DNA from: Phenylobacterium sp.
GTDB lineage: Bacteria > Pseudomonadota > Alphaproteobacteria > Caulobacterales > Caulobacteraceae
Direction: 5' to 3'
NCBI GenBank assembly: GCA_004799545.1
Contig: SSMU01000019.1
Location: 151 to 64,150, forward strand
DNA: 64,000 nt
Position numbers and translations under genes: made by a program. Of this stretch, positions 1 through 64,000 are shown piece by piece (within the stretch, counting starts at the first letter, position 1; each line of letters starts with the position of its first letter). The notes under the pieces are model-generated. The model ran no database searches. It had not been told where the DNA came from and saw only the letters and a program-made list of their open reading frames with translations.

Positions 1-546
1 GTCCAGAACGCCGCCGGCGCCTACGTGCCCTACACCGGACCCGGTGGCGTCCAGCGCGGTCAGAGCATTGTCGGCAGCCAGCTGCCGAACGCGCCGAAGA
101 ACAAGATCGCGATCAACACCAACTACACCTACGAGATGGAGAACGGCTCGCTCATCGGCTCGGTCAGCTACATCTGGCGTGACAAGCAGTACGGCTCGCT
201 GTTCAACCGCGACTACTACATCGCGCCGTCCTACGACCAGTGGGACGCCCGCGTGACCTACAAGGCGCAGAACAACCACTACACGATCATCGCCTTCATC
301 AAGAATATCGGGAACACCCTCGGCTACGAAGGCGGCTCCACCGCCAGCCGTCGCGCGGGCTTCCTGCCGGGCTATGTCACCGGCGCCAACACCGGGGCGG
401 GCGCGCTCACGCCCATCCCGGTCACGGCCCAGGGCACCTCGGTGGCCAACATCGCCCCGGTGCATATCCAGGAAAGCGGCATCGCGGTGGGCTACCTGCT
501 CACCCCGCCCCGCACCTACGGCATCGAACTGCAGTACCGCTTCTAA
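1..546 (+). CDS. TonB-dependent receptor, C-terminal fragment (5' end outside window)
   Basis: The frame is open from base 1 and matches track ORF 25..546. The protein ends ...TPPRTYGIELQYRF; a terminal Phe is typical of the last strand of TonB-dependent outer-membrane barrels. Confidence 0.8.
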   Translation, partial: VQNAAGAYVPYTGPGGVQRGQSIVGSQLPNAPKNKIAINTNYTYEMENGSLIGSVSYIWRDKQYGSLFNRDYYIAPSYDQWDARVTYKAQNNHYTIIAFIKNIGNTLGYEGGSTASRRAGFLPGYVTGANTGAGALTPIPVTAQGTSVANIAPVHIQESGIAVGYLLTPPRTYGIELQYRF

Positions 547-571
547 GAGGCGGGCCTGATCCAAGGACCAA

Positions 572-604
572 GGCGCTCCGCTCCGGCGGGGCGCCTTTTT
601 CTTT
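572..604 (+). terminator. Rho-independent terminator after the receptor gene
   Basis: A 9-bp GC-rich stem (GGCGCTCCG 572-580 pairing with CGGGGCGCC 587-595, one G-U pair) has a 6-nt loop and is followed by TTTTTCTTT. It starts 26 nt after the stop codon. Confidence 0.7.
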
Positions 605-619
605 GCCCGGACCCCGGCC

Positions 620-1021
620 TCAGGCCGCGGCGGTGATCTCGGCGATCCGGGCGATCAGCCCGGCCCAGGCCTGGGCATAGGCCGGCGTCCACTCGGGGCC
701 CATCAGCTCGGCGAAGGTCTCCACGCTCACCTCGAAGAAGGTGGCGAAGATCTCCCGCGGCACGCCGACCCCGTCGTGGTTCACCGCCTCGCAGGCGATG
801 AAGTTGGCCGCATAGGCGTTGGGGCCGGCCAGGTCGAGGGCGCACTCCAGGGTCTTGGTCAGCATCTCGCCGCGGATCGCCCCGTCGCGGTCGCGCACGA
901 ACAGCGCCTCCATGTCCGGGAAACGGGCGAACAGCCGCGCATAGACCGCCGGCGTCGGGTCGCCGGCCCGCTCCACCAACCGCTCCAGGCTCTCCTCGAT
1001 CAGCAGGCTCTCGGCGGTCAT
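620..1021 (-). CDS. globin-family protein (133 aa)
   Basis: This is the C-terminal part of track ORF 620..1762, starting at ATG 1021 (MTAESLLIEESLERLVE...). The pattern is globin-like (..FARFPDMEALF.., ..EAVNHDGVGVPREIF.. as candidate proximal His). The upstream part of the ORF is RG-rich noise. Confidence 0.6.
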   Translation of the reverse strand: MTAESLLIEESLERLVERAGDPTPAVYARLFARFPDMEALFVRDRDGAIRGEMLTKTLECALDLAGPNAYAANFIACEAVNHDGVGVPREIFATFFEVSVETFAELMGPEWTPAYAQAWAGLIARIAEITAAA

Positions 1022-1102
1022 GGGCGCCCCGGGACTTGACCTCGGCCGCAAAGGCCGCCCCTTGCCTATAGCCGCGCGGAGACGGCGCCGGGAGGCCAGG
1101 CG

Positions 1103-1942
1103 ATGCAGTTCCAGGAAATCCTCTACACCCATCGGGACGGCGTCGCGCAGATCACCCTGAACCGGCCAGCCTATCGCAACGCCCAGGGCTACCGGATGCT
1201 GGACGAGATCGACGCGGCCTTCGACCTGGCCCGGGCCGAGCGCGAGGTGCGGGTGGTGGTGGTGCGCGGCGCCGGCGGGGTGTTCTCCACCGGCCACGAC
1301 CTCGGCACGCCGGAGGGCATGGAATACCGCTACGGCCTGGGCGCCAAGGAAGGCATCGAGACCTACGACCAGTTCAAGAAATACAACCTCGACCTGCTGG
1401 TGAAGTGGCGGAACTTCCCCAAGCCCACCGTCGCCATGGTCGAGGGCTACTGCATCTACGCCGGCTGGATGCTGGCGGCCGCCATGGACGTGGTGTTCGC
1501 CTCGGAGGATGCGGAGTTCCTGGGCGGCTTCGTGGAGTACAACTCCATCCCCTGGGACATCGGCGTCCGCCGCGCCAAGGAGCTGTGCTTCGAGAGCCGG
1601 TTCATCACTGCGGCCGAGGCGGCGCAATACGGCTTCGTCAACCGCGTGCTGCCGAAGGCCGACCTCGAGCGCGAGACCCTGGCCTGGGCCCGCCGCGTGG
1701 CCGAGAACAGCCCCGAGACGCTGCGGATGGCCAAGATCCAGATGAACAAGGCCCAGGACCACCAGGGCTTCACCAATGCGGTCGAAGACAGCCTCGGCGA
1801 CTACCAGGCGATGATCTATATGCCGGGCAACCCGCAGCGGGTGGAGGGCCAGCGGCGGCTGCTCTCCGTGGACCTGGCGGTGAAGGGCCGGCGCGGCGAA
1901 CGCTTCGGCCTAGGTGCGGACAAGACAACGCCCGCGGAATAG
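1103..1942 (+). CDS. enoyl-CoA hydratase/isomerase (crotonase) family protein
   Basis: The N-terminus MQFQEILYTHRDGVAQITLNRPAYRNAQ...VVVVRGAGGVFSTGHDLG is a classic crotonase-fold sequence. GGAGG lies upstream of the ATG. Confidence 0.85.
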   Translation: MQFQEILYTHRDGVAQITLNRPAYRNAQGYRMLDEIDAAFDLARAEREVRVVVVRGAGGVFSTGHDLGTPEGMEYRYGLGAKEGIETYDQFKKYNLDLLVKWRNFPKPTVAMVEGYCIYAGWMLAAAMDVVFASEDAEFLGGFVEYNSIPWDIGVRRAKELCFESRFITAAEAAQYGFVNRVLPKADLERETLAWARRVAENSPETLRMAKIQMNKAQDHQGFTNAVEDSLGDYQAMIYMPGNPQRVEGQRRLLSVDLAVKGRRGERFGLGADKTTPAE

Positions 1943-1959
1943 CGGGACGGAACGAGGGG

Positions 1960-2958
1960 ATGACGACGATGAGCGAGACCTTCCGGGCGCTGCGGGCGCA
2001 CAAGACCGACGCCGGCCAGGAGGTGCGCTTCGAGGACCTCACCGTCGAGGACCTGATGGACGGCGACGTGGTGGTCCGCGTCGAGGCCACCACCGTCAAT
2101 TTCAAGGACGGCCTGGCGCTCACCGGCAAGTCGCCGATCATCCGCGCCTGGCCGCTGGTGCCGGGGATCGACTTCGCCGGCGTGGTCGAGAGCTCATCCA
2201 ACCCGGAGTTCAAGCCCGGCGACCGGGTGGTGCTGAACGGCTTCGGGGTCGGCGAGAGCCATTCGGGCGGCTTCGCCCAGAAGGCGCGCATCAAGGGCGA
2301 CTGGCTGGTCAAGCTGCCGGACGCCATCTCGTCGGCCCACGCCATGGCGATCGGCACGGCGGGCTACACCGCCATGCTCAGCGTCCTGCGCCTCGAGCAG
2401 CTGGGGGTGACGCCGGACAAGGGCGAGGTGCTGGTGACCGGCGCGGCCGGCGGGGTGGGCGGCGTGGCCATCGCCCTGCTCTCCCGGCTCGGCTATCAGG
2501 TGGTGGCCTCCTCGCGGCGCAAGGACAGCGAGGGCGACTATCTGCGCGGCCTGGGGGCGACGGACGTGGTCGACGCCGCCGATTTCCAAGGCCCGGCCCG
2601 GCCGCTGGCCCGCGAGCGCTGGGCGGGCGCGGTGGACGCGGTCGGCAGCCACACCCTTGCCAACGTCCTCTCCCAGACCCGCTACGGCGGCGTGGTCACC
2701 GCCTGCGGCCTGGCCCAGGGCATGGACCTGCCGGGTTCGGTGGCGCCCTTCATCCTGCGCGGCGTGACCCTGGCCGGCATCGACAGCGTGATGCGGCCCA
2801 GGGTCGATCGCGTGGAGGCCTGGGGCCGGCTCGCCCGCGACCTCGACCTCGGCAAGCTGGACGCCATGACCACGCGCGCGACGCTCGACGACCTGCCGCG
2901 GCTCGGCGCCGAGATCGTCGAGGGCAAGGTGCGCGGCCGGATCGTGGTGGCGGTCTAA
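1960..2958 (+). CDS. YhdH/AcuI-type MDR oxidoreductase (acrylyl-CoA reductase-like)
   Basis: The start is an in-frame ATG at 1960 inside track ORF 1405..2958, preceded by GAGGGG. The sequence MTTMSETFRALRAHKTD...TTVNFKDGLALTGKSPIIRAWPLVPGIDFAGVV...GAAGGVGG matches the YhdH family pattern. Confidence 0.8.
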   Translation: MTTMSETFRALRAHKTDAGQEVRFEDLTVEDLMDGDVVVRVEATTVNFKDGLALTGKSPIIRAWPLVPGIDFAGVVESSSNPEFKPGDRVVLNGFGVGESHSGGFAQKARIKGDWLVKLPDAISSAHAMAIGTAGYTAMLSVLRLEQLGVTPDKGEVLVTGAAGGVGGVAIALLSRLGYQVVASSRRKDSEGDYLRGLGATDVVDAADFQGPARPLARERWAGAVDAVGSHTLANVLSQTRYGGVVTACGLAQGMDLPGSVAPFILRGVTLAGIDSVMRPRVDRVEAWGRLARDLDLGKLDAMTTRATLDDLPRLGAEIVEGKVRGRIVVAV

Positions 2959-2990
2959 ACGCCCCCCGCGAAGCGAGAGGCGAGCGGCAT

Positions 2991-3470
2991 CTACAGCGAG
3001 GTCTCGATCGCGCCGGTGACCTCGTCGTCCATCGGGTCGGTGCGCGGGCCGAAGGCGCGGATCGCCGCGCCATCCTTGCCGACCAGGATCTTGTGGAAGT
3101 TCCACACCGGCTCGGCCGGCTCGCCCAGCTGGTCCTTGGCCCACTTGTAGAACGGGTGGGCGGCGTCGCCCTTCACATCGACCTTCGAGGTCAGCGGGAA
3201 GTCGACGGAGAACCGGGTCTCGCAGAAGTCCTTGATCTCGGCCTCGGTCCCCGGCTCCTGACCGGCGAACTGGTTGCAGGGCACGCCCAGCACCACCAGG
3301 CCGCGGTCCTTGTATTCGGAATAGAGCTTCTCCAGCCCGTCGTACTGCGGGGTCAGCCCGCACTTCGAGGCGGTGTTGACCACCAGCACCACCTTGTCGC
3401 GGAAGCTGGTGAGCGGCAGGGCTTCACCGTCGATGGTCTGGAAGGCGAAGTCGTGGGCGCTTGCGGTCAT
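2991..3470 (-). CDS. glutathione peroxidase
   Basis: MTASAHDFAFQTIDGEALPLTSFRDKVVLVVNTASKCGLTPQYDGLEKLYSEYKDRGLVVLGVPCNQFAGQEPG is a canonical GPx motif. The start is taken at ATG 3470 inside track ORF 2991..3527. Confidence 0.9.
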   Translation of the reverse strand: MTASAHDFAFQTIDGEALPLTSFRDKVVLVVNTASKCGLTPQYDGLEKLYSEYKDRGLVVLGVPCNQFAGQEPGTEAEIKDFCETRFSVDFPLTSKVDVKGDAAHPFYKWAKDQLGEPAEPVWNFHKILVGKDGAAIRAFGPRTDPMDDEVTGAIETSL

Positions 3471-3572
3471 GGCGGCTTCCTCCGGGTTTGGGCGCAGCAG
3501 CTTACGCCCGCCAAGGGCGCGCTCCAATCGCGGTGGATGTGCGCGCCCCGGCGTGGCCGTCTTTCGCCGCCG

Positions 3573-4493
3573 TCAGCCCGCCGCCAGCGCCTGTTCGACG
3601 GCGAGCGCCAGGTCGAGGGCGCGGATCGCCTCCTCGGCGGTGACCACCGGCCGGGGCGCCTCGCCGCGCACCGCGGCCAGGAAGCCCTCGACGCTGGCGC
3701 CCAGCGGGTCCCGGCCGGCCGGCGTGTCGGCGTAGTCGGCGTTGAGCGCGAAGGGGGTGGTGTTGCGCAGGGTGCGCGCCACGAAGTCGATCTCGATCTC
3801 GCCGGAGGGATAGACCACCCGCATGGTGCGCTTGCGGGCCGGCGCCTGGCGCGAGACGTCGAAGATGGCTGTGAAGCCGTCCTCGAAGCTGACCTCGCTG
3901 CGGGCCACGTCCCAAACCCCGTCGTCGCTGAGCCGCCCCTCGCCTTCCGCGGTCACCGGATCGGCCGCGGAGATGGCCAGCGCCAGGTCGATGTCGTGGA
4001 CCATCAGGTCGAGAACGGCGGAGACGTCGCGGCTGCGGTCCGACGGCGGGCCGTGGCGCAGGGCCTCGAGGAACCGCGGCTGCTCGGGGATGTCGAGCAG
4101 GCCCATGGCGCGGAACGCCACCCGCTCCTGGTGCCCGCAGGCCACCACCAGCCCCTTGGCGGCCGCGGCGGCGCGAACCTTCTCGCCGTCCGCGACGCTG
4201 ATCGCGATCGGCTTCTCAACATAGACCGGCTTCCCGGCGGCGATCGCCGCCAGGGCCTGCTCGGCGTGGAAGGTGGCGGGCGAGGCGATGGTCACCACGT
4301 CCACCGCGTCGAGGAAGGCATCCATCTCGTGGAAGGCGCGGCCGCCCAGCGGCACGGCGACCCCGGCGGCCCGCTCCGGATGCGGGTCCAGCACGGCCGA
4401 CAGGTGCACGCCCGGCAGCCGCGCATACTGGCGCGCGTGGTAGCCGCCGAACACCCCGGCGCCGATCACCCCGCCTCTCAGGGACTCAGCCAT
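3573..4493 (-). CDS. Gfo/Idh/MocA family oxidoreductase
   Basis: The N-terminal Rossmann motif GGVIGAGVFGGYHARQYARLPGVHLSAVLD and the 306-aa length fit the family. Confidence 0.8.
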   Translation of the reverse strand: MAESLRGGVIGAGVFGGYHARQYARLPGVHLSAVLDPHPERAAGVAVPLGGRAFHEMDAFLDAVDVVTIASPATFHAEQALAAIAAGKPVYVEKPIAISVADGEKVRAAAAAKGLVVACGHQERVAFRAMGLLDIPEQPRFLEALRHGPPSDRSRDVSAVLDLMVHDIDLALAISAADPVTAEGEGRLSDDGVWDVARSEVSFEDGFTAIFDVSRQAPARKRTMRVVYPSGEIEIDFVARTLRNTTPFALNADYADTPAGRDPLGASVEGFLAAVRGEAPRPVVTAEEAIRALDLALAVEQALAAG

Positions 4494-4608
4494 TCAACAC
4501 TCCGAATTGGGCGGAGCGCCTAGCATGCCGTGGGCCCTCGACGCCACCCGGGCCGGCAAGCTAAACAGTCGTTTGAACCGCCCGCGTCGACGCGGCAGGA
4601 GGAACCCC

Positions 4609-5610
4609 ATGACCACCGTCAAAGAGATCCGGCTGAAGAGCCGCCCGCAGGGCCTGCCGAGCCGCGACAACTTCGAGATGGCCAGCGTCGAGCTGGCGGC
4701 GCCCGGCCCGGGCGAGGTGCAGGTCAAGAACCTCTGGATGACCGTCGATCCCTACATGCGCGGGCGCATGAACGACGTGAAGAGCTACGCCCCGCCGTTC
4801 GCGCTCGGCAAGGCGATGGACGGCGGCGCGATCGGCGAGGTCACCGCCTCCAACGATCCGAAATTCAAGGCAGGCGACCTCGTGCAGTCGGGCTTCGGCT
4901 GGCGCGAGGGCTTCAACGCCCCGGCCGCCGCCCTCCAGCCGCTCGACCCGCGCGGCCTGCCGCCCCAGGCCTTCCTGGGCGCCGCCGGCATGCCGGGCCT
5001 CACCGCCTACGCCGGCCTCTTGAAGATCGCCGCGCTGAAGGACGGCGACGTGGTGTTCGTCTCCGGCGCGGCGGGCGCCGTGGGCTCGATGGTCTGCCAG
5101 ATCGCCAAGGCCAAGGGGCACAAGGTGATCGGCTCGGCGGGCGGCGCCGACAAGGTCGCCTTCCTGAAGGAGATCGGGGTCGACCACGCCATCGACTACA
5201 AGGCCGAGAAGGACCTGACCGCGGCCATCCTGGCCGGCGCGCCGGAGGGCATCGACGTCTATTTCGACAACGTCGGCGGCCCGCACCTGGAAGCCGCGCT
5301 CAACGCCGCCAAGCTGTTCTCCCGCTTCGCGATCTGCGGGATGATCTCGATCTACAACGCCACCACCCCGCAGCCCGGCCCCTCCAACCTCGCCCTCTTG
5401 ATCGGCAAGAACATCCGCATGGAAGGCTTCATCGTGTCCCACCACTTCGACATGATGCCGAAATACATCGACGAGCTCTCCGGCTGGGTGAAGGCCGGCA
5501 AGGTGAAGTGGACGGAGACCATCTTCGAGGGCATCGACAAGGCGCCCGACGCCTTCCTGGGGCTGTTCTCCGGCGAAAACACGGGCAAGATGCTGGTCAA
5601 GCTCGCCTGA
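4609..5610 (+). CDS. NADP-dependent oxidoreductase (MDR, alkenal/one reductase YncB/CurA-like)
   Basis: The start is ATG 4609, after GGAGGAA, within track ORF 4507..5610. Family pattern: MTTVKEIRLKSRPQGLPSRDNFEMASVELAAPGPGEVQVKNLWMTVDPYMRGRM...VSGAAGAVGS. Confidence 0.8.
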   Translation: MTTVKEIRLKSRPQGLPSRDNFEMASVELAAPGPGEVQVKNLWMTVDPYMRGRMNDVKSYAPPFALGKAMDGGAIGEVTASNDPKFKAGDLVQSGFGWREGFNAPAAALQPLDPRGLPPQAFLGAAGMPGLTAYAGLLKIAALKDGDVVFVSGAAGAVGSMVCQIAKAKGHKVIGSAGGADKVAFLKEIGVDHAIDYKAEKDLTAAILAGAPEGIDVYFDNVGGPHLEAALNAAKLFSRFAICGMISIYNATTPQPGPSNLALLIGKNIRMEGFIVSHHFDMMPKYIDELSGWVKAGKVKWTETIFEGIDKAPDAFLGLFSGENTGKMLVKLA

Positions 5611-5691
5611 GCTGACGGCCGGACGCGGGGGACGTTGGACCGCAGGGCCCCGGGGTTCTAGAACCCTCGTTGACCGAGTTGGAGCTCCCCC

Positions 5692-6594
5692 GTGCCGCGC
5701 CTGTTCAGCGCCTATGTGATCGTCGACTGGAGCGCCGCGGCCAAGCCCACCGCGGGCGCGGACTCCGTGTGGATCGGCGTGCTCAAGCGCGATGTGCGCT
5801 TCCGCATGGCCTTCGAGAGCTACAACCCGCCGACCCGCGCCGAAGCGGAGACGCGGCTGACGGCGATCTTCGACGACCTCGCCAAGCGCTCCGAGCGCGC
5901 CCTGCTGGGCTTCGACTTCCCGCTGGGCTTCCCGCGCGGCTTCGCCAGCGCCCTGAAGCTGACCGCCGAGCCGCCCTGGCGCGCCGCCTGGGACCAGCTC
6001 GACCGGATGGTCAAGGACAAGGCCGACAACACCAACAACCGGTTCGGCGTGGGCTCGGAGATCAACCGGCGGATGACCGGCGGCCCCTTCCCGTTCTGGG
6101 GCTGCCCGCCCAAGGACACGCTGACCACCCTGCAGCCCAAGCGCAGCCGCGTCCACGGCCCGGACGACCTGCCGGAGTTCCGCCACGCCGACCTGGCGGC
6201 CAAGGGGGCGGCCTCGATCTGGAAGCTCTACTACAACGGCTCGGTCGGCGGTCAGGCGCTGCTGGGCATCCCCTTCGTACGGCGGATGAAGCTGGCGCGC
6301 GGCGAGGCGATGCGGGTCTGGCCCTTCGAGACCGGCTTCAAGCCGCTCACCGAGGCGGACCTGGCCGGGGTGCGGATTGTGACGGCCGAGGTCTACCCCT
6401 CGCTGCTGAAGCCGGAGGGTGCGCCCGGCGAGGTGAAGGACCTGACCCAGGTGCGGACCACCGCCGAGCACTTCGCCCGCCTCGACGAGGCGAACAAGCT
6501 CGGCCTGCTGTTCGGGCCGCCCAAGGGAACCGCCACCGACGTCGTGCTCGACGCCGAACGCGAGGAAGGCTGGATCCTGGGCGCCGGCGCCTGA
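5692..6594 (+). CDS. hypothetical protein (possible DUF429/RNase H-like fold)
   Basis: 300-aa ORF with a GTG start and GC-rich third codon positions. The N-terminus YVIVDWSAAAKPTAGADSVWIGVL resembles the DUF429 type start. No function is recognisable from the sequence alone. Confidence 0.5.
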   Translation: MPRLFSAYVIVDWSAAAKPTAGADSVWIGVLKRDVRFRMAFESYNPPTRAEAETRLTAIFDDLAKRSERALLGFDFPLGFPRGFASALKLTAEPPWRAAWDQLDRMVKDKADNTNNRFGVGSEINRRMTGGPFPFWGCPPKDTLTTLQPKRSRVHGPDDLPEFRHADLAAKGAASIWKLYYNGSVGGQALLGIPFVRRMKLARGEAMRVWPFETGFKPLTEADLAGVRIVTAEVYPSLLKPEGAPGEVKDLTQVRTTAEHFARLDEANKLGLLFGPPKGTATDVVLDAEREEGWILGAGA

Positions 6595-6667
6595 TCGGCG
6601 CGGAACGGGCTTGGCGAACGGCGTTGGCTGGGGTCCACTGCGTCCCGCCTTGAGGTCGGGGGCGGCC

Positions 6668-8602
6668 ATGATCAGAAATGTCCTGCTGGCGATCGCGGCG
6701 ACGCTGGCGCTCGCGGCCTGCTCGAATCCCACGACGCGGCCGGTGGCCCGCGCGCCCGACGTCGGCTGGGCCTTCTACGGCGGCGACGCCGGCGGCCAGC
6801 GGTTCTCCAGCGCCGCCCAGATCACGCCCGCGAACGTCCGCGATCTCGCGGTCGCCTGGACCTATTCCACCGGCGAGATGGCGCGCCACGGGCCGCTGAA
6901 GCGCGCCTCCTTCGAAGACACCCCGACCCTGGCGGGCGGCCGGGTCTATATCTGCTCGCAGTTCGACGCGGTCTCGGCGCTCGATCCGGCCACCGGCAAG
7001 CCGCTCTGGAGCTTCGACCCGAAGGTCGCGCCGAACGTGCTCTATCCGAACGACTACGCCTGCCGCGGCGTGACCTACTGGCGTGACCCCGGCGTGGCCG
7101 ACAACGTGCGCTGCTCCGAGCGGGTCTATGTCGGGACGGTCGATCGGCGGCTGATCGCCCTCGATGCGGCGACTGGCGCGCCCTGCGCGGGCTTTGGCCA
7201 GGCCGGGACCGTCGACGTGGGGGCCGGCGTCGTGCTGGAGCGCAACGGCCAGATGCAGATCACCTCGCCGCCGGTGATCGTCAAGGATACCCTGATCGTC
7301 GGCTCCTCGCTCGACGACAACCAGCGGGTCCGGGAGGTGTCCGGCGCGGTGCGCGCCTACGACGTGCGGACCGGCGCGCCGAAGTGGAGCTTCGATCCCC
7401 TCGCCTCCCAGGCCCCCGGCAACGTCTCCGGCGCGGCCAACGCCTGGGCGCCCATGTCGGTGGACGTGACGCGTGGGCTGGTCTTCGTGCCCACCACCAA
7501 CCCGAGCCCGGACTTCTTCGGCGGCCTGCGGAAGGGCCCCGACGGCCAGGCCAACTCGGTCGTGGCGCTGGACGCCGCCACCGGACGCGTGGCCTGGAGC
7601 TTCCAGACCACCCACCACGACGTCTGGGATTACGACATCCCGGCCCAGCCGACCCTGGGTGACGTGGCCTATGGCGGCCGGGTCACCCCGGCGGTGATCC
7701 AGGCCACCAAGCAGGGGCTGATCTTCACCCTGGCCCGCGACACCGGCGCGCCGGTGATCCCGGTGGATGAGCGCCCGGTCCCGCAGGGCGGCGCGCCGGG
7801 CGAGGCGCTGTCGCCGACCCAGCCCTTCCCGCGGCTGCCGAAGCCGCTCGGCCCGGCCACGATCCGGCCCGAGGACGCCTTTGGCGTCGGCCCGATGGGT
7901 CGCGACGGCTGCCGCAAGAAGATCGCCGCCGCCCGGTTCGACGGCATGTACACGCCGCCCTCGACGCAGGGGAGCATCGTCTATCCGTTCACCGGCGGCG
8001 GCGTGAACTGGGGCGGGTTGGCCTTCGATGAGCGGCGGCAGGTGGTCTATGTGAACACCTCCAACGCCTTGCACCTGGTCACCCTGATCCCCGCCGACCA
8101 GGTGGCCGCCGCCCGCCGCGCCGAGCCCAATGTCGAGATCTCGCCGCAGAAGGGCGCGCCTTTCGGCATGCGCCGGCAGGTGATGCAGGGGCTGTTCGGC
8201 CTGCCCTGCAACCCGCCGCCCTGGGGCCAGCTGCACGCCATCGACATGCGGACCGGCCAAGTGCTGTGGGAGGTCCCGCTCGGCACCACCCGCGACCTGG
8301 CGCCGGGCAGCCAGCTGTTCCTGCGCCACACCGGCACGCCGAACTTTGGCGGGCCGATCGCCACCGGCTCGGGTCTGGTGTTCATCGGGGCTGCGATGGA
8401 CGACTACCTGCGCGCCTTCGACGCCGCGAACGGCAAGGAGCTGTGGCGCGGCCGGCTGCCCGCCGGCGGCCAGGCGACGCCGATGACCTATGTCTGGAAG
8501 GGTCGGCAGTATGTGGTGATCGCCGCCGGCGGCCACGCCAAGTCCGGCACCAAGCGCGGCGACACGGTGGTGGCCTACGCCCTGCCCGGCCCGCTCAGCT
8601 AG
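6668..8602 (+). CDS. PQQ-dependent dehydrogenase (quinoprotein glucose/aldose dehydrogenase family), lipoprotein
   Basis: ATG at 6668. The signal peptide carries a lipobox (MIRNVLLAIAATLALAACS). It is followed by WAFYGGDAGGQRFSSAAQITPANVRDLAVAWTY and repeated propeller W-motifs typical of quinoproteins. Confidence 0.8.
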   Translation: MIRNVLLAIAATLALAACSNPTTRPVARAPDVGWAFYGGDAGGQRFSSAAQITPANVRDLAVAWTYSTGEMARHGPLKRASFEDTPTLAGGRVYICSQFDAVSALDPATGKPLWSFDPKVAPNVLYPNDYACRGVTYWRDPGVADNVRCSERVYVGTVDRRLIALDAATGAPCAGFGQAGTVDVGAGVVLERNGQMQITSPPVIVKDTLIVGSSLDDNQRVREVSGAVRAYDVRTGAPKWSFDPLASQAPGNVSGAANAWAPMSVDVTRGLVFVPTTNPSPDFFGGLRKGPDGQANSVVALDAATGRVAWSFQTTHHDVWDYDIPAQPTLGDVAYGGRVTPAVIQATKQGLIFTLARDTGAPVIPVDERPVPQGGAPGEALSPTQPFPRLPKPLGPATIRPEDAFGVGPMGRDGCRKKIAAARFDGMYTPPSTQGSIVYPFTGGGVNWGGLAFDERRQVVYVNTSNALHLVTLIPADQVAAARRAEPNVEISPQKGAPFGMRRQVMQGLFGLPCNPPPWGQLHAIDMRTGQVLWEVPLGTTRDLAPGSQLFLRHTGTPNFGGPIATGSGLVFIGAAMDDYLRAFDAANGKELWRGRLPAGGQATPMTYVWKGRQYVVIAAGGHAKSGTKRGDTVVAYALPGPLS

Positions 8603-9975
8603 ACCGCTCGGCGGCTGAGCATCCAGAAGCGGGCGAGCAGCAGGCCGCAGGAGACGAAGCTGGCGATCACCACCGCCCAGGCGATGCCGATCAGCTGCAG
8701 GCCCATGGGGATGGCCAGCCACCAGGCGAGCGGCATCATCACGAAGATGTAGCTCATCAGGTGGGTCGCGCTGGGCAGCCAGACGTCGCCGCGGGCGCGC
8801 AGGGCCTGGGCGGCGACCACCTGCAGGGCGTCCGGCAGGAACATGGCCGTGGCCAGCACCAGGGCCGGGATGGCCATGGCGAGGGTCTGGGCGTTCTCGG
8901 TGTAGGCCGACGAGATCAACGCCGCGTTCGGCAGGACCAACCCCGTCACCGCCACGCCGAACACCACCGTCACCCCGAAGGCCACCAGGCCGGCCCGGTT
9001 CACCCCCGGCTCGTCGCGGGCGCCATAGGCCCGGCCGACCAGCACCGCGGCGCCGGTGGCCAGGCCCAGGGGCACCATGAAGACGATCGCCGCGACGTTC
9101 AGAACGATGGTCCAGCCGGCCACCGCCAGGCCGCCGATCCAGCCGGCGATCACGTTCAGGCTGGCGAAGGAGGCCACCTCGAAGAAGTTCGAGGCGCCGG
9201 CGCCGAAGCCGATCCGCCGCTGCTCAGCCTCCGCCGCGCGGTCGCGCTCGGGCTTGTCGAAGACGCCCAGCGCGCGCGCCTCGGGCATCAGGGCGATGTA
9301 GCCGAGGGTGGCGGCGGCCAGGAAGGTCCGCGCGCCGGTCGTGGCCCAGGCGCCGCCCATGGCGCCCAGCGGCGGGAGCCCGAAGGTCCCCGGCACCAGG
9401 ACCAGGTCGAAGGCCAGGTTCACGCCGTTGGCGATCCACATGGCCCAGGCCGCCGGACCGGGGCGGCCCAGCCCCTCCAGCCAAGAGGCCGCCGCCACGC
9501 TCAGGGTGTAGCCGGGCAGCGACAGGCAGAAGATCAGCAGCACCCGAGAGGCGCCATCCGCCAGGTCCTGCGACAGGCCGATAACGTGCAGGAACGGCGG
9601 GCCGACCAGGGCGAGCAGGCCGCCCGCGCCGAAGCCGATCCACAGGCCGTAGGAGAGTCCCCGACGGAGCACCGCCCCGGTCAGGTCGCGCCGCCCCTCG
9701 CCGATCCGGCGGGCGGTCATCACCTGCACGCCGGTGAGCAGGCCGATGGCCATGGTGACGATCACGCTGCTCGGGGCCCAGCCGAGGGCGTGGTAGCCGA
9801 GCTGGGTCGCCGAATAGCGTCCCACCACCACCGCGTCCGACAGGCCCATGGTCATGATGCCGAGGCGAGCGAGCACCACCGGCCCCGACAGCCTCAAGAG
9901 GAAGGCGAGGTCTTTGCGGACGGGATGGTCGCGCCCTCTCGCGCGAGAGGGCGTCTGGGCCGCGTCGCGGTCCAT
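8599..9975 (-). CDS. MATE family efflux transporter
   Basis: Polytopic membrane protein with a MATE-like N-terminus (LAFLLRLSGPVVLARLGIMTMGLSDAVVVGR). The start is chosen at ATG 9975 (MDRDAAQ..); track ORF start 10056 is an alternative. Confidence 0.8.
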   Translation of the reverse strand: MDRDAAQTPSRARGRDHPVRKDLAFLLRLSGPVVLARLGIMTMGLSDAVVVGRYSATQLGYHALGWAPSSVIVTMAIGLLTGVQVMTARRIGEGRRDLTGAVLRRGLSYGLWIGFGAGGLLALVGPPFLHVIGLSQDLADGASRVLLIFCLSLPGYTLSVAAASWLEGLGRPGPAAWAMWIANGVNLAFDLVLVPGTFGLPPLGAMGGAWATTGARTFLAAATLGYIALMPEARALGVFDKPERDRAAEAEQRRIGFGAGASNFFEVASFASLNVIAGWIGGLAVAGWTIVLNVAAIVFMVPLGLATGAAVLVGRAYGARDEPGVNRAGLVAFGVTVVFGVAVTGLVLPNAALISSAYTENAQTLAMAIPALVLATAMFLPDALQVVAAQALRARGDVWLPSATHLMSYIFVMMPLAWWLAIPMGLQLIGIAWAVVIASFVSCGLLLARFWMLSRRAV

Positions 9976-10144
9976 GGGAAGCCTCGGGGTTTCAAAGAAG
10001 CCGCGGACACTGGCGGAACAGCGCCCTCTCAGCAAGCCGCGGCGCTTCGATGTCAACCGAGTTCACGGCCACGTGTCGCCCGGAACACATCCGAACGGCC
10101 CCATGCGCCGTATGCTGCCCTATCGACAGCGGGAGGACGGCCGC

Positions 10145-10630
10145 GTGGCGGAGATCATCAAGCAGCGCATGTGCGCCGAAATCGACGGCGAGTTCGTCGT
10201 CTTCCTGATCGGGGCGCGGATCCTGAAGCCCTGGAAGGTCTGGAAGTGGTGGCCGGTGGCGACCGCGATGCCGCGGATGCTGGCCGAACTGCAGAAGCGG
10301 CCCGAGCTCGGACTGCTGCACGTGCGCAGCGTGTTCAGCTTCCCGGACGTGATGGCGTTGCAGTACTGGCGCAGCTTCGAGCACCTGGAAGCCTATGCGA
10401 GAGCCCGCGACCTCGCCCACCTGCCCGCCTGGCAGGCGTTCAACAAGGCGGTGGGATCGAACGGCGACGTGGGCATCTGGCACGAGACCTATCTCATCGC
10501 GCCGGGCCGCTACGAGGCCTTCTACAACAACATGCCGCCCTTCGGCCTGGGCGCGGCGGGGCGACTGGTCGATGCGGTGGGCGCCAAGCAGGAAGCCCGC
10601 CAGCGGATCAAGGCGCCGCTGACTGTTTAG
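10145..10630 (+). CDS. DUF4188 domain-containing protein
   Basis: ..[52 protein letters not shown].. matches DUF4188-type proteins. GTG 10145 sits 7 nt after GGGAGGA; ATG 10103 is an alternative start. Confidence 0.6.
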
Positions 10631-12009
10631 ACTGCGGTGGCCCGACGCGCGGCGCCGCTCCGCTCGTCCTTCAGCTTCTCGGCCACCAGGAAGGCGAGGT
10701 CGAGCGCCTGTTCGCCGTTCAGCCGCGGGTCGCAGTGAGTGTGGTAGCGGTCGGCGAGGTCGCCCTCGGCCACGGCGCGCGCGCCGCCCAGGCATTCGGT
10801 GACGTTCTGGCCGGTCATCTCCAAATGCACGCCGCCGGGATGGACGCCCTCGGCCTTGCAGACCTCCACGAAGCTCTTCACCTCGGAGAGGATGCGGTCG
10901 AACGGCCGGGTCTTGTAGCCGTTGGCGGCGGTGAGCGTGTTGCCGTGCATCGGGTCGATCGCCCAGACGACATTGCGACCGGAGGCCTGGGTGGCCTTCA
11001 GCAGGCGCGGCAGCCGGTCCTCGATCTTGTCGTAGCCGAAGCGGCCGTAGAGGGTCAGGCGACCCGCCTCGTTCTTCGGGTTGAGCACGTCGATCAGCCG
11101 CGACAGCTCGTCGGCCTCCAGGGTCGGGCCGCATTTCAGCCCGATCGGGTTCTTGATGCCCTTGAAGTATTCCACGTGGGCGCCGGCGAGGTCGCGGGTC
11201 CGCTCGCCGATCCACAGCAGGTGGGCGGAGGTGTCGTACCAGTCGCCCGAGGTGCTATCGACCCGGGTCATGGCCTCCTCGAAGTTCAGCAGCAAGCCCT
11301 CGTGGCTGGTGAAGAACTCGACCTGGTGCAGGGCCGGCTGGCTCTCCGGCGTGACGCCGATCGCCTCCATGAACATCAGGGTCTCGCTGATCTTCTCGGC
11401 GACTTCCCGATAGCGCGCGCCCTGCGGGCTGTCGGCGACGAAGCCCAGGGTCCAGCGATGGATGTTGTGCAGGTCGGCGTAGCCGCCGCCGGCGAAGGCG
11501 CGCAGCAGGTTGAGCGTCGCGGCCGACTGGCCATAGGCCTGGATCAGCCGCTGCGGATCGGGGGTCCGCGCCTCGGGCGTGAACTCCATGCCGTTGATGT
11601 TGTCGCCGCGGTAGGACGGCAGGGCGACGTTGGCCTGCACCTCCACCTCAGAGGAGCGCGGCTTGCCGAACTGGCCGGCCATGCGGCCCACCTTCACCAC
11701 CGGCTTGCCGCCGGCGAAGGTCAGCACCACCGCCATCTGCAGGATCAGCCGGAAGGTGTCGCGGATGTTGTCGGCGTGGAATTCCTTGAAGCTCTCGGCG
11801 CAGTCGCCGCCCTGCAGCAGGAAGGCCTTGCCTGCGGCCACATCGCCCAGCAGCGCCTTCAGCCGGCGCGCCTCGCCGGCGAACACCAGGGGCGGCATGC
11901 GGCGCAGCGTCTGCTCCACCTGCGACAGGGCCGCAGGGTCCGGATAGTCGCTCGGCATGTGCTTGGCCGGCTTGGCCCTCCAGGACGCCGGCGTCCAATG
12001 CTCGGTCAT
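10627..12009 (-). CDS. class II 3-deoxy-7-phosphoheptulonate (DAHP) synthase
   Basis: [28 protein letters not shown]...[12 protein letters not shown]...KPRSS... is the class II (plant-like) DAHP synthase signature. The product is about 460 aa. Confidence 0.9.
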
Positions 12010-12078
12010 GGCCTCTTCAACTCCGCGCCCCCCGTCAGAGCGCCGCACGAAAGCGCCGCTTCTAATGGATATAAGGCC

Positions 12079-13278
12079 TCAGGTCGATGCTCGGGCGGCG
12101 GCCGGCGGCATCAGCAGGGCGGCCATCACCGCCACCAGCGCGCCCAGCGCCAGCCACCACTCCTGCCAGATCCCGAAGTTGAGCGCGCCGAACAGCAGGT
12201 AGACCGCGGCCGAGGCGGTGACCGCCACCGCCGCCATCTCGGCCCGCGGCCGGGCCAGTCGGAGCAGGGCGAGCGCCCAGATCGCCGCCGCCAGGACGGC
12301 GCCCACCGCGCCCAGTTCGAGCCAGACCTGCATCGCCCCGTCGTGCGGATGCAGCACGATCCCGGGGCCGAACACGCGGGATGCGTCGAGGCCCCAGCCG
12401 CGGAGCGGGTGGTCGACGATCCAGTCAAGGGCGTGGCTCCAGAAGCCCATGCGCATCGACCAGGAGAGCTCGATGTGGCGCTGGATGTCGGCGTAGCGGC
12501 CGGTGGCGCGCACCGCCCAGATCACCGCCGGCGCCGCCAGCCAGTAGAGGGCGGCCCCCGCCGCCAGCGCCCGCGGTCCGCCCTTCGACCAGCGCAGGGT
12601 CGCCACCCCGGCGAGCGCCACGAAGGCCAGAGAGAGCACCGGCGCCTCGGCCCCGAACCGCAGGCCGGTGGTGATCACACCGGCGATCATCGGCGGCACG
12701 ATCCACAGGGTGATCCCCACGCGGCGCGCCGCGGCCAGGGCCAGCGGCCAGATCAGCGCCAGGATGAAGGCGGTGTGGGCCATCGCCACCTCGGCGAGGT
12801 CGTGGCGGATCGGCTTGTAGACGGCGAAATGGATGCTCTCGTAGACCCGGGCGTCCAGCGCGAACTCCGTCAGCAAGATCACGCCAAGCAGCGCCGTCAT
12901 CCAGGCGAAGGCCGCCAGCGCCAAGCGCTGCAGCCGGGGCGTCGCCCGCCGCGCGGCGCACAGGAACGACCAGTAGAACGGCAGCTCGAAGGCCAGCTTG
13001 AAGGCGCTGTTGTTGCCGAGCTTGCTGGGATGGAACGGGCTCCAGGCCGACGAGGCGCCGGCCCAGATCAGCGCCAGCAGCAGGGCCACGGCCACCGGCC
13101 GATCGGCGTCGCGCACCCGGATCGCCGGCAGGGCCACGAGGCCCGCGAAGGCGTAGGCCGCCGCGATGCCGCGCGGCCCCAGCCAGGCGATCAGCGGGGT
13201 CAGCGCCAGCGCCGCCACCACCACCGCCCCGCACCAGAGGCCGAGAAGGTCCCGGCGGTCCGCCGGAGCCTCGGTCAT
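12079..13278 (-). CDS. O-antigen ligase/polymerase (Wzy_C-like) family membrane protein
   Basis: About 400-aa polytopic membrane protein with a large loop region typical of the O-antigen ligase family. ATG 13278 overlaps the gor stop codon (ATGA). Confidence 0.55.
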   Translation of the reverse strand: MTEAPADRRDLLGLWCGAVVVAALALTPLIAWLGPRGIAAAYAFAGLVALPAIRVRDADRPVAVALLLALIWAGASSAWSPFHPSKLGNNSAFKLAFELPFYWSFLCAARRATPRLQRLALAAFAWMTALLGVILLTEFALDARVYESIHFAVYKPIRHDLAEVAMAHTAFILALIWPLALAAARRVGITLWIVPPMIAGVITTGLRFGAEAPVLSLAFVALAGVATLRWSKGGPRALAAGAALYWLAAPAVIWAVRATGRYADIQRHIELSWSMRMGFWSHALDWIVDHPLRGWGLDASRVFGPGIVLHPHDGAMQVWLELGAVGAVLAAAIWALALLRLARPRAEMAAVAVTASAAVYLLFGALNFGIWQEWWLALGALVAVMAALLMPPAAARAST

Positions 13279-14657
13279 GCGGCGTGGCCCAGGCCCGGCG
13301 GCATATATTTCTCGCGCAAGGTCACCAGTTCCTCGGCCAGGGTCGGGTGCACGGCGCAGGTGGCGTCCCACTGCGGTTTGGTGACCCCGATCTTCACCGC
13401 GATGGCGGCCATCTGGATCATCTCGGCCGAATCCGGGCCGACAATGTGGCAGCCCACCACCTTCTGGCTCGCCTGGTCGACCACCAGCTTCATCAGGCAG
13501 CGCTCGTCCTCGCCGGCGAAGGCGGTCTTCATCGGCCTAAAGCGCGTCAGGTAGATGTCGACCTTGCCGTACTTGTGCCGGGCGTCGGCCTCGGAGAGCC
13601 CCACCGTGCCCACCGGCGGCTGCGAGAACACCGCCGAGGCCACCGTCTCGTGGTCGAAGCTGGTCGGCCGGTCATAGAACACGGTGTCGGCGAAGGCGTG
13701 GCCCTCGCGGATCGCCACCGGCGTCAGGTTGATGCGGTTGGTGACGTCGCCCACCGCCCAGATGTTGGGCGCGCTGGAGCGGGAATATTCGTCGACAACC
13801 ACCGCGCCGCGTTCGTCGAGCTTCACGCCGGCGGTCTCCAGGCCCAGCCCCTCCACATAGGGCTCGCGCCCGACCGCGAACATCACCACGTCGCTCTCGC
13901 AGTGGTGGCCGCCGGTGAACCGGCTGACCAGGCCGGTCGCGGTCTTCTCGATAGCCTCGTGCTGGGTCGCCAGGATCACCTTGACGCCGCGCCGGCCCAT
14001 CTCCTCGGTCACGTGGGTGCGGATGTCGTCGTCGAAGCCGCGCAGGATGTTGGGACCCCGGTGCACCAGGTGGGTCTCCACACCCAGGCCGTTGAAGATG
14101 CAGGCGAACTCCACCGCGATATAGCCGCCGCCGGCGATCACGATCCGCTTCGGCAGCTCGGTCAGGTGGAAGGCCTCGTTGGAGCTGATGCCATGCTCGA
14201 TGCCCGGCAGTTCCTGGGGCATCCAGGGCCGGCCGCCGGTGGCGATCAGGATCTTGTCGGCGGTGGCCGGGCCATGGCCCTCGACCTCGACGGTGTGGGC
14301 GTCGACCAGCCTGGCCTTGCCATGGACCAGTTCGGCGCCGGCGTTCTCGAGGTTGCGGACATAGACGCCGGAGAGCCGGGCGATCTCCTTGTCCTTCTCG
14401 CGCAGGAACTCGCTCCAGTCGAAGCGGGCGTTGTCGATGGTCCAGCCGAAGCCCTTGGCGGTCTCGAAGCTGTGCGAGAACTCCGAGGCGTAGACCATCA
14501 GCTTCTTGGGCACGCAGCCGCGGATCACGCAGGTGCCGCCGACCCGGTGCTCCTCGGCCACCAGCACCTTGGCGCCGGACATGGCCGCAAGCCTCGCCGC
14601 CCGCACCCCGCCGGACCCGGCCCCGATCACGAACAGGTCGTAGTCGTATTTCGCCAA
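13275..14657 (-). CDS. gor: glutathione-disulfide reductase
   Basis: YDYDLFVIGAGSGGVRAARLAAMSGAKVLVAEEHRVGGTCVIRGCVPKK contains the redox-active CxxxxC. The likely start is TTG at 14657, 7 nt after GAGGAG, giving about 460 aa. Confidence 0.85.
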   Translation of the reverse strand: MAKYDYDLFVIGAGSGGVRAARLAAMSGAKVLVAEEHRVGGTCVIRGCVPKKLMVYASEFSHSFETAKGFGWTIDNARFDWSEFLREKDKEIARLSGVYVRNLENAGAELVHGKARLVDAHTVEVEGHGPATADKILIATGGRPWMPQELPGIEHGISSNEAFHLTELPKRIVIAGGGYIAVEFACIFNGLGVETHLVHRGPNILRGFDDDIRTHVTEEMGRRGVKVILATQHEAIEKTATGLVSRFTGGHHCESDVVMFAVGREPYVEGLGLETAGVKLDERGAVVVDEYSRSSAPNIWAVGDVTNRINLTPVAIREGHAFADTVFYDRPTSFDHETVASAVFSQPPVGTVGLSEADARHKYGKVDIYLTRFRPMKTAFAGEDERCLMKLVVDQASQKVVGCHIVGPDSAEMIQMAAIAVKIGVTKPQWDATCAVHPTLAEELVTLREKYMPPGLGHAA

Positions 14658-14786
14658 GATAGGCTCCTCACACTCCAGCGGCCCCGTCTGCAAAGGTGGG
14701 GAGGCCCCCGCCCGGCGCAAACGCTGGAGGGCTATCTAGAGCGATCTGGCGGCGTGGCCTAGATCACGGGGCCTAGGTCGTGGGCG

Positions 14787-14885
14787 TCAGCTCTTGCCCA
14801 GCCACATGGCGCGCAGGCCGAAGATCAGGGGGGAGACGACGGCGACCCCCACGCAGAGCGCGGCGGCGGCGAACAGCAGGGGCAT
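14787..14885 (-). CDS. possible 32-aa hydrophobic peptide
   Basis: MPLLFAAAALCVGVAVVSPLIFGLRAMWLGKS. Almost every codon in this part ends in G or C, which looks like coding sequence. The upstream part of track ORF 14787..14993 has AT-ending codons. There is no clear RBS. Confidence 0.25.
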   Translation of the reverse strand: MPLLFAAAALCVGVAVVSPLIFGLRAMWLGKS

Positions 14886-15080
14886 GGCGATCTCGCAGGC
14901 GGCGCCGCGTCGGGAAGGATCGACCGCTTTAGTCGGCGGCACGCGCCCGACGGCGCATAGCCCCGTATATGGTCCTCCGCGGAAACTATACAACCTCCTT
15001 GAGGTAATATTTAGGTCCGCTGTAATATGTAATTAGTGGATGAGTTATTTTCTCTATTCTGATTTCATCCAGATATTGTT

Positions 15081-15105
15081 GGAACCTTCAACATGACAGG
15101 GCGTT
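15081..15105 (+). promoter_or_regulatory. EcfG/SigT-type (general stress response) promoter motif GGAAC-N16-CGTT
   Basis: GGAAC (15081-15085), a 16-nt spacer, then CGTT (15102-15105). It lies 50 nt upstream of ATG 15155, at the edge of an AT-rich island. Confidence 0.6.
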
Positions 15106-15154
15106 GGGCTGGCCAGAGGAAGGGATATGCATCCTTTCCCGGAGCCTCATTCAA

Positions 15155-15964
15155 ATGCGCAAACACCTGCTCGTCGTCGGCATCGCCGCGGCGGCCCTCA
15201 TCCCATCGTTCGCGATGGCCCAACAACAGACCTGCGAGCAGCAGCACCAGAACCGCGTGGCCGGCACGGTCGTCGGCGCGGGCCTCGGCGCCCTGCTGGG
15301 CGGCGCCATCGCCGGATCGCATGACCGCACCGCGGGCGTTGTGGTCGGCGGCGTTGGCGGCGCCATCGCCGGCAACCAGCTTTCCAAGTCCAATGCCGAC
15401 TGCGCCCACGCCTACGGTTACTACGACCATGACGGCGCCTGGCACGCCACCACCGTCGAGCACGGCATGGCGGCCGGCTACTACAATCGCGACGGCGGCT
15501 GGGTCCAAGGCTCGCCGAACGGCTACTACGACGCCAACGGCCACTGGATGACCGCCAACACCGCGGCGTCGGCGTCCAACGGCTACTACGACAACGACCA
15601 CCGCTGGGTGCCGTTCGCGGCCGCCGGCTACTACGACTCCCAGGGCCACTGGTACGAGACCGCGGCCGCCGCCGACCGCTACCGCACCAACACCGCCTTC
15701 GTGGCGCGCAACGAGCCGGTCTATGTCGAACCGGCGCATGACGTCCGCGCGCGCGAAGATCGGATCGGCCAGCGCATCCAGGCGGGCGTCGACAACGGCA
15801 GCCTGTCGCGCCGGGACGCCCGCCGCGCCCGGGACACCCTGCAGGAGATCCGCCAGCAGGAGTCCCGCATGCAGCGCTACCAGGGTGAGCTGAGCCAGGG
15901 CGACAACGCCCGTATCCAGGGCCGGCTCGACAACCTGAGCCACAGCCTGCGCTTCGACAGCTAG
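15155..15964 (+). CDS. secreted glycine-zipper protein with five GYY(D/N)xxGxW repeats
   Basis: Signal peptide MRKHLLVVGIAAAALIPSFAMA. Gly-zipper GTVVGAGLGALLGGAIAG...GVVVGGVGGAIAG. Five repeats (GYYDHDGAW, GYYNRDGGW, GYYDANGHW, GYYDNDHRW, GYYDSQGHW). The C-terminus is charged and helical. Confidence 0.7.
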   Translation: MRKHLLVVGIAAAALIPSFAMAQQQTCEQQHQNRVAGTVVGAGLGALLGGAIAGSHDRTAGVVVGGVGGAIAGNQLSKSNADCAHAYGYYDHDGAWHATTVEHGMAAGYYNRDGGWVQGSPNGYYDANGHWMTANTAASASNGYYDNDHRWVPFAAAGYYDSQGHWYETAAAADRYRTNTAFVARNEPVYVEPAHDVRAREDRIGQRIQAGVDNGSLSRRDARRARDTLQEIRQQESRMQRYQGELSQGDNARIQGRLDNLSHSLRFDS

Positions 15965-16154
15965 TCGGCGCGCGACGACGGGCCCGCCGGCGCAAGCCGT
16001 CGGGCCTGCCGCGCCATCAAATTCAAACCGGTCTTGGCGATGAGGCGCGCCCAAAAAATGGGCCCTCGGTCGGGAATCCGACAAAAGACCCGCGACGGAC
16101 GGAAACCGATCCGGCCCGGTCCGCGTTCAAGCCGCCAAGATCAAGCGGAGCGGT

Positions 16155-16598
16155 GTGCGGGCCATGATTGCCGCAGTGCTTCTGGCGGGCTCCATCCTGG
16201 GCTCGCATCCCCTGTCGATGGACGATCCGCAGCGCCGGACCCTGCTGGTGCGCAGCGAGGGCGTGGTGCTGGTGCGCTTCGACGCCGACGGCTTCGTCCA
16301 GGCCCGCGGCTGCGACGGCCGCCTGCGCCCGGTGGGCAGCATCTCCGAGCGTCCGGTGGCCATCCGCATCACCCACGACGGCGCGCTCACAGGCCTAGTC
16401 TACGATCCCGACCTCGAGCCCACCCAGCGCTACGCCTTCGAGCGGATGATGCTGGCGGTCGGCCTCTCGGACTGGCGCGCCCTGGCCAGCACCTGCCTGC
16501 CGGCCTCCTCGCTGACCGCCACGGCGGCGTCGGCGTCGCAGTCGGGCGTCCCGGCGGCGGCCATCGTCCCCTCGCCCCTGGCCCAGACCGGCAACTGA
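16155..16598 (+). CDS. hypothetical secreted protein
   Basis: 147-aa ORF with a hydrophobic N-terminus (MRAMIAAVLLAGSILG) and GC-rich third positions. No family is recognised. The start is either GTG 16155 or ATG 16164. Confidence 0.45.
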   Translation: MRAMIAAVLLAGSILGSHPLSMDDPQRRTLLVRSEGVVLVRFDADGFVQARGCDGRLRPVGSISERPVAIRITHDGALTGLVYDPDLEPTQRYAFERMMLAVGLSDWRALASTCLPASSLTATAASASQSGVPAAAIVPSPLAQTGN

Positions 16599-16616
16599 GC
16601 CGGGCCGGCGCGAAGC

Positions 16617-17306
16617 CTAGGCCTGCAGCCAGATGAAGGTGTTGATGCTGAACCGCCCGGTGCGCGGATCGGCGGTGAGCGGCAGGTCGGCCGGCACGTC
16701 GGCGCTGTGCAGGGTGTTCCCGCGATAGATCAGCAGGCGGTTGAAGCGCGCCTCATAGCTGGCGATCTGCTCATAGATCGCCGTGTCGCCGCCGATGTAG
16801 CCGGCCTCCGGCAGGCCGAGGCTCGCCAGCTCCGCGTTCACCACCCGATTGTAGGTGGGCAGCCGATCCTCGGTGATCGTCTCGAAGCCGGTGCTGCGGT
16901 GGCGGTAGAAGGCGGTGCCGCCGCGCTCGGCCCGCGACAGGTGGTGCAGGATGGCCACCCGCTGCGGCCCCACCCCATCGAAATGCGGCAGCCGCTGCAG
17001 CAGGTCGAGTGCGCCCGGCGGCGTGGTGATCAGCGAATAGTAGCTCTCGATACGGTTCAGCTCGTCTTCGATCCCGAAGGTCTCGCGGATCAGTCCCGCC
17101 AGGCTGTCGCGGATCGAGCCCATCAGGTTGGGCGGGACCGGCGCGCGGACGCCCGGGAAGGCGTTGGCGCCGCGGCCGTAGTCGAGCGCCGCGGCCTCCT
17201 CGATCAGCTGCTCGGGATCGCGCGCATAGTCGTCGATCACGATCACCGGCTCCTGCTCGGCGCCGTGCCGGAAGATCTGCCGCTCGGGGGTCCAGTCGCG
17301 GGCCAC
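16617..17306 (-). CDS. DUF6445-like protein (cupin/2OG-Fe(II) oxygenase-like, HxD...H candidates)
   Basis: GTG 17306 lies 8 nt after the upstream stop codon. ..PVIVIDDYARDPEQLIEEAA..FPGVRAPVP..LQRLPHFDGV..LHHL..GGTAFYRHRSTGFE..LLIYRGNTLHSADV resembles DUF6445 or phytanoyl-type dioxygenase-like proteins. Confidence 0.6.
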   Translation of the reverse strand: MARDWTPERQIFRHGAEQEPVIVIDDYARDPEQLIEEAAALDYGRGANAFPGVRAPVPPNLMGSIRDSLAGLIRETFGIEDELNRIESYYSLITTPPGALDLLQRLPHFDGVGPQRVAILHHLSRAERGGTAFYRHRSTGFETITEDRLPTYNRVVNAELASLGLPEAGYIGGDTAIYEQIASYEARFNRLLIYRGNTLHSADVPADLPLTADPRTGRFSINTFIWLQA

Positions 17307-17314
17307 CCGCGCGC

Positions 17315-18349
17315 TCAGTTCGCGGCCGGCGGCGGCGGTGGAGGTGGAGGTGGAGGCAGGGCCGCCGGCCTTACATTGGCGGCCGCCATGCTCGCGGCGT
17401 CGGCGAACAGGCGCCCCTGGTCGGCGGTGAAATAGAGCCGCGCGTGGGCGCGGTCGAGGATCACCCGGTGGGCCAGGAAGAAGTCGAGGCCGACTAGGCC
17501 ATCGTAGCCGGACGCGCTCATGTCGGTCACCAGCATCGGCACGTCCGTGGCCTCCTGGCCGGCGATGGCGACGCGGCCGACGGACGCCTCGACCACCGCC
17601 AGCAGGCTGCCGTCGACCACACGCCGCAGCGAGGTCTGCGGACGGACCTTGTCGGGGCTGAGGTCGATCCCGGCCGTCAGGGCTGCGGCGCGGTTGAGGT
17701 GGCTGCGCTGGGCGCCGGTGTCGAACATCAAGTGCATCGCCACGCCGTTGATCATCACCGTGCCGCGCGGCTGGGGCCAAGTGGGGGTGAATGGATCCAG
17801 CGCCAGGGCCGCGACCGGCCCACCGTCCGCCCAGTAGGCGAGTTCGTTCCCTTCGCAGCCCTCGGCCTTCAGGACCCGCACCTTGCCGTGCGCCAGGTCG
17901 AACTCCACGTCGGCGCCGGCGAACATGTTCTGGCCGATGCGACCGGCCGCGCCGACCTCGGCGATCCCACCGCCGATCAGGAAGTCGACGTTGCGCAGAG
18001 TGACGCCGCCCAGGGTCAGCTCGGGCACGGTCGTGACCTGCCAGCCGGTCCCGTTCGGCCCGCCGATGCGCAGGGCGGATGGGACGGGGTGGCCCTTGAG
18101 CCCCAACCCCTGCGCGCTCGCCGCGGTCAGGCCGTTGAAGAAGGCGCCCGTGTCGAGGATCAGGGTGGCGTCCGCGCCGCCGACCTTCGCCGGCACGAGG
18201 ATCTTCTGGGCGACGAGCGAGACCGGCAACTCGATCAGGGGCGTCACATGGCAGGCCGCCTTGGCTTCGGCCACGCCGAATCCCGTGGCGACACCAATCG
18301 CAGCCGCCGCCAGCCGCCCCGCGGCGCGGCGCATCCTGGTGTTCACCAT
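17315..18349 (-). CDS. periplasmic two-domain retropepsin-like (clan AA) aspartic protease with C-terminal poly-proline
   Basis: The N-terminus is signal-peptide-like (MVNTRMRRAAGRLAAAAIGVATGFGVAEAKA). There are two DTG active-site motifs (ATLILDTGAFF and HLMFDTGAQRS). The C-terminus is ...AALPPPPPPPPPPAAN, with 10 Pro codons at 17327-17356. GAGGAGG lies 8 nt before the ATG. Confidence 0.75.
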   Translation of the reverse strand: MVNTRMRRAAGRLAAAAIGVATGFGVAEAKAACHVTPLIELPVSLVAQKILVPAKVGGADATLILDTGAFFNGLTAASAQGLGLKGHPVPSALRIGGPNGTGWQVTTVPELTLGGVTLRNVDFLIGGGIAEVGAAGRIGQNMFAGADVEFDLAHGKVRVLKAEGCEGNELAYWADGGPVAALALDPFTPTWPQPRGTVMINGVAMHLMFDTGAQRSHLNRAAALTAGIDLSPDKVRPQTSLRRVVDGSLLAVVEASVGRVAIAGQEATDVPMLVTDMSASGYDGLVGLDFFLAHRVILDRAHARLYFTADQGRLFADAASMAAANVRPAALPPPPPPPPPPAAN

Positions 18350-18379
18350 CCCTGAGGCCTCCTCGCGACGCGTCGGGGT

Positions 18380-18405
18380 AACGGCTGCGCGGCGAGGCGC
18401 GTTCC
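18380..18405 (-). promoter_or_regulatory. EcfG/SigT-type promoter motif GGAAC-N17-CGTT (minus strand)
   Basis: The plus strand reads AACG(18380-18383)-N17-GTTCC(18401-18405). On the minus strand this is GGAAC-N17-CGTT, 31 nt upstream of the protease ATG (18349). It lies in the 70-nt gap after paralog A. Confidence 0.6.
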
Positions 18406-18419
18406 GGGTCGGCGTCCGC

Positions 18420-19574
18420 CTAGCGGTCGCTGCCGTTCAGGTTCAGCCGGATCGCCACGTGCACCACCCCGCCCTCCACGGGCTCGGCGTCGGACGACCA
18501 GAGGTTCATCCGCATGGTCGCGGCGAGCTTCACGGCCGCCTCGGAGAAGCCCAGGCCGTCGGGATCGGCGCTTTCCGGCGCGCAGTCGGCCAGTGTGCCG
18601 TCCGGGGTCACCAGGCACTTGGCCATGCCCCGTCCGCTGGTCACCCCCTTGGCCGCAGCCTCGGGCGGGAACAGCCTCGGCGCCGTCTCCGGATCGACGC
18701 CGGAGATCCAGGACGGCGCCGTCACCGTCCGGTCCGCCGCTTCGCCGGCGGCCGGGAAGCGGATCGGCACGTCCACCTCGATGGGCGCACCATGCGGGGC
18801 GTATTTCATCACCTCTGGCGAAATGCGGAACTTGGCGGCGAGCTTCACCGCGGCCGGGGCGAAGCCGGCCCCGCCCGGCAGCTCCTTGGACGCCACACAG
18901 CGGACCAGCTCGCCGCTCCGCGCCACCTCGCAATGGGCCACCGCATAGCCCTCCGCCACACCAGCCCGGACGGGGCGCGCCTGCGCCAGGTCGTCGAAGG
19001 ACGGCGCCTGCACCCAGACCGGATGGTTCATCATCACCACGCGGCGCATCTCGGTCGGGTTCTTGCTCAGTTGCAGGTTCCGCACGTCCATCTGGCCGCT
19101 TGTCCCGGCGGCGAGCGCAAGGTCCTGGATGTTCTGCTGGGTGTCCGGCGCCTTGAAGTTGAGCGCGATGTTCATGTTGGCGGCGACGGGCTGGCCATCG
19201 GCGCCCTTCAGAGGCGTCACCTTCAGGGTCGGCTGCAGCTCCAGCGCCGCCGCGCCGAACCCGCGGCCCTGCGGCGTCTCGTAGGCGACGCGGCAGCGCT
19301 CGGCGAGGCCATGGATGTCGACGAAGCAGGTCAACGTCACATGGCCGTTGATCTTGCTCGCCCAAGCGCCGGCCGGCCATACCGAGACGTGCTGCGCGCC
19401 AGGGGCGTCGTCGTCGCTGTCGATGGCCACCGTCGCGTCAGCCGGCGGCGCCACCTTGGGCTGGGCGGTGACGATCAGCGGCGAGAGCGTCTTCGGCGGC
19501 AGCACGGACGGATCGGTCGGCGCGGTCGGCGGGGCCGCGACGGTCGCGGCGGCGGCCAGGAACTCGAGCAGCAT
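18420..19574 (-). CDS. secreted protein with three TonB_C-like modules (paralog A)
   Basis: ATG 19574 follows GAGGTG. Leader MLLEFLAAAATVAAPP, then a Pro-rich linker and three modules, each with a Cys pair (LTCFVDIHGLAERC, AHCEVARSGELVRC, AKCLVTPDGTLADC) and GFG/GFA..AA motifs like the TonB C-terminal domain. Confidence 0.7.
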   Translation of the reverse strand: MLLEFLAAAATVAAPPTAPTDPSVLPPKTLSPLIVTAQPKVAPPADATVAIDSDDDAPGAQHVSVWPAGAWASKINGHVTLTCFVDIHGLAERCRVAYETPQGRGFGAAALELQPTLKVTPLKGADGQPVAANMNIALNFKAPDTQQNIQDLALAAGTSGQMDVRNLQLSKNPTEMRRVVMMNHPVWVQAPSFDDLAQARPVRAGVAEGYAVAHCEVARSGELVRCVASKELPGGAGFAPAAVKLAAKFRISPEVMKYAPHGAPIEVDVPIRFPAAGEAADRTVTAPSWISGVDPETAPRLFPPEAAAKGVTSGRGMAKCLVTPDGTLADCAPESADPDGLGFSEAAVKLAATMRMNLWSSDAEPVEGGVVHVAIRLNLNGSDR

Positions 19575-19585
19575 GGTCACCTCGC

Positions 19586-20731
19586 CTAGTTGGTCGCCGG
19601 ATCGAGATTGAGCCGGATGGCCACGTGCACCACCCCGCCTTCCACCGGCTCGGCGTCGGACGACCACAGGTTCATCCGCATGGTCGAGGCGAGCTTCACG
19701 GCCGCCTCAGAGAACCCCAGGCCGCCGGGATCGGCGCTCTCGGGCGCGCAGTCCGCCAGCGTGCCGTCCGGGGTCACCAGGCACTTCGCCGTGCCCCGGC
19801 CGCTGGTCACCCCCTTGGCGGCCGCCTCCGGCGGGAACAGCTTCGGCGCGGCCTCGGGATCGACACCCGCCACCCAGGCGGGCGCGGTCACCGTGCGGTC
19901 CACCGCGCCGGGCGGCGGCAGGCGGATCGGGATATCCACCTCGATGGGCGCGCCGTGCGGCGCATATTTCATGACCTCGGGCGATATCCGGAATTGGGCG
20001 GCCAGCGTCAGCGCCGCCGTCGCGAAGCCGCGGCCGGTCGGCTCCTCCTTCGAGACGACGCAGCGGGTCAGGTCACCCGTCCGGAGCACCTCGCAGTGAG
20101 CGACGGCGTAGCCCTCCGCCCCGCCGCCGCGCGCCGGATAGGCCTTGGTCAGCTCGTCGAAGTCCGGCGCCTTCACCCAGACCGGATGGTTCATCATCAC
20201 CACGGCCCGCAGGCTGATGGGGTTTTGCCGGACGTCGAGGTCCTGCCACGCCGCGTCGCGGCCCGCCCTGGGATTGGTGGCCTGGATCAGTTGCTGGACG
20301 TTGTCCTGCGGCTTCGGCGCCTTGAAGGTCAGCGCGATGTTCATATTGGCGGCGAGCGGCTGGCCGTCGGCGCCCTTCAGCGGGGTGACCTTCAGGGTCG
20401 GCTGCAGCTCCAGGGCCGCGGCGCCGAAGCCCCGGCCCTGCGGCGTCTCGTAGGCCACCCGGCAGCGCTCGGCCAAGCCGTGGGCATCGACGAAGCAGGT
20501 GAGCGTCACATGGCCGTCGATCTTGGCCGCCCAGGCGCCGGCCGGCCAGACTGAGACGTGCTGCGCGCCGGGCGCGTCGTCGTCGCTGTCGATGGCCACC
20601 GTCGCGTCGGCCGGCGGCGCCGCCTTCGGCTGGGCGGTGACGATCAGCGGCGAGACCGTCTTCGGCGGCAGCTGGGATGGATCGGTCGGCGCTGTGGCGG
20701 TCGCGGCGACGGTGAGGATTTCGAGCAGCAT
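19586..20731 (-). CDS. secreted protein with three TonB_C-like modules (paralog B)
   Basis: 381 aa. It is nearly identical to paralog A in module 1 and module 3 and is separated from A by 11 nt. Confidence 0.7.
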   Translation of the reverse strand: MLLEILTVAATATAPTDPSQLPPKTVSPLIVTAQPKAAPPADATVAIDSDDDAPGAQHVSVWPAGAWAAKIDGHVTLTCFVDAHGLAERCRVAYETPQGRGFGAAALELQPTLKVTPLKGADGQPLAANMNIALTFKAPKPQDNVQQLIQATNPRAGRDAAWQDLDVRQNPISLRAVVMMNHPVWVKAPDFDELTKAYPARGGGAEGYAVAHCEVLRTGDLTRCVVSKEEPTGRGFATAALTLAAQFRISPEVMKYAPHGAPIEVDIPIRLPPPGAVDRTVTAPAWVAGVDPEAAPKLFPPEAAAKGVTSGRGTAKCLVTPDGTLADCAPESADPGGLGFSEAAVKLASTMRMNLWSSDAEPVEGGVVHVAIRLNLDPATN

Positions 20732-20743
20732 CAGCGGCCCTTG

Positions 20744-21880
20744 CTACCGGGTGGTTGGATCGAGGTTGAGCCGGATGGCCACGTGCACCACCCCGCCCTC
20801 CACCGGTTCGGCGTCGGACGACCAGAGGTTCATGCGCATGGTCGAGGCGAGCTTCACGGCGGCCTCGGAGAACCCCAGGCCATCGGGATCGGCGCTCTCC
20901 GGCGCGCAGGCGGTCATCGAGCCATCGGGGGCCACCACGCACTTGGCGATGCCTCGGCCGCTGGTCACGCCCTTGGCGGCGGCCTCCGGCGGGAACAGCT
21001 TCGGCGCGGCCTCGGGATCGACACCCGCCAGCCAGGAGGGCGCGGTCACCGTGCGGTCGGCGATGGCGGCCCTGGCCGGGAAGCGGATCGGGATGTCGAT
21101 CTCGATCGGATCGCCGTGCGGGGCGTACTGCATCACCGCCGGCGAGACCTTGAAGTCATAGACCAGGTCCATCGCCGCCTTGGCGAAGCCGCGGCCGGCG
21201 GGCAGCTCCTTGGCGACGAAGCACTTCTTCATCACCCCGATGCGCTCCACCTGGCAGTGGACCACCGCATAGCCCTCCTGGCCGTCGCCGCGCGACGGAT
21301 AGGCCCGCGCCAGGTCGTCGAAGCTGGGGGCCTTCACCCACACCGGGTGGCTCATCATGACCACGTGGCGCAGGTCCATGGGATTGCCCTTGACCGAGAC
21401 GCCGGCGCCCACGTCGCCCGCGTGGTTGATGTCGATCTGGGTGTCCGGGGCGCGGAACACCATGGCCAGGTTCATCTCCGCGCCGATCGGCTGGCCGTCG
21501 GAGCCCTTGGCCGGGGTGAGTTTCAGGGTCGGCTGCAGCGCCAGGGCCGCGGCGCCGAACCCCAGCCCCTGCGGCGACTCCCAGGCCACCCGGCAGCGCT
21601 CGGCGAGACCATGGACGTCGACGAAGCAGGTCAGGGTCACCTTGCCGTCGGCGTCGCGCTCGACGGCGGCGGCCGGCCAGACGGTGACCCGCTGGCCGCC
21701 GTCCGGGACGGTGTCGTCGTTGTTGACGCTGAGGGTGATGTCGGCGGGCGGCGGCTTGTTGGCCTGCGGCATCACCACCAGGGGCGAGACCGTCTTTGGC
21801 GGCAGCAGCGAGACCTCGGCCGGAGCCGCTTGCGGCGCTGCGGCGGCGACGACCGCGGCGGCCAGGATCGGCAACAGCAT
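20744..21880 (-). CDS. secreted protein with three TonB_C-like modules (paralog C)
   Basis: 378 aa. The leader is MLLPILAAAVVAAAAP and the architecture is the same. It is more diverged, except for the last module (..GFSEAAVKLASTMRMNLWSSDAEPVEGGVVHVAIRLNL). It is separated from B by 12 nt, and GGGAGGGGGG precedes the ATG. Confidence 0.7.
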   Translation of the reverse strand: MLLPILAAAVVAAAAPQAAPAEVSLLPPKTVSPLVVMPQANKPPPADITLSVNNDDTVPDGGQRVTVWPAAAVERDADGKVTLTCFVDVHGLAERCRVAWESPQGLGFGAAALALQPTLKLTPAKGSDGQPIGAEMNLAMVFRAPDTQIDINHAGDVGAGVSVKGNPMDLRHVVMMSHPVWVKAPSFDDLARAYPSRGDGQEGYAVVHCQVERIGVMKKCFVAKELPAGRGFAKAAMDLVYDFKVSPAVMQYAPHGDPIEIDIPIRFPARAAIADRTVTAPSWLAGVDPEAAPKLFPPEAAAKGVTSGRGIAKCVVAPDGSMTACAPESADPDGLGFSEAAVKLASTMRMNLWSSDAEPVEGGVVHVAIRLNLDPTTR

Positions 21881-21948
21881 GGGCGGATCCCCCCTCCCTC
21901 AAGATGTTGAAGGCGAACTTGGCACGCGCGCTGCCCTTGCGGAAGGCT

Positions 21949-22821
21949 TCAAACCGTCGCGACCAGCTTGCGGTAGAGGTGCCAGGTGGCGTGGCCCAGC
22001 ACCGGCATGACGAAGATCAGCCCGACCAGCGCCGGGAGCGAGCCCAAGAGCAGGCCGCCGGCCACGATCAGGCCCCACAGGCCCAGGGTCCGCGGGTTCT
22101 CGCGAACCGCCTTCAGCGAGGTGGCGATGGCGGTCCCCATGCCCACGTCGCGGTCGAGCAGCAGCGGGAAGGAGACCACGCTGATCGCCAACGCCGCCAC
22201 TGCGAAGACGAAGCCCACCGCCGTCCCCACCCCGATCATCGCCCAGCCGGCCGGGGTCTCGAAGACCGCCCGCAGGAAGGCTCCGATCGAGGTCGGCGGC
22301 GCGGGCCCCAGGGTCGCGGCGTAGATGCCGTAGGCGGCCGCCAGCCAGGCGAAGAACATCAAGAGCAGGATGGATCCCACGCCCAGGATCGAGCCGATGG
22401 CCGGCGAGTGCAGCACGCTGAACGCCGAGCCCCAGGTCACCTCTTCGCCCGCCTCGCGCCTGCGGCTCACCTCGTAGAGGCCAATCGCCGCCAGCGGGCC
22501 GATCAGGGCGAAGCCCGAGGCCAGGGGGAAGATCATCGGCAGCAGGTCGTAGCTGAACGCCAGCCGGGCCAGCACCAGCCCCGCCACCGGATAGATCACC
22601 GCCAGGAACACCACGTCGTCGCGGGTGGCCCCCAGGTCGGCCACGCCCTTGCGCAGGGCGTCCATGAGGTCGGCGGTGGTGATCTTACGCACCGCGGGCA
22701 CAACCTCGCCCACATGCAGCCTCGGCTTGGCGGTGACCGCCCGGCCGAGGTCCGACCACAGCCAGGCCACCCGCTCGACGACGTATTCCAGGGGATTCTC
22801 GACGTGGTTTTCGGTGGCCAT
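21949..22821 (-). CDS. DUF2189 domain-containing integral membrane protein
   Basis: 290 aa with multiple TM segments. The N-terminus (..VRKITTADLMDALRKGVADLGATRDDVVFLAVIYPVAGLVL..) is typical of DUF2189 proteins. Confidence 0.65.
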   Translation of the reverse strand: MATENHVENPLEYVVERVAWLWSDLGRAVTAKPRLHVGEVVPAVRKITTADLMDALRKGVADLGATRDDVVFLAVIYPVAGLVLARLAFSYDLLPMIFPLASGFALIGPLAAIGLYEVSRRREAGEEVTWGSAFSVLHSPAIGSILGVGSILLLMFFAWLAAAYGIYAATLGPAPPTSIGAFLRAVFETPAGWAMIGVGTAVGFVFAVAALAISVVSFPLLLDRDVGMGTAIATSLKAVRENPRTLGLWGLIVAGGLLLGSLPALVGLIFVMPVLGHATWHLYRKLVATV

Positions 22822-22935
22822 GTTGCACCTTCCGGACCATCGGTCTGGGGCGCGCGGGCCAACCGGGCTCGTGGCTCAGACCACTACCCAACAGGCCCGC
22901 AGGCTAGCACCATCGGCGGCCGATGTCCCCGGCGG

Positions 22936-23721
22936 CTAGCTGTGGCTGCGGACCCAGGCGGCGTCGCGTTTCAGGCGGCGCTGGGCGTCGAGGCGCTTGG
23001 CGAGGCTGTCGTAGGCCTTGCGGACCCGGCGCTCCAGCCGCTGGCCCAGGCTGCCGGCCTCGCGATCCTCGAACCGCTCGTCGCCGATGGTCGAGGCGAA
23101 GTCGGGGTTGGGCAGCACCGGCCAGGGCCTGACCGCCAGGATGTCGAGGCCGTGGCTCCAGGAGCGGTTCATGGCCACGTCCACCGGATAGCGGATCGGC
23201 GCGCCATAGTTCAGGAACCGCTCGGCGCCGGCCTTGGTGATCACATAGGCCAGGTTCGAATTGACCACATTGTGGTGGCGCACCAGCGTCGAGGTCGCGG
23301 TCAGCGGCCGGATCGGGGTGAAGGCCTTGGCGCGGTCGGAGCTGATCCCGAGCTTGATCAGGTCATAGGGCGGCAGGTCTTGGGTGGCGACGGCCTGCAG
23401 CACCGCGGCCAGTTCCGGCGTAGTCAGGAGATCGTCTTCCATGACCAGGGCCTGCGGCAGGCCCTCGGCGACGATCCTCTCCAGCACCCCCCGGTGCGAG
23501 AGGTAGCAGCCCACCTCCGCCGCGTTCAGCGGCTTGGGGGCCCGGCGCAAGCGCCCGTCGGCGTCGACCAGGGCGGCGATCTCGGCCGCCGGCAGCTTCC
23601 GGCCGTCCACGGCGTCGACGAAGGTCGGCGTCAGGCCCGCGCCCTTCAGCTGGTCGGCGGCGATCTTCCGGCGGTCGGGGCTGGTCTTCAGGTTGATGAC
23701 GAAGATCGGGTGCGGCCACAT
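22936..23721 (-). CDS. glycosyltransferase family 25 protein (LPS/LOS biosynthesis type)
   Basis: The start MWPHPIFVINLKTSPDRRKIAADQLKGAGLTPTFVDAVDG is GT25-like. It begins 8 nt after the rpiA stop codon. Confidence 0.8.
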   Translation of the reverse strand: MWPHPIFVINLKTSPDRRKIAADQLKGAGLTPTFVDAVDGRKLPAAEIAALVDADGRLRRAPKPLNAAEVGCYLSHRGVLERIVAEGLPQALVMEDDLLTTPELAAVLQAVATQDLPPYDLIKLGISSDRAKAFTPIRPLTATSTLVRHHNVVNSNLAYVITKAGAERFLNYGAPIRYPVDVAMNRSWSHGLDILAVRPWPVLPNPDFASTIGDERFEDREAGSLGQRLERRVRKAYDSLAKRLDAQRRLKRDAAWVRSHS

Positions 23722-23729
23722 CGTAGGCG

Positions 23730-24416
23730 TCAGGGCTCCAGCCGCAGCACGCCGTCGGCCGTGCCCACCAGCGCCAGGTCCGCGAGATCGAGGAACAGGC
23801 CATGGTCGACGACGCCGGTGACGCTCTTCAACGCCGCGGCCAGCACCGCCGGCTCCTCGATCCGCCCGCAGGCCGCGTCATAGATCAGGTTGCCGCCATC
23901 GGTGCGCACCGGCTGGCCGTCGCGGACGCGGAGGCGCGGCGCGGCGCCGATGTCGCACTCCCCCAGGGCGTCGCAGATCCGCAGCGCCGTGGTCTTGTGC
24001 CCGAAGGCCACCACCTCGATCGGCAGGGGAAACTGGCCGAGCCTCGGCACCCGCTTGGCCGCATCAGCGATCACCACGCAGTGGCGCGAGGCCTCCCAGA
24101 CCAGCTTCTCGCGCAACAGGGCCGCGCCGCCGCCCTTGATCAGTGACAGGCCCGGTCCGATCTCGTCGGCGCCGTCGACGGTGAGGTCGATTTCGCCGGT
24201 GTCGCCCAGCTCGGCGACCGTCAGGCCGAGGCTGGTGGCCAGCTCCGCGGTGGCCGTCGAGGTGGCGACGCAGGTGACGCCCAGCTTACGCTCGGCCAGG
24301 GCGCGCACGAACCAGGCGGCGGTCGAGCCGGTGCCGAGGCCGACCAGCATGCCGGGCTCGACGAGGCCCGCGGCCGCCTCGCCCGCAGCCCGCTTCTGGG
24401 TGTCGGCGTCGCTCAC
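23730..24416 (-). CDS. rpiA: ribose-5-phosphate isomerase A
   Basis: ..[19 protein letters not shown]...[23 protein letters not shown].. are RpiA motifs. GTG start 24416 overlaps the glmU stop codon (GTGA). Confidence 0.85.
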
Positions 24417-25771
24417 TTTTTGCCCCGCGCCGCCCGCTCGGCGAGCTTGCGCTCGCGGAACCGCGCCGCCCAGCCGGGCTTCTCGGCCTGCACGCCGCGC
24501 TCCAGGGCCAGCGCGTCGGCCGCCACGTCCTGGGTGATCACCGAGCCGGAGCCGGTGTAGGCCCCCGCCCCGATCGCCACCGGCGCCACCAGCGAGGAGT
24601 TGGAGCCCACGAAGGCGCCGGCGCCGATGTGGGTGTCCCATTTGTCGAAGCCGTCGTAGTTGCAGAAGATGGTGCCGGCCCCGATGTTGGCCCCCGGCCC
24701 CACCGTGCCATCGCCCAGGTAGCTCAGGTGGTTGGCCTTGGCGCCCTTGCCGACCGCGACCTTCTTCACCTCGACGAAGTTGCCGATGTGGGCCTCCTCG
24801 CCGATGTCGGCGCCGGGCCGCAGCCGCGCGTAAGGACCGATCAGGGCGCCCTCCCGCACCACCGCCCCTTCCAGGTGGCTGAAGGCGCGGATCACGGCGC
24901 CGGTCTCGACGGTGACGCCCGGCGCGAAGACCACGAACTGCTCGATCTGGGCCCCGGCGGCGATCTTGGTGTCCCAGCTGAAGTGGGCGGTCTCCGGCGC
25001 CAGCATGGCCACGCCCTCCGCCAGGAACTGGTCACGCCTGCGTTGCTGGAACACCGCCTCGGCCTGGGAGAGCTGCAGGGGCGTGTCGCAGCCCATCACC
25101 GAGGCTTCCGGGGCGACGTGGGCCAGCACCAGCCGATCGTCGGCCGCCGCGAGGCCGACCACGTCGGTGAGGTAGAACTCGCGCTTGGCGTTGTCGTCCT
25201 TCACCCGGGCCAGCCAGCCAAACAGGGCCGCGCGGTCGGCGACCATCATGCCGGCGTTGCAGGTGCGGACCGTGGCTTCCTCGGGCGTGGCGTCGGCGGC
25301 TTCGACGATGCGCAGCACCTCGCCCTCAGCGCCACGGATCACCCGGCCGTAACGTAGGGGATCGACCGGCTCGAAGGCGATCAGCGCGATGTCGGCGCCT
25401 GCGCCCCGCAGGTCGAACAGCGGCTGCAGGTCGTCGGGCCGCAGCAGGGGCGCGTCCGCGTAGGTGATCAGCACGTCGCCGTCGAAATCGGCCAGGGCCG
25501 CCTTGGCCGCCAGCACCGCGTGGGCCGTGCCGAGCGGCGTCTCCTGCACCGCCACCGCCGCCTCGCCGAGCCGCCCGGCGGCCTGCGCGCGGACCTCGGG
25601 GCTGTGGGTCCCGACCACCACGACGATCCGCTCGCAGCCGATCGCCGCGACGGTGTCGATCATGTGGTCCAGCAGGGCGCGGCCGCCCACCTTGTGCAGC
25701 ACCTTGGGCGTCTTGGACTTCATCCGCGTGCCCTGGCCAGCGGCCAGGATGACGGCGGCGCGGGCGGTCAT
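24413..25771 (-). CDS. glmU: bifunctional UDP-N-acetylglucosamine diphosphorylase / glucosamine-1-phosphate N-acetyltransferase
   Basis: [25 protein letters not shown] plus C-terminal hexapeptide repeats. The product is 452 aa. Confidence 0.95.
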
Positions 25772-25994
25772 GGCGGGATCACTCCGGGCAAATCAGTCGT
25801 CTCTTCTCCCGCTTAGCAAGCCTTGTGGCCGGGAGCGAGAAGCGGCTTAGAGCCTGTCCCGGTTGGCCCGTTCGGGCCAGCCGGGATTAACAGGCTCGTC
25901 GCTTTCTGGCTGGCGCGCATCCTCGTCGCCAAACCGGTTTCCACTTTGGCGGGATGCGCGCTAGCGTCCCGGCCTTCAGTTCGGGGGAATCTTC

Positions 25995-28262
25995 ATGTCA
26001 CGTCGCGTCCATCTCGCCGCCCTCATGTCCGCTTGCGCGCTCGTCAGCCTGGGCGCCGCCAAGGCCGCGCCGCCGCCCGCTTCGCAAGGCGATCTCGAGG
26101 CGCGCCTCGACGCGCAGATCGACCCCGCCGAAATGGGCCGCTGGCTGAAGCAGCTGGCCTATGAGCCGAACCACGTGGGCTCGCCGCACGACAAGGCCAA
26201 CGCCGAGTGGATCCTGGCGCAGCTGAAGTCCTGGGGCTGGGACGCCCACATCGAGGAGTTCTCGGTGCTCTATCCGACGCCGATCAGCGAGACCCTGGAA
26301 CTGACCTCCGGTCCCGGCGCCGGCTTCAAGGCCACCTTGCAGGAGCCGCCGATTCCCGGCGACGAAAGCTCGCTGCGGGCCCAGGCGACAGCGCTCCCGG
26401 CCTATGTCGCCTACCAGGGCGACGGCGACGTCACGGCCCCGCTGGTCTACGTCAACTACGGCATGCCCGCCGACTACGACGCCCTGCAGCGCGCCGGGAT
26501 CTCGGTGAAGGGCAAGATCGTCATCGCCCGCTATGGCGCCGGCTGGCGCGGGCTGAAGCCCAAGCTCGCCCAGGACCACGGCGCGGCCGGCTGCATCATC
26601 TATTCCGACCCGCACGACGACGGCTATGCGGTGGACGACGTCTATCCGAAGGGGGCCTCGCGCCCGCCGCACGGCTTCCAGCGCGGCTCGGTGGCCGACA
26701 TGACGCTCTATCCGGGCGATCCGCTGACCCCGGGGATCGGCGCGACGAAGGACGCCAAGCGGCTGACGCGGGAAGAGGCGCAGACCATCCTGAAGATCCC
26801 GACCCTGCCGATCTCCTACGCCGACGCCCAGGTGCTGCTGCAGGCCCTCGACGGGCCGGTGGCGCCGGCGTCGTTCCGCGGCTCCCTGCCGATCACCTAT
26901 CACCTGGGCGGGGACGGGGCGCAGGCGCACATCGCGGTGAAGTCCGACTGGGCGATGAAGCCGCTCTATGACGTGATCGGCACGCTGAAGGGCCGCGAGC
27001 AGCCCGACGAATGGATCGTCCGCGGCAACCACCACGACGGCTGGGTGATGGGCGCGTCGGACCCGCTGAGCGGCCAGGTCGCCCTTCTGGCCGAGGCCAA
27101 GGCCCTGGGCGGGCTGGAGAAGGCCGGCTGGCGGCCGAAGCGGACCATTGTCTACACCAGCTGGGACGGTGAGGAGCCGATGCTGCTGGGCTCCACGGAG
27201 TGGGCCGAGACCCACGCCGCCGAGCTGAAGGCCAAGGCGCTGGTCTACATCAACTCCGACGGCAACGGCCGCGGCTTCTTCCGCGCCGAGGGCAGCCACG
27301 ACTTCCAGCACTTCGTGAACCAGGTGGCCGCCGATGTGAAGGACCCGGAGACCGGCGTCTCGGTCGGCCAGCGGGCCCGCGCCGCCCTGGCGGTCCGCGC
27401 CGCCGAGCCCGGCGCCAGCGAGGAGACCAAGGCGCTCGCCAAGGCGGCGTCGGACCCCGCCAAGGACATGCTGATCGGCCCGCTCGGCTCCGGCTCGGAC
27501 TATTCGAGCTTCCTGCAACACCTGGGCCTGGCGGCGATCGACGTGGGCTACGGCGGCGAGGGCGAGAGCGGCGGGGTCTACCACTCGCTCTACGATGACT
27601 ACGAGCACCACAGCCGCTTCGTCGACCCGGGCTTCGCCTATGACGCGACGCTGGCCCGCACCGTCGGGCGGATGGTCATCCGCCTGGCTGACGCCGACCT
27701 GCCGGTGCAGCGCTACGGCGACTTCGCCGACACCGTCGGCCGCTACCTCGACGAGGTGAAGAAGCTGGACACCGCCAAGCGCGAGGAGGCCGTGGCCCAG
27801 GCCAAGCTGCTCGCCGCGAACGCCTACAGGCTGGCTGACGATCCGACCCAGGCGCACGGCCTGCCGACGGCCTTCGAAGCCTCGCCGCCGCTGGCCTTCG
27901 GGCCGATGGAGGCCGCCGTCACCAGGCTGAAGGCGAGTGCGACCGCCTTCGACCAGGCGCTGGCCGCCAAGGGCGCGTCGCTCGGCAAGGGGCAGCGGGA
28001 TCAGCTCGACGCCGCGCTCCGCCCACTCGACCAGAGCCTGCTGCGCAGCGAGGGCTTGCCCGGCCGGCCCTGGTACATGAACATGATCTATGCGCCCGGC
28101 CGCTTCACCGGTTATGGCGCCAAGACCCTGCCGGGCATCCGCGAGGCGATCGAGGAGCGGCGCTTCGCCGACGCGGCTGCCTACGTGGCCCTGACCGCCC
28201 AGGCGTTGAACGCCTATTCGGCCGGGCTCGACCAGGCGGCCGCGATCGTCAATGGCAGGTGA
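25995..28262 (+). CDS. M28 family metallopeptidase, glutamate carboxypeptidase II/transferrin-receptor-like
   Basis: Signal peptide MSRRVHLAALMSACALVSLGAAKA. A PA-domain region (..GKIVIARYG..), an M28 core (..SWDGEEPMLLGSTEW..) and a C-terminal dimerisation-like domain follow. The product is 755 aa. Confidence 0.8.
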   Translation: MSRRVHLAALMSACALVSLGAAKAAPPPASQGDLEARLDAQIDPAEMGRWLKQLAYEPNHVGSPHDKANAEWILAQLKSWGWDAHIEEFSVLYPTPISETLELTSGPGAGFKATLQEPPIPGDESSLRAQATALPAYVAYQGDGDVTAPLVYVNYGMPADYDALQRAGISVKGKIVIARYGAGWRGLKPKLAQDHGAAGCIIYSDPHDDGYAVDDVYPKGASRPPHGFQRGSVADMTLYPGDPLTPGIGATKDAKRLTREEAQTILKIPTLPISYADAQVLLQALDGPVAPASFRGSLPITYHLGGDGAQAHIAVKSDWAMKPLYDVIGTLKGREQPDEWIVRGNHHDGWVMGASDPLSGQVALLAEAKALGGLEKAGWRPKRTIVYTSWDGEEPMLLGSTEWAETHAAELKAKALVYINSDGNGRGFFRAEGSHDFQHFVNQVAADVKDPETGVSVGQRARAALAVRAAEPGASEETKALAKAASDPAKDMLIGPLGSGSDYSSFLQHLGLAAIDVGYGGEGESGGVYHSLYDDYEHHSRFVDPGFAYDATLARTVGRMVIRLADADLPVQRYGDFADTVGRYLDEVKKLDTAKREEAVAQAKLLAANAYRLADDPTQAHGLPTAFEASPPLAFGPMEAAVTRLKASATAFDQALAAKGASLGKGQRDQLDAALRPLDQSLLRSEGLPGRPWYMNMIYAPGRFTGYGAKTLPGIREAIEERRFADAAAYVALTAQALNAYSAGLDQAAAIVNGR

Positions 28263-28965
28263 GCTGACGGGGCGAGCCAAGGGGCTCGGGGGCGCCACCA
28301 TCGTCTTCGACCTCGACGGGACCCTGGTCGACACCGCTCCCGACCTCGTCGGGACGCTGAACGTACTGCTCGGGGAGGAGGGCTTGCCGCCGCTGCCCTT
28401 CGACCAGGCGCGGCCGCTGATCGGGCACGGGGCGCGGCGGCTGCTCGAGCGCGGCTTCGAGGCGGCCGGCGCAGAGCTGTCGGGGGCGCGGATGGAAGAC
28501 CTCTTCAACCGCTTCCTCGCCCACTATTCCGCCCACATCGCCGATGGGAGCCGGCCGTATCCGGGCGTGGTCGAGGCGCTGGGCGCGATGAAGAGGGCGG
28601 GCGCCCGTCTGGCCGTCTGCACCAACAAGCCCACCGACCTCTCCCTGGCGCTATTCCAGGCGCTGGAGATGACCAGCCTCTTCGGCGCCGTGGTCGGCCG
28701 TGACGCCGCGCCCGCGCCGAAGCCCGATCCACGCCACCTGCAAGCCGCCATCGCCGCCGCCGGCGGGACCCTGGACCGGGCGGTGATGGTCGGCGACGCG
28801 GTGACCGACGCCGAGGCGGCCCGCGCGGCCGGCGTCCCCTTGATCCTGGTCAGCTTCGGCTACACCGAGGTCCCGGCGAAGGATCTTAGGCCCGACATCC
28901 TGATCGACCACTTCGATGACTTGCCAGACGCCTGCGTGCGGCTCCTCGGCGCTTGCAGGCCCTAA
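28252..28965 (+). CDS. gph: HAD-superfamily phosphoglycolate phosphatase
   Basis: The IVFDLDGTLVDTAPDL motif, ..CTNKP.. and ..MVGDAVTDAEAARAAG.. fit the family. It overlaps the peptidase stop codon by 11 nt. Confidence 0.75.
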   Translation: MAGELTGRAKGLGGATIVFDLDGTLVDTAPDLVGTLNVLLGEEGLPPLPFDQARPLIGHGARRLLERGFEAAGAELSGARMEDLFNRFLAHYSAHIADGSRPYPGVVEALGAMKRAGARLAVCTNKPTDLSLALFQALEMTSLFGAVVGRDAAPAPKPDPRHLQAAIAAAGGTLDRAVMVGDAVTDAEAARAAGVPLILVSFGYTEVPAKDLRPDILIDHFDDLPDACVRLLGACRP

Positions 28966-28999
28966 AGGCGCGAGCTATACGCGCCACCTTCCTGCCGGA

Positions 29000-29074
29000 G
29001 GATGCGTAGCTCAGCGGGAGAGCACCTCGTTCACACCGAGGGGGTCACAGGTTCAATCCCTGTCGCATCCACCA
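29000..29074 (+). tRNA. tRNA-Val (anticodon CAC)
   Basis: Cloverleaf folded by hand. Acceptor stem GGATGCG/CGCATCC, anticodon stem CCTCG/CGAGG, loop TTCACAC (anticodon at 29032-29034), T-loop TTCAATC, encoded CCA end. Confidence 0.95.
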
Positions 29075-29117
29075 CGCCCCGCCCCTATCCTGCAAAAACC
29101 TGTTCGCGGAGCGGCTG

Positions 29118-29492
29118 ATGCCTGAGGCGCCGGTGTCCTGGGGGGAGCTGATCGACAAGATCACCATCCTTGAGATCAAGAGCGATCGGCTGACCGGCGC
29201 CGACGCCCTGGCCAACGTCCGGCGCGAGCTGGCGGCCCTGCGCAAGGTGGAGCCCGACGTCGCCGAGGCGAACCTGGCGGCCCTGAAGGCCGGGCTCGTG
29301 CGGGTGAACCAGGCGCTTTGGGACATCGAGAACGAGATCCGCGCCAAGGAGGCGGCCTCCGACTTCGGGCCTGGGTTCGTGGAGCTGGCGCGGGCGGTCT
29401 ATCGGACCAACGACGAGCGGGCGGCGCTGAAGCGGCAGATCAACCTGGCGCTGGGCTCGGAGCTGATCGAAGAGAAGAGTTACACGAAATAG
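29118..29492 (+). CDS. hypothetical protein (DUF6165-like)
   Basis: 124-aa ORF: MPEAPVSWGELIDKITILEIKSDRL...NQALWDIENEIRAKE... Codon usage looks coding. The family assignment is from memory only. Confidence 0.5.
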   Translation: MPEAPVSWGELIDKITILEIKSDRLTGADALANVRRELAALRKVEPDVAEANLAALKAGLVRVNQALWDIENEIRAKEAASDFGPGFVELARAVYRTNDERAALKRQINLALGSELIEEKSYTK

Positions 29493-29567
29493 CCGTCTGG
29501 CCGCTTGCATCGGGCGGCCCGGCTCCTCATCACTAAGGTGATCTCCCGCCCCCGACGGAGACCGGCC

Positions 29568-30245
29568 ATGACCGCCCTGCAAACGCCCGAACTCCCGAAG
29601 CCACCCCGGCACTATCCGAGCCCGGCCGCCAAGTGCGCCGACCTGGTGGTCCATGTGGTGGGCCTGACGCTGGCCCTGGCCGGCGGCGGGGTGCTGCTGG
29701 GCCTCGCCATCGCGGCCCATTCGGTGAGCAAGGTGGTGGGGGTCTCGATCTATGCGGCTGGCCTGCTGACCATGCTGGCCTTCTCCACCGCCTACAATTT
29801 CGCCAAACCGGCCTATCGGCCCGTGCTGCGGCGGCTGGACCATGCCGGGATCTTCCTGATGATCGCCGGCTCCTACACGCCCTTCACCATCCACAACCTG
29901 TCCGGCGGATGGGCCTGGGGCATGACCGCCGCGGTCTGGTCGATCGCCGCCCTGGGCGCGCTCGGCAAGGTCCTGTTCCCGAACATGGACCGGCGGCTGT
30001 CGGTGGGCATCTACCTGGCGCTGGGCTGGCTGGTGCTGGTGGCGCTGAAGCCGATCATCGACAGCGTGACCTGGGTCGCCCTCTTGCTGCTGGTCATCGG
30101 CGGCCTGCTCTATTCGACCGGCGTGGCCTTCTATGTGAACAAGCGGCTGAAGTTCTCCCGCGCCATCTGGCACGGCCACGTGGTGGCCGCGGCCGGCAGC
30201 CATTGGACCGCGGTCCTGCTCGGCGTGGTGCTGGCGACCCGCTAG
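29568..30245 (+). CDS. hemolysin III / PAQR family membrane protein
   Basis: ATG 29568 (MTALQTPELPKPPRHYPSPAAKCADLVVHVVG..). Seven TM segments and the motifs ..RRLDHAGIFLMIAGSYTPF.. and ..HGHVVAAAGSHW.. fit the family. Confidence 0.8.
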   Translation: MTALQTPELPKPPRHYPSPAAKCADLVVHVVGLTLALAGGGVLLGLAIAAHSVSKVVGVSIYAAGLLTMLAFSTAYNFAKPAYRPVLRRLDHAGIFLMIAGSYTPFTIHNLSGGWAWGMTAAVWSIAALGALGKVLFPNMDRRLSVGIYLALGWLVLVALKPIIDSVTWVALLLLVIGGLLYSTGVAFYVNKRLKFSRAIWHGHVVAAAGSHWTAVLLGVVLATR

Positions 30246-30562
30246 GAACTGGCCTGGTTCAGCGGCGGCTGATGCTGTTCGATCAGGTCCATGCGTTCGG
30301 CTTCGCGGATGGCGCGCGTGACGTTCAGCCGGGTCAGGATCTTGGCCTTGGGGTGGGACTGCCGCGCCCGTTCGAGGGCCGAGCGCCAGGTCTGGTTGGC
30401 CAGGTTGTCGGTCTCGCCGGCATAGACCAGGCGAGCGCCGCCGCCGCTCAGCTCGGCAATCACGAAGTTCGCCCCTGCGGGCGGCAGGAACCGCTCTTCC
30501 TCAAGCGGCATGTAGCGATAACGGGCGCCGGACTTGCCGGCGAGTTCGATCGGGCGGGCCAA
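30242..30562 (-). CDS. hypothetical protein (weak GIY-YIG-like motif)
   Basis: 106-aa ORF with a TTG start and GC-rich third positions. ..ANFVIAELSGGGARLVYAGETDNLANQTWRSALERARQ.. faintly resembles the GIY...YIG core. Confidence 0.45.
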   Translation of the reverse strand: MARPIELAGKSGARYRYMPLEEERFLPPAGANFVIAELSGGGARLVYAGETDNLANQTWRSALERARQSHPKAKILTRLNVTRAIREAERMDLIEQHQPPLNQASS

Positions 30563-30705
30563 GACTCTACTCTCCAGAACTCATCGTCGGGCCGCCGTCC
30601 TTCGGGGCGGATCCAAGCCATGGATACCCGGGCGACTTGGGCCAAATGTGGGCTCAGCTTGACTGTAGCCGATCACGGCCGCGCGAGCTTGGCCTTGGCC
30701 GATAC

Positions 30706-30731
30706 GGAACGACCGGCGCCATAAGGGCGTT
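30706..30731 (+). promoter_or_regulatory. EcfG/SigT-type promoter motif GGAAC-N17-CGTT
   Basis: GGAAC (30706-30710), a 17-nt spacer, then CGTT (30728-30731). It lies in the divergent intergenic region, 73-97 nt upstream of the Mla-like permease start. Confidence 0.5.
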
Positions 30732-30827
30732 CGGCCCATGCGTCGCCTCTGCTAGGCTCACACCCTGAGGGCGTGCGACTCGAAGCGGGATCGCCAACGC
30801 CCAGTGAATCGGAGCCCGCGCGCCGGA

Positions 30828-31955
30828 ATGGACAACCCCGCCGACTTCAAGATCGAGTCCGGCGCCCAGGGGCCCACGGTCGCGCTGACGGGCGACTGGA
30901 CCTCGGAAAAAATGGGTCCGGCCGCGCCGGGCCTGAAGCGGGCGCTGGCGAGCGAGCGCAGCGCGACCTTCGACCTGAAGAAGGTGGGCCGGCTGGATAC
31001 CGCCGGCGCCTTCGTCCTGATCCGCTCGGCCGGCGCGGGCTTCGACCTCGAGCGGGTGCGCGGCCGGCCAGAGACGCTGCGCCTGCTGAAGCTGGTCCAC
31101 GACGCGGCCCAGGCGAAGCCGGTGACGCGCCAGACGCCGACCGGCTTCCACGAGCTGACCATCCGCATCGGCAAGGGCGTGGTCGACGTGGCCTCCGAAG
31201 GCCTCGACACCATGGTCTTCCTCGGCCACCTGCTGGTGGTCCTGGCCCGCACGGCGGTGAACCTTTTCATCCATCCCCAGCGGGTCCGCTGGCCGTCCCT
31301 GGTGTCGCTGGTCGAGCGCGCTGGGCTCGACGCCATCCCGATCGTCGCCGTCACCTCCTTCTTCATCGGCGCGGTGATCGCCCTCCTGGGCATCAACCAG
31401 CTTCGGGAGTTCGGCGCCGAGGTGTTCGCGGTCGAGCTGATCGGCATCGCGGTGCTGCGCGAGTTCGGCATCGTCATCACCGCCGTGCTGCTGGCCGGCC
31501 GCTCGGCCTCGGCCTTCGCCGCCGAGCTCGGCTCGATGAAGATGAACCAGGAGATCGACGCCATGCAGGTGATGGGCGTCGACCCGTTCGAGGCCCTGGT
31601 CTTCCCGCGCTTCGGGGCGCTGTTGTTCGCCATCCCCCTGCTCAACTTCGTCGCCGTGCTGGCCGGGCTGTTCGGCGGCCTGGTGGTCACTTGGAGCGTG
31701 CTGGGCCTCGGCCCCGCCTTCTTCCTGCAGCGGATCGTCGACAATGTCGGCGTGGTCAATTTCTGGGTGGGCCTCTCCAAGGCGCCGGTCATGGCCGCGG
31801 TGATCGCCGGCATCGGCTGCCGCCAGGGGCTGGAGGTCGGCAACGATGTGGAGTCCCTGGGCCGGCGGGTGACCGCGGCGGTGGTCCACGCCATCTTCGC
31901 GATCATCATGATCGATGCGGCCTTCGCCCTCGTTTACATGGAACTCGGCATTTGA
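30828..31955 (+). CDS. MlaE-family ABC transporter permease with N-terminal STAS/MlaB-like extension
   Basis: The C-terminal 260 aa are MlaE-like (..FIGAVIALLGINQLREFGAEVFAVELIGIAVLREFG..). The N-terminal 110 aa (..VALTGDWTSEKMG..FDLKKVGRLDTAGAFVLI..) look like a STAS domain. ATG 30828; GTG 30804 is an alternative start. Confidence 0.8.
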   Translation: MDNPADFKIESGAQGPTVALTGDWTSEKMGPAAPGLKRALASERSATFDLKKVGRLDTAGAFVLIRSAGAGFDLERVRGRPETLRLLKLVHDAAQAKPVTRQTPTGFHELTIRIGKGVVDVASEGLDTMVFLGHLLVVLARTAVNLFIHPQRVRWPSLVSLVERAGLDAIPIVAVTSFFIGAVIALLGINQLREFGAEVFAVELIGIAVLREFGIVITAVLLAGRSASAFAAELGSMKMNQEIDAMQVMGVDPFEALVFPRFGALLFAIPLLNFVAVLAGLFGGLVVTWSVLGLGPAFFLQRIVDNVGVVNFWVGLSKAPVMAAVIAGIGCRQGLEVGNDVESLGRRVTAAVVHAIFAIIMIDAAFALVYMELGI

Positions 31956-32773
31956 GCGGCCCCTCGCCCGACGAAACCGACGAAGAGGCGCTGGACCGGC
32001 CGGGTCCGGTGATCGAGATCCGCAACCTGCGGTCCGGCTTCGGCGACCACCTGGTGCACCATCACCTGAACCTGACCGTGGAGCGCGGCGAGGTGCTGGG
32101 CGTCGTGGGGGGGTCAGGCGCGGGGAAGTCGGTGCTGCTCAACACCATCATCGGCCTGAAGCGGCCGCAGGGCGGCTCGGTCAAGGTGTTCGGCCAGGAC
32201 ATCGCCCATGTCAGCGACCGCCGGATGGCCGCCGTGGAGCGCCGCTGGGGCGTGCTGTTCCAGCAAGGGGCGATGTTCTCGAACCTGACCGTGCAGGAGA
32301 ATGTCGCAGCCCCGATGTTCGAGCACACGAAGATGTCGCGCAAAGAGGCCTATGAGCTCGCCGACCTGAAGATCGCCCTGGTCGGCCTGCGTCCCGACGC
32401 AGGCAGCCTGAAGCCGGCCGAGCTGTCGGGCGGCATGCGCAAGCGCGCGGGCCTGGCGCGGGCCCTGGCGCTCGATCCGGAACTGCTGTTCCTCGACGAG
32501 CCCACCTCCGGCCTCGACCCGATCGGGGCCGCCGCCTTCGACGAACTGATCCACGATCTTTCCGAAAGCCTGGACCTGACTGTTTTCATGATCACCCACG
32601 ACCTCGACACCCTGTATGCGATCACCGATCGGGTGGCGGTGCTGGCCGACCGCAAGATTGTCGCCGTCGCCCCGGTCCGCGAGTTGGAATCCTCTGACCA
32701 TCCGTGGATTCGCGAGTATTTCTTGGGCCCGCGCGGACGCGCCGCGGCGGCCGCAGCCAAGGCAGACGCCTGA
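31952..32773 (+). CDS. MlaF-like ABC transporter ATP-binding protein
   Basis: Walker A GGSGAGKS, signature LSGGMRKR and Walker B LLFLDEPTSGLD are all present. TTG start 31952 overlaps the permease stop codon (TTGA). The N-terminal part of the 666-aa track ORF is out-of-frame read-through of the permease gene. Confidence 0.85.
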   Translation: MSGPSPDETDEEALDRPGPVIEIRNLRSGFGDHLVHHHLNLTVERGEVLGVVGGSGAGKSVLLNTIIGLKRPQGGSVKVFGQDIAHVSDRRMAAVERRWGVLFQQGAMFSNLTVQENVAAPMFEHTKMSRKEAYELADLKIALVGLRPDAGSLKPAELSGGMRKRAGLARALALDPELLFLDEPTSGLDPIGAAAFDELIHDLSESLDLTVFMITHDLDTLYAITDRVAVLADRKIVAVAPVRELESSDHPWIREYFLGPRGRAAAAAAKADA

Positions 32774-33711
32774 TGGAAAAGAACGCCAACTACGCCCTGG
32801 TCGGCCTCTCCTCGCTGATCCTGTTCATCGGCCTCTTGATCTTCGTGGTCTGGCTGGCGCGGTTGCGGATCAATGCGGAGTACGACCTCTACGACATCCT
32901 GTTCCAGGGACCGATCAACGGCCTGAACCAGGGCGGCGAAGTCCGGTTCAACGGCATCAAGGTCGGCGAGGTGACCAAGATCGCCCTCGACCGGACCAAT
33001 CCAAACCGGGTGATCGCCCGGGCGCGGGTGACCTCCGACGTGCCGATCCGCACCGATTCCTACGCCACCCTGGAGCCGCAGGGCATCACCGGCCTGAACT
33101 ACGTGCAGATCACCGCGGGCACGGCGACCAAGCCGCTCTTGAAGACCACCGTGCCCAGCGGCACCATCCCCATCCTGCGCAGCCAGCGCAGCGCTCTGGC
33201 CGACCTGCTGCAGGGCGGCGGGACGGTGCTGACCCGGACCATCGAGGCGCTGGACCGGGTGAACCGCGTGCTCTCGGATCAGAACATCAAGACCTTCTCC
33301 ACGACGCTGTCCGACACCGAGGCGGTGACCGCGGAGCTCAAGAAGCGCAAGGACGTCATCGGCGACGCCCAGCAGGCGCTGAAGGACTTCGACGTCGCCG
33401 TGCAGCACGTGACCGCCCTCACCCAGAGCGGCCAGAACATGCTCGACACCGACGGCAAGCGCAGCCTGAAGAACATCGCCGACGCCGCCCAGGAGGCGCA
33501 GGCGACCGCCAAGGAGCTGCGCGGCATGATCGACAAGCTGCAGGGACCGACCTCCGATTTCGCCACCAACGGCCTGCCGCAGATCACTTCCACGGTGGTC
33601 CAGCTGCGCAGCGCCGCCGAGGCCCTGGAGCGGCTGGTGAACGAGGTCGAGACCAGCCCGACGGGCGCGCTCAGCAAGGCGCCCGCCGAAGACGTGAAGG
33701 TGAAACAATGA
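32773..33711 (+). CDS. MlaD/MCE family substrate-binding protein
   Basis: N-terminal TM segment MEKNANYALVGLSSLILFIGLLIFVVWL, then an MCE domain (..GLNQGGEVRFNGIKVGEVTKI..). The ATG overlaps the upstream stop codon by 1 nt. Confidence 0.8.
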   Translation: MEKNANYALVGLSSLILFIGLLIFVVWLARLRINAEYDLYDILFQGPINGLNQGGEVRFNGIKVGEVTKIALDRTNPNRVIARARVTSDVPIRTDSYATLEPQGITGLNYVQITAGTATKPLLKTTVPSGTIPILRSQRSALADLLQGGGTVLTRTIEALDRVNRVLSDQNIKTFSTTLSDTEAVTAELKKRKDVIGDAQQALKDFDVAVQHVTALTQSGQNMLDTDGKRSLKNIADAAQEAQATAKELRGMIDKLQGPTSDFATNGLPQITSTVVQLRSAAEALERLVNEVETSPTGALSKAPAEDVKVKQ

Positions 33712-34337
33712 TCCGTCCGAGCGTCCTCCTCCGCGCCGGCGGGGTCGCCATCCTGGCGGCCGCGCTGAGCGGCTGCATCTCGCTCCTGCCCAAGAGCAAG
33801 CCGGTGCAGCTCTATACGTTCGGCGAGCCGACCGTCGCGGCGAGCCCGCCCGCACGCCCTGCGAATACGCTCGGCGTGTTCTGGGGCCATGGCGACTTCC
33901 AGCGCGAGTCCTCCAGCGACCGGCTGCTGACCGTCACCGGTGACCACGCCGCCTATATCGCCGACACCCGCTGGGTGGCGCCGGCCCAGGTGCTGTTCGA
34001 GCAGGCGGCGGACGTGGCCTTTGAACAGGCGGCGGGCCACGTGCGGCTGGTGGCGCGCGGCACACCCTCGGCGACCGACGTCAGCCTGCGGCTCGACGTG
34101 CGCAACTTCGAGGCGCGCTACGAGGCCGGCGACAAGGCGGCGCCGACCGTCCTGGTGCGGGTGCACGCGATCATGACCCATGACCGCGACCGCTCGCTGA
34201 TCTCCGAGCAGATCTTCGAGGTTCGGGAACCCGCAAGCGACAACCGGGTCGCCGCCATCGTCGGCGCCTACGACCGGGCGCTGCGCAAGGTGCTCGGCCA
34301 GGTGGTCAGCTGGACCAACACCAACGCGGCGACCTAG
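33708..34337 (+). CDS. ABC-type transport auxiliary lipoprotein (DUF330-like)
   Basis: MIRPSVLLRAGGVAILAAALSGC carries a lipobox. The start overlaps the MlaD-like stop codon (ATGA). This position and size are typical of the auxiliary component in Mla/Pqi-like operons. Confidence 0.7.
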   Translation: MIRPSVLLRAGGVAILAAALSGCISLLPKSKPVQLYTFGEPTVAASPPARPANTLGVFWGHGDFQRESSSDRLLTVTGDHAAYIADTRWVAPAQVLFEQAADVAFEQAAGHVRLVARGTPSATDVSLRLDVRNFEARYEAGDKAAPTVLVRVHAIMTHDRDRSLISEQIFEVREPASDNRVAAIVGAYDRALRKVLGQVVSWTNTNAAT

Positions 34338-34360
34338 ACCGCCAGTCGCCCGAGGGCGCG

Positions 34361-35269
34361 CTAGATTTCCAGCCCCGCGGCCCGCTTGGCGGCGGAGACG
34401 GTGTTGGCCAGCAGCACGGCGACGGTCATCAGCCCGACCCCGCCGGGCGCGGGCGTGATCCAGCCGGCGACCTTCAGAGCCTCCTTGAAGTTGACGTCGC
34501 CCACCACCTTGGTCCGGCCTTCCGCGGCCTTGATCGGATCGTCGAACGGCACCCGGTTGATGCCCACGTCGATCACCGCCGCCCCGGGCTTGATCCAGTC
34601 GCCGCGGATCATCCGCGGCCGGCCGACCGCCGCCACCAGGATGTCCGCCTCGCGGCAGACCGCCGGCAGGTCCTGGGTGCGGGAATGGGCGATGGTCACC
34701 GTGCAGTCGGCCTGCAGCAGCAGCTGGGCGACCGGGCGCCCCACCAGCATGGAGCGGCCGACCACCACCGCGCGCTTGCCGGTGAGGTCGCCAACCGTCT
34801 CGCGCAGCAGGATCATGCAGCCGGCCGGGGTGCAGGGGTAGAGGCCCGGCAGGCCGCTCGCCAGGCGGCCGGCGTTGACCATGGTCAGGCCGTCGACGTC
34901 CTTGTCCGGGTCGAGGATCGCCAGCACGGCCTTCTCGTCCAGATGCTTGGGCAGCGGCAGCTGCACCAGGATGCCGTGGATCGCCGGATCGGCGTTGAGC
35001 GCCCGCACCAGTGCTTCAAGCTCGTCCTGGGTGGTGGCCTCCGGCAGGCGGTGGGTGACCGAATGCATGCCCACAGCCTTGGAATGCTCGCCCTTTGAGC
35101 GGACGTAGATCTGGCTGGCCGGGTCGTCGCCGACCAGCACCACCGCCAGGCCCGGGGTCAGCCCATGGTCGGCCTTGAGCTGCGCCACCTCCTCGGACAC
35201 CTGGCCGCGCAGCCGCTCGGCGTAGACCTTGCCGTCGATGATCTGGGCTTGGGCGGCAGGCTCGGTCAT
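34361..35269 (-). CDS. folD: bifunctional methylenetetrahydrofolate dehydrogenase/methenyl-THF cyclohydrolase
   Basis: [15 protein letters not shown]...[30 protein letters not shown]...[11 protein letters not shown]...[12 protein letters not shown] are canonical FolD motifs. ATG 35269. Confidence 0.95.
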
Positions 35270-35279
35270 GCGGGGCTCC

Positions 35280-35304
35280 GGAACTGCGCCCCCGACTACT
35301 CGTT
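35280..35304 (+). promoter_or_regulatory. EcfG/SigT-type promoter motif GGAAC-N16-CGTT
   Basis: GGAAC (35280-35284), a 16-nt spacer, then CGTT (35301-35304). It lies 43 nt upstream of ATG 35347, with GGAGG in between. Confidence 0.6.
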
Positions 35305-35346
35305 CAGGCAAAGCTACGCAAACCCCTGTGGAGGCCTTCCCATCGC

Positions 35347-35814
35347 ATGCCCAGTCTCAGCCAGATGTTCACCAGCGCGGCCAGCGGCACCTCCCGCTGG
35401 ACGGGCCGGCCCTCGGCCTTCCTGCTCTGCTGCCTGATCGTGGTGGTGTGGGCGGCCAGCGGCCCGGTCTTCCACTACTCGGACACCTGGCAGCTGGTGA
35501 TCAACACCGGCACCACCATCGTCACCTTCCTGATGGTGTTCCTGATCCAGAACACCCAGAACCGCGACAACAACGCCGTGCAGGCCAAGCTCGACGAGCT
35601 GATCCGCGCCTCGAAGGCCAAGAACGAGTTCATCGGCATCGAGCACCTGAGCGATACGGAGCTCGACGAAATCCTGGCTGAATGCGAACGGCACCGGCCG
35701 GACGCCCTGCGCCGGGCCGAAGCCCGGGCCGACAGCAAGAGCCAGGCCGAGATCTCCGCCGCCCGCAAGAACGCCACGCGCCGCGCCAAGGCGCCGGTCC
35801 GCAAGCGCGCCTAG
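35347..35814 (+). CDS. low-affinity iron permease family protein
   Basis: ..[48 protein letters not shown].. is the hallmark of the bacterial Fet4-like 'low affinity iron permease' family. The product is 155 aa. Confidence 0.7.
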
Positions 35815-36266
35815 CGAGTCCTCCGGCGCAGCCAGGCCGCCACCGCCCAGGCGTGCGACTCGCGGTCGAGACGCACCAGGGCTTCGTAAGGGTCGGTCCA
35901 GACCAGGGCGTGGTCCTCCTCGACCTTCAGCGACGAGGCCTCGCCGATCAATCGGGCGGTGAAGAAGACGCCGCGGGTGTTGCGCGACACGCCCTTCTCG
36001 TTGGTGAAATAGTGGTCCGCACGGACGAAGGCCTCATCCGGCGCCACGACTAGGCCAGCCTCCTCGCCGCATTCGCGGGCCGCCGCCTCGGCCTCGGTCT
36101 CGCCCGCGTCCACCCCGCCGCCGGGCAGATCGACGCGGCCGCCGCCGTCCGCGAAGGTGACGTGGACCAGGGCGATCTTGCCGCCCTGCTCGACCACCGC
36201 GAAGGCGGCCGGCCGGTCCGGGTAATCGCGGCCCGGCTCCGGCGTCCCGAACTGCGGGACACTCAT
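35811..36266 (-). CDS. NUDIX hydrolase
   Basis: Nudix box GGGVDAGETEAEAAARECGEEAGL. ATG 36266 overlaps the upstream stop codon by 1 nt. Confidence 0.8.
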   Translation of the reverse strand: MSVPQFGTPEPGRDYPDRPAAFAVVEQGGKIALVHVTFADGGGRVDLPGGGVDAGETEAEAAARECGEEAGLVVAPDEAFVRADHYFTNEKGVSRNTRGVFFTARLIGEASSLKVEEDHALVWTDPYEALVRLDRESHAWAVAAWLRRRTR

Positions 36267-37273
36267 CAGTCGAGGCCGTAGATCGCCGGATAGGGATCGA
36301 CCTTGCCGGCCTCCACGTCGGCCACTGAGACGGGCTTGTAGCCCACCGTCTCGCGGCCGCTGGTCCGCCAGGCCTCGACGATCTGATCGCGCAGCTCGCT
36401 CGCGCCCACCGCGAGCTGCTGGGTGGCCAGCGCCGTGCCGTGCGGATCGCCGGGGGCAAGGCCGCCCGCCTTCACCATCTCGTAGAACGGGACCACCAGC
36501 TTGCCGGTGGCGGTGAGATAGGCCGCGGTCCGCTGCTCGATCGCGCAATCGCAGCTGTGGAACGGCGCGACCCTGGCGGCCACCGCGTCCTCCTTCACCG
36601 TCGCCTGCACGAGATCGCTCTCGAACGGGGCGTGGACATGCTCAGTCGAATAGCTGTTTGGGTTGGGATAGGGGCCCCAGCCGTTGAAATGGACGGTCAC
36701 GTGCAGCGGCTGGCTGCCGTCGCCAACGAAGTGCGACAGCTCGCCGATCGCCACCAGGATCTGCTGTTCGCGCCGCCGCCGGTCAGCCGCGAACCAGGCC
36801 CGGTGCGTCGCCCAGGCGGGATTGGCCTCCGCGGCCGTGTCGACCCGCCAATAGGCGAAGTCCTTGGCCAGCTGCTGGTAGCGGTCGACGATCGAATAGG
36901 GGAGGTAGCCGCCCTTCCAGCTGTCCTGGCCGACCGCGCGCAGGGCGGCGTCGTATTCCGCCCGGGTCTGCGGCAGGGCGGAGAGCGCGGGCCCGCCGAA
37001 CACCCGCCCATCGTCGCCCAGGTCGAGGAAGTGGCCCGGATCGCGGTCGCTGTCGTATGCCTTGCCGGCGCCCTTGGCGCGGTCCGGCTCGCGGGAATAT
37101 TCGCCGACGTCGAGCGCCGCCTGCGGCGTGTGCAGGAAGGCCGGCAGCTCGGCCGGGAGCGCCCGGGTGGCGACCTCGCCGATCATCCGGTGGCCGGTGG
37201 CGCCCCAGGCGAGCGCCGAGACGGGAAGGGCCGCGACCGCGGCGGCGAGGGCGACGAAACCGAACCTGTTCAT
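36266..37273 (-). CDS. S1/P1 family nuclease
   Basis: The signal peptide is followed by WGATGHRMIGEVA (the mature N-terminal Trp/His zinc ligands of the S1/P1 family). ..HFVGDGSQPLH.. is also present. The product is 335 aa. Confidence 0.8.
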   Translation of the reverse strand: MNRFGFVALAAAVAALPVSALAWGATGHRMIGEVATRALPAELPAFLHTPQAALDVGEYSREPDRAKGAGKAYDSDRDPGHFLDLGDDGRVFGGPALSALPQTRAEYDAALRAVGQDSWKGGYLPYSIVDRYQQLAKDFAYWRVDTAAEANPAWATHRAWFAADRRRREQQILVAIGELSHFVGDGSQPLHVTVHFNGWGPYPNPNSYSTEHVHAPFESDLVQATVKEDAVAARVAPFHSCDCAIEQRTAAYLTATGKLVVPFYEMVKAGGLAPGDPHGTALATQQLAVGASELRDQIVEAWRTSGRETVGYKPVSVADVEAGKVDPYPAIYGLD

Positions 37274-37324
37274 ACGCCTCGTTTGGCCGCTCGCCAGGGC
37301 GATGGCAAGGGCGATGGCGATGGC

Positions 37325-37909
37325 TCAGGCGGCGATCTTCAGGGCGGTCTCGACGCGGCCGATCCAGGCCTGCACATGGGGATAGTCGGCGAGCTGGAAC
37401 CCGCCGTCGCCGGCCTCGCGGGTGTAGGCCACCAGGGCGACGTCGGCGAGGCTGAGGCGCTCGCCGACCAGGAAGGCCTGGCCCGCCAGGGCGTCGTCGA
37501 GCCGCTGCAGGGCCCCCTTCCCGCGCTCCACGATCCGCGGCTCCAGCTCGCTCACCGCCTTGCCGAGGTAGCGCACCTGGAAGCGGGCCACCGCCACATA
37601 GGGCTCGTGGCTGTACTGCTCCCAGAACAGCCACTCCAGCATGCGGGCGCGCTCATAGGCGTCGGCCGGGATCAGGTCGGAGCCCTCGGCCAGGTGCAGG
37701 ATGATGGCGTTGGACTGGGCCAGCGGGCGCCCGTCTTCGAGGATCACGGCCGGCACCTGGCCCGCCGGATTCATCGCCAGGAAGGCCGCGGTCCGCGACT
37801 CGCCCTTCTGGATATCGGTCTCGATCCACTCGTAGGCGAGGCCCAGGTGGTCGGCCGTCCACTTCACCTTCAGGCAGTTTCCCGAGATGGAGTCCCCAAA
37901 AATTCTCAT
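37325..37909 (-). CDS. glutathione S-transferase
   Basis: The GST N-terminal domain is MRIFGDSISGNCLKVKWTADHLGLAYEWIETDIQKGESRTAAFLAMNPAGQVPAVILEDGRPLAQSNAIILHLAEG. Confidence 0.85.
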   Translation of the reverse strand: MRIFGDSISGNCLKVKWTADHLGLAYEWIETDIQKGESRTAAFLAMNPAGQVPAVILEDGRPLAQSNAIILHLAEGSDLIPADAYERARMLEWLFWEQYSHEPYVAVARFQVRYLGKAVSELEPRIVERGKGALQRLDDALAGQAFLVGERLSLADVALVAYTREAGDGGFQLADYPHVQAWIGRVETALKIAA

Positions 37910-38091
37910 GTGCGGCCCCTCCCAGCTCGTCGCGGGATGCGCGCAATCCCTTCGTGAGGCAAGCGACGCCGGCTCACACCCTGTGTTAGGATTTCTATCG
38001 GTACAGTGCGCCGCAGCCGTTCGGGGTTGCCCCCACGGGTCCTGGCGGATACGACTCCGTCACCAGATTCACCGACGAAGGAGACGCCGTC

Positions 38092-38568
38092 TTGCGACGC
38101 CGCCTCGCCGCACTGGCAGCACTTCCACTCCTCGTTCTCGGGTCGAACGCGCATGCCGCGGCAAACGATCCCGTGGGCGACCTGATTATGTCGGTGGTGA
38201 CCGGCACGCTGCCCACCGGCCCTGTCTTCAACCTGAAGGCGACGCTCTATCACGCCGGCGCGCGGGGCGTCGGCGCGCTGGATTCGCTCGGCTGCAAGGT
38301 CGTGGCCATGCGCACGGTGGCGATCGACACCAACCTGATCCCAAAGCGCAGCATCCTGTTCATCAAGGAAACCGTCGGCCTGAAGCTGCCCGACGGTTCG
38401 GTCCATGACGGCTACTGGTACGCCTCCGACACCGGTGGCGCGATCAAGGGCCAGCGGATCGACCTCTACACCGGCGGCGTCCATTCCGCCGCCAAGGCCG
38501 AGGCGCTGAACCTCGCCCGCCTGACCGCCGTCAAGGTCGGCGACTTCAAGGGCTGCCCGCCCGACTAG
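38092..38568 (+). CDS. 3D (MltA C-terminal-like) domain-containing secreted protein
   Basis: TTG start, signal peptide MRRRLAALAALPLLVLGSNAHA. ..VAIDTNLIPKRSILFIKE...WYASDTGGAIKGQRIDLYTG is the 3D domain pattern. Confidence 0.7.
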   Translation: MRRRLAALAALPLLVLGSNAHAAANDPVGDLIMSVVTGTLPTGPVFNLKATLYHAGARGVGALDSLGCKVVAMRTVAIDTNLIPKRSILFIKETVGLKLPDGSVHDGYWYASDTGGAIKGQRIDLYTGGVHSAAKAEALNLARLTAVKVGDFKGCPPD

Positions 38569-38592
38569 GTCGGACGCACAAGCCCTTCCCCA

Positions 38593-39408
38593 TCAGGTTT
38601 CGACGAAGGCGCGTTCGAGGACGAAGTCGCCGGGATTGGCGATCGAGCCTTCCGCGAAGCCGCGGTCGATCAGCTGCTGTTTCAGGTCGACCAGCACCGA
38701 CGGGCCGCCGCAGAGCATCACCCGGTCCACCGCCGGATCGAACGGCGGGGTCCCGATGTCGCCGAACAGCCGCCCGCTCTCGATCAGGTCGGTGATCCGG
38801 CCCTCAGTCTTGAACGCCTCCCGCGTCACCGTCGGATAGTAGATCAGCTTGGGGGCGATCAGCTCGCCCAGGTGCTCGTCGGCCGGCAGTTCGGTCTCGA
38901 ACAGCTCGCGGTAGTTCAGGTCCCGCGCCTCGCGCACCGTGTGGGTGACGATCACCTGGTCGAAGCGCTCGTAGACCTCCGGGTCGCGGGCCAGCGACAG
39001 CCAGGGGGCGAGCCCGGTGCCGGTGCCCAGCATGTAGAGCCGCTTGCCGGGCTTCAGGCCGTCGAGCACCAGGGTGCCGGTGGGTTTGCGGCCGATCAGC
39101 ACTTGGTCGCCGACCTGGATGCTCTGCAGGCGCGAGGTCAGCGGGCCGTCCTGGACCTTGATCGAATAGAACTCCAGCTCGTCGTGCCAAGCCGGCGAGG
39201 CGATGGAATAGGCGCGCACCAGCGGCTTGCCGTCGTCCTTCTCCAGCCCGACCATGACGAACTGCCCCGAGGCGAACCGGAAGGCCGGATCCCGCGTCGT
39301 GCGGAACGAGAACAGGCTGGGGGTCCAGTGCTGGACCCAGGTCACCGTCTCGATGAAGAAGGCGCTCGAAGGCTTCAGGGCCGGCTGGGCCACGATCACG
39401 TCCGTCAT
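38593..39408 (-). CDS. fpr: ferredoxin--NADP(+) reductase
   Basis: ..FRFASGQFVMVGL...RAYSIASP...LYMLGTGTGLAPWLSL...MLCGGPSVL.. are bacterial-type FNR motifs. The product is 271 aa. Confidence 0.85.
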   Translation of the reverse strand: MTDVIVAQPALKPSSAFFIETVTWVQHWTPSLFSFRTTRDPAFRFASGQFVMVGLEKDDGKPLVRAYSIASPAWHDELEFYSIKVQDGPLTSRLQSIQVGDQVLIGRKPTGTLVLDGLKPGKRLYMLGTGTGLAPWLSLARDPEVYERFDQVIVTHTVREARDLNYRELFETELPADEHLGELIAPKLIYYPTVTREAFKTEGRITDLIESGRLFGDIGTPPFDPAVDRVMLCGGPSVLVDLKQQLIDRGFAEGSIANPGDFVLERAFVET

Positions 39409-39441
39409 TTTACTGTTCGCTGCTCTCTAGACGTCGCGGAC

Positions 39442-40191
39442 CTAGATGTCGCCACCGACATTGGTGATCGCGCCCGGCGCGCGGGCCAGGTGGATGCCGC
39501 ACTCGTTCTTGTCGGAGCCCTTCCAGCGGCCGGCGCGGGCGCCGTCGCCGTCCTCGGCGGGCTGGGTGCAGGGCCAGCAGCCGATCGAGGGGAAGCCCTG
39601 CTCCACCAAGGGGTGAGCCGGTAGCTCGTGCTCGGCCACATAGGCGTCGAGGTCGGCCTTGGTCCAATTGGCCAGGGGATTGAACTTCACTTGGGTCTCG
39701 GTCTGCTCGACCACCGGCAGGGACAGCCGGTCGCCGCCGTGGAAGCGCTTGCGCCCAGTGACCCAGGCCTCGAAGCCTGAGAGCGCCCGGTCGAGGGGCA
39801 AGACCTTGCGGACGTTGCAGCAGGCGTCGGTGTCGCTCTGCCAGAGCTTGGCCTCCGGATCGGCCACCGCCAGGTCCTGGTAGAGCGGCCGCAGGTCGCG
39901 CACGTCGGTCAGGCCAAGGCGCGCCGCCAGGCTGCGCCGGTAGTCCAGCGTCTGGCCAAACAGCATGCCGGTGTCGAGGAACAGCACCGGGATCGCGCGA
40001 TCGACCTTGGCGGCGATGTCCAGCAGGACCACGGATTCGGCGCCGAACGAGGAGACCAGGGCCAGCTTGTCGCCGAAGGTCTCGTAGGCCGCCTCGAGCA
40101 CGGTGCGCGGATGGGCGTGCCGCAGCTCGGCGTCGAGACGGGCCGCCAGGTTGATGGTCGGCTGCGGGAGATTGTCGAAGGCCACGCTCAC
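39442..40191 (-). CDS. cysH: phosphoadenylyl-sulfate (PAPS/APS) reductase
   Basis: ..LALVSSFGAESVVLLD...FLDTGMLF...DACCNVRKV...SIGCWPCT.. are family motifs, and the CC...CxxC cluster suggests the Fe-S APS-reductase type. GTG 40191 overlaps the upstream stop codon (GTGA). Confidence 0.85.
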   Translation of the reverse strand: MSVAFDNLPQPTINLAARLDAELRHAHPRTVLEAAYETFGDKLALVSSFGAESVVLLDIAAKVDRAIPVLFLDTGMLFGQTLDYRRSLAARLGLTDVRDLRPLYQDLAVADPEAKLWQSDTDACCNVRKVLPLDRALSGFEAWVTGRKRFHGGDRLSLPVVEQTETQVKFNPLANWTKADLDAYVAEHELPAHPLVEQGFPSIGCWPCTQPAEDGDGARAGRWKGSDKNECGIHLARAPGAITNVGGDI

Positions 40192-40688
40192 GATCCCCTC
40201 TCCACGAAGGCAGGCGTGCGACCGTCCGCGCTTCGTTGATAGACATGACGGAAGCGGCGGGTGGCCCTGTCCCACGCCTCCGGGGTCGAGCCGTCCGCCG
40301 GCTCGAAGGCGTCGAAACCGCAGCGCAGCATGAAGCCCGCCTGCTCGCGCAGCACGTCGCCCACGGCGCGCACCTCGCGGGTGAAGCCCAGCCGCTCGCG
40401 CAGCACGCGGGCGTTGGAGTAGTGGCGCCCGTCGCGGAACTTCGGGAACTCGAGCGCCACCAGGGCAATCCTCGGCAGGTCGTAGGCCAGCGCCTCGACC
40501 TCATCGGCGGTGGTCAGCCGCACGCCAACGGCGCGACCTTCGCCCAGCAGCCGCTCGCCCTCCGCCTGGAAGCGGGTCAGCGACAGGATCACGTCGCCCG
40601 GCGGGATCGGCGTGTCGTCGTCCACATGGGTGAAGGCGTCGTTGGCCAGCACCATGCCGCCGGCGTGCGCCCTAATGAGCGTCGGCAT
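40188..40688 (-). CDS. DUF934 domain-containing protein (sulfite-reductase-associated)
   Basis: ..LVALEFPKFRDGRHYSNARVLRERLGFTREVRAVGDVLREQAGFMLRCGFDAF.. is the DUF934 signature. It sits between the sulfite reductase gene and cysH. Confidence 0.7.
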   Translation of the reverse strand: MPTLIRAHAGGMVLANDAFTHVDDDTPIPPGDVILSLTRFQAEGERLLGEGRAVGVRLTTADEVEALAYDLPRIALVALEFPKFRDGRHYSNARVLRERLGFTREVRAVGDVLREQAGFMLRCGFDAFEPADGSTPEAWDRATRRFRHVYQRSADGRTPAFVERGS

Positions 40689-42327
40689 AGACGGCCTCCT
40701 TGAAGGGGGCGACGCCGGTGCGGCGGAAGGTGTCGAGGAAGCGCTCGCCGTCGCGCCGCTCGCGCATGTAGACCTCGACCATCTGCTCGACGGCCTCGGC
40801 CACCTTGTCGGCGGGCAGCGCCGGGCCGAGCATCTGCCCCAGGGCGGCGTCCTCCTCGCCGGAACCGCCCAGGGTGAGCTGGTAGAACTCCTCGCCCTTC
40901 TTATCGACGCCCAGGATGCCGATGTGGCCGACGTGGTGGTGGCCGCAGGCGTTGATGCAGCCCGAGATCTTGATCTTCAGCTCGCCCACCGCCTCGGCCC
41001 GCTCGTCGTCGGCGAAGCGGGTGGCGATCTGCTGGGCGATCGGAATGGCCCGCGCATTGGCCAGCGCGCAGTAGTCGAGGCCCGGGCAGGCGATGATGTC
41101 GCTGATCAGCTCCATGTTGGGCGTGGCCAGGCCCGCCTCGGCCAGCGCCTTGTGCACGGCCGGCAGGTCGTCCAGCCGCACGTGCGGCAGCAGCAGGTTC
41201 TGCTGGTAGGTCACCCGGATGTCGTCGAGCGAGAAGCGCTCGGCGAGGTCGGCGGCGACCTCCATCTGCTCCCAGCTCATGTCGCCCGGCGTCTGGCCGG
41301 GGACCTTCAGCGAGACGTCGACGATGGCGTAGCCCGGCTGCTTGTGCGGATGGACGTTGTGGCGGGTCCAGCGGGCGAAGGCCGGATCGGCGGCCTTGGC
41401 CGCCTCGAACGCCTCCGAGCGCGGCGCCAGCTTGGCGAAGCCGGGCCGGAACCAGCCGCGGATGCGGGCGAGCTCGGTGTCGGGCAGGTCGACTTCGGCC
41501 TTGTCGGACTTCTCCCACTCCGCCTCGACCTGGCGGCCGAACTCCTCGGCGCCGAGCGAGGCCACCAGCACCTTGATGCGGGCCTTCCAGATGTTGTCGC
41601 GTCGGCCGTGGCGGTTGTAGACGCGGATGATCGCCTGCAGGTAGCTGAGCAGGTGCCGGGTCGGCAGGAACTCGCGGATCGTCGGGCCCAGGTAGGGCGT
41701 CCGGCCGAGGCCGCCGCCGACCATCACCTCGAAGCCCAGCTCCCCGCCCCGGCCGCGGCGCAGCGCCAGGCCGATGTCGTAGACGCGGGTGGCGGCGCGG
41801 TCCTTGGCCGCCGCGGTGACGGCGATCTTGAACTTGCGCGGCAGGAAGGCGAATTCCGGATGCAGGGTCGACCACTGGCGGATCGCCTCGGCCCAGACCC
41901 GCGGGTCGTCCAGCTCGTCGGCCGTCGCGCCGGCGTACGGGTCGGCGGTGACGTTGCGGATGGTGTTCCCGGAGGTCTGGATGGCGTGCATCTCGACCTC
42001 GGCGAGATGCTCCAGGATCTCCGGCGCGTCCTTCAGCTTGATCCAGTGGAGTTGCAGGTTGGTGCGGGTGGTGAAGTGGCCGTAGCCCTTGTCGTAGACC
42101 CGGGCGATGTAGGCGAGCTTGCGCAGCTTGGCCGAATTCAGCGAGCCATAGGGGATGGCGACCCGCAGCATGTAGGCGTGCAGCTGCAGATAGAGGCCGT
42201 TCAGCAGGCGGATCGGCTTGAACTGGTCCTCGGTGATCTCGCCGGCCAGGCGGCGGGTCACCTGTTCGCGGAACTCCGCGGTCCGGTCGGCCACGAACTC
42301 CTTGTCGATCACGTCATAGCGGTACAT
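40672..42327 (-). CDS. nitrite/sulfite reductase hemoprotein (assimilatory sulfite reductase type)
   Basis: 551 aa. The siroheme/4Fe-4S cluster motif is ..CPGLDYCALANA...GCINACGHH.. The N-terminus is ..FKPIRLLNGLYLQLHAYMLRVAIPYG.. Confidence 0.85.
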   Translation of the reverse strand: MYRYDVIDKEFVADRTAEFREQVTRRLAGEITEDQFKPIRLLNGLYLQLHAYMLRVAIPYGSLNSAKLRKLAYIARVYDKGYGHFTTRTNLQLHWIKLKDAPEILEHLAEVEMHAIQTSGNTIRNVTADPYAGATADELDDPRVWAEAIRQWSTLHPEFAFLPRKFKIAVTAAAKDRAATRVYDIGLALRRGRGGELGFEVMVGGGLGRTPYLGPTIREFLPTRHLLSYLQAIIRVYNRHGRRDNIWKARIKVLVASLGAEEFGRQVEAEWEKSDKAEVDLPDTELARIRGWFRPGFAKLAPRSEAFEAAKAADPAFARWTRHNVHPHKQPGYAIVDVSLKVPGQTPGDMSWEQMEVAADLAERFSLDDIRVTYQQNLLLPHVRLDDLPAVHKALAEAGLATPNMELISDIIACPGLDYCALANARAIPIAQQIATRFADDERAEAVGELKIKISGCINACGHHHVGHIGILGVDKKGEEFYQLTLGGSGEEDAALGQMLGPALPADKVAEAVEQMVEVYMRERRDGERFLDTFRRTGVAPFKEAVYADAH

Positions 42328-42334
42328 GCCGGCC

Positions 42335-42694
42335 TCACTTCCGCTTGATCAGGGCGACGCGCCCGGTGGAGCGGGCCGCGCCATGCGCATGCTGCAAGGC
42401 CGCGATGTCCTCGCCGCCCAGCGCCTGCTTGCCGTGCTGGGGATGGTTGGTGGGACCCAGCGCCCGCACCCGCTCGCGGTAGCTCAAGGGCGCCCACAGG
42501 CCCTCGGACTCGATCAGGTCGATCAGATAGGGGTCGACCACCACGGTGAGCTGGGACTTGGCCTTCGCCTCGGCCTCGGTCGCCCGGTCTTCGTCGTCGA
42601 AGATGGTGGCGTCGACGAACCGTGCGACCCAGCGGCCATCCTTCCAGAAGACGGCCTCGCCGTCGTCCAGGCGGTTTCCGGTGAGCGCCTTCAT
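42335..42694 (-). CDS. DUF2849 domain-containing protein
   Basis: MKALTGNRLDDGEAVFWKDGRWV... is typical of DUF2849. It sits between cobA and the sulfite reductase gene, as in other alphaproteobacterial cys operons. Confidence 0.65.
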   Translation of the reverse strand: MKALTGNRLDDGEAVFWKDGRWVARFVDATIFDDEDRATEAEAKAKSQLTVVVDPYLIDLIESEGLWAPLSYRERVRALGPTNHPQHGKQALGGEDIAALQHAHGAARSTGRVALIKRK

Positions 42695-43527
42695 GCGCGG
42701 ACCTCCCGCACCAGGTCGGCGACCAGGGCCGCGCCTTCGCCGGCCTGCGCCAGCGCCATGGCCTCGCCGACGATCAGCAGGGCCGGGCCGGCGAGCGCGG
42801 CGGCGGCTTCCGCCAGGCCGCCCAGCGTGGTCACGATCCGCCGCTCGTCGGCGCGCGAGGCGTTCTCGACGATCAGGGCCGGGGTCGATCCCGCCCGGCC
42901 GGCGGCCATCAGGCGCGCGGCGATCGGGGCGGCCATGGACAGGCCCATGTAGATGACCACCGTCTGGTTGGGTCGGGCGAGCGCGGGCCAGTCGAGGTCC
43001 GGCTCCCCGCCTTTCGCCGCATGGCCGGTGACGAAGGTGACCGACTGGGCCGCGCCGCGGTGGGTCAGGGGCGCGCCGGCGCTGGCGCCCGCCGCGAGCG
43101 CCGCGGTGACGCCGGGGACCACGTGGCAGGCGACGCCGGCCGCGCGGGCGGCTTCCAGCTCCTCGCCGCCGCGGCCGAAAATGAAGGGATCGCCGCCCTT
43201 CAGGCGCACGACGATCAGGCCCTCGCGCGCGAAGGCCACCAGCATGCGGTTGATCTCGTCCTGGCTGTAGGAATGGCGCGACTTGCGCTTGGCGACGGAG
43301 ATCCGGCGCGCCGAGGGGGGCGCCAACTCGAGGATCTCGTCGGAAACTAGCCCGTCGTGGACCACGACGTCGGCCCGCTGCAGCGCCTTCAGCGCCTTGA
43401 TGGTCAGCAGTTCAGGATCGCCGGGCCCCGCCCCCACCAGCCAGACCGCGCCGGTCCGGCCCGGCCGGCCGCCGCCCAGGACCACCAGGCCATCTCTCGA
43501 TCCGGACCTGTCGCGCCGCTGGGGCAT
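42691..43527 (-). CDS. cobA: uroporphyrinogen-III C-methyltransferase (siroheme branch)
   Basis: VWLVGAGPGDPELLTIKALKALQRADVVVHD...RLKGGDPFIFGRGGEE...VPGVTAA are SUMT motifs. The true start may lie downstream of ATG 43527. Confidence 0.85.
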   Translation of the reverse strand: MPQRRDRSGSRDGLVVLGGGRPGRTGAVWLVGAGPGDPELLTIKALKALQRADVVVHDGLVSDEILELAPPSARRISVAKRKSRHSYSQDEINRMLVAFAREGLIVVRLKGGDPFIFGRGGEELEAARAAGVACHVVPGVTAALAAGASAGAPLTHRGAAQSVTFVTGHAAKGGEPDLDWPALARPNQTVVIYMGLSMAAPIAARLMAAGRAGSTPALIVENASRADERRIVTTLGGLAEAAAALAGPALLIVGEAMALAQAGEGAALVADLVREVRA

Positions 43528-43700
43528 GGATTAGGTTCTCTAAAAGCCGTTTCACTCGAAACGAGACGGGACGGGCTCGCGCCCGCCCCGCTCACACCCG
43601 CCGATGAAAAGGGCCGATACACCAGCGGACGCTTGCAATTAGGGGCGCGAGAGCCCAATTCGCAAGCCAAGGACTTCTGCCCGGGCTGTCAGGAATTCTC

Positions 43701-44657
43701 ATGGAACGAGCGCCGGAACGCCGTCGTTTGCCGCCGCTCAACGCGCTGCGCGCCTTCGAGGCCGCCGCGCGCCACCTGAACTTCAGCCGCGCCGCCGACG
43801 AGCTCTCTGTGACCCCCGGCGCGGTCAGCCAGCAGATCCAGAACCTCGAAGACTATGTCGGCGCGGCCCTGTTCAAGCGCACGCCCAAGGGCTTGCTGCT
43901 CACCGACGCCGCCCAGACGGCGCTCCCCGCGCTGCGCGAGGCCTTCGACCGGCTGGCCGAGGCTGCGTCGCTGCTGACCGCGGCGGTGGACGGCCGCCGC
44001 CTGACGCTCACCGCCCCGCCGTCGCTGGCCGCCAAGTGGCTGGTGCCGCGCCTGGGCGACTTCGAGCAGAAGCATCCGCAGGTCGACGTCTGGCTGCAGG
44101 CCGGCATGGAGCTGGTGGACCTGAGCGCCGGCGAGGTCGACGTGGCGATCCGCTACGGCTCCGGCCGCTATCCGGGCCTGGAGGTGCACCGGCTGATGAG
44201 CGAGACGGTGATCCCGGTGATCAGCCCCGAGCTCGCCGCCACCCTGCCCTTGAACTCGCCCGAGGACCTGGCCGGCCACATCCTGCTGCACGACGGCTCG
44301 CCGGACCTGGACGACAGCTGCCCGGACTGGCCCATGTGGCTGGCCGCGCGCGGCTTGCGGGGCCTCGACGGCACGCGCGGCCCGCGCTTCAACCAGAGCA
44401 GCCTGGTGATCGAAGCCGCCGTGAACGGCCGTGGGGTGGCGCTGGCCAAGCGAACCCTGGCCCAGGCGGACCTGGAAGCCGGCCGGCTGATCGCGCCCCT
44501 GCAGATCGCCACCCAGGTGGACTTCGCCTATTACCTCGTCCATCCCAAGGCCAAGGGCCGGCTGCCGCAGGTGAAAGCCTTCACCGGCTGGATCGAGGCC
44601 GAGGCCCTGGCCCACGAAGAGGCGCTGCGCACCATCGACAACGGCGCCTTCATCTAG
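43701..44657 (+). CDS. LysR family transcriptional regulator (GcvA-like)
   Basis: The N-terminal wHTH is LPPLNALRAFEAAARHLNFSRAADELSVTPGAVSQQIQNLEDYVGAALFKR. It is divergent from the cys operon. Confidence 0.85.
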   Translation: MERAPERRRLPPLNALRAFEAAARHLNFSRAADELSVTPGAVSQQIQNLEDYVGAALFKRTPKGLLLTDAAQTALPALREAFDRLAEAASLLTAAVDGRRLTLTAPPSLAAKWLVPRLGDFEQKHPQVDVWLQAGMELVDLSAGEVDVAIRYGSGRYPGLEVHRLMSETVIPVISPELAATLPLNSPEDLAGHILLHDGSPDLDDSCPDWPMWLAARGLRGLDGTRGPRFNQSSLVIEAAVNGRGVALAKRTLAQADLEAGRLIAPLQIATQVDFAYYLVHPKAKGRLPQVKAFTGWIEAEALAHEEALRTIDNGAFI

Positions 44658-44672
44658 ACGAGACGAGTTCCG

Positions 44673-44999
44673 ATGACGCTTGAGATCGACGACCGGCCGG
44701 CGCCGGCGGACTGCACGACGATGGCCCAGGTGCGCCAGGGCGTGGACGCCCTGGACCGGGCGCTGGTGACCCTGCTGGCCGAGCGCCAGCGCTACATGGA
44801 CGCCGCCGCCCGCATCAAACAGGATCGCGAGGCGGTGCGCGACAATGCCCGCGTCGAGGACGTGGTCGGCAAGGTGAAGGCCCACGCCCGCCTGGCGGGC
44901 CTGTCGGAGGCCATCGCCGAGCCGGTCTGGCGGACCCTGATCGAAGGCTGCATCGCCTATGAGTTCGAGGTCTGGGACGCGCTGAGGACGGATGCCTAG
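44673..44999 (+). CDS. AroQ-class chorismate mutase / isochorismate-pyruvate lyase-like protein
   Basis: A 108-aa helical protein. ..MAQVRQGVDALDRALVTLLAERQRYMDAAARIK...VEDVV.. is the AroQ pattern. Confidence 0.75.
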   Translation: MTLEIDDRPAPADCTTMAQVRQGVDALDRALVTLLAERQRYMDAAARIKQDREAVRDNARVEDVVGKVKAHARLAGLSEAIAEPVWRTLIEGCIAYEFEVWDALRTDA

Positions 45000-45346
45000 G
45001 GCCGCGCCAGATAGGCGTCGATGGCTGCCATCGCCTCGGCCAGCGCCTCGCGCACCTGTGGCAGCAACGTGGGCCCCTGCGCCTCGGCCCGCTCGCAGGC
45101 GTCGCCTAGGGCGAAGGCCCCGACCCCGCGGCCTGCGCCCTTGATGGTGTGCGCCACCTCGCGCCAATCGGGCGCCTCGGGGACCAGCCTGGGCGTCCAG
45201 TCGTCGGCCGATTGGCGGAACAGCTTGAGGACTTCTTTGACCACCGCCGTGTCGCCGGCCACGAAGCGTTCCAGATAGCCGAAATCGACCGCTTCGCCCG
45301 TCCCGTCCCCCATCCCTGTCAACGCCTTCGCCACCCGCCTTGCCAA
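44996..45346 (-). CDS. Hpt (histidine phosphotransfer) domain protein
   Basis: ..WREVAHTIKGAGRGVGAFALGDACERAE.. is the HxxKG Hpt motif. ATG 45313 is an alternative start. Confidence 0.65.
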   Translation of the reverse strand: MARRVAKALTGMGDGTGEAVDFGYLERFVAGDTAVVKEVLKLFRQSADDWTPRLVPEAPDWREVAHTIKGAGRGVGAFALGDACERAEAQGPTLLPQVREALAEAMAAIDAYLARP

Positions 45347-45411
45347 CGCTACGTTTTCGCGTATTTTCCGCGCCCTCGCCGCCGGGGCTGATACTGCACC
45401 GGAGCGACGGC

Positions 45412-45487
<76 letters not shown>

Positions 45488-45510
45488 TGTCCTTCTCGAA
45501 TGAGAACGAC

Positions 45511-46050
45511 CTAGCGAAGCAGGGCCGCCAGCAGGCCGGCGCGCTCGTCGGGGGTGTTGGCGCCGCGCAGGCGGTCGGCGGCGTCCGGGCCGACTGCAAG
45601 CACGACGAGGCCCGCCTCGGCCGCCAGGCGCTTCAGCGGCCAGTCCGGCGCGGTCTCGGGCGGGATGGCCGCCAGGTCGATCGCCATCGGGAGGGGCAGG
45701 CCCTCGAACATCGCCCCGGGCGCGGGCGCCTCGAGCAGCGGGCGCAGGTCGTCGGCGATGAGGGTTGGCGCGTCGACCGCGAGGATCAAGGCGCGGCCGG
45801 CGCCCTCGTCGCGGAGCCGTGCGGCCCCGGCGAGGATGCCGCCACAGGGTCCCTGCCCGTCATCCAGCACGAAGGGCAGGCCGTGATCGGCGCCGGCGGT
45901 GAGCACGGTAGCGATCCCGAGCTCAGCGCAAAGGTCCGCGAGCCGATCGACGGCGCGCACGCCGCCCCAGTCCAGCACCGCCTTGTCGGCGCCCATGCGC
46001 CGGGAGGCCCCGCCGCACAGGATCACGCCGGCGGTCGCTGCTGACAGCAC
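45511..46050 (-). CDS. mobA: molybdenum cofactor guanylyltransferase
   Basis: ..GVILCGGASRRMGADKAVL.. is the MobA P-loop-like motif. GTG 46050 begins 2 nt after the YdeP-like stop codon. Confidence 0.7.
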   Translation of the reverse strand: MLSAATAGVILCGGASRRMGADKAVLDWGGVRAVDRLADLCAELGIATVLTAGADHGLPFVLDDGQGPCGGILAGAARLRDEGAGRALILAVDAPTLIADDLRPLLEAPAPGAMFEGLPLPMAIDLAAIPPETAPDWPLKRLAAEAGLVVLAVGPDAADRLRGANTPDERAGLLAALLR

Positions 46051-46052
46051 GG

Positions 46053-48356
46053 TCAGGCCGGATCGACGAGGATGCGCACCGGCACGGTCTTGGCGGCCGG
46101 CGTCTTGCTCTCCTCGGCGCAGTGGCTGACCGGGATCAGCAGGTTGCACTCGGGGTAGTAGGCCCCGAGGCAGCCCTGCGGCAGGTCGTAGCGGGTGACC
46201 CGCAGATCGCGCTTGATGCGCTCGACGTTGTCGCTGCTGACGGTGACCAGCGCCACCTTGCGACCCTCCTCAAGGCCCAGCCGCGCCATGTCGGCGGCGC
46301 TGATCAGGAGCACCTCGCGGGTCCCGGAGATGCCGCGCAGCCGGTCGTCGTAGCCGTAGACCGTGGTGTTGAACTGGTCGTTGGAGCGGAGCGTCATCAG
46401 CCGGAAGATGTCGGGCCCATCGGCGAAGCCGGTGGCGGAGAGGGCGGTGGGCGTGACGAAGTTGGCCTTGCCGCCGGGCGCGTCGCTGAAGTCGCGGTTC
46501 CTCGCCTTGTTCGGCCGGTGGAAGCCGCCGGGATCGTGGAAGCGGGCGTTGTAGCCTTCGAACCACTGCGGATAGGTCTCCTCGATGGCCTCGCGGACCC
46601 GGCCGTAGTCGCCGAGCCAGGCGTCCCAGTCGACCTTCGGATTGGGGGCCAGGGTCGCCTTGGCGATGCCGGCCACGATGGCGGGCTCGGAGCGCAGGTT
46701 ATGGCTGGCCGGGGCGCGATCGCCGAACGAGGCGTGGATGCAGCTGGTGGAATCCTCGGTGGAGACGGTCTGCGGCCCGCCGGCCTGGACGTCGCGCTCG
46801 ATGCGGCTGAGGCAGGGCAGCAGATAGGCGACGCGGCCGTTGATCAGGTGGCTGCGGTTCAGCTTGGTGGCGATCTGCACGGTGAGCGGCAGCTGGCGCC
46901 AGGCCTCCTCGACGCGCGGGCTGTCGGGGATGGCGCGCAGGAAGTTACCGCCGAGCCCGATGAAGCCGCCGACCGTACCCGCCAGCACGCCCTCGCAGAC
47001 ATCGACCGTGGCCATGCCGTGGTAGCGGGGCGGCTCGAAGCCGAACTGCTCCTTGAGCTTGTCGAGGGGCACGAGCTCCGGCTTCTCGCTGATCCCCACC
47101 GTCCGCTGGCCCTGGACGTTGGAGTGGCCGCGCACCGGGCAGAGGCCCGCGCCGCGCCGGCCGATCATGCCGCGCATGAGCATCAGGTTGCAGATCATCC
47201 GCACGGCCTGGACGCCCAGCACGTGCTGGGTGATGCCCATGCCGTAGACGGCCATGGCGGCGGTGCTGCCGGCGTAGGTCGCGGCCGCATGGCGGATGTC
47301 GTCGGCGGCGAGGCCGGACTCCCGTTCGATATCCGCCCAGCTGGTGGCGCGGCAGAAGGCGGCGAACGCGTCGTAGCCGTGGGTTAGCTCGGCGATAAAG
47401 GCGTGGTCGATGGGACCGACGCCGCCTGCGGCCCGCTGACGGTCATCCTCCTCGATCAGCCACTTGCAGAGGCCGGTGATGACCGCGATGTCGCCGCCCG
47501 CCCGGAGCTGGTGGTACTCGCTGCTGATCGGCGTCGCCTGGCCGCTCAGCATCTGGAACGGCGACTGCGGATTGACGAACCGCTCCAGCCCCCGTTCCTT
47601 CAATGGGTTGAAGGTGATGATCGGCGCGCCGCGCTTCGAGGCGTCCTGCAGAAGGTGCAGCATCCTGGGGCTGTTGGAGCCCACGTTCTGGCCGAAGAAC
47701 AACATGCAGTCGGTGGCTTCGAAGTCGTCGAGAACCACGGTGCCGACCGGCGCACCGACGCTCTGCTTGAGGCCCACCGAGGTGCTCTCGTGGCACATGT
47801 TGGAGCTGTCGGGCAGGTTCTGGCTGCCGTACATGCGCGCCAGCAGGGCGTACATGTAGGAGGTCTCCAGGGCGGCGCGGCCGGAGGCGTAGAAGACCAC
47901 GGTCTTGGGATCGAGCCGCTTCAGCTCGGCGCCGATCGCCTGGTAGGCCTCGTCCCAGCCGCAGGGCTCGTAGCGGTCGGTGTCTGGGTTGTAGCGCAGG
48001 GGGTCGGTGAGCCGGCCGGTCTGCTCCAGGTCGTAGTCGCTCCAGTCGAGCAGCTCGCTCACTGTGTGGGTGGCGAAGAACTCGGGCGTGCAGCGGCGGG
48101 GCGTGAGGTCCCAGGCGGTGGCCTTGGCGCCGTTCTCGCAGAACTCCGCGGGGTGCGGCTTGGCGGGCTTGGCCCAGGCGCAGCTGACGCACATGAAGCC
48201 GTCGGCCTTGTTCTGGCGCAGGAGCTCGCCGGCCGGCAGGTCCCGCTCGGCGCGGAACACCTTGGCCATGCCGGTGATCGAGCCCCAGCCGCCGACCGGG
48301 CCCTTGTAGGGACTGATCTTGACCTTCCGGCGGCTATGTTTGCGGGTACCGCTCAT
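46053..48356 (-). CDS. FdhF/YdeP family molybdopterin oxidoreductase
   Basis: ATG 48356 (MSGTRKHSRRKVKISPYKGPVGGWGSITG..FMCVSCAWAKP..). The 767-aa product has a typical YdeP N-terminus and Cys cluster. The rest of the 965-aa track ORF upstream is noise. Confidence 0.85.
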   Translation of the reverse strand: MSGTRKHSRRKVKISPYKGPVGGWGSITGMAKVFRAERDLPAGELLRQNKADGFMCVSCAWAKPAKPHPAEFCENGAKATAWDLTPRRCTPEFFATHTVSELLDWSDYDLEQTGRLTDPLRYNPDTDRYEPCGWDEAYQAIGAELKRLDPKTVVFYASGRAALETSYMYALLARMYGSQNLPDSSNMCHESTSVGLKQSVGAPVGTVVLDDFEATDCMLFFGQNVGSNSPRMLHLLQDASKRGAPIITFNPLKERGLERFVNPQSPFQMLSGQATPISSEYHQLRAGGDIAVITGLCKWLIEEDDRQRAAGGVGPIDHAFIAELTHGYDAFAAFCRATSWADIERESGLAADDIRHAAATYAGSTAAMAVYGMGITQHVLGVQAVRMICNLMLMRGMIGRRGAGLCPVRGHSNVQGQRTVGISEKPELVPLDKLKEQFGFEPPRYHGMATVDVCEGVLAGTVGGFIGLGGNFLRAIPDSPRVEEAWRQLPLTVQIATKLNRSHLINGRVAYLLPCLSRIERDVQAGGPQTVSTEDSTSCIHASFGDRAPASHNLRSEPAIVAGIAKATLAPNPKVDWDAWLGDYGRVREAIEETYPQWFEGYNARFHDPGGFHRPNKARNRDFSDAPGGKANFVTPTALSATGFADGPDIFRLMTLRSNDQFNTTVYGYDDRLRGISGTREVLLISAADMARLGLEEGRKVALVTVSSDNVERIKRDLRVTRYDLPQGCLGAYYPECNLLIPVSHCAEESKTPAAKTVPVRILVDPA

Positions 48357-48386
48357 GATCGCCCTGCCCTCGCCGCAACACCCATC

Positions 48387-49205
48387 ATGACAAACGCCCG
48401 CGACATCGCGCCGATCCCGGTCAGCCGCACCCGAGCGGTGTCGCGCGTCGGCCGGGACGGCGCAAGGCCGGACACCCGCGCGCTCGCCGAGGAGACGCCG
48501 GTCGCGCTGATCCACGACGCGACCACCACCGCGGTGATGATGGCGACGCCGGCCGACATCGAGGACTTCGCCGTAGGGTTCAGCCTGACGGAGGGGATCA
48601 TCGCGGACCCTGCGGAAATCCGGGAGCTGGAGGTGGCGGCAGGCGACCTCGGCGTCGAGGCCCGGATGTGGCTGGCCAAGCCGCGGGGCGAGGCGCTGGC
48701 GGCGCGGCGACGGCTGCTCGCCGGGCCTACGGGCTGCGGGCTCTGCGGCGTCGAGAGCCTGGCTGAAGCCCTGCGGCCGACGCCGCTGGTGGGCAAGGGC
48801 TTCCGGGTCACCGCCGAAGAGATCTGGGCCGCGCTCGACGCCCTTCCGGCGGCCCAGACGCTGGGCGCGGTCACCCGGGCCGTCCACGCCGCCGGCTGGT
48901 GGACGCCGGGGGTCGGCTTTGCGGCCGTGCGCGAGGACGTCGGCCGCCACAACGCCCTGGACAAGCTGGTGGGGGCGCTGGCCCGCGCGGCCCAGCCCTG
49001 CGCCCCCGGCCTGCTGGTCCTGACCAGCCGCGTCTCCGTCGAGATGGTGCAGAAGGCCGCGGTGCTGGGGGCTCAGGTGCTGGTCGCGGTCTCGGCGCCG
49101 ACGACGCTGGCGATCGCCACGGCGGAGCGCGCCGGCATGACCCTGATCGGCGTGGCGCGGCCGGACAGCTTCGAGGTGTTCACGCGCGGCGACCGCGTCG
49201 TCTAG
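48387..49205 (+). CDS. fdhD: formate dehydrogenase accessory sulfurtransferase
   Basis: ..ETPVALIHDATTTAVMMATPADIEDFAVGFSLTEG...GCGLCG...GRHNALDKL.. are FdhD motifs. ATG 48387 lies inside track ORF 47403..49205. Confidence 0.85.
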   Translation: MTNARDIAPIPVSRTRAVSRVGRDGARPDTRALAEETPVALIHDATTTAVMMATPADIEDFAVGFSLTEGIIADPAEIRELEVAAGDLGVEARMWLAKPRGEALAARRRLLAGPTGCGLCGVESLAEALRPTPLVGKGFRVTAEEIWAALDALPAAQTLGAVTRAVHAAGWWTPGVGFAAVREDVGRHNALDKLVGALARAAQPCAPGLLVLTSRVSVEMVQKAAVLGAQVLVAVSAPTTLAIATAERAGMTLIGVARPDSFEVFTRGDRVV

Positions 49206-50536
49206 CTACCGTACTGCAGGCTGACGTGGGTGGCGCCCAACATCGCCAGCTCGCCGGCCCGGCGCTCGGAGCGGACGCAATAGACCATCACCGACTTGGC
49301 GACCCGCTTGGCCTTGCGGATGGTGCGTTCGGCCCAGTCGCTGAACTCGTCGTCGGCGAGGCTGGGCGGGCATTCGATGGAGAGCGCACGCAGGCCCGTG
49401 CCCTTGAGCCGGCGCACCAGCGGCGGAGCGGCGGTGGTCAGGCGGCCTTCCACCAGCAGGATGAAGGGCTTGATCATGGAAACCGCCGCCAGCAGTGAGC
49501 CGGTGGGCACGCCTTCGATATCGCAGATCTCGCAGATCACGCCGCACTTCACGAGCTTGCCGGCCTCGCGCAGCGGCTGGACCAGGTGGGCGCGGCCGCG
49601 GCTCGACGACAGGCTGGCGTAGGACAGCGGGATGATCAGGCTGAGGTGCTCCTCCTCGGCGGCCTCGGCCTGCAGCCGGTCGATGCCACGGGCGACCGTC
49701 GCGAGGTCGACCTTGAGCAGGTCGGCGGCGGAGAGGTTCGCCATCTGGGCCGCGTTCAGGACCTCGTTGTTGCGGATGACGATCACCCGCCGGATCATCC
49801 GGAAGCCGATGCGGGTGAAGCCCTTCAGTTCGTAGACCGGCTCCAGGTTGGTCGAGACCCGCAGGTTGCGGCCGTCGGAGGAGATGAAGGGGGACCACTG
49901 GTCGACGATCTTGCGCGCCGGGGGCGTGGCGGCCGGCAGCAGCGGCATGGAGAGGCTGGCCAGGGCCTCGCCGTCGGCCGGCGGCGCCTCCTCGGGCTCT
50001 TCTCCGTCGGCCTGTTCGGCGGCGCCGACGTCGATCAGCTTGGCCTCGACCGAGCCCTTGGCGATCCGGGTCACCTGCAGCACGCCCTCGCCGGCCATGT
50101 GGGCGTCGCCGAGGAAGTGGTTGAAGATCTCCCGCAGGTAGCGGAGGCAGGCGGCCTGGCCGGCGAGGCGGCCGTAGTCCGGCTGGACGATCAGGAAGTC
50201 GGTCGTCGAGACCCGCAGGAACAGGCCCCGCGGCCCGACTCCGCGCTCAAGCACACGCTCGCTGAAGCCGTAGACCTGGTCCTGACGCAGCGCCCAGCGG
50301 GCGCCCAGTCGGGTCTGTACGGCCTCGACGGAGATCAGGTTGACCTTGCCGGCGGCCAGCAGGGTGCGGTCATTGAAGCGTTCGAGGGAGGCTTCGAGGC
50401 CGGCGGAGACCAGGCGTGGGACCGCCGCCGCAACCGCCTCCGCGGCCGCACCCTCCTCGGGACGGGCAGCTGCCGCGCCGCTCGGCCGCACGCAAAACCC
50501 CTTACACCACCTCCCGCATACGGCGGGACTTTGCAT
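49202..50536 (-). CDS. hypothetical protein resembling a degenerate GGDEF-EAL pair
   Basis: The N-terminal half has ..LFLRVSTTDFLIVQPD.. where RxGGDEF would sit. The C-terminal half follows EAL-domain spacing with altered catalytic residues (..PVYELKGFTRIGFRM.., ..LSLIIPLS.., ..VICEICDIEG.., ..LSIECPP.., ..VYCVRSE..GATHVSLQYG). The start is uncertain (ATG 50536 or GTG 50491). Confidence 0.5.
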   Translation of the reverse strand: MQSPAVCGRWCKGFCVRPSGAAAARPEEGAAAEAVAAAVPRLVSAGLEASLERFNDRTLLAAGKVNLISVEAVQTRLGARWALRQDQVYGFSERVLERGVGPRGLFLRVSTTDFLIVQPDYGRLAGQAACLRYLREIFNHFLGDAHMAGEGVLQVTRIAKGSVEAKLIDVGAAEQADGEEPEEAPPADGEALASLSMPLLPAATPPARKIVDQWSPFISSDGRNLRVSTNLEPVYELKGFTRIGFRMIRRVIVIRNNEVLNAAQMANLSAADLLKVDLATVARGIDRLQAEAAEEEHLSLIIPLSYASLSSSRGRAHLVQPLREAGKLVKCGVICEICDIEGVPTGSLLAAVSMIKPFILLVEGRLTTAAPPLVRRLKGTGLRALSIECPPSLADDEFSDWAERTIRKAKRVAKSVMVYCVRSERRAGELAMLGATHVSLQYGS

Positions 50537-50593
50537 TGTGCCTGCAAAGGGTTAACCGGCCTTCCAACGTCCCGCGATGGCGGACACCGTACG

Positions 50594-50627
50594 CAAAGAA
50601 GCCCCGCGCGACCTTCGCCGGCGGGGC
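50594..50627 (-). terminator. terminator candidate after the SWIB gene (possibly bidirectional)
   Basis: Stem GCCCCGC (50601-50607) pairs with GCGGGGC (50621-50627). On the minus strand it is followed by TTCTTTG; the plus-strand side is followed by CTCCTTTT. Confidence 0.55.
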
Positions 50628-50682
50628 CTCCTTTTAGCAATCAACCTCGCCGCGGCGGACCCGCCACGACGTAAACCCGCGC

Positions 50683-50943
50683 CTACTTCAGGTGCTGGGC
50701 GAGGTGCTTGTTCATCTCGAACATGCTGACCCGGTCGCGGCCGCCGAACACCGGCTTCAGCTTGGCGTCGGCCACGATCTCGCGCTTGTTCTGCGGGTTC
50801 TGCAGGTTGTTCTTCTTGATGTAGTCCCAGATCTTGGAGACGACTTCGCCCCGGGACAGTTGTCCCGGTCCGACCACCGCCGCCAGTTCGGGCGACGGAG
50901 TCATGGGCTTTTGAAGGGCATTGTTCTTCTTGATATCGGCCAT
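50683..50943 (-). CDS. SWIB/MDM2 domain-containing protein
   Basis: MADIKKNNALQKPMTPSPELAAVVGPGQLSRGEVVSKIWDYIKKNNLQNPQNKREIVADAKLKPVFG.. is the canonical bacterial SWIB domain. Confidence 0.8.
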   Translation of the reverse strand: MADIKKNNALQKPMTPSPELAAVVGPGQLSRGEVVSKIWDYIKKNNLQNPQNKREIVADAKLKPVFGGRDRVSMFEMNKHLAQHLK

Positions 50944-51065
50944 TGGGCTCCCCCAGCTAGAATTCCGGCGGCTTGTCGCCACGCGCTATGCGTAGACTGA
51001 GTCGCTTGGGCGTCATCCTAGGAGCGCAAAGCGCCGCGCGCCACATTTCAAGCGCGTGACGGCCC

Positions 51066-51260
51066 TCAGAGCCCGAAGATCACCCGCAGGATCCCGAAGA
51101 AGCTGCTCATGGTGAGGGCCCAGAACCCGAATGCGGCGGCCCAGGTGACCCAGATGAAGGCGCGTTCGCCCACGTATCCCTGGGTCGGGCCCATAGGGGT
51201 CGTGCGGTCGACGCGGACGGGATCGACGGCATAGGTCCCGTCGAAGGTGGTGGCGGACAT
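51066..51260 (-). CDS. small membrane protein (64 aa), hypothetical
   Basis: ATG 51260 inside track ORF 51066..51557. One TM segment (FIWVTWAAAFGFWALTMSSFFGIL) and GC-rich third positions. Confidence 0.45.
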   Translation of the reverse strand: MSATTFDGTYAVDPVRVDRTTPMGPTQGYVGERAFIWVTWAAAFGFWALTMSSFFGILRVIFGL

Positions 51261-51411
51261 GGTCAGGCCTCGCTTGAAGGACGCCGGCCGAGCCGGCTTT
51301 TGACGACCAACCCGGACGAGGGCCGCGCCGTTCCGCCGCGCGCCGTTGACTTCCGCACGGTCCGGCCCGCCAAATCGCACCCAACGACAATGAATTTTGG
51401 GGAGAACGGCG

Positions 51412-53046
51412 ATGACCGCATGGACCTTCGCCGACATCTGGGAAGCGATCTCGGCCGCCCAGCCTGAGCGGCCGGCCAATATCCAGGGCGATCGGGTCCT
51501 GACCTGGGGCGAGTTCGACGCCCGAGCCGACGCCCTGGCCGCCCACCTCATAGGCAAGGGCCTCGGCCATCAAGCCAAGGTCGCCGCCTACCTCTACAAC
51601 GGGCCGGAATACCTCGAGACCTACTTCGCGGCCTTCAAGGCCGGCTACGCCCCGGTGAACACCAACTACCGCTACGGACCCGAAGAGCTCACCTACCTGT
51701 TCGACAACGCCGACGCCGAAGCCATCGTGTTCCACGCGGGCTTCGCCGAGATGGTCGAGGCGATCCGCGGACGGCTGCCGAAGGTGAAGGCCTGGATCGC
51801 GGTGGCCGAGCCGGGTTCTCCCACGCCCGCCTGGGCCGATGACTATGACGCCATCGTCGCGCGCGTCCCCGCCCAGCGACCGGTGAAGGCGCCCTGGGGC
51901 CGCTCGCCCGACGACCTGCTGCTGCTCTACACCGGCGGCACCACCGGCATGCCCAAGGGGGTGATGTGGCGGCAGGACGACCTGTTCAACGTCATCGGGG
52001 CCGGCGGCAACGCCGCGCTGGGCATTCCGCCCGCGACCTCGATCGAGGAGCTGGTGGAGCGCATCGGCTCGCCCGAGCACCTGCGCCCGATGAGCCTGGT
52101 CGCCTGCCCGCAGATGCACGGCACCGGGCAGTTCTCGTCCTTCATCACCTTCAACGCCGGCGGCACGGTCGCCACCCTGCCCTCGCGCAAGTTCAACCCG
52201 ATCGAGCTGTGGAACGAGGCCGAGCGGCTGCAGGCCAGCGGCATCGTCATCGTGGGCCTGGCCTTCTCCACCCCGATGCTGGAGGCGCTGGAGGCCCATC
52301 CCGGCCGCTGGGACCTTTCGGGCGTCCGGGCGATGAGCTCGTCCGGCTCGATGTGGAGCCAGGAGAACAAGCGCGGCCTGCTCAGCCACGCCAGGAACGC
52401 GGTGATCATGGACAGCTTCGGCTCGTCGGAGGCCGTGGGCATGGGGATCTCCGCCTCCGCGCCCGGCGCCGAGACGGCGACCGCGGCCTTCGCGCTCGGC
52501 CCCAACTGCGGGGTGTTCGCCGAGGATGGCCGGCGCATCGCGCCGGGTTCGGGCGAGCGGGGCCTGGTGGCGGTCACCGGCTTCCTGCCGATGGGCTACT
52601 ACAAGGACGCCGAGAAGAGCGACAAGACTTTCAAGACCCTGGACGGCCAGCGCTGGAGCGTGCCGGGCGATTGGGCGGAGGTGAACGCCGACGGCACCCT
52701 GAAGCTGCTGGGCCGCGGCTCCGTCTGCATCAACACCGGCGGCGAGAAGGTCTTCCCCGAAGAGGTGGAGGAGGCGCTGAAGACCCATCCCAACGTCCGC
52801 GACGCCGTGGTGGTGGGCGTCCCGGACGCCCGGTTCGGCGAGCGGATCTGCGCCGTGGTCGAGCCGGCGACCGCCGACCTGCCGACGCTGGGCGAGCTTT
52901 CAGAGCACGTCCGGGCGCATCTGGCGGCCTACAAGGCGCCGCGCGAACTGGTGGTGGTGGACAGCATCGGCCGCGCGCCCAACGGCAAGGTCGACTACAA
53001 GGCCATCAAGGATCGAGCGCTGAAGGCTCTTAACGAGCCGGCCTGA
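51412..53046 (+). CDS. acyl-CoA synthetase (AMP-dependent synthetase/ligase family)
   Basis: AMP-binding motif LLLYTGGTTGMPKGVMW, followed by ..GSSEAVG.. and a C-terminal ..NGKVDYKA.. The start is ATG 51412. Confidence 0.85.
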   Translation: MTAWTFADIWEAISAAQPERPANIQGDRVLTWGEFDARADALAAHLIGKGLGHQAKVAAYLYNGPEYLETYFAAFKAGYAPVNTNYRYGPEELTYLFDNADAEAIVFHAGFAEMVEAIRGRLPKVKAWIAVAEPGSPTPAWADDYDAIVARVPAQRPVKAPWGRSPDDLLLLYTGGTTGMPKGVMWRQDDLFNVIGAGGNAALGIPPATSIEELVERIGSPEHLRPMSLVACPQMHGTGQFSSFITFNAGGTVATLPSRKFNPIELWNEAERLQASGIVIVGLAFSTPMLEALEAHPGRWDLSGVRAMSSSGSMWSQENKRGLLSHARNAVIMDSFGSSEAVGMGISASAPGAETATAAFALGPNCGVFAEDGRRIAPGSGERGLVAVTGFLPMGYYKDAEKSDKTFKTLDGQRWSVPGDWAEVNADGTLKLLGRGSVCINTGGEKVFPEEVEEALKTHPNVRDAVVVGVPDARFGERICAVVEPATADLPTLGELSEHVRAHLAAYKAPRELVVVDSIGRAPNGKVDYKAIKDRALKALNEPA

Positions 53047-53052
53047 GACGCC

Positions 53053-53454
53053 TCAATCGGCGTCGCCGACCGGCTCCATGGCGCCGCGCAGGCTGCGGAC
53101 GAAGTCCACCAGGGCGCTCCGCGCCGATCCGCGAGGCAGCTCGGCGTAGGCGCGCAGCAGTTCGAGCGCGCCCGGTTGCGACAGCAGGGCGGCGACCTCA
53201 TCGATGGCGCCGGCTGAGCTCGAGGCCTCGCCGAACAGTTCGGCCACCGGCGACTGCAGGGCGGCGGCGATGCGGGCCAGCATTGAGGCGCTGACGCGGT
53301 TGGCGCCGCGCTCGTACTTCTGGATCTGCTGGAAGGTGACGCCGGCCGCGTCGGCCAGCGCCTGCTGGGACTGGCCGCGCATCTTGCGCAGCAGCCGGAT
53401 GCGGGCGCCCACGGCGACGTCGATCGGATCGGCAAGCAATTCGGACCCCCGCAC
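53053..53454 (-). CDS. XRE-family helix-turn-helix transcriptional regulator
   Basis: [52 protein letters not shown] is an HTH_3 type motif. Confidence 0.8.
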
Positions 53455-53456
53455 GC

Positions 53457-53675
53457 TCAGTCCGCCCGTCCGTCGGGCGCCCGGTCCGCGGCGCGCCCGG
53501 CGCCGTCGGAAATCCAGTAGCAGGCCTCAGCGATGGCCATGCCGACGGCGCGGCGCAGCGGCCCGACAGCGGGCGTTTCGCGCTCCAGCGTCATCAGCTC
53601 CTCCTCATAGGCGGTGAGCAGCTCGACGAGGTTGCGGGCGACTTCCCGCGTCCTGTCGGGATCGGTCGGCCTCAT
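53457..53675 (-). CDS. hypothetical 72-aa protein upstream of the XRE regulator
   Basis: ATG 53675 ([33 protein letters not shown]..). GC-rich third positions. The stop codon lies 2 nt before the regulator's start. Confidence 0.45.
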
Positions 53676-53741
53676 GGTCGCTCCCCGGAAGGGGCGCAAC
53701 CTTGAGCATTGCGACGCCGAATGCAAGCCGGGGCGGCGCCA

Positions 53742-56186
53742 TCAGTCGGCGGCCACGGCCCGTCCGGCGGCCTGGGCGGCGATCACCGCCCGGCCCTCGC
53801 GCTCGGCGATCCGCCGGAAGGTGGCCAGCGCCTGACCGACGACCTGGTCCATGTTGTAGTAGCGATAGGTCGCCAGACGTCCGACGAACTGCACCCCTTG
53901 GGTCTCCAGGGCGAGGGCCTCGTAGCGCTTGTAGAGGGCCTGGTTCTCGGGCCGCGGCACCGGATAGTAGGGGTCGCCTTCAGCCTGCGGGTACTCGTAG
54001 GTGACGGTGGTCTTGCGGGCCGACTGCCCGGTCATGTGCTTGTATTCGCTGATCCGGGTGTAGGGCACGGCTTCGTCGGGATAGTTCACCGTGCCGACCG
54101 GCTGGAACCACTCCTGGTCCAGGGTCTCGTGGCGGAAGGCCAGGCTGCGGTAGGGCAGCTTGCCGTACCGGAAGTCGAAATACTCGTCGATCGGGCCGGT
54201 GAAGATCAGCCGGTCGTAGTCCGCCTCGTCGCGCACATCCTCGAAATCGACGCCGACCTCGACGGTCACCCCGGCCTGGTCGAGCATGTTCTCGAACATC
54301 CGCGTGTAGCCCTCGGCGGGCATGTTCTGGAACTTGTCGGTGAAGTAGCGGTCGTCGGTGTTGGTGCGGGTCGGAACCCGCGCGGTGACCGACTTGTCCA
54401 GCTCGGAGGGATCCATGCCCCACTGCTTGCGCGTGTAGCCCTGGAAGAAGGTCTCGTAGAGCTCGCGGCCCACCGCGGAGACCACCACGTCTTCCGACGT
54501 GCGGATCTTCTCCACCGGCTCGGCGCGCGACTTCAGATAGGCCTCCGCCGCCTCGTCGGACTGCAGATCGAGGCCGTAGAGGGTGTTCAGGGTCGTGCGG
54601 TTGATCGGGATCGGCACGTGCAGGCCGCCCCGCAGGCAGCCCAGCACCCTGTGCTCATACGGCCGCCACCTGGTGAATTGCGAGAGGTAGGCCGCGACCT
54701 CGTCGGAGTTGGTGTGGAAGATGTGCGGGCCATAGCGGTGCATCAAGACGCCCGCGGCGTCCTTCTCGTCATAGGCGTTGCCGCCGATGTGCATCCGCCG
54801 GTCGACCAGCATGACGCGCTTGCCGAGCTGGCTGGTCAGCCGTTCGGCCAGCACCGAGCCCGCGAAGCCGGCGCCGACGATCAGATAGTCGAACGGCTTC
54901 TTGTGCGACGACGGCCGGATCACCGGCGAGGGCAGGATCGTCGCGCCTCTATCGACCGCCGCCGCGGGGTCGCGCTTGGCGATCGCGCGCGCGATCTCCA
55001 GGTTCATCCGCCCGAAGGTCTCGTCCCACGACAGGGCGGCGAGCGCATTGTCCACGGCCTTCAGCCAGTCACCCCTGACGCGCGAGAGCGCCAGGGCCTG
55101 GTCGCAGGCGGCGACGAACTCCTCGGCCGTCGCAGCGATCTTCACCGCTTCCAGGTCGCCGTAGTGGCGCGCCACGTCGACGATCGGCGTCGAGACCACC
55201 GGCCGGCCGCCGGCCAGGTATTCCGGCGTCTTGGTTGGACTGATGAAGCGCGTCGACTCGTTGATGGCGAACGGCATCAGGGCGACGTCCCAGCCGGCCA
55301 GGTAGCGCGGCAGTTCCTCGTAGTCCTTGCCGCCGAGGTAGTGGATGTTCGCCCGCTTCGGCAGGTCGTCGGGATTGATCTTCACCACCGGCCCGAGGAT
55401 CACCAGGCTCCAGTCGGGCCGTGCGTCGGCGAGCGCCGCCAGCAGGGCGAGGTCCATCCGCTCGTCCACCACGCCGTAGAAGCCGAGCCGCGGCCACGGC
55501 AGGCCAGCCTGGTCGTCCGGTTCGCCGCGCAGCACGCGGGCCTTGGCGAAGTGGCCGCGGTCAACGCTCGACGGGAACGGGTGGATGTTCGGGTGGCGGT
55601 CGCGCTTTGCTTCCCAGAGACTGTAGCCGCCGGTGAACACCACGTCGGCGATCGACATCAGCTCGCGCTCGAGCAGGGTCAGCTCCGGCGGGGCGAACTT
55701 GAAGTTCGCCAGCTCGTCCATGCAGTCATAGACCGTGCAGACCGCCTCGATGTGCCGCGAGAACGGCAGCATCATGGGCGTGTAGTACCAGCGGATGATG
55801 TCGCCCTCGACGGTGGCGAGCACGGTGTCCAGCAGGCCGCGGATCATGGCCTCGTGATCCTCGCCGGGCGAGCCGTCCGGCAGGACGGGCGTCAGCACCA
55901 CCACGCCGCTCTCGGCGCAGACGTTGCTGTCCAGCCGCGGCGTGCGCTCCGGCGGGCCGAACACCGGCTCCTCCCAGACGATCACCCGCCGCTCCTTGGC
56001 GAAGCGGGTCATCAGGTGTTGCGGACGCTGGAAGACGAAATTCCACCGGAGGTGGGAAAAACAGATCAGGGTCTGCCGACCCCGAGGACGCGGCCCGGAT
56101 TGGACGGAAAACGACGCAGCGCCAGTGGCGCTTGGGAACTGCTCAGAGTCCAAGGACGCATTCCTCTTTCGATAAAGCCGACACAC
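53742..56186 (-). CDS. fusion protein: N-terminal glycosyltransferase-like domain + C-terminal UDP-galactopyranose mutase
   Basis: The C-terminal 370 aa are UGM-like (DYLIVGAGFAGSVLAERL...GPHIFHTN...FFQGYTRKQWG...YPVP). The N-terminal 430 aa begin ..LICFSHLRWNFVFQRPQHLMTRF.. (GT1-like). The start is uncertain: GTG 56186, or TTG 56153 after AAGAGGA. Confidence 0.8.
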   Translation of the reverse strand: MCRLYRKRNASLDSEQFPSATGAASFSVQSGPRPRGRQTLICFSHLRWNFVFQRPQHLMTRFAKERRVIVWEEPVFGPPERTPRLDSNVCAESGVVVLTPVLPDGSPGEDHEAMIRGLLDTVLATVEGDIIRWYYTPMMLPFSRHIEAVCTVYDCMDELANFKFAPPELTLLERELMSIADVVFTGGYSLWEAKRDRHPNIHPFPSSVDRGHFAKARVLRGEPDDQAGLPWPRLGFYGVVDERMDLALLAALADARPDWSLVILGPVVKINPDDLPKRANIHYLGGKDYEELPRYLAGWDVALMPFAINESTRFISPTKTPEYLAGGRPVVSTPIVDVARHYGDLEAVKIAATAEEFVAACDQALALSRVRGDWLKAVDNALAALSWDETFGRMNLEIARAIAKRDPAAAVDRGATILPSPVIRPSSHKKPFDYLIVGAGFAGSVLAERLTSQLGKRVMLVDRRMHIGGNAYDEKDAAGVLMHRYGPHIFHTNSDEVAAYLSQFTRWRPYEHRVLGCLRGGLHVPIPINRTTLNTLYGLDLQSDEAAEAYLKSRAEPVEKIRTSEDVVVSAVGRELYETFFQGYTRKQWGMDPSELDKSVTARVPTRTNTDDRYFTDKFQNMPAEGYTRMFENMLDQAGVTVEVGVDFEDVRDEADYDRLIFTGPIDEYFDFRYGKLPYRSLAFRHETLDQEWFQPVGTVNYPDEAVPYTRISEYKHMTGQSARKTTVTYEYPQAEGDPYYPVPRPENQALYKRYEALALETQGVQFVGRLATYRYYNMDQVVGQALATFRRIAEREGRAVIAAQAAGRAVAAD

Positions 56187-56261
56187 GAAGCCCGTTGGAA
56201 CAACCCGCGAGAGCCGGTTTGGTTCCTTGGATCAGCGCGCGACTTGCTGATTTAATTCAGT

Positions 56262-56301
56262 AATCAAAAGATCAGCAGATGTCAGGACTGACACACTGAT
56301 C
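56262..56301 (-). terminator. terminator-like nested hairpin after galE
   Basis: GATCAG (56270-56275) pairs with CTGATC (56296-56301), enclosing TGTCAG (56280-56285) paired with CTGACA (56288-93). On the minus strand it is followed by CTTTTGATT. Confidence 0.4.
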
Positions 56302-56319
56302 AGTTTGTCGGCCAGCCGA

Positions 56320-57372
56320 CTATTGAGTAGGCGCCTTCGACAACCGGCCGCCCTGGGCGCGATGTCCCGCACCATAGGCGGGGTCCTGCTCCCAGCGCAG
56401 GGCGTCGGTGACGATCCGGTCGAGGTCCGAGCACTTCGCGGACCAGTTGAGCAATTCGACGGCGCGGGCCGGGTCGGCCACGAGGCTCGGCGGATCGCCG
56501 GCCCGGCGGGCGCCGGTCGCGTAGGGCACTGGCCGGCCGAGCGCGCGGCCCACGGCCTCGACCACCTGCAGCACCGAGCGGCCCTGGCCCGTGCCGACGT
56601 TGACCGCCTCGAAGGCGCCCGCCGGCAGATCGACCTGTAACGCCGCCACGTGGGCCGCGGCGAGGTCGCTGACGTGGATATAGTCGCGCAGGCAGGTCCC
56701 GTCCGGGGTGTCGAAGTCCTGGCCGAACACGGTCAAGGGCTTGCCGCGGCCGAGGCCGGCGGCGATCGCCAGGGGGATCAGATGCGTCTCGGGCTCGTGC
56801 GCCTCGCCGATCTCGCCGGAAGGGTCGGCGCCAGCGGCGTTGAAATAGCGCAAGGCCACGGCGCTGAGGCCATAGGCGCGGCAGGCGGCGGCGATCATCC
56901 ACTCGCAGGCGAGCTTGGTGTCGCCGTAGGGGCTGGCCGGCGCCTTGGGCGCGTCCTCGCCGATGGTCTCCAGCGGCCCGCGGCCGCCCTGGCCGTAGAC
57001 GGCGGCGCTTGAGGAGAACACCAGCCGGTCGACGTCGCGTTCGCGCAGGGCGGCCAGCAGGCTGACCGTCCCGGAGACGTTGATGTCCCAGAACAGGTCC
57101 GGCCGCGCCACCGAGCGGCCGACCTCGATCAGGCCGGCGAAGTGAATGACCGCCTTCACGCCGTGGGCGTCGATCGCCTCACCGAGCGCGCGCGCATCGC
57201 GGATGTCGCCATGGACGAAGGCGCCCCAGCGCGCCGCCTCGCGGAAGCCAGAACTGAGATCATCGAAGACGACCGGGAGAAAGCCCTGTTCATACAAGGC
57301 CTTCGCGGTGTGCGTTCCAATATAGCCTGCGCCGCCCGTGACCAGGACGGCCGGTCTCGTTCCCCGATCCAT
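56320..57372 (-). CDS. galE: UDP-glucose 4-epimerase
   Basis: VLVTGGAGYIGTHTAKAL...SSSAAVYG...YGDTKLACE... are the SDR Rossmann and YxxxK motifs of GalE. ATG 57372. Confidence 0.9.
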   Translation of the reverse strand: MDRGTRPAVLVTGGAGYIGTHTAKALYEQGFLPVVFDDLSSGFREAARWGAFVHGDIRDARALGEAIDAHGVKAVIHFAGLIEVGRSVARPDLFWDINVSGTVSLLAALRERDVDRLVFSSSAAVYGQGGRGPLETIGEDAPKAPASPYGDTKLACEWMIAAACRAYGLSAVALRYFNAAGADPSGEIGEAHEPETHLIPLAIAAGLGRGKPLTVFGQDFDTPDGTCLRDYIHVSDLAAAHVAALQVDLPAGAFEAVNVGTGQGRSVLQVVEAVGRALGRPVPYATGARRAGDPPSLVADPARAVELLNWSAKCSDLDRIVTDALRWEQDPAYGAGHRAQGGRLSKAPTQ

Positions 57373-57487
57373 GAGTGCGCAATCCTCCGCCCGAGGCAGA
57401 GTTCCATGGCCGAACATTGGTTTATTGGAACAATTCGGAAAGGGGCGGGCTTTGACTCCCGGGATATGACGGGAAAGCCAGGGCTTG

Positions 57488-59752
57488 ATGCGCCAGCTGG
57501 AGCTGTGGGGCGGTCACGAATGCACCGTCAACCGCGTCGGCGAGGTGGTCTATGACCAGACCGCCCGGTCGGGCCACGAACACCGCATCGACGACCTCGA
57601 CCGGTTCGCCGCGCTCGGCCTCAAGGCGCTGCGCTATCCGGTGCTCTGGGAGCGGGTCGCGCCGCAGGCGCCTGACCAGCATGACTGGCGCTGGACTGAC
57701 AGCCGGCTAAGGCGGATCCGCGCGCTCGGCATGCGCCCGATCGCCGGCCTGCTGCACCACGGCAGCGGGCCGAAATACACCAGCCTCTTGGACGACGGCT
57801 TCGCGCCCGCCTTCGCCGGTTACGCCCGGGCCGTCGCCGAGCGCTATCCGTGGATCGAGGACTGGACGCCGATCAACGAGCCGCTGACCACCGCGCGGTT
57901 CTCGGCGCTGTACGGCCACTGGTATCCGCACCTGACCGACGAGCCCCTGTTCTGGACGGCGCTGGTCAACCAGGTCGAGGCCACGGCCGCGGCGATGCGC
58001 GAGATCCGCGCCGTGCGGCCGGACGCCCGGCTGATCCAGACCGAAGACCTCGGCCTGACCTATTCGACGCGGCCGCTCGCCCATCAGGCGGATTTCGACA
58101 ACGCGCGGCGCTGGATGACCTGGGACCTGCTGACGGGCCGCGTCACACCCGGCCACCCGCTGTGGCGGCGGCTGGAGGACTTCGGCCTGGGCGAGCGGCT
58201 CCGCCGGCTGGCTGACGCCCCCTGCCCGCCCGATGTGATCGGCCTCAACCACTACCTGACCAGCGACCGGTTCCTGGACCACCAGGTGGAGAACTATCCG
58301 CCCGAACGGATCGGCGGGAACGACTTCATGGCCTTCGCCGACGTGGAGGCGGTGCGGGTGGTGCTGCCGCAGGGCGGCGGACTGGAAGGTGCGCTGGACG
58401 AAGCCTGGGCTCGCTATGGCCTGCCGCTGGCGGTGACCGAGAGCCACAACGGCTGCACCCGCGAGGAGCAGGTGCGCTGGCTGCGCGAGGCCTGGGACAC
58501 CGCCCATCGCGTGCGCGGCCGCGGCGTGGAGGTGCAGGCGGTGACCGCCTGGGCGCTGCTCGGGACCTTCGACTGGAACAGCCTGATCACCCGCCAGACC
58601 GGCCACTACGAGGCAGGGGCCTTCGACGTGCGGTCGGATCCGCCGCGGCCGACGGCGCTGGCCGCCGAGCTCGCCCGGATCGGCGGCGCCAAGCCGGCCG
58701 AACCGCATCCCGCGACGCAGGGGCCCGGCTGGTGGCGGCGCGACATCCGGATGGCCTTCCGACCGGTGTTCCGCGCCGTCGAGACGCCGGAGCCGAGGCG
58801 CGCCTGGCGGACTGCTGACGCGCCCGCCCGACCCCTGCTGATCGTCGGCGCGACCGGGACGCTGGGCAAGGCGCTGGCGCGGGCCTGCGAGTGGCGGGGC
58901 ATCGACTACCGCCTCACCGGGCGCAGCGAACTGTCGCTGGACGACGCCTGCTCCATCGCCAGGACGCTGGACGAGGCGGAGCCCTGGGCGGTGATCAACG
59001 CTGCGGGCTGGGTGCGGGTCGACGAGGCCGAGCAGCAGGAAGCGGCTTGCCTGGCGGCCAATGCCGACGGCGCCGTGCGGCTGGCCCGGGCCTGCCGCGA
59101 CCGCGACCTGCCGTTCGTGGGCTTCTCCAGCGACCTGGTGTTCGACGGCCGCAAGGGCTCCCCCTACGTCGAGACCGACGCGCCCTGCCCGCTGGGTGTC
59201 TATGGCCTGAGCAAGGCGCGGGCCGAGCAGGAGGTGCTGGCGCTCGGCGGGCGCGCCCTGATGGTGCGAACCGCGGCGTTCTTCTCGCCCTTCGACCCCC
59301 ACAACTTCGCCGCCCATGTGCTGCGCGCCCTGGCCGGTGACCAGGACGTCCAGGCGGCCGGCGACCTGGTCGTCTCGCCGACCTATGTCCCGGACCTCGT
59401 CGAGGCGGCGCTCGACCTCGCCATCGACGGCGAGACCGGACTGCGCCACCTGGCCAACAGCGGCGAGGTCTCCTGGGCGGAGTTCGGCCGACGGATCGCC
59501 GAGGCGGCGGGCTTCGATGCGGCGCTGGTGAAGGCCGTCCCGGGCGCGAGCTTCGGCTGGGCGGCGGCGCGGCCGGGCCTGGCGGCGCTGGGCACGGCGC
59601 GCGGCCAGATCATGCCCTCGCTCGACAACGCCATCGATCGCTATGCCACGATGATCTCCTCCGCCGCCTTCACGGCCGAGGCGGAGGCGCAGGTCGAAGG
59701 CGCGCCGGAAACCCGGGCCGTGCGCCGCGGCGCACGGGTCAGCCAAGCCTAG
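57488..59752 (+). CDS. fusion protein: GH1-like glycoside hydrolase domain + RmlD-like (dTDP-4-dehydrorhamnose reductase family) domain
   Basis: The N-terminal domain has candidate catalytic Glu motifs (TPINEPL and AVTESHNG). The C-terminal domain has IVGATGTLG and a YGLSK (YxxxK) motif, as in RmlD. There is no signal peptide. Confidence 0.75.
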   Translation: MRQLELWGGHECTVNRVGEVVYDQTARSGHEHRIDDLDRFAALGLKALRYPVLWERVAPQAPDQHDWRWTDSRLRRIRALGMRPIAGLLHHGSGPKYTSLLDDGFAPAFAGYARAVAERYPWIEDWTPINEPLTTARFSALYGHWYPHLTDEPLFWTALVNQVEATAAAMREIRAVRPDARLIQTEDLGLTYSTRPLAHQADFDNARRWMTWDLLTGRVTPGHPLWRRLEDFGLGERLRRLADAPCPPDVIGLNHYLTSDRFLDHQVENYPPERIGGNDFMAFADVEAVRVVLPQGGGLEGALDEAWARYGLPLAVTESHNGCTREEQVRWLREAWDTAHRVRGRGVEVQAVTAWALLGTFDWNSLITRQTGHYEAGAFDVRSDPPRPTALAAELARIGGAKPAEPHPATQGPGWWRRDIRMAFRPVFRAVETPEPRRAWRTADAPARPLLIVGATGTLGKALARACEWRGIDYRLTGRSELSLDDACSIARTLDEAEPWAVINAAGWVRVDEAEQQEAACLAANADGAVRLARACRDRDLPFVGFSSDLVFDGRKGSPYVETDAPCPLGVYGLSKARAEQEVLALGGRALMVRTAAFFSPFDPHNFAAHVLRALAGDQDVQAAGDLVVSPTYVPDLVEAALDLAIDGETGLRHLANSGEVSWAEFGRRIAEAAGFDAALVKAVPGASFGWAAARPGLAALGTARGQIMPSLDNAIDRYATMISSAAFTAEAEAQVEGAPETRAVRRGARVSQA

Positions 59753-59955
59753 TTGGGCCGAGGCAGCAGGTCGCCGTTGTCCTGGCCGAGGAAGGCCTCC
59801 TCATTGTCGGACAGCATCTCGTCGAGGGCGTCGATGATGGCGTCGAGCTGCTCAGGGCTGGCCGCGAAGTCCATCTTCTCGCCGGCGGTGTCCTCCAGAT
59901 GGATCACGAAGTCGTCCGCGCGCACCGAGATCGCGAACCGGGCCAGCTGTTTCAT
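59749..59955 (-). CDS. hypothetical small acidic protein (68 aa)
   Basis: ATG 59955 (MKQLARFAISVRADDFVIHLEDTAGEKMDFAASPEQLDAIIDALDEML..). GC-rich third positions. No family is recognised. Confidence 0.45.
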   Translation of the reverse strand: MKQLARFAISVRADDFVIHLEDTAGEKMDFAASPEQLDAIIDALDEMLSDNEEAFLGQDNGDLLPRPN

Positions 59956-60006
59956 CACCGACGTCCTCAAAGCCTGGCCTGCTAAACCGCAGCCGGCCGC
60001 AATGGT

Positions 60007-60630
60007 TCAGTCGCGATTGCGCATGGCCTCGATGACGCGCTTCGCCTTCTCGGCCGTTTCGGCGACCGACTGGCCCGCCCGGTAGAGCTCGCCGCCCAGG
60101 CCGAAGGCCCGCGCGCCCGCCGCCCACCAAGCCGCCATGTCCTCGGCGCCAACCCCGCCCACCGCCCAGACCACCGCCTCGGGCGGCAACACGGCCTTGA
60201 GCTGCTTCAGGTGCACCGGGCCATAGGTGACGGCCGGGAACAGCTTCAGGTGGCGCGCGCCCGCCTCGATCGCCACGAACGCCTCGGTGGCGGTGGCGAA
60301 GCCGGGTGCGGGGTCGAGCTTGAGGGCGACAGCGCGGCGGATCACCTCGGTCGAGGTGTTGGGCGAGACGATGATCCGGCCGCCGGCCTTGGCTACCTCA
60401 TCGACGCGGTCGGCGTGCAACACCGTGCCGGCGCCGGTCACCATGCGGTCGCCGAACGCTTCGGCGAGTCGGCGAATGCTCTCGATCGGCTCCGGCGAAT
60501 TGAGCGGCACCTCGACGCCGCGCACGCCGGCCTCGTGGAGCGCCTGGGCGTGGTCAACGACCTCGTCGGGACGGATGCCGCGGACGATCGCCACCACCGG
60601 GCATTCCGCCAGGGCCTCATCGAGGGTCAT
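60007..60630 (-). CDS. dgoA: 2-dehydro-3-deoxy-6-phosphogalactonate (KDPGal) aldolase
   Basis: ..PVVAIVRGIRPDEVVDHAQALHEAGVRGVEVPLNSP...GAGTVL...KLFPA.. is the KDPG/KDPGal aldolase pattern. ATG 60630 overlaps the dgoK stop codon (ATGA). Confidence 0.8.
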   Translation of the reverse strand: MTLDEALAECPVVAIVRGIRPDEVVDHAQALHEAGVRGVEVPLNSPEPIESIRRLAEAFGDRMVTGAGTVLHADRVDEVAKAGGRIIVSPNTSTEVIRRAVALKLDPAPGFATATEAFVAIEAGARHLKLFPAVTYGPVHLKQLKAVLPPEAVVWAVGGVGAEDMAAWWAAGARAFGLGGELYRAGQSVAETAEKAKRVIEAMRNRD

Positions 60631-61544
60631 GGGCGTGCTCCCAGCTGATAGAGGGCGAACAGGCCGGCCAGCGCGGCGGCTTCGCCGTCGAAGGTCTCCG
60701 ACCGGATGCCCCGCTGTTCGAAGGCGCGGGCATAGTGGGCGCACAGGGCTGCGTCGCCCAGCAGGGCCACCGACTGGTCGCGGTCGAGACCCAGGAGCCT
60801 CGGGACGGCGGCGACCTCGGCCCCGATCAACAGGCCCGAGAGATAGCTGGGCGTGCTCTCCGCCGGCCGGCCGCCGCCGACCACCCGGGCCCGCGCGGTG
60901 AACAGGCGCGCCGCCAGCGCATCGCCCTCCCCGGCCGCGGCCAGGCCTTCGTCGAAGGCCGCCGGGTCGTCGCTCGGCCCCTCGCCCTTCAGCACGCTGT
61001 GGCGGCTCAGGACCGCGAACAGCTCCCCGGTCATGGCGGTCACGAAACGGACGATGCGGCCGTCCTCGATCAGCACCCACTTGGCATGGGTGCCGGGATG
61101 GCAGACCACCTGGCGGCCGCGGCTGAGATCGGCGCGCTGCGCCGCCCAGCCGAGCAGCTGGGTCTCCTCGCCGCGCATCACGTCCGGCGATCCGGCCAGC
61201 CCCTGGCAGCGCAGGCCCGGGACGATCCGCACCGACGCCGCGCCCGCCTCGACGGCGATCAAGCCCGCGGCGAGTTCGGCCAGGCCAGCTGGGCAGTCGG
61301 CATAGGGCGCGACGGTCCAGCCGAGGGTCGAGCCCACCATGCCGCAGAGGATCGCCGGCAGGTGCTGCGCGTCGAGGGCTGGCCGGACCTCCGCCTGGAA
61401 GCGGCGCGCCGCCTCCCCCGGCGCGAGCTTGGAGACCCCCAGTTCGAACTCGCGGTGGGCGACCACCGCCCCCTCGGCGTCGAGGGTCCAGGCGCGCAGG
61501 TTCGTGGTCCCCCAGTCGCAGGCGAGCAGGGCTGCGGCCATCAA
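60627..61544 (-). CDS. dgoK: 2-dehydro-3-deoxygalactonokinase
   Basis: LLACDWGTTNLRAWTLD...ILCGMVGSTLGW...VCHPGTHAKWV are DgoK family motifs. Confidence 0.85.
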   Translation of the reverse strand: MMAAALLACDWGTTNLRAWTLDAEGAVVAHREFELGVSKLAPGEAARRFQAEVRPALDAQHLPAILCGMVGSTLGWTVAPYADCPAGLAELAAGLIAVEAGAASVRIVPGLRCQGLAGSPDVMRGEETQLLGWAAQRADLSRGRQVVCHPGTHAKWVLIEDGRIVRFVTAMTGELFAVLSRHSVLKGEGPSDDPAAFDEGLAAAGEGDALAARLFTARARVVGGGRPAESTPSYLSGLLIGAEVAAVPRLLGLDRDQSVALLGDAALCAHYARAFEQRGIRSETFDGEAAALAGLFALYQLGARP

Positions 61545-63265
61545 TGGGATTCCCGGGTCACGTCGGCGCCGGACTTGCCGACCAGGAAGTCGAGGTCGAC
61601 GCCCTTGTCGGCCTGCAGCACGGTGTCGATGTAGAGCCGGTACCAGCCGCGGTCGTACGTCGAGGGCTGGCGGGCGGCCTCCCAGGCGGTGCGCCGGCGG
61701 GCCAGCTCGGCCTCGTCGACCAGAAGCTCCAGGCGGCGATTGGGGCCGTCGAACTCGATTTCGTCGCCGGTCTGGACCAGGGCCAGGGGCCCGCCGGCCG
61801 CGGACTCGGGCGCCACGTGCAGGATCACCGTGCCATAGGCGGTGCCGCTCATCCGGGCGTCGGAGATCCGGACCATGTCACGCACGCCCTGTTCCAGGAG
61901 CTTGCGCGGCAGGGCCATGTTGCCGACCTCCGGCATGCCCGGGTAGCCCCGCGGGCCGCAGCCCTTGAGCACCAGGATCGAGTCCGCGTCGACCGGCAGG
62001 TCTGGATCGTCGATGCGGGCGTGGTAGTCTTCGATGTCCTCGAACACCACGGCGCGGGCGTGGTGGGTGAGCAGGCCCGGCGTGGCGGCGCTGGGCTTCA
62101 GGATGGCGCCGTCCGGGCAGAGGTTGCCCTTCAGCACCCAGACCCCGGACGAGGGCCCGATCGGGGCCTCGCGCGTGCCGATCACCTCGCGGTTCCAGAC
62201 CTGGCCGGTCTCGGCGATCTCGCCTTGCGTCTTGCCGGTGACGGTGACCGCGTCGCGATGGAAGATGTCGCCCATCTCGGCCATCACCGCCGGCACGCCG
62301 CCAGCGTAGCAGAAGTCCTCCATCAGGTATTTGCCGGACGGCATCAGGTTGACCAGCAGCGGCACCTCGCGGGCGATCTCGTCGAAATCGTGCAGGTCGA
62401 GCGGCACGCCGACCCGGCCGGCCAGGGCCAGCAGGTGCACCACGGCGTTGGTCGAGCCGCCGGTGGCGGCGTGCATCAGGATGGCGTTCTCGAAGGCCTT
62501 GCGGGTGAGGATGTCCGAGGGCTTCACGTCGTCCTGCACCATCTGGACAATGCGATTGCCGGTCAGGTGGGCCAGCACGCGGCGCCGCGCGTCGACGGCC
62601 GGCAGGGCGGAGTTGTTCGGCAGGCTCATGCCCAGGGCTTCGACGATGGCCGACATGGTCGAGGCCGTACCCATGGTGTTGCAGGTGCCGGCCGAGCGGC
62701 TCATGGCGCTCTCGGCGGCCATGAAGTCAGCGAGGCTCATGTCGCCGGCGCGGACCTCCTCGGAGAACCGCCAGACGTCGGTGCCCGAGCCAATGTCCTG
62801 GCCGCGGAACTTGCCGTTCAGCATGGGCCCCGACGAGACGAAGATCGCCGGCAGGTCGACGCTGGCCGCGCCCATCAGGAGGCCCGGCGTGGTCTTGTCG
62901 CAGCCGCCCAACAGCACCACGCCGTCGATCGGATTGGCGCGGATCGACTCCTCGACCTCCATGGCCAGGAGGTTGCGGAACAGCATGGCCGTGGGCCGCA
63001 TCTGGGTCTCCGGCAGCGACATGGCCGGGAACTCGATCGGCACCCCGCCCGCCTCCCAGATCCCGCGCTTCACGAAGCCGGCGAGCTCGCGCAGATGCAC
63101 CTGGCAGGTGACCAGCTCGCTCCAGGTGTTGGCGATGCCGATGATCGGACGGCCATCAAAGACGTGGTCCGGCAGGCCGGTGGCCTTGATCCAGCTGCGG
63201 TGGATGAAGCCGTCGCGGTCGATCTTGCCGTAGCTCTTCTGACTGCGCAGCGGTCGCTTCGCCAT
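61541..63265 (-). CDS. IlvD/Edd family sugar-acid dehydratase
   Basis: ..PIIGIANTWSELVTCQVHL...LLGGCDKTTPGLLMGA...CNTMGTASTM...DARMSGTAYG.. are family motifs. The 574-aa size resembles xylonate/arabinonate dehydratases. Confidence 0.9.
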   Translation of the reverse strand: MAKRPLRSQKSYGKIDRDGFIHRSWIKATGLPDHVFDGRPIIGIANTWSELVTCQVHLRELAGFVKRGIWEAGGVPIEFPAMSLPETQMRPTAMLFRNLLAMEVEESIRANPIDGVVLLGGCDKTTPGLLMGAASVDLPAIFVSSGPMLNGKFRGQDIGSGTDVWRFSEEVRAGDMSLADFMAAESAMSRSAGTCNTMGTASTMSAIVEALGMSLPNNSALPAVDARRRVLAHLTGNRIVQMVQDDVKPSDILTRKAFENAILMHAATGGSTNAVVHLLALAGRVGVPLDLHDFDEIAREVPLLVNLMPSGKYLMEDFCYAGGVPAVMAEMGDIFHRDAVTVTGKTQGEIAETGQVWNREVIGTREAPIGPSSGVWVLKGNLCPDGAILKPSAATPGLLTHHARAVVFEDIEDYHARIDDPDLPVDADSILVLKGCGPRGYPGMPEVGNMALPRKLLEQGVRDMVRISDARMSGTAYGTVILHVAPESAAGGPLALVQTGDEIEFDGPNRRLELLVDEAELARRRTAWEAARQPSTYDRGWYRLYIDTVLQADKGVDLDFLVGKSGADVTRESH

Positions 63266-63344
63266 CCCGTCCCTCGAACTCTAAATCCAACGATACTCCC
63301 CGGGGGGGAAGAACCCCTCCGGCGGCGGCGGGTTCAGCCGCCAA

Positions 63345-64000
63345 TCACGCCTGAAAGAGCGGCAGCGCCAGCCCTTTCACGCCCGGCTCGATGGCGAACA
63401 GATGACCGGCCCGCAACGGCGCCGTGGCGGCGCTCTCGGCCAGGTATTCCCAGGCGGTGGTGATGAACAGGGTGGCGAGGTCCGGGCCGCCGAAGGCGCA
63501 GCAGCTGGGCTGCTCCACGGGGACTTCGATCACCCGATCGATGCGCCCGTCAGGGGCGTAGCGGACCACCCGGGAGAGGCCCCACTGGGCGTTCCACAGG
63601 AAGCCCTCCGCATCCATGGCCGATCCGTCGGGGACCCCGGCCTCGCCGATCGTCTGGGCGAACACCTCGCGGCGGGCAAGATCCGCCGTGTCGTAGGTCC
63701 AGATGGTCTTGCGGACGGAATCGGCCAGATAGAGCCGCGACCCGTCCGGGCTCAGCGCCAGGCTGTTGGCGATGTGGATGCCGGAGATCACCGGCTCGGT
63801 GAAGCCGTCGGCGCAGGTGCGGAAGATCACCCCCGGCCGCTTGCCGCCATCGTCGTCCATGCTCGACCACCAGAAGCAGCCGTCGCCCAGCATGACACCG
63901 TCGTTGCTGCGGAACCCCGGTCCGAGGTCCATCGGCTGGCGGAGCTCCACCTCACGGGTCTGCGAGTCGAAGACCGCGAGTCCGCGTTCGGTCGCGAGAA
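63345..64000 (-). CDS. SMP-30/gluconolactonase/LRE family lactonase (N-terminus outside window)
   Basis: The frame stays open to the window edge. ..GPGFRSNDGVMLGDGCFWWSSMDDDG...NSLALSPDGSRLYLADS...PDGSAMDAEGFLWNAQWG..CCAFGGPDLATLFITTA is the lactonase beta-propeller pattern. Confidence 0.8.
   Translation of the reverse strand, partial: LATERGLAVFDSQTREVELRQPMDLGPGFRSNDGVMLGDGCFWWSSMDDDGGKRPGVIFRTCADGFTEPVISGIHIANSLALSPDGSRLYLADSVRKTIWTYDTADLARREVFAQTIGEAGVPDGSAMDAEGFLWNAQWGLSRVVRYAPDGRIDRVIEVPVEQPSCCAFGGPDLATLFITTAWEYLAESAATAPLRAGHLFAIEPGVKGLALPLFQA

Follow-up and report, generated by a model that had tools for sequence, protein, structure and literature searches.

Three tandem genes and their surroundings

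The window analyzed in our study, the whole 64 kb stretch of DNA, carries three tandem paralogs on the minus strand, namely gene A (20744..21880, 378 aa), gene B (19586..20731, 381 aa) and gene C (18420..19574, 384 aa), which are separated by gaps of only 12 and 11 nt. A re-check of the open reading frames reproduced exactly the lengths, strand and gaps given in a preliminary description of this DNA, and A, B and C do contain the leaders, Pro-rich segment, Cys motifs and C-terminal string that it lists. The GC3 values of the three genes (0.88-0.94) are typical for real genes in this window of 71% GC. In gene A, the leader (aa 1-18) and a Pro-rich linker (aa 19-57) are followed by module 1, a TonB_C domain (aa 58-145, 21446-21709), a variable linker (aa 146-172), module 2 (aa 173-270, 21071-21364) and module 3 (aa 271-374, 20759-21070), all encoded on the minus strand. 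The corresponding Cx10C pairs are C85/C96, C209/C220 and C314/C325. On the same strand, modules 1 to 3 of gene B are located at 20315-20575, 19910-20203 and 19601-19909, with the pairs C79/C90, C213/C224 and C317/C328, and those of gene C at 19146-19406, 18747-19040 and 18435-18746. The window proteins stand without Met1 in the alignments A1 and A3, and residue numbers taken from these equal the protein numbering minus 1.

Upstream of A lies a spacer of 68 nt (21881..21948, minus strand) with the Shine-Dalgarno sequence GGGAGGGGGG and no BlaI-type operator. It holds a semi-conserved element, CCAAGG-N13-GTGCCAAGyTCGC, which is common to syntenic loci, and it is the probable promoter or regulatory site of the array itself. 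A promoter scan of the array region found nothing. A structured RNA or riboswitch near the array was rejected, as the Rfam matches in the window comprised two tRNAs only. The spacer is preceded by the gene of a DUF2189 integral membrane protein (21949..22821, minus strand). This gene is a syntenic neighbour in L062 and on contig P0014 but is missing from L064 and L006. The neighbourhood is envelope-related and includes GlmU, GT25 and Wzy_C besides the DUF2189 membrane protein. Downstream of C, at a distance of 70 nt, the gene of a secreted, two-domain aspartic protease of clan AA was found (17315..18349, minus strand). The protein has a classical signal peptide, ends in a poly-Pro tail and carries one DTGA motif at residue 66 and another at residue 210. 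Terminator-like sites exist, but none separates the array genes from each other or C from the protease gene. A known defence system was rejected, since PADLOC gave no match for the array proteins or for the related M56 proteases described below; the aspartic protease alone obtained a weak PDC-M08B match.

Module fold and N-terminal leader

The preliminary description had read the three paralogs as carrying nine TonB_C-type modules, which is borne out by Pfam, NCBIfam, AlphaFold2 (AF2) and PDB fold matches. A, B and C scored 54.3, 47.3 and 40.2 bits against PF03544 of Pfam (cut-off 24.6), with 3, 3 and 2 matched stretches, and 47.4, 50.6 and 35.7 bits against TIGR01352 of NCBIfam (threshold 27.1). 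Modules 1, 2 and 3 were mutually homologous in profile-profile comparison (E 1.7e-15, 1.7e-14 and 2e-7). Three modules of helix, beta-hairpin, helix and beta-strand were seen in each of the AF2 models of A (pLDDT 84.8, pTM 0.79) and B (pLDDT 86.7, pTM 0.81). A structural comparison, as proposed in the preliminary description, placed these modules closest to TonB C-terminal domains: the best Foldseek matches in the PDB were TonB2, E. coli TonB, the BtuB:TonB complex, FusB, P. aeruginosa TonB and HasB, and TolA domain III ranked after the TonB-type folds (TMt 0.53-0.67, probability ~1). Moreover, a profile search against PDB sequences matched TonB2 at 5e-5. A, B and C are members of an unnamed Caulobacterales family, called T3C here, of anchorless proteins with three modules of the TonB C-terminal domain fold.

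Every T3C module fits the profile (PF03544/TIGR01352) and the fold of the C-terminal domain of E. coli TonB and keeps the aromatic-Pro before the hairpin (WP, YP, FPP), the G-F-G/A/S..AA helix and the final beta-strand; a short Pro-rich segment ahead of the modules is a further likeness. In contrast to TonB, T3C has three C-terminal domains instead of one, no SxxxH transmembrane anchor and no linkage to exbBD. Each module carries its Cx10C pair on the beta-hairpin, and none of the six Cys varies in alignments of 72 and of 109 sequences. To our knowledge, this pair is absent from E. coli TonB. The pTM of ~0.8 suggests a compact three-module body, in which edge strands may pack between modules and would then not be free for ligands.

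The T3C leader is short and uncharged (ML..L..AAA) and is followed by a conserved (K/N)TVSP(L/V)xV segment, in which V, S, P and V reach a conservation of at least 90% in the T3C alignments. The N-terminal segment of gene B, KTVSPLIVTAQPK, is TonB box-like. K or R occurs among residues 1-10 in only one of 66 leaders, and a positively charged n-region, as in classical signal peptides, is missing. From residue 1 onward, a hydrophobic run extends over a median of 12 residues (5-17) and over at most ~15 in the window proteins; AF2 models both A and B with a disordered N-terminus. Relatives have canonical, cleavable Sec signal peptides. From these, the invariant Cys pairs and the homology to M56 ectodomains we strongly infer that A, B and C are exported. 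A TonB-type anchor is lacking, as claimed before: the hydrophobic run is short, and neither an SxxxH motif, nor a His in the leader, nor an N-terminal cytoplasmic tail was found. Likewise, the claim that exbB and exbD are missing stands for the 64 kb window, where no ORF has a MotA_ExbB or ExbD domain, although such genes may be unlinked.

Copy number and divergence within the array

The T3C family comprises 551 representatives at E<=1e-30, from Phenylobacterium, Caulobacterales and Rhizomicrobium MAGs, and 356 relatives of ~370-390 aa aligned end-to-end at E<=1e-5. Exactly three Cx10C motifs were present in 167 of the 307 retrieved proteins. All relatives found stem from MAGs or metagenomes, with no characterised homolog in a cultured model organism. 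In agreement with the preliminary description, no function is defined for the multi-TonB_C architecture in the databases and literature searched, and a literature search for free multi-TonB_C proteins or TonB-box decoys returned nothing relevant. The relatives are named 'TonB family protein' or 'hypothetical', and many names imply 'energy transducer TonB', an automatic label that is probably wrong for hundreds of proteins.

Syntenic loci carry T3C in 1, 1+1, 2 or 3 copies. As relatives have one or two copies at the conserved locus, this comparison of loci shows a stepwise growth of the array at a conserved chromosomal position, from 1 to 2 and then to 3 copies. Each of A, B and C is closer to some relative in another organism than to its own paralogs. 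Arrays of 2, 3 and 4 copies occur in independent assemblies, one of them in a contig of 636 kb with the name suffix np1212, which suggests a nanopore assembly. Because the copies differ pairwise at 19-27% of nucleotides and other assemblies carry arrays as well, we ruled out that the triplication is an assembly artefact, a concern raised in the preliminary description.

Conservation among the copies is mosaic, as had been described, and is accompanied by a recombination signal. However, the pair that is closest through module 1 is not A and B, as had been claimed, but B and C, the second and third genes (93% aa and 89% nt identity), whereas A and B share only 69% aa identity there. Gene C resembles B at its 5' end and over the closing part of module 3, whereas its linker, its module 2 and the early portion of module 3 have diverged. 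Module 3 is indeed similar in all copies (87-95% aa identity), but its description as nearly identical at the nucleotide level was overstated (88-92% nt identity, longest identical run 49 nt, proportion of synonymous differences, pS, ~0.27). Within module 3, A leaves its ortholog L062_1 and groups with its paralog B, with a breakpoint near aa 275, and the 49-nt run in which A is identical to B ends near aa 310. Max-chi2 breakpoint tests supported A/B gene conversion in module 3 (p=0.0005), and we read 20759..21070 of A as a gene-conversion tract. Gene conversion alone was rejected as the cause of the similarity, given that module 3 shows equal conservation across genomes (72-90% aa identity). 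Of the earlier gene-conversion reading, recombination in module 3 is thus retained, and the conservation of this module is due in the main to purifying selection across the family, on which gene conversion is superimposed. Positive selection was also rejected for the variable linker, where pN ~ pS; this low-confidence or disordered region was read as unconstrained and not as adaptive.

Relation to M56 proteases and possible function

Mature T3C aligned end-to-end with residues ~403-751 of the M56 proteins L001 and L002 (44-48% identity over ~350 aa), a region that comes after the last hydrophobic segment of these proteins. Both contain the three Cys pairs as well as the TVSP..V segment. These alignments show homology of the whole mature T3C to the periplasmic ectodomain of BlaR1-type M56 proteases. 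The tblastn matches of M56 proteins to the window were limited to the ectodomain-equivalent part. Unlike BlaR1/MecR1-type proteases with their four transmembrane helices, the window proteins have neither transmembrane helices nor an M56 zinc-peptidase domain (HExxH), and PF05569 had no match in A, B or C. M56 proteases with a C-terminal TonB_C domain form the second commonest M56/BlaR-like architecture (B. thetaiotaomicron TonB1/TonB10 type); the literature assigns no signal to this class, and TonB homologs with extra domains are uncharacterised.

In other genomes, free T3C genes share operons with such sensors. One operon type consists of blaI, an M56-T3C fusion and then four or two T3C genes, and in another blaI is followed by T3C with an overlap of 4 nt and without M56; altogether, 1-4 free copies per operon lie behind blaI-M56 or behind blaI alone. 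An operator, TACGAA-N4-TTCGTA, derived from five blaI loci, is common to the blaI-T3C loci. In our window this operator was absent even when up to 2 mismatches were allowed, and tblastn detected no M56 or BlaI coding sequence, so BlaI control of the array was rejected here. New in our study are the large T3C family, its partly co-operonic kinship with BlaI/BlaR1-like systems, the stepwise growth of its array and the conservation of module 3 throughout the family. The ectodomain of M56-TonB_C sensors exists also as free, multi-copy, apparently exported proteins, which in some genomes stand under the same BlaI-type operator as the sensors. At ~380 aa and with a confident model, free T3C offers a tractable soluble handle for finding the ligand of the M56-T3C sensors.

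Since the family matches the outer sensor part of BlaR-type proteases, its members probably bind peptides in soluble form rather than transducing energy as TonB does. We tentatively favour a role in which these soluble proteins bind TonB-box-like strands in the periplasm and compete for, or buffer, the ligand of the M56-T3C sensors. The short uncharged leader would export T3C, which would fold in the periplasm with three disulfides and would not transduce energy. Judged from the fold, it may bind extended peptide strands by beta-augmentation, as the TonB C-terminal domain does, and its likeliest targets would be strands of the TonB-box type, on receptors in the outer membrane or on TonB-dependent proteins that are entering the cell. 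Free T3C could then act as a stoichiometric competitor or buffer for the same ligand as the fused sensors, parallel to BlaZ and PBP2a relative to BlaR1 and MecR1. In that case BlaR1 and MecR1 sense beta-lactams and control BlaZ and PBP2a, which themselves bind beta-lactams. A mechanistic precedent for the competitor role is the inhibition of TonB-dependent transport by an overexpressed periplasmic TonB C-terminal domain, in the account that PMC9841981 gives of Howard et al. (2001). Those fragments are likewise soluble, periplasmic and anchorless and are described there as competitive inhibitors, but they are artificial, single-domain and over-expressed, whereas T3C is natural, three-domain, multi-copy and putatively disulfide-stapled. 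If T3C binds TonB boxes, it would be the natural counterpart of this dominant-negative fragment, with a bearing on the regulation of TonB-dependent uptake and on resistance to TonB-dependent toxins and phages.

A bolder version, which we regard as a long way from probable, sees free T3C as natural TonB-box traps and the M56-T3C proteases as TonB-box sensors. TonB-box-type strands exposed in the periplasm, whether by receptors loaded with ligand or by TonB-dependent bacteriocins or phage proteins that invade the cell, would expel from a module the TonB-box-like strand (KTVSPLIVTAQ) at the protein's own N-terminus. The fused form would then trigger BlaI cleavage and the free form would sequester the strand. 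If true, envelope signalling and defence would have a logic not described before, and this would account for the class of BlaR-like sensors that ranks second in size.

Other roles were considered as well. Free T3C might be a co-sensor or modulator that pairs, by module swapping or hetero-oligomerisation, with an M56-T3C ectodomain encoded elsewhere and tunes BlaI-type signalling without an external ligand. This is in line with the end-to-end homology, the operons shared with blaI-M56 and the TVSP(L/V)xV segment, which both the free and the fused proteins conserve and which is predicted to be ordered (pLDDT 92 in B). However, most T3C loci, including our window, have no M56 gene nearby, and no M56-T3C was detected in many T3C-bearing MAGs, which are incomplete, and we judge such pairing unlikely. 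The TonB_C modules could instead bind peptidoglycan or muropeptides and form periplasmic scaffolds or spacers, the number of copies being adjusted to what the envelope requires. An association of the TonB C-terminal domain with peptidoglycan has been reported, the window neighbours are envelope-related, and in two contigs the sister clade P0290 lies directly after ldcA (Peptidase_S66) and near mpl. This linkage is confined to one clade, though, T3C contexts are otherwise heterogeneous, and LysM, OmpA or SPOR-type motifs are missing, which leaves envelope binding a doubtful alternative. Many T3C loci are lone copies in housekeeping neighbourhoods, which agrees with a constitutive role in the envelope no less than with an inducible decoy.

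The protease gene, which has the same orientation as C and is not set off from it by a terminator-like site, would suit substrate adaptors or holdases that pass unfolded beta-strand clients, for example misassembled outer-membrane proteins, to the aspartic protease. L062 has the same arrangement, but the protease is absent at all other T3C loci examined, comprising 56 genome loci, L001-L005, L064 and the syntenic P0014 contig; the linkage thus looks like a local insertion, and an adaptor function is highly unlikely. It is hardly conceivable that A, B and C are unusual genuine TonB transducers, anchored N-terminally and served by ExbB/ExbD encoded elsewhere. A hydrophobic N-terminus, a Pro-rich stretch and TonB_C domains look superficially TonB-like, and tonB genes are often unlinked to exbBD. 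Against this stand the short leader without cytoplasmic tail or SxxxH, the cleavable signal peptides of relatives, the same domain set fused behind M56 proteases, three C-terminal domains with putative disulfides and the lack of exbBD within 64 kb.

T3C can also be compared with other carriers of the fold. FusB, HasB and TolA domain III share it with the T3C modules, but in contrast to T3C these proteins are membrane-anchored, single-domain force transducers on ExbBD- or TolQR-type motors. FusB shows, according to PMC7593965 and PMC13253070, that a TonB_C domain can bind a folded protein substrate besides the TonB box. Furthermore, module 1 of T3C matched positions 11-103 of the model for MxcH-type TonB-dependent receptors, which bear a TonB_C-like extension at the N-terminus (NF038079; E 1e-9 to 1e-11). 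With 35-43 bits the match is far below the equivalog cut-off of 925, and T3C has no plug or barrel; the match does show that TonB_C-like domains occur outside TonB, facing the periplasm.

Genes A, B and C and their TonB_C modules

Three tandem ORFs on the minus strand, A (20744-21880, 378 aa), B (19586-20731, 381 aa) and C (18420-19574, 384 aa), are separated by gaps of 12 and 11 nt. Their GC3 of 0.88-0.94 is like that of other genes in the 71% GC window, A and C have a good Shine-Dalgarno sequence, and inspection of the ORFs showed that an N-terminal extension is impossible for A and B. The feature is real and was correctly described in a preliminary description: ORF calls and gene-like GC3 confirmed the ORFs, their lengths and gaps, and every quoted sequence motif was found in the three proteins. 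Its reading of each protein as three TonB C-terminal-like modules agrees with Pfam, NCBIfam, AlphaFold2 and PDB fold matches. TonB_C of Pfam matched A, B and C with 54.3, 47.3 and 40.2 bits (cut-off 24.6 bits) over 3, 3 and 2 stretches, respectively, and the tonB_Cterm model of NCBIfam matches all three as well. Module 1 also gives a weak match to the MxcH receptor model (NCBIfam), in the TonB_C-like extension at its N-terminus. The modules are homologous to each other (profile-profile E 1.7e-15, 1.7e-14 and 2e-7) and share an aromatic-Pro motif, a Cx10C pair (85/96, 209/220 and 314/325 in A), a G-F-(G/A/S)..AA helix and a final strand. Confident AlphaFold2 models of A and B (input alignments of 72 and 109 sequences; pLDDT 84.8 and 86.7, pTM 0.79 and 0.81) each contain three helix-hairpin-helix-strand modules. 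In the PDB their closest folds are TonB2, E. coli TonB, TonB of the BtuB/FhuA complexes, FusB, P. aeruginosa TonB and HasB, followed by TolA domain III. TonB2 is the sole PDB match by sequence profile (5e-5).

The N-terminus of A, B and C is a short hydrophobic stretch without charge in which no TonB-anchor features were found, and it is disordered in both models. Among 66 full-length relatives the first K/R lies at median position 24.5, only one protein has a K/R within its first 10 residues, and the longest N-terminal run without charge or Pro is 12 residues in the median. None of the six Cys varies in either alignment, which argues for disulfides and therefore for an oxidising compartment. 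Moreover, textbook Sec signal peptides, e.g. MKKVVPLASAICLAALCAVAAQA-QAP, are found on more distant relatives, which have 3-6 such modules. From the leader, the invariant Cys and these signal peptides we strongly infer that A, B and C would be exported.

The T3C family and its link to BlaI and M56

A, B and C belong to an anchorless family of triple TonB_C-module proteins, here termed T3C. We found 356 close relatives of about 370-390 aa, and an exhaustive search returned 551 (E<=1e-30) and 2733 (E<=1e-10) representatives at 50% identity. Every named relative derives from Phenylobacterium, Caulobacter, Caulobacterales, Rhizomicrobium or unclassified alphaproteobacterial MAGs, and the database labels read 'TonB family protein', 'energy transducer TonB' or 'hypothetical'. 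T3C proteins are not categorically new; they are TonB_C-domain proteins that are anchorless, triple-domain, presumably disulfide-stapled, multi-copy and BlaR-ectodomain-like. According to the literature, TonB homologs with extra domains have no functional characterisation.

The key new element is that, in some genomes, free T3C genes lie behind a BlaI-type repressor and an M56 peptidase and encode homologs of the ectodomain of the latter. In two Phenylobacterium contigs (L001 and L002) a BlaI-type repressor gene is followed by an M56 peptidase gene (754-763 aa) and then by a T3C array of 4 and 2 copies, respectively, with intergenic gaps of 1-99 nt. A, B and C align end-to-end with residues ~403-751 of these M56 proteins at 44-48% identity, and the aligned part takes in the N-terminal TVSP..V segment as well as the Cys pairs. 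The combination of M56 and TonB_C has been described as the second commonest M56 architecture, and its signal is not known in that literature. At a further locus, L011 (9399-11071), a blaI-like gene and a free T3C gene share 4 nt at the start of the latter, and no M56 gene separates them; such an operon would pair repressor and binder but lack the sensor. BlaR1-type M56 proteases with a T3C-like ectodomain form a sensor class (M56-T3C), and every blaI-like gene of its operons, at five loci, is preceded by a perfect palindrome, TACGAA-N4-TTCGTA, that covers part of a TTGAC -35 box (L002 7284-7299, L011 9463-9478, L014 7197-7212, L018 6557-6572 and L035 752-767), with an extra half-site TTCGTATG at the start codon. 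This palindrome is a candidate BlaI-family operator of the M56-T3C class.

Three-module proteins of a sister clade, which have classical signal peptides, are encoded directly after ldcA (Peptidase_S66; L067 7113-9044 and L068 138-2069), and in L067 mpl (Mur ligase) and polA lie nearby too. The ldcA/mpl adjacency hints at a peptidoglycan-recycling connection of this clade.

Proposed function of free T3C proteins

BlaI is a cytoplasmic repressor, and the M56 peptidase domain should therefore be cytoplasmic. The T3C part comes after the last hydrophobic segment of the M56 protein and would therefore be periplasmic, which makes the free T3C proteins soluble paralogs of the sensor ectodomain. TonB_C and TolA-III folds bind peptides or proteins by beta-strand augmentation. 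FusB demonstrates that a TonB_C-type fold is able to bind a folded protein too (PMC7593965, PMC13253070), and according to Howard 2001, as cited in PMC9841981, TonB-dependent transport is competitively inhibited by a soluble periplasmic TonB C-terminal domain. On the grounds of ectodomain paralogy, strand-augmenting folds, FusB and this competition, we tentatively favour the reading that free T3C proteins might be soluble binders of TonB-box-type strands and would either buffer the ligand that M56-T3C senses or compete for it. The N-terminal segment (K/N)TVSP(L/V)xV(T)A(Q) is near-invariant in T3C, is ordered in the B model (pLDDT 92) and resembles the TonB boxes of local receptors (EQVTVTGS in L003, DPVTVIGT in L054). 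It could be a cis-docked strand that is displaced by ligands.

Alternatively, free T3C proteins might act as co-sensor partners of M56-T3C, which we consider unlikely. A role as peptidoglycan or envelope binders, in line with the genes adjacent to the sister clade, is similarly doubtful. An adaptor function for the neighbouring Asp protease (17315-18349, minus strand) is more doubtful still. In this secreted, two-domain clan AA protein a classical signal peptide and two DTGA motifs (residues 66 and 210) are accompanied by 11 prolines in a row at the C-terminal end, and it weakly matches the PADLOC candidate-defence model PDC-M08B (2e-7). It is linked to T3C only in the window and, as an ortholog, in L062, and not at other T3C loci, and was therefore not counted into the conserved system. 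Least likely of the rivals, and very improbable, is a true TonB. None of the ~49 window ORFs contains an ExbB, ExbD, TonB-anchor, M56 or BlaI domain; together with the leader this bears out the earlier claim that a TonB anchor and exbBD are missing here. Specialists of TonB or BlaR would not expect free sensor-ectodomain paralogs and their linkage to BlaI, and these paralogs make the signal of M56-TonB_C sensors approachable by experiment.

Synteny, evolution of the copies and other ORFs

The array neighbourhood is conserved among relatives, with M28 peptidase, GlmU, RpiA, GT25 and (DUF2189) upstream of T3C, and (Asp protease), (DUF6445), a glutathione-reductase-like gene, Wzy_C and DAHP synthase after it, while T3C copy number differs. 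The window lacks blaI, an M56 gene and the TACGAA-N4-TTCGTA operator. In this synteny L064 has 1 three-module copy and nothing else, the P0014 contig 1 copy and a single-module gene, L062 2 copies and the Asp protease, and the window 3 copies and the Asp protease. The single-module TonB_C gene (115 aa; JGI 3300056388, 11202-11549), located right after the lone T3C gene, might represent a relic or a minimal form of the family. Most of 56 genome loci carry single copies, and about a dozen carry arrays of 2-3. At the syntenic locus the first T3C gene is preceded by a semi-conserved element, roughly CCAAGG-N13-GTGCCAAG(C/T)TCGC (window 21881-21948, L062 6914-6990, L064 9930-10000, L006 ~9850-9916), which fitted neither a sigma-70 scan nor the BlaI operator and may be a promoter or regulator site.

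Whole-protein identities are 68% (A-B), 66% (A-C) and 80% (B-C). Each copy has closer relatives elsewhere, namely P0002 (84%) and L062_1 for A, P0008 (=L062_2, 83%) for B, and P0003 and P0007 (about 75%) for C, so the duplications are old. Family-wide, no part is conserved as strongly as module 3 (72-90% aa identity between genomes), and its similarity is mostly accounted for by purifying selection. A switches partners near aa 275: before that point it clusters with its ortholog (57 vs 168 informative sites), beyond it with paralog B (34 vs 22; max-chi2 permutation p=0.0005), with the same result in the reciprocal test on B. B and C have a 5' tract in common (p=0.005). Furthermore, pS is about 0.27 in module 3 (0.14 for A-B at aa 271-310) vs about 0.46 in module 2. 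Concerted evolution at the repeat ends, as initially proposed, was thus upheld in moderated form, since selection explains most of the likeness of module 3, yet a recombination signal exists in the breakpoints. The earlier statement that the last module is nearly identical down to the nucleotide level was not supported, as it shows 88-92% identity with a longest identical run of 49 nt. In the linker between modules (aa 146-172) pN and pS are about the same and pLDDT is low; this part is unconstrained.

A single TonB-system component was seen in the window, namely the C-terminal piece of a TonB-dependent receptor barrel at the 5' edge (25-546, plus strand). Four ORFs with gene-like GC3 matched no Pfam family at E<=0.01: 49202-50536 (minus, 444 aa), 5692-6594 (plus, 300 aa), 16155-16598 (plus, 147 aa) and 53457-53726 (minus, 89 aa). 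The ORF at 15104-15964 (plus, 286 aa) encodes a signal-like N-terminus, a glycine-zipper 2TM domain, GYYD/GYYN repeats and a charged C-terminal helix. Two unusual fusions lie in a sugar-nucleotide cluster: an 814-aa protein combining a group-1 glycosyltransferase with UDP-galactopyranose mutase (53742-56186, minus), and a 755-aa protein joining a glycosyl-hydrolase-1-like region to an RmlD-type reductase (57485-59752, plus).
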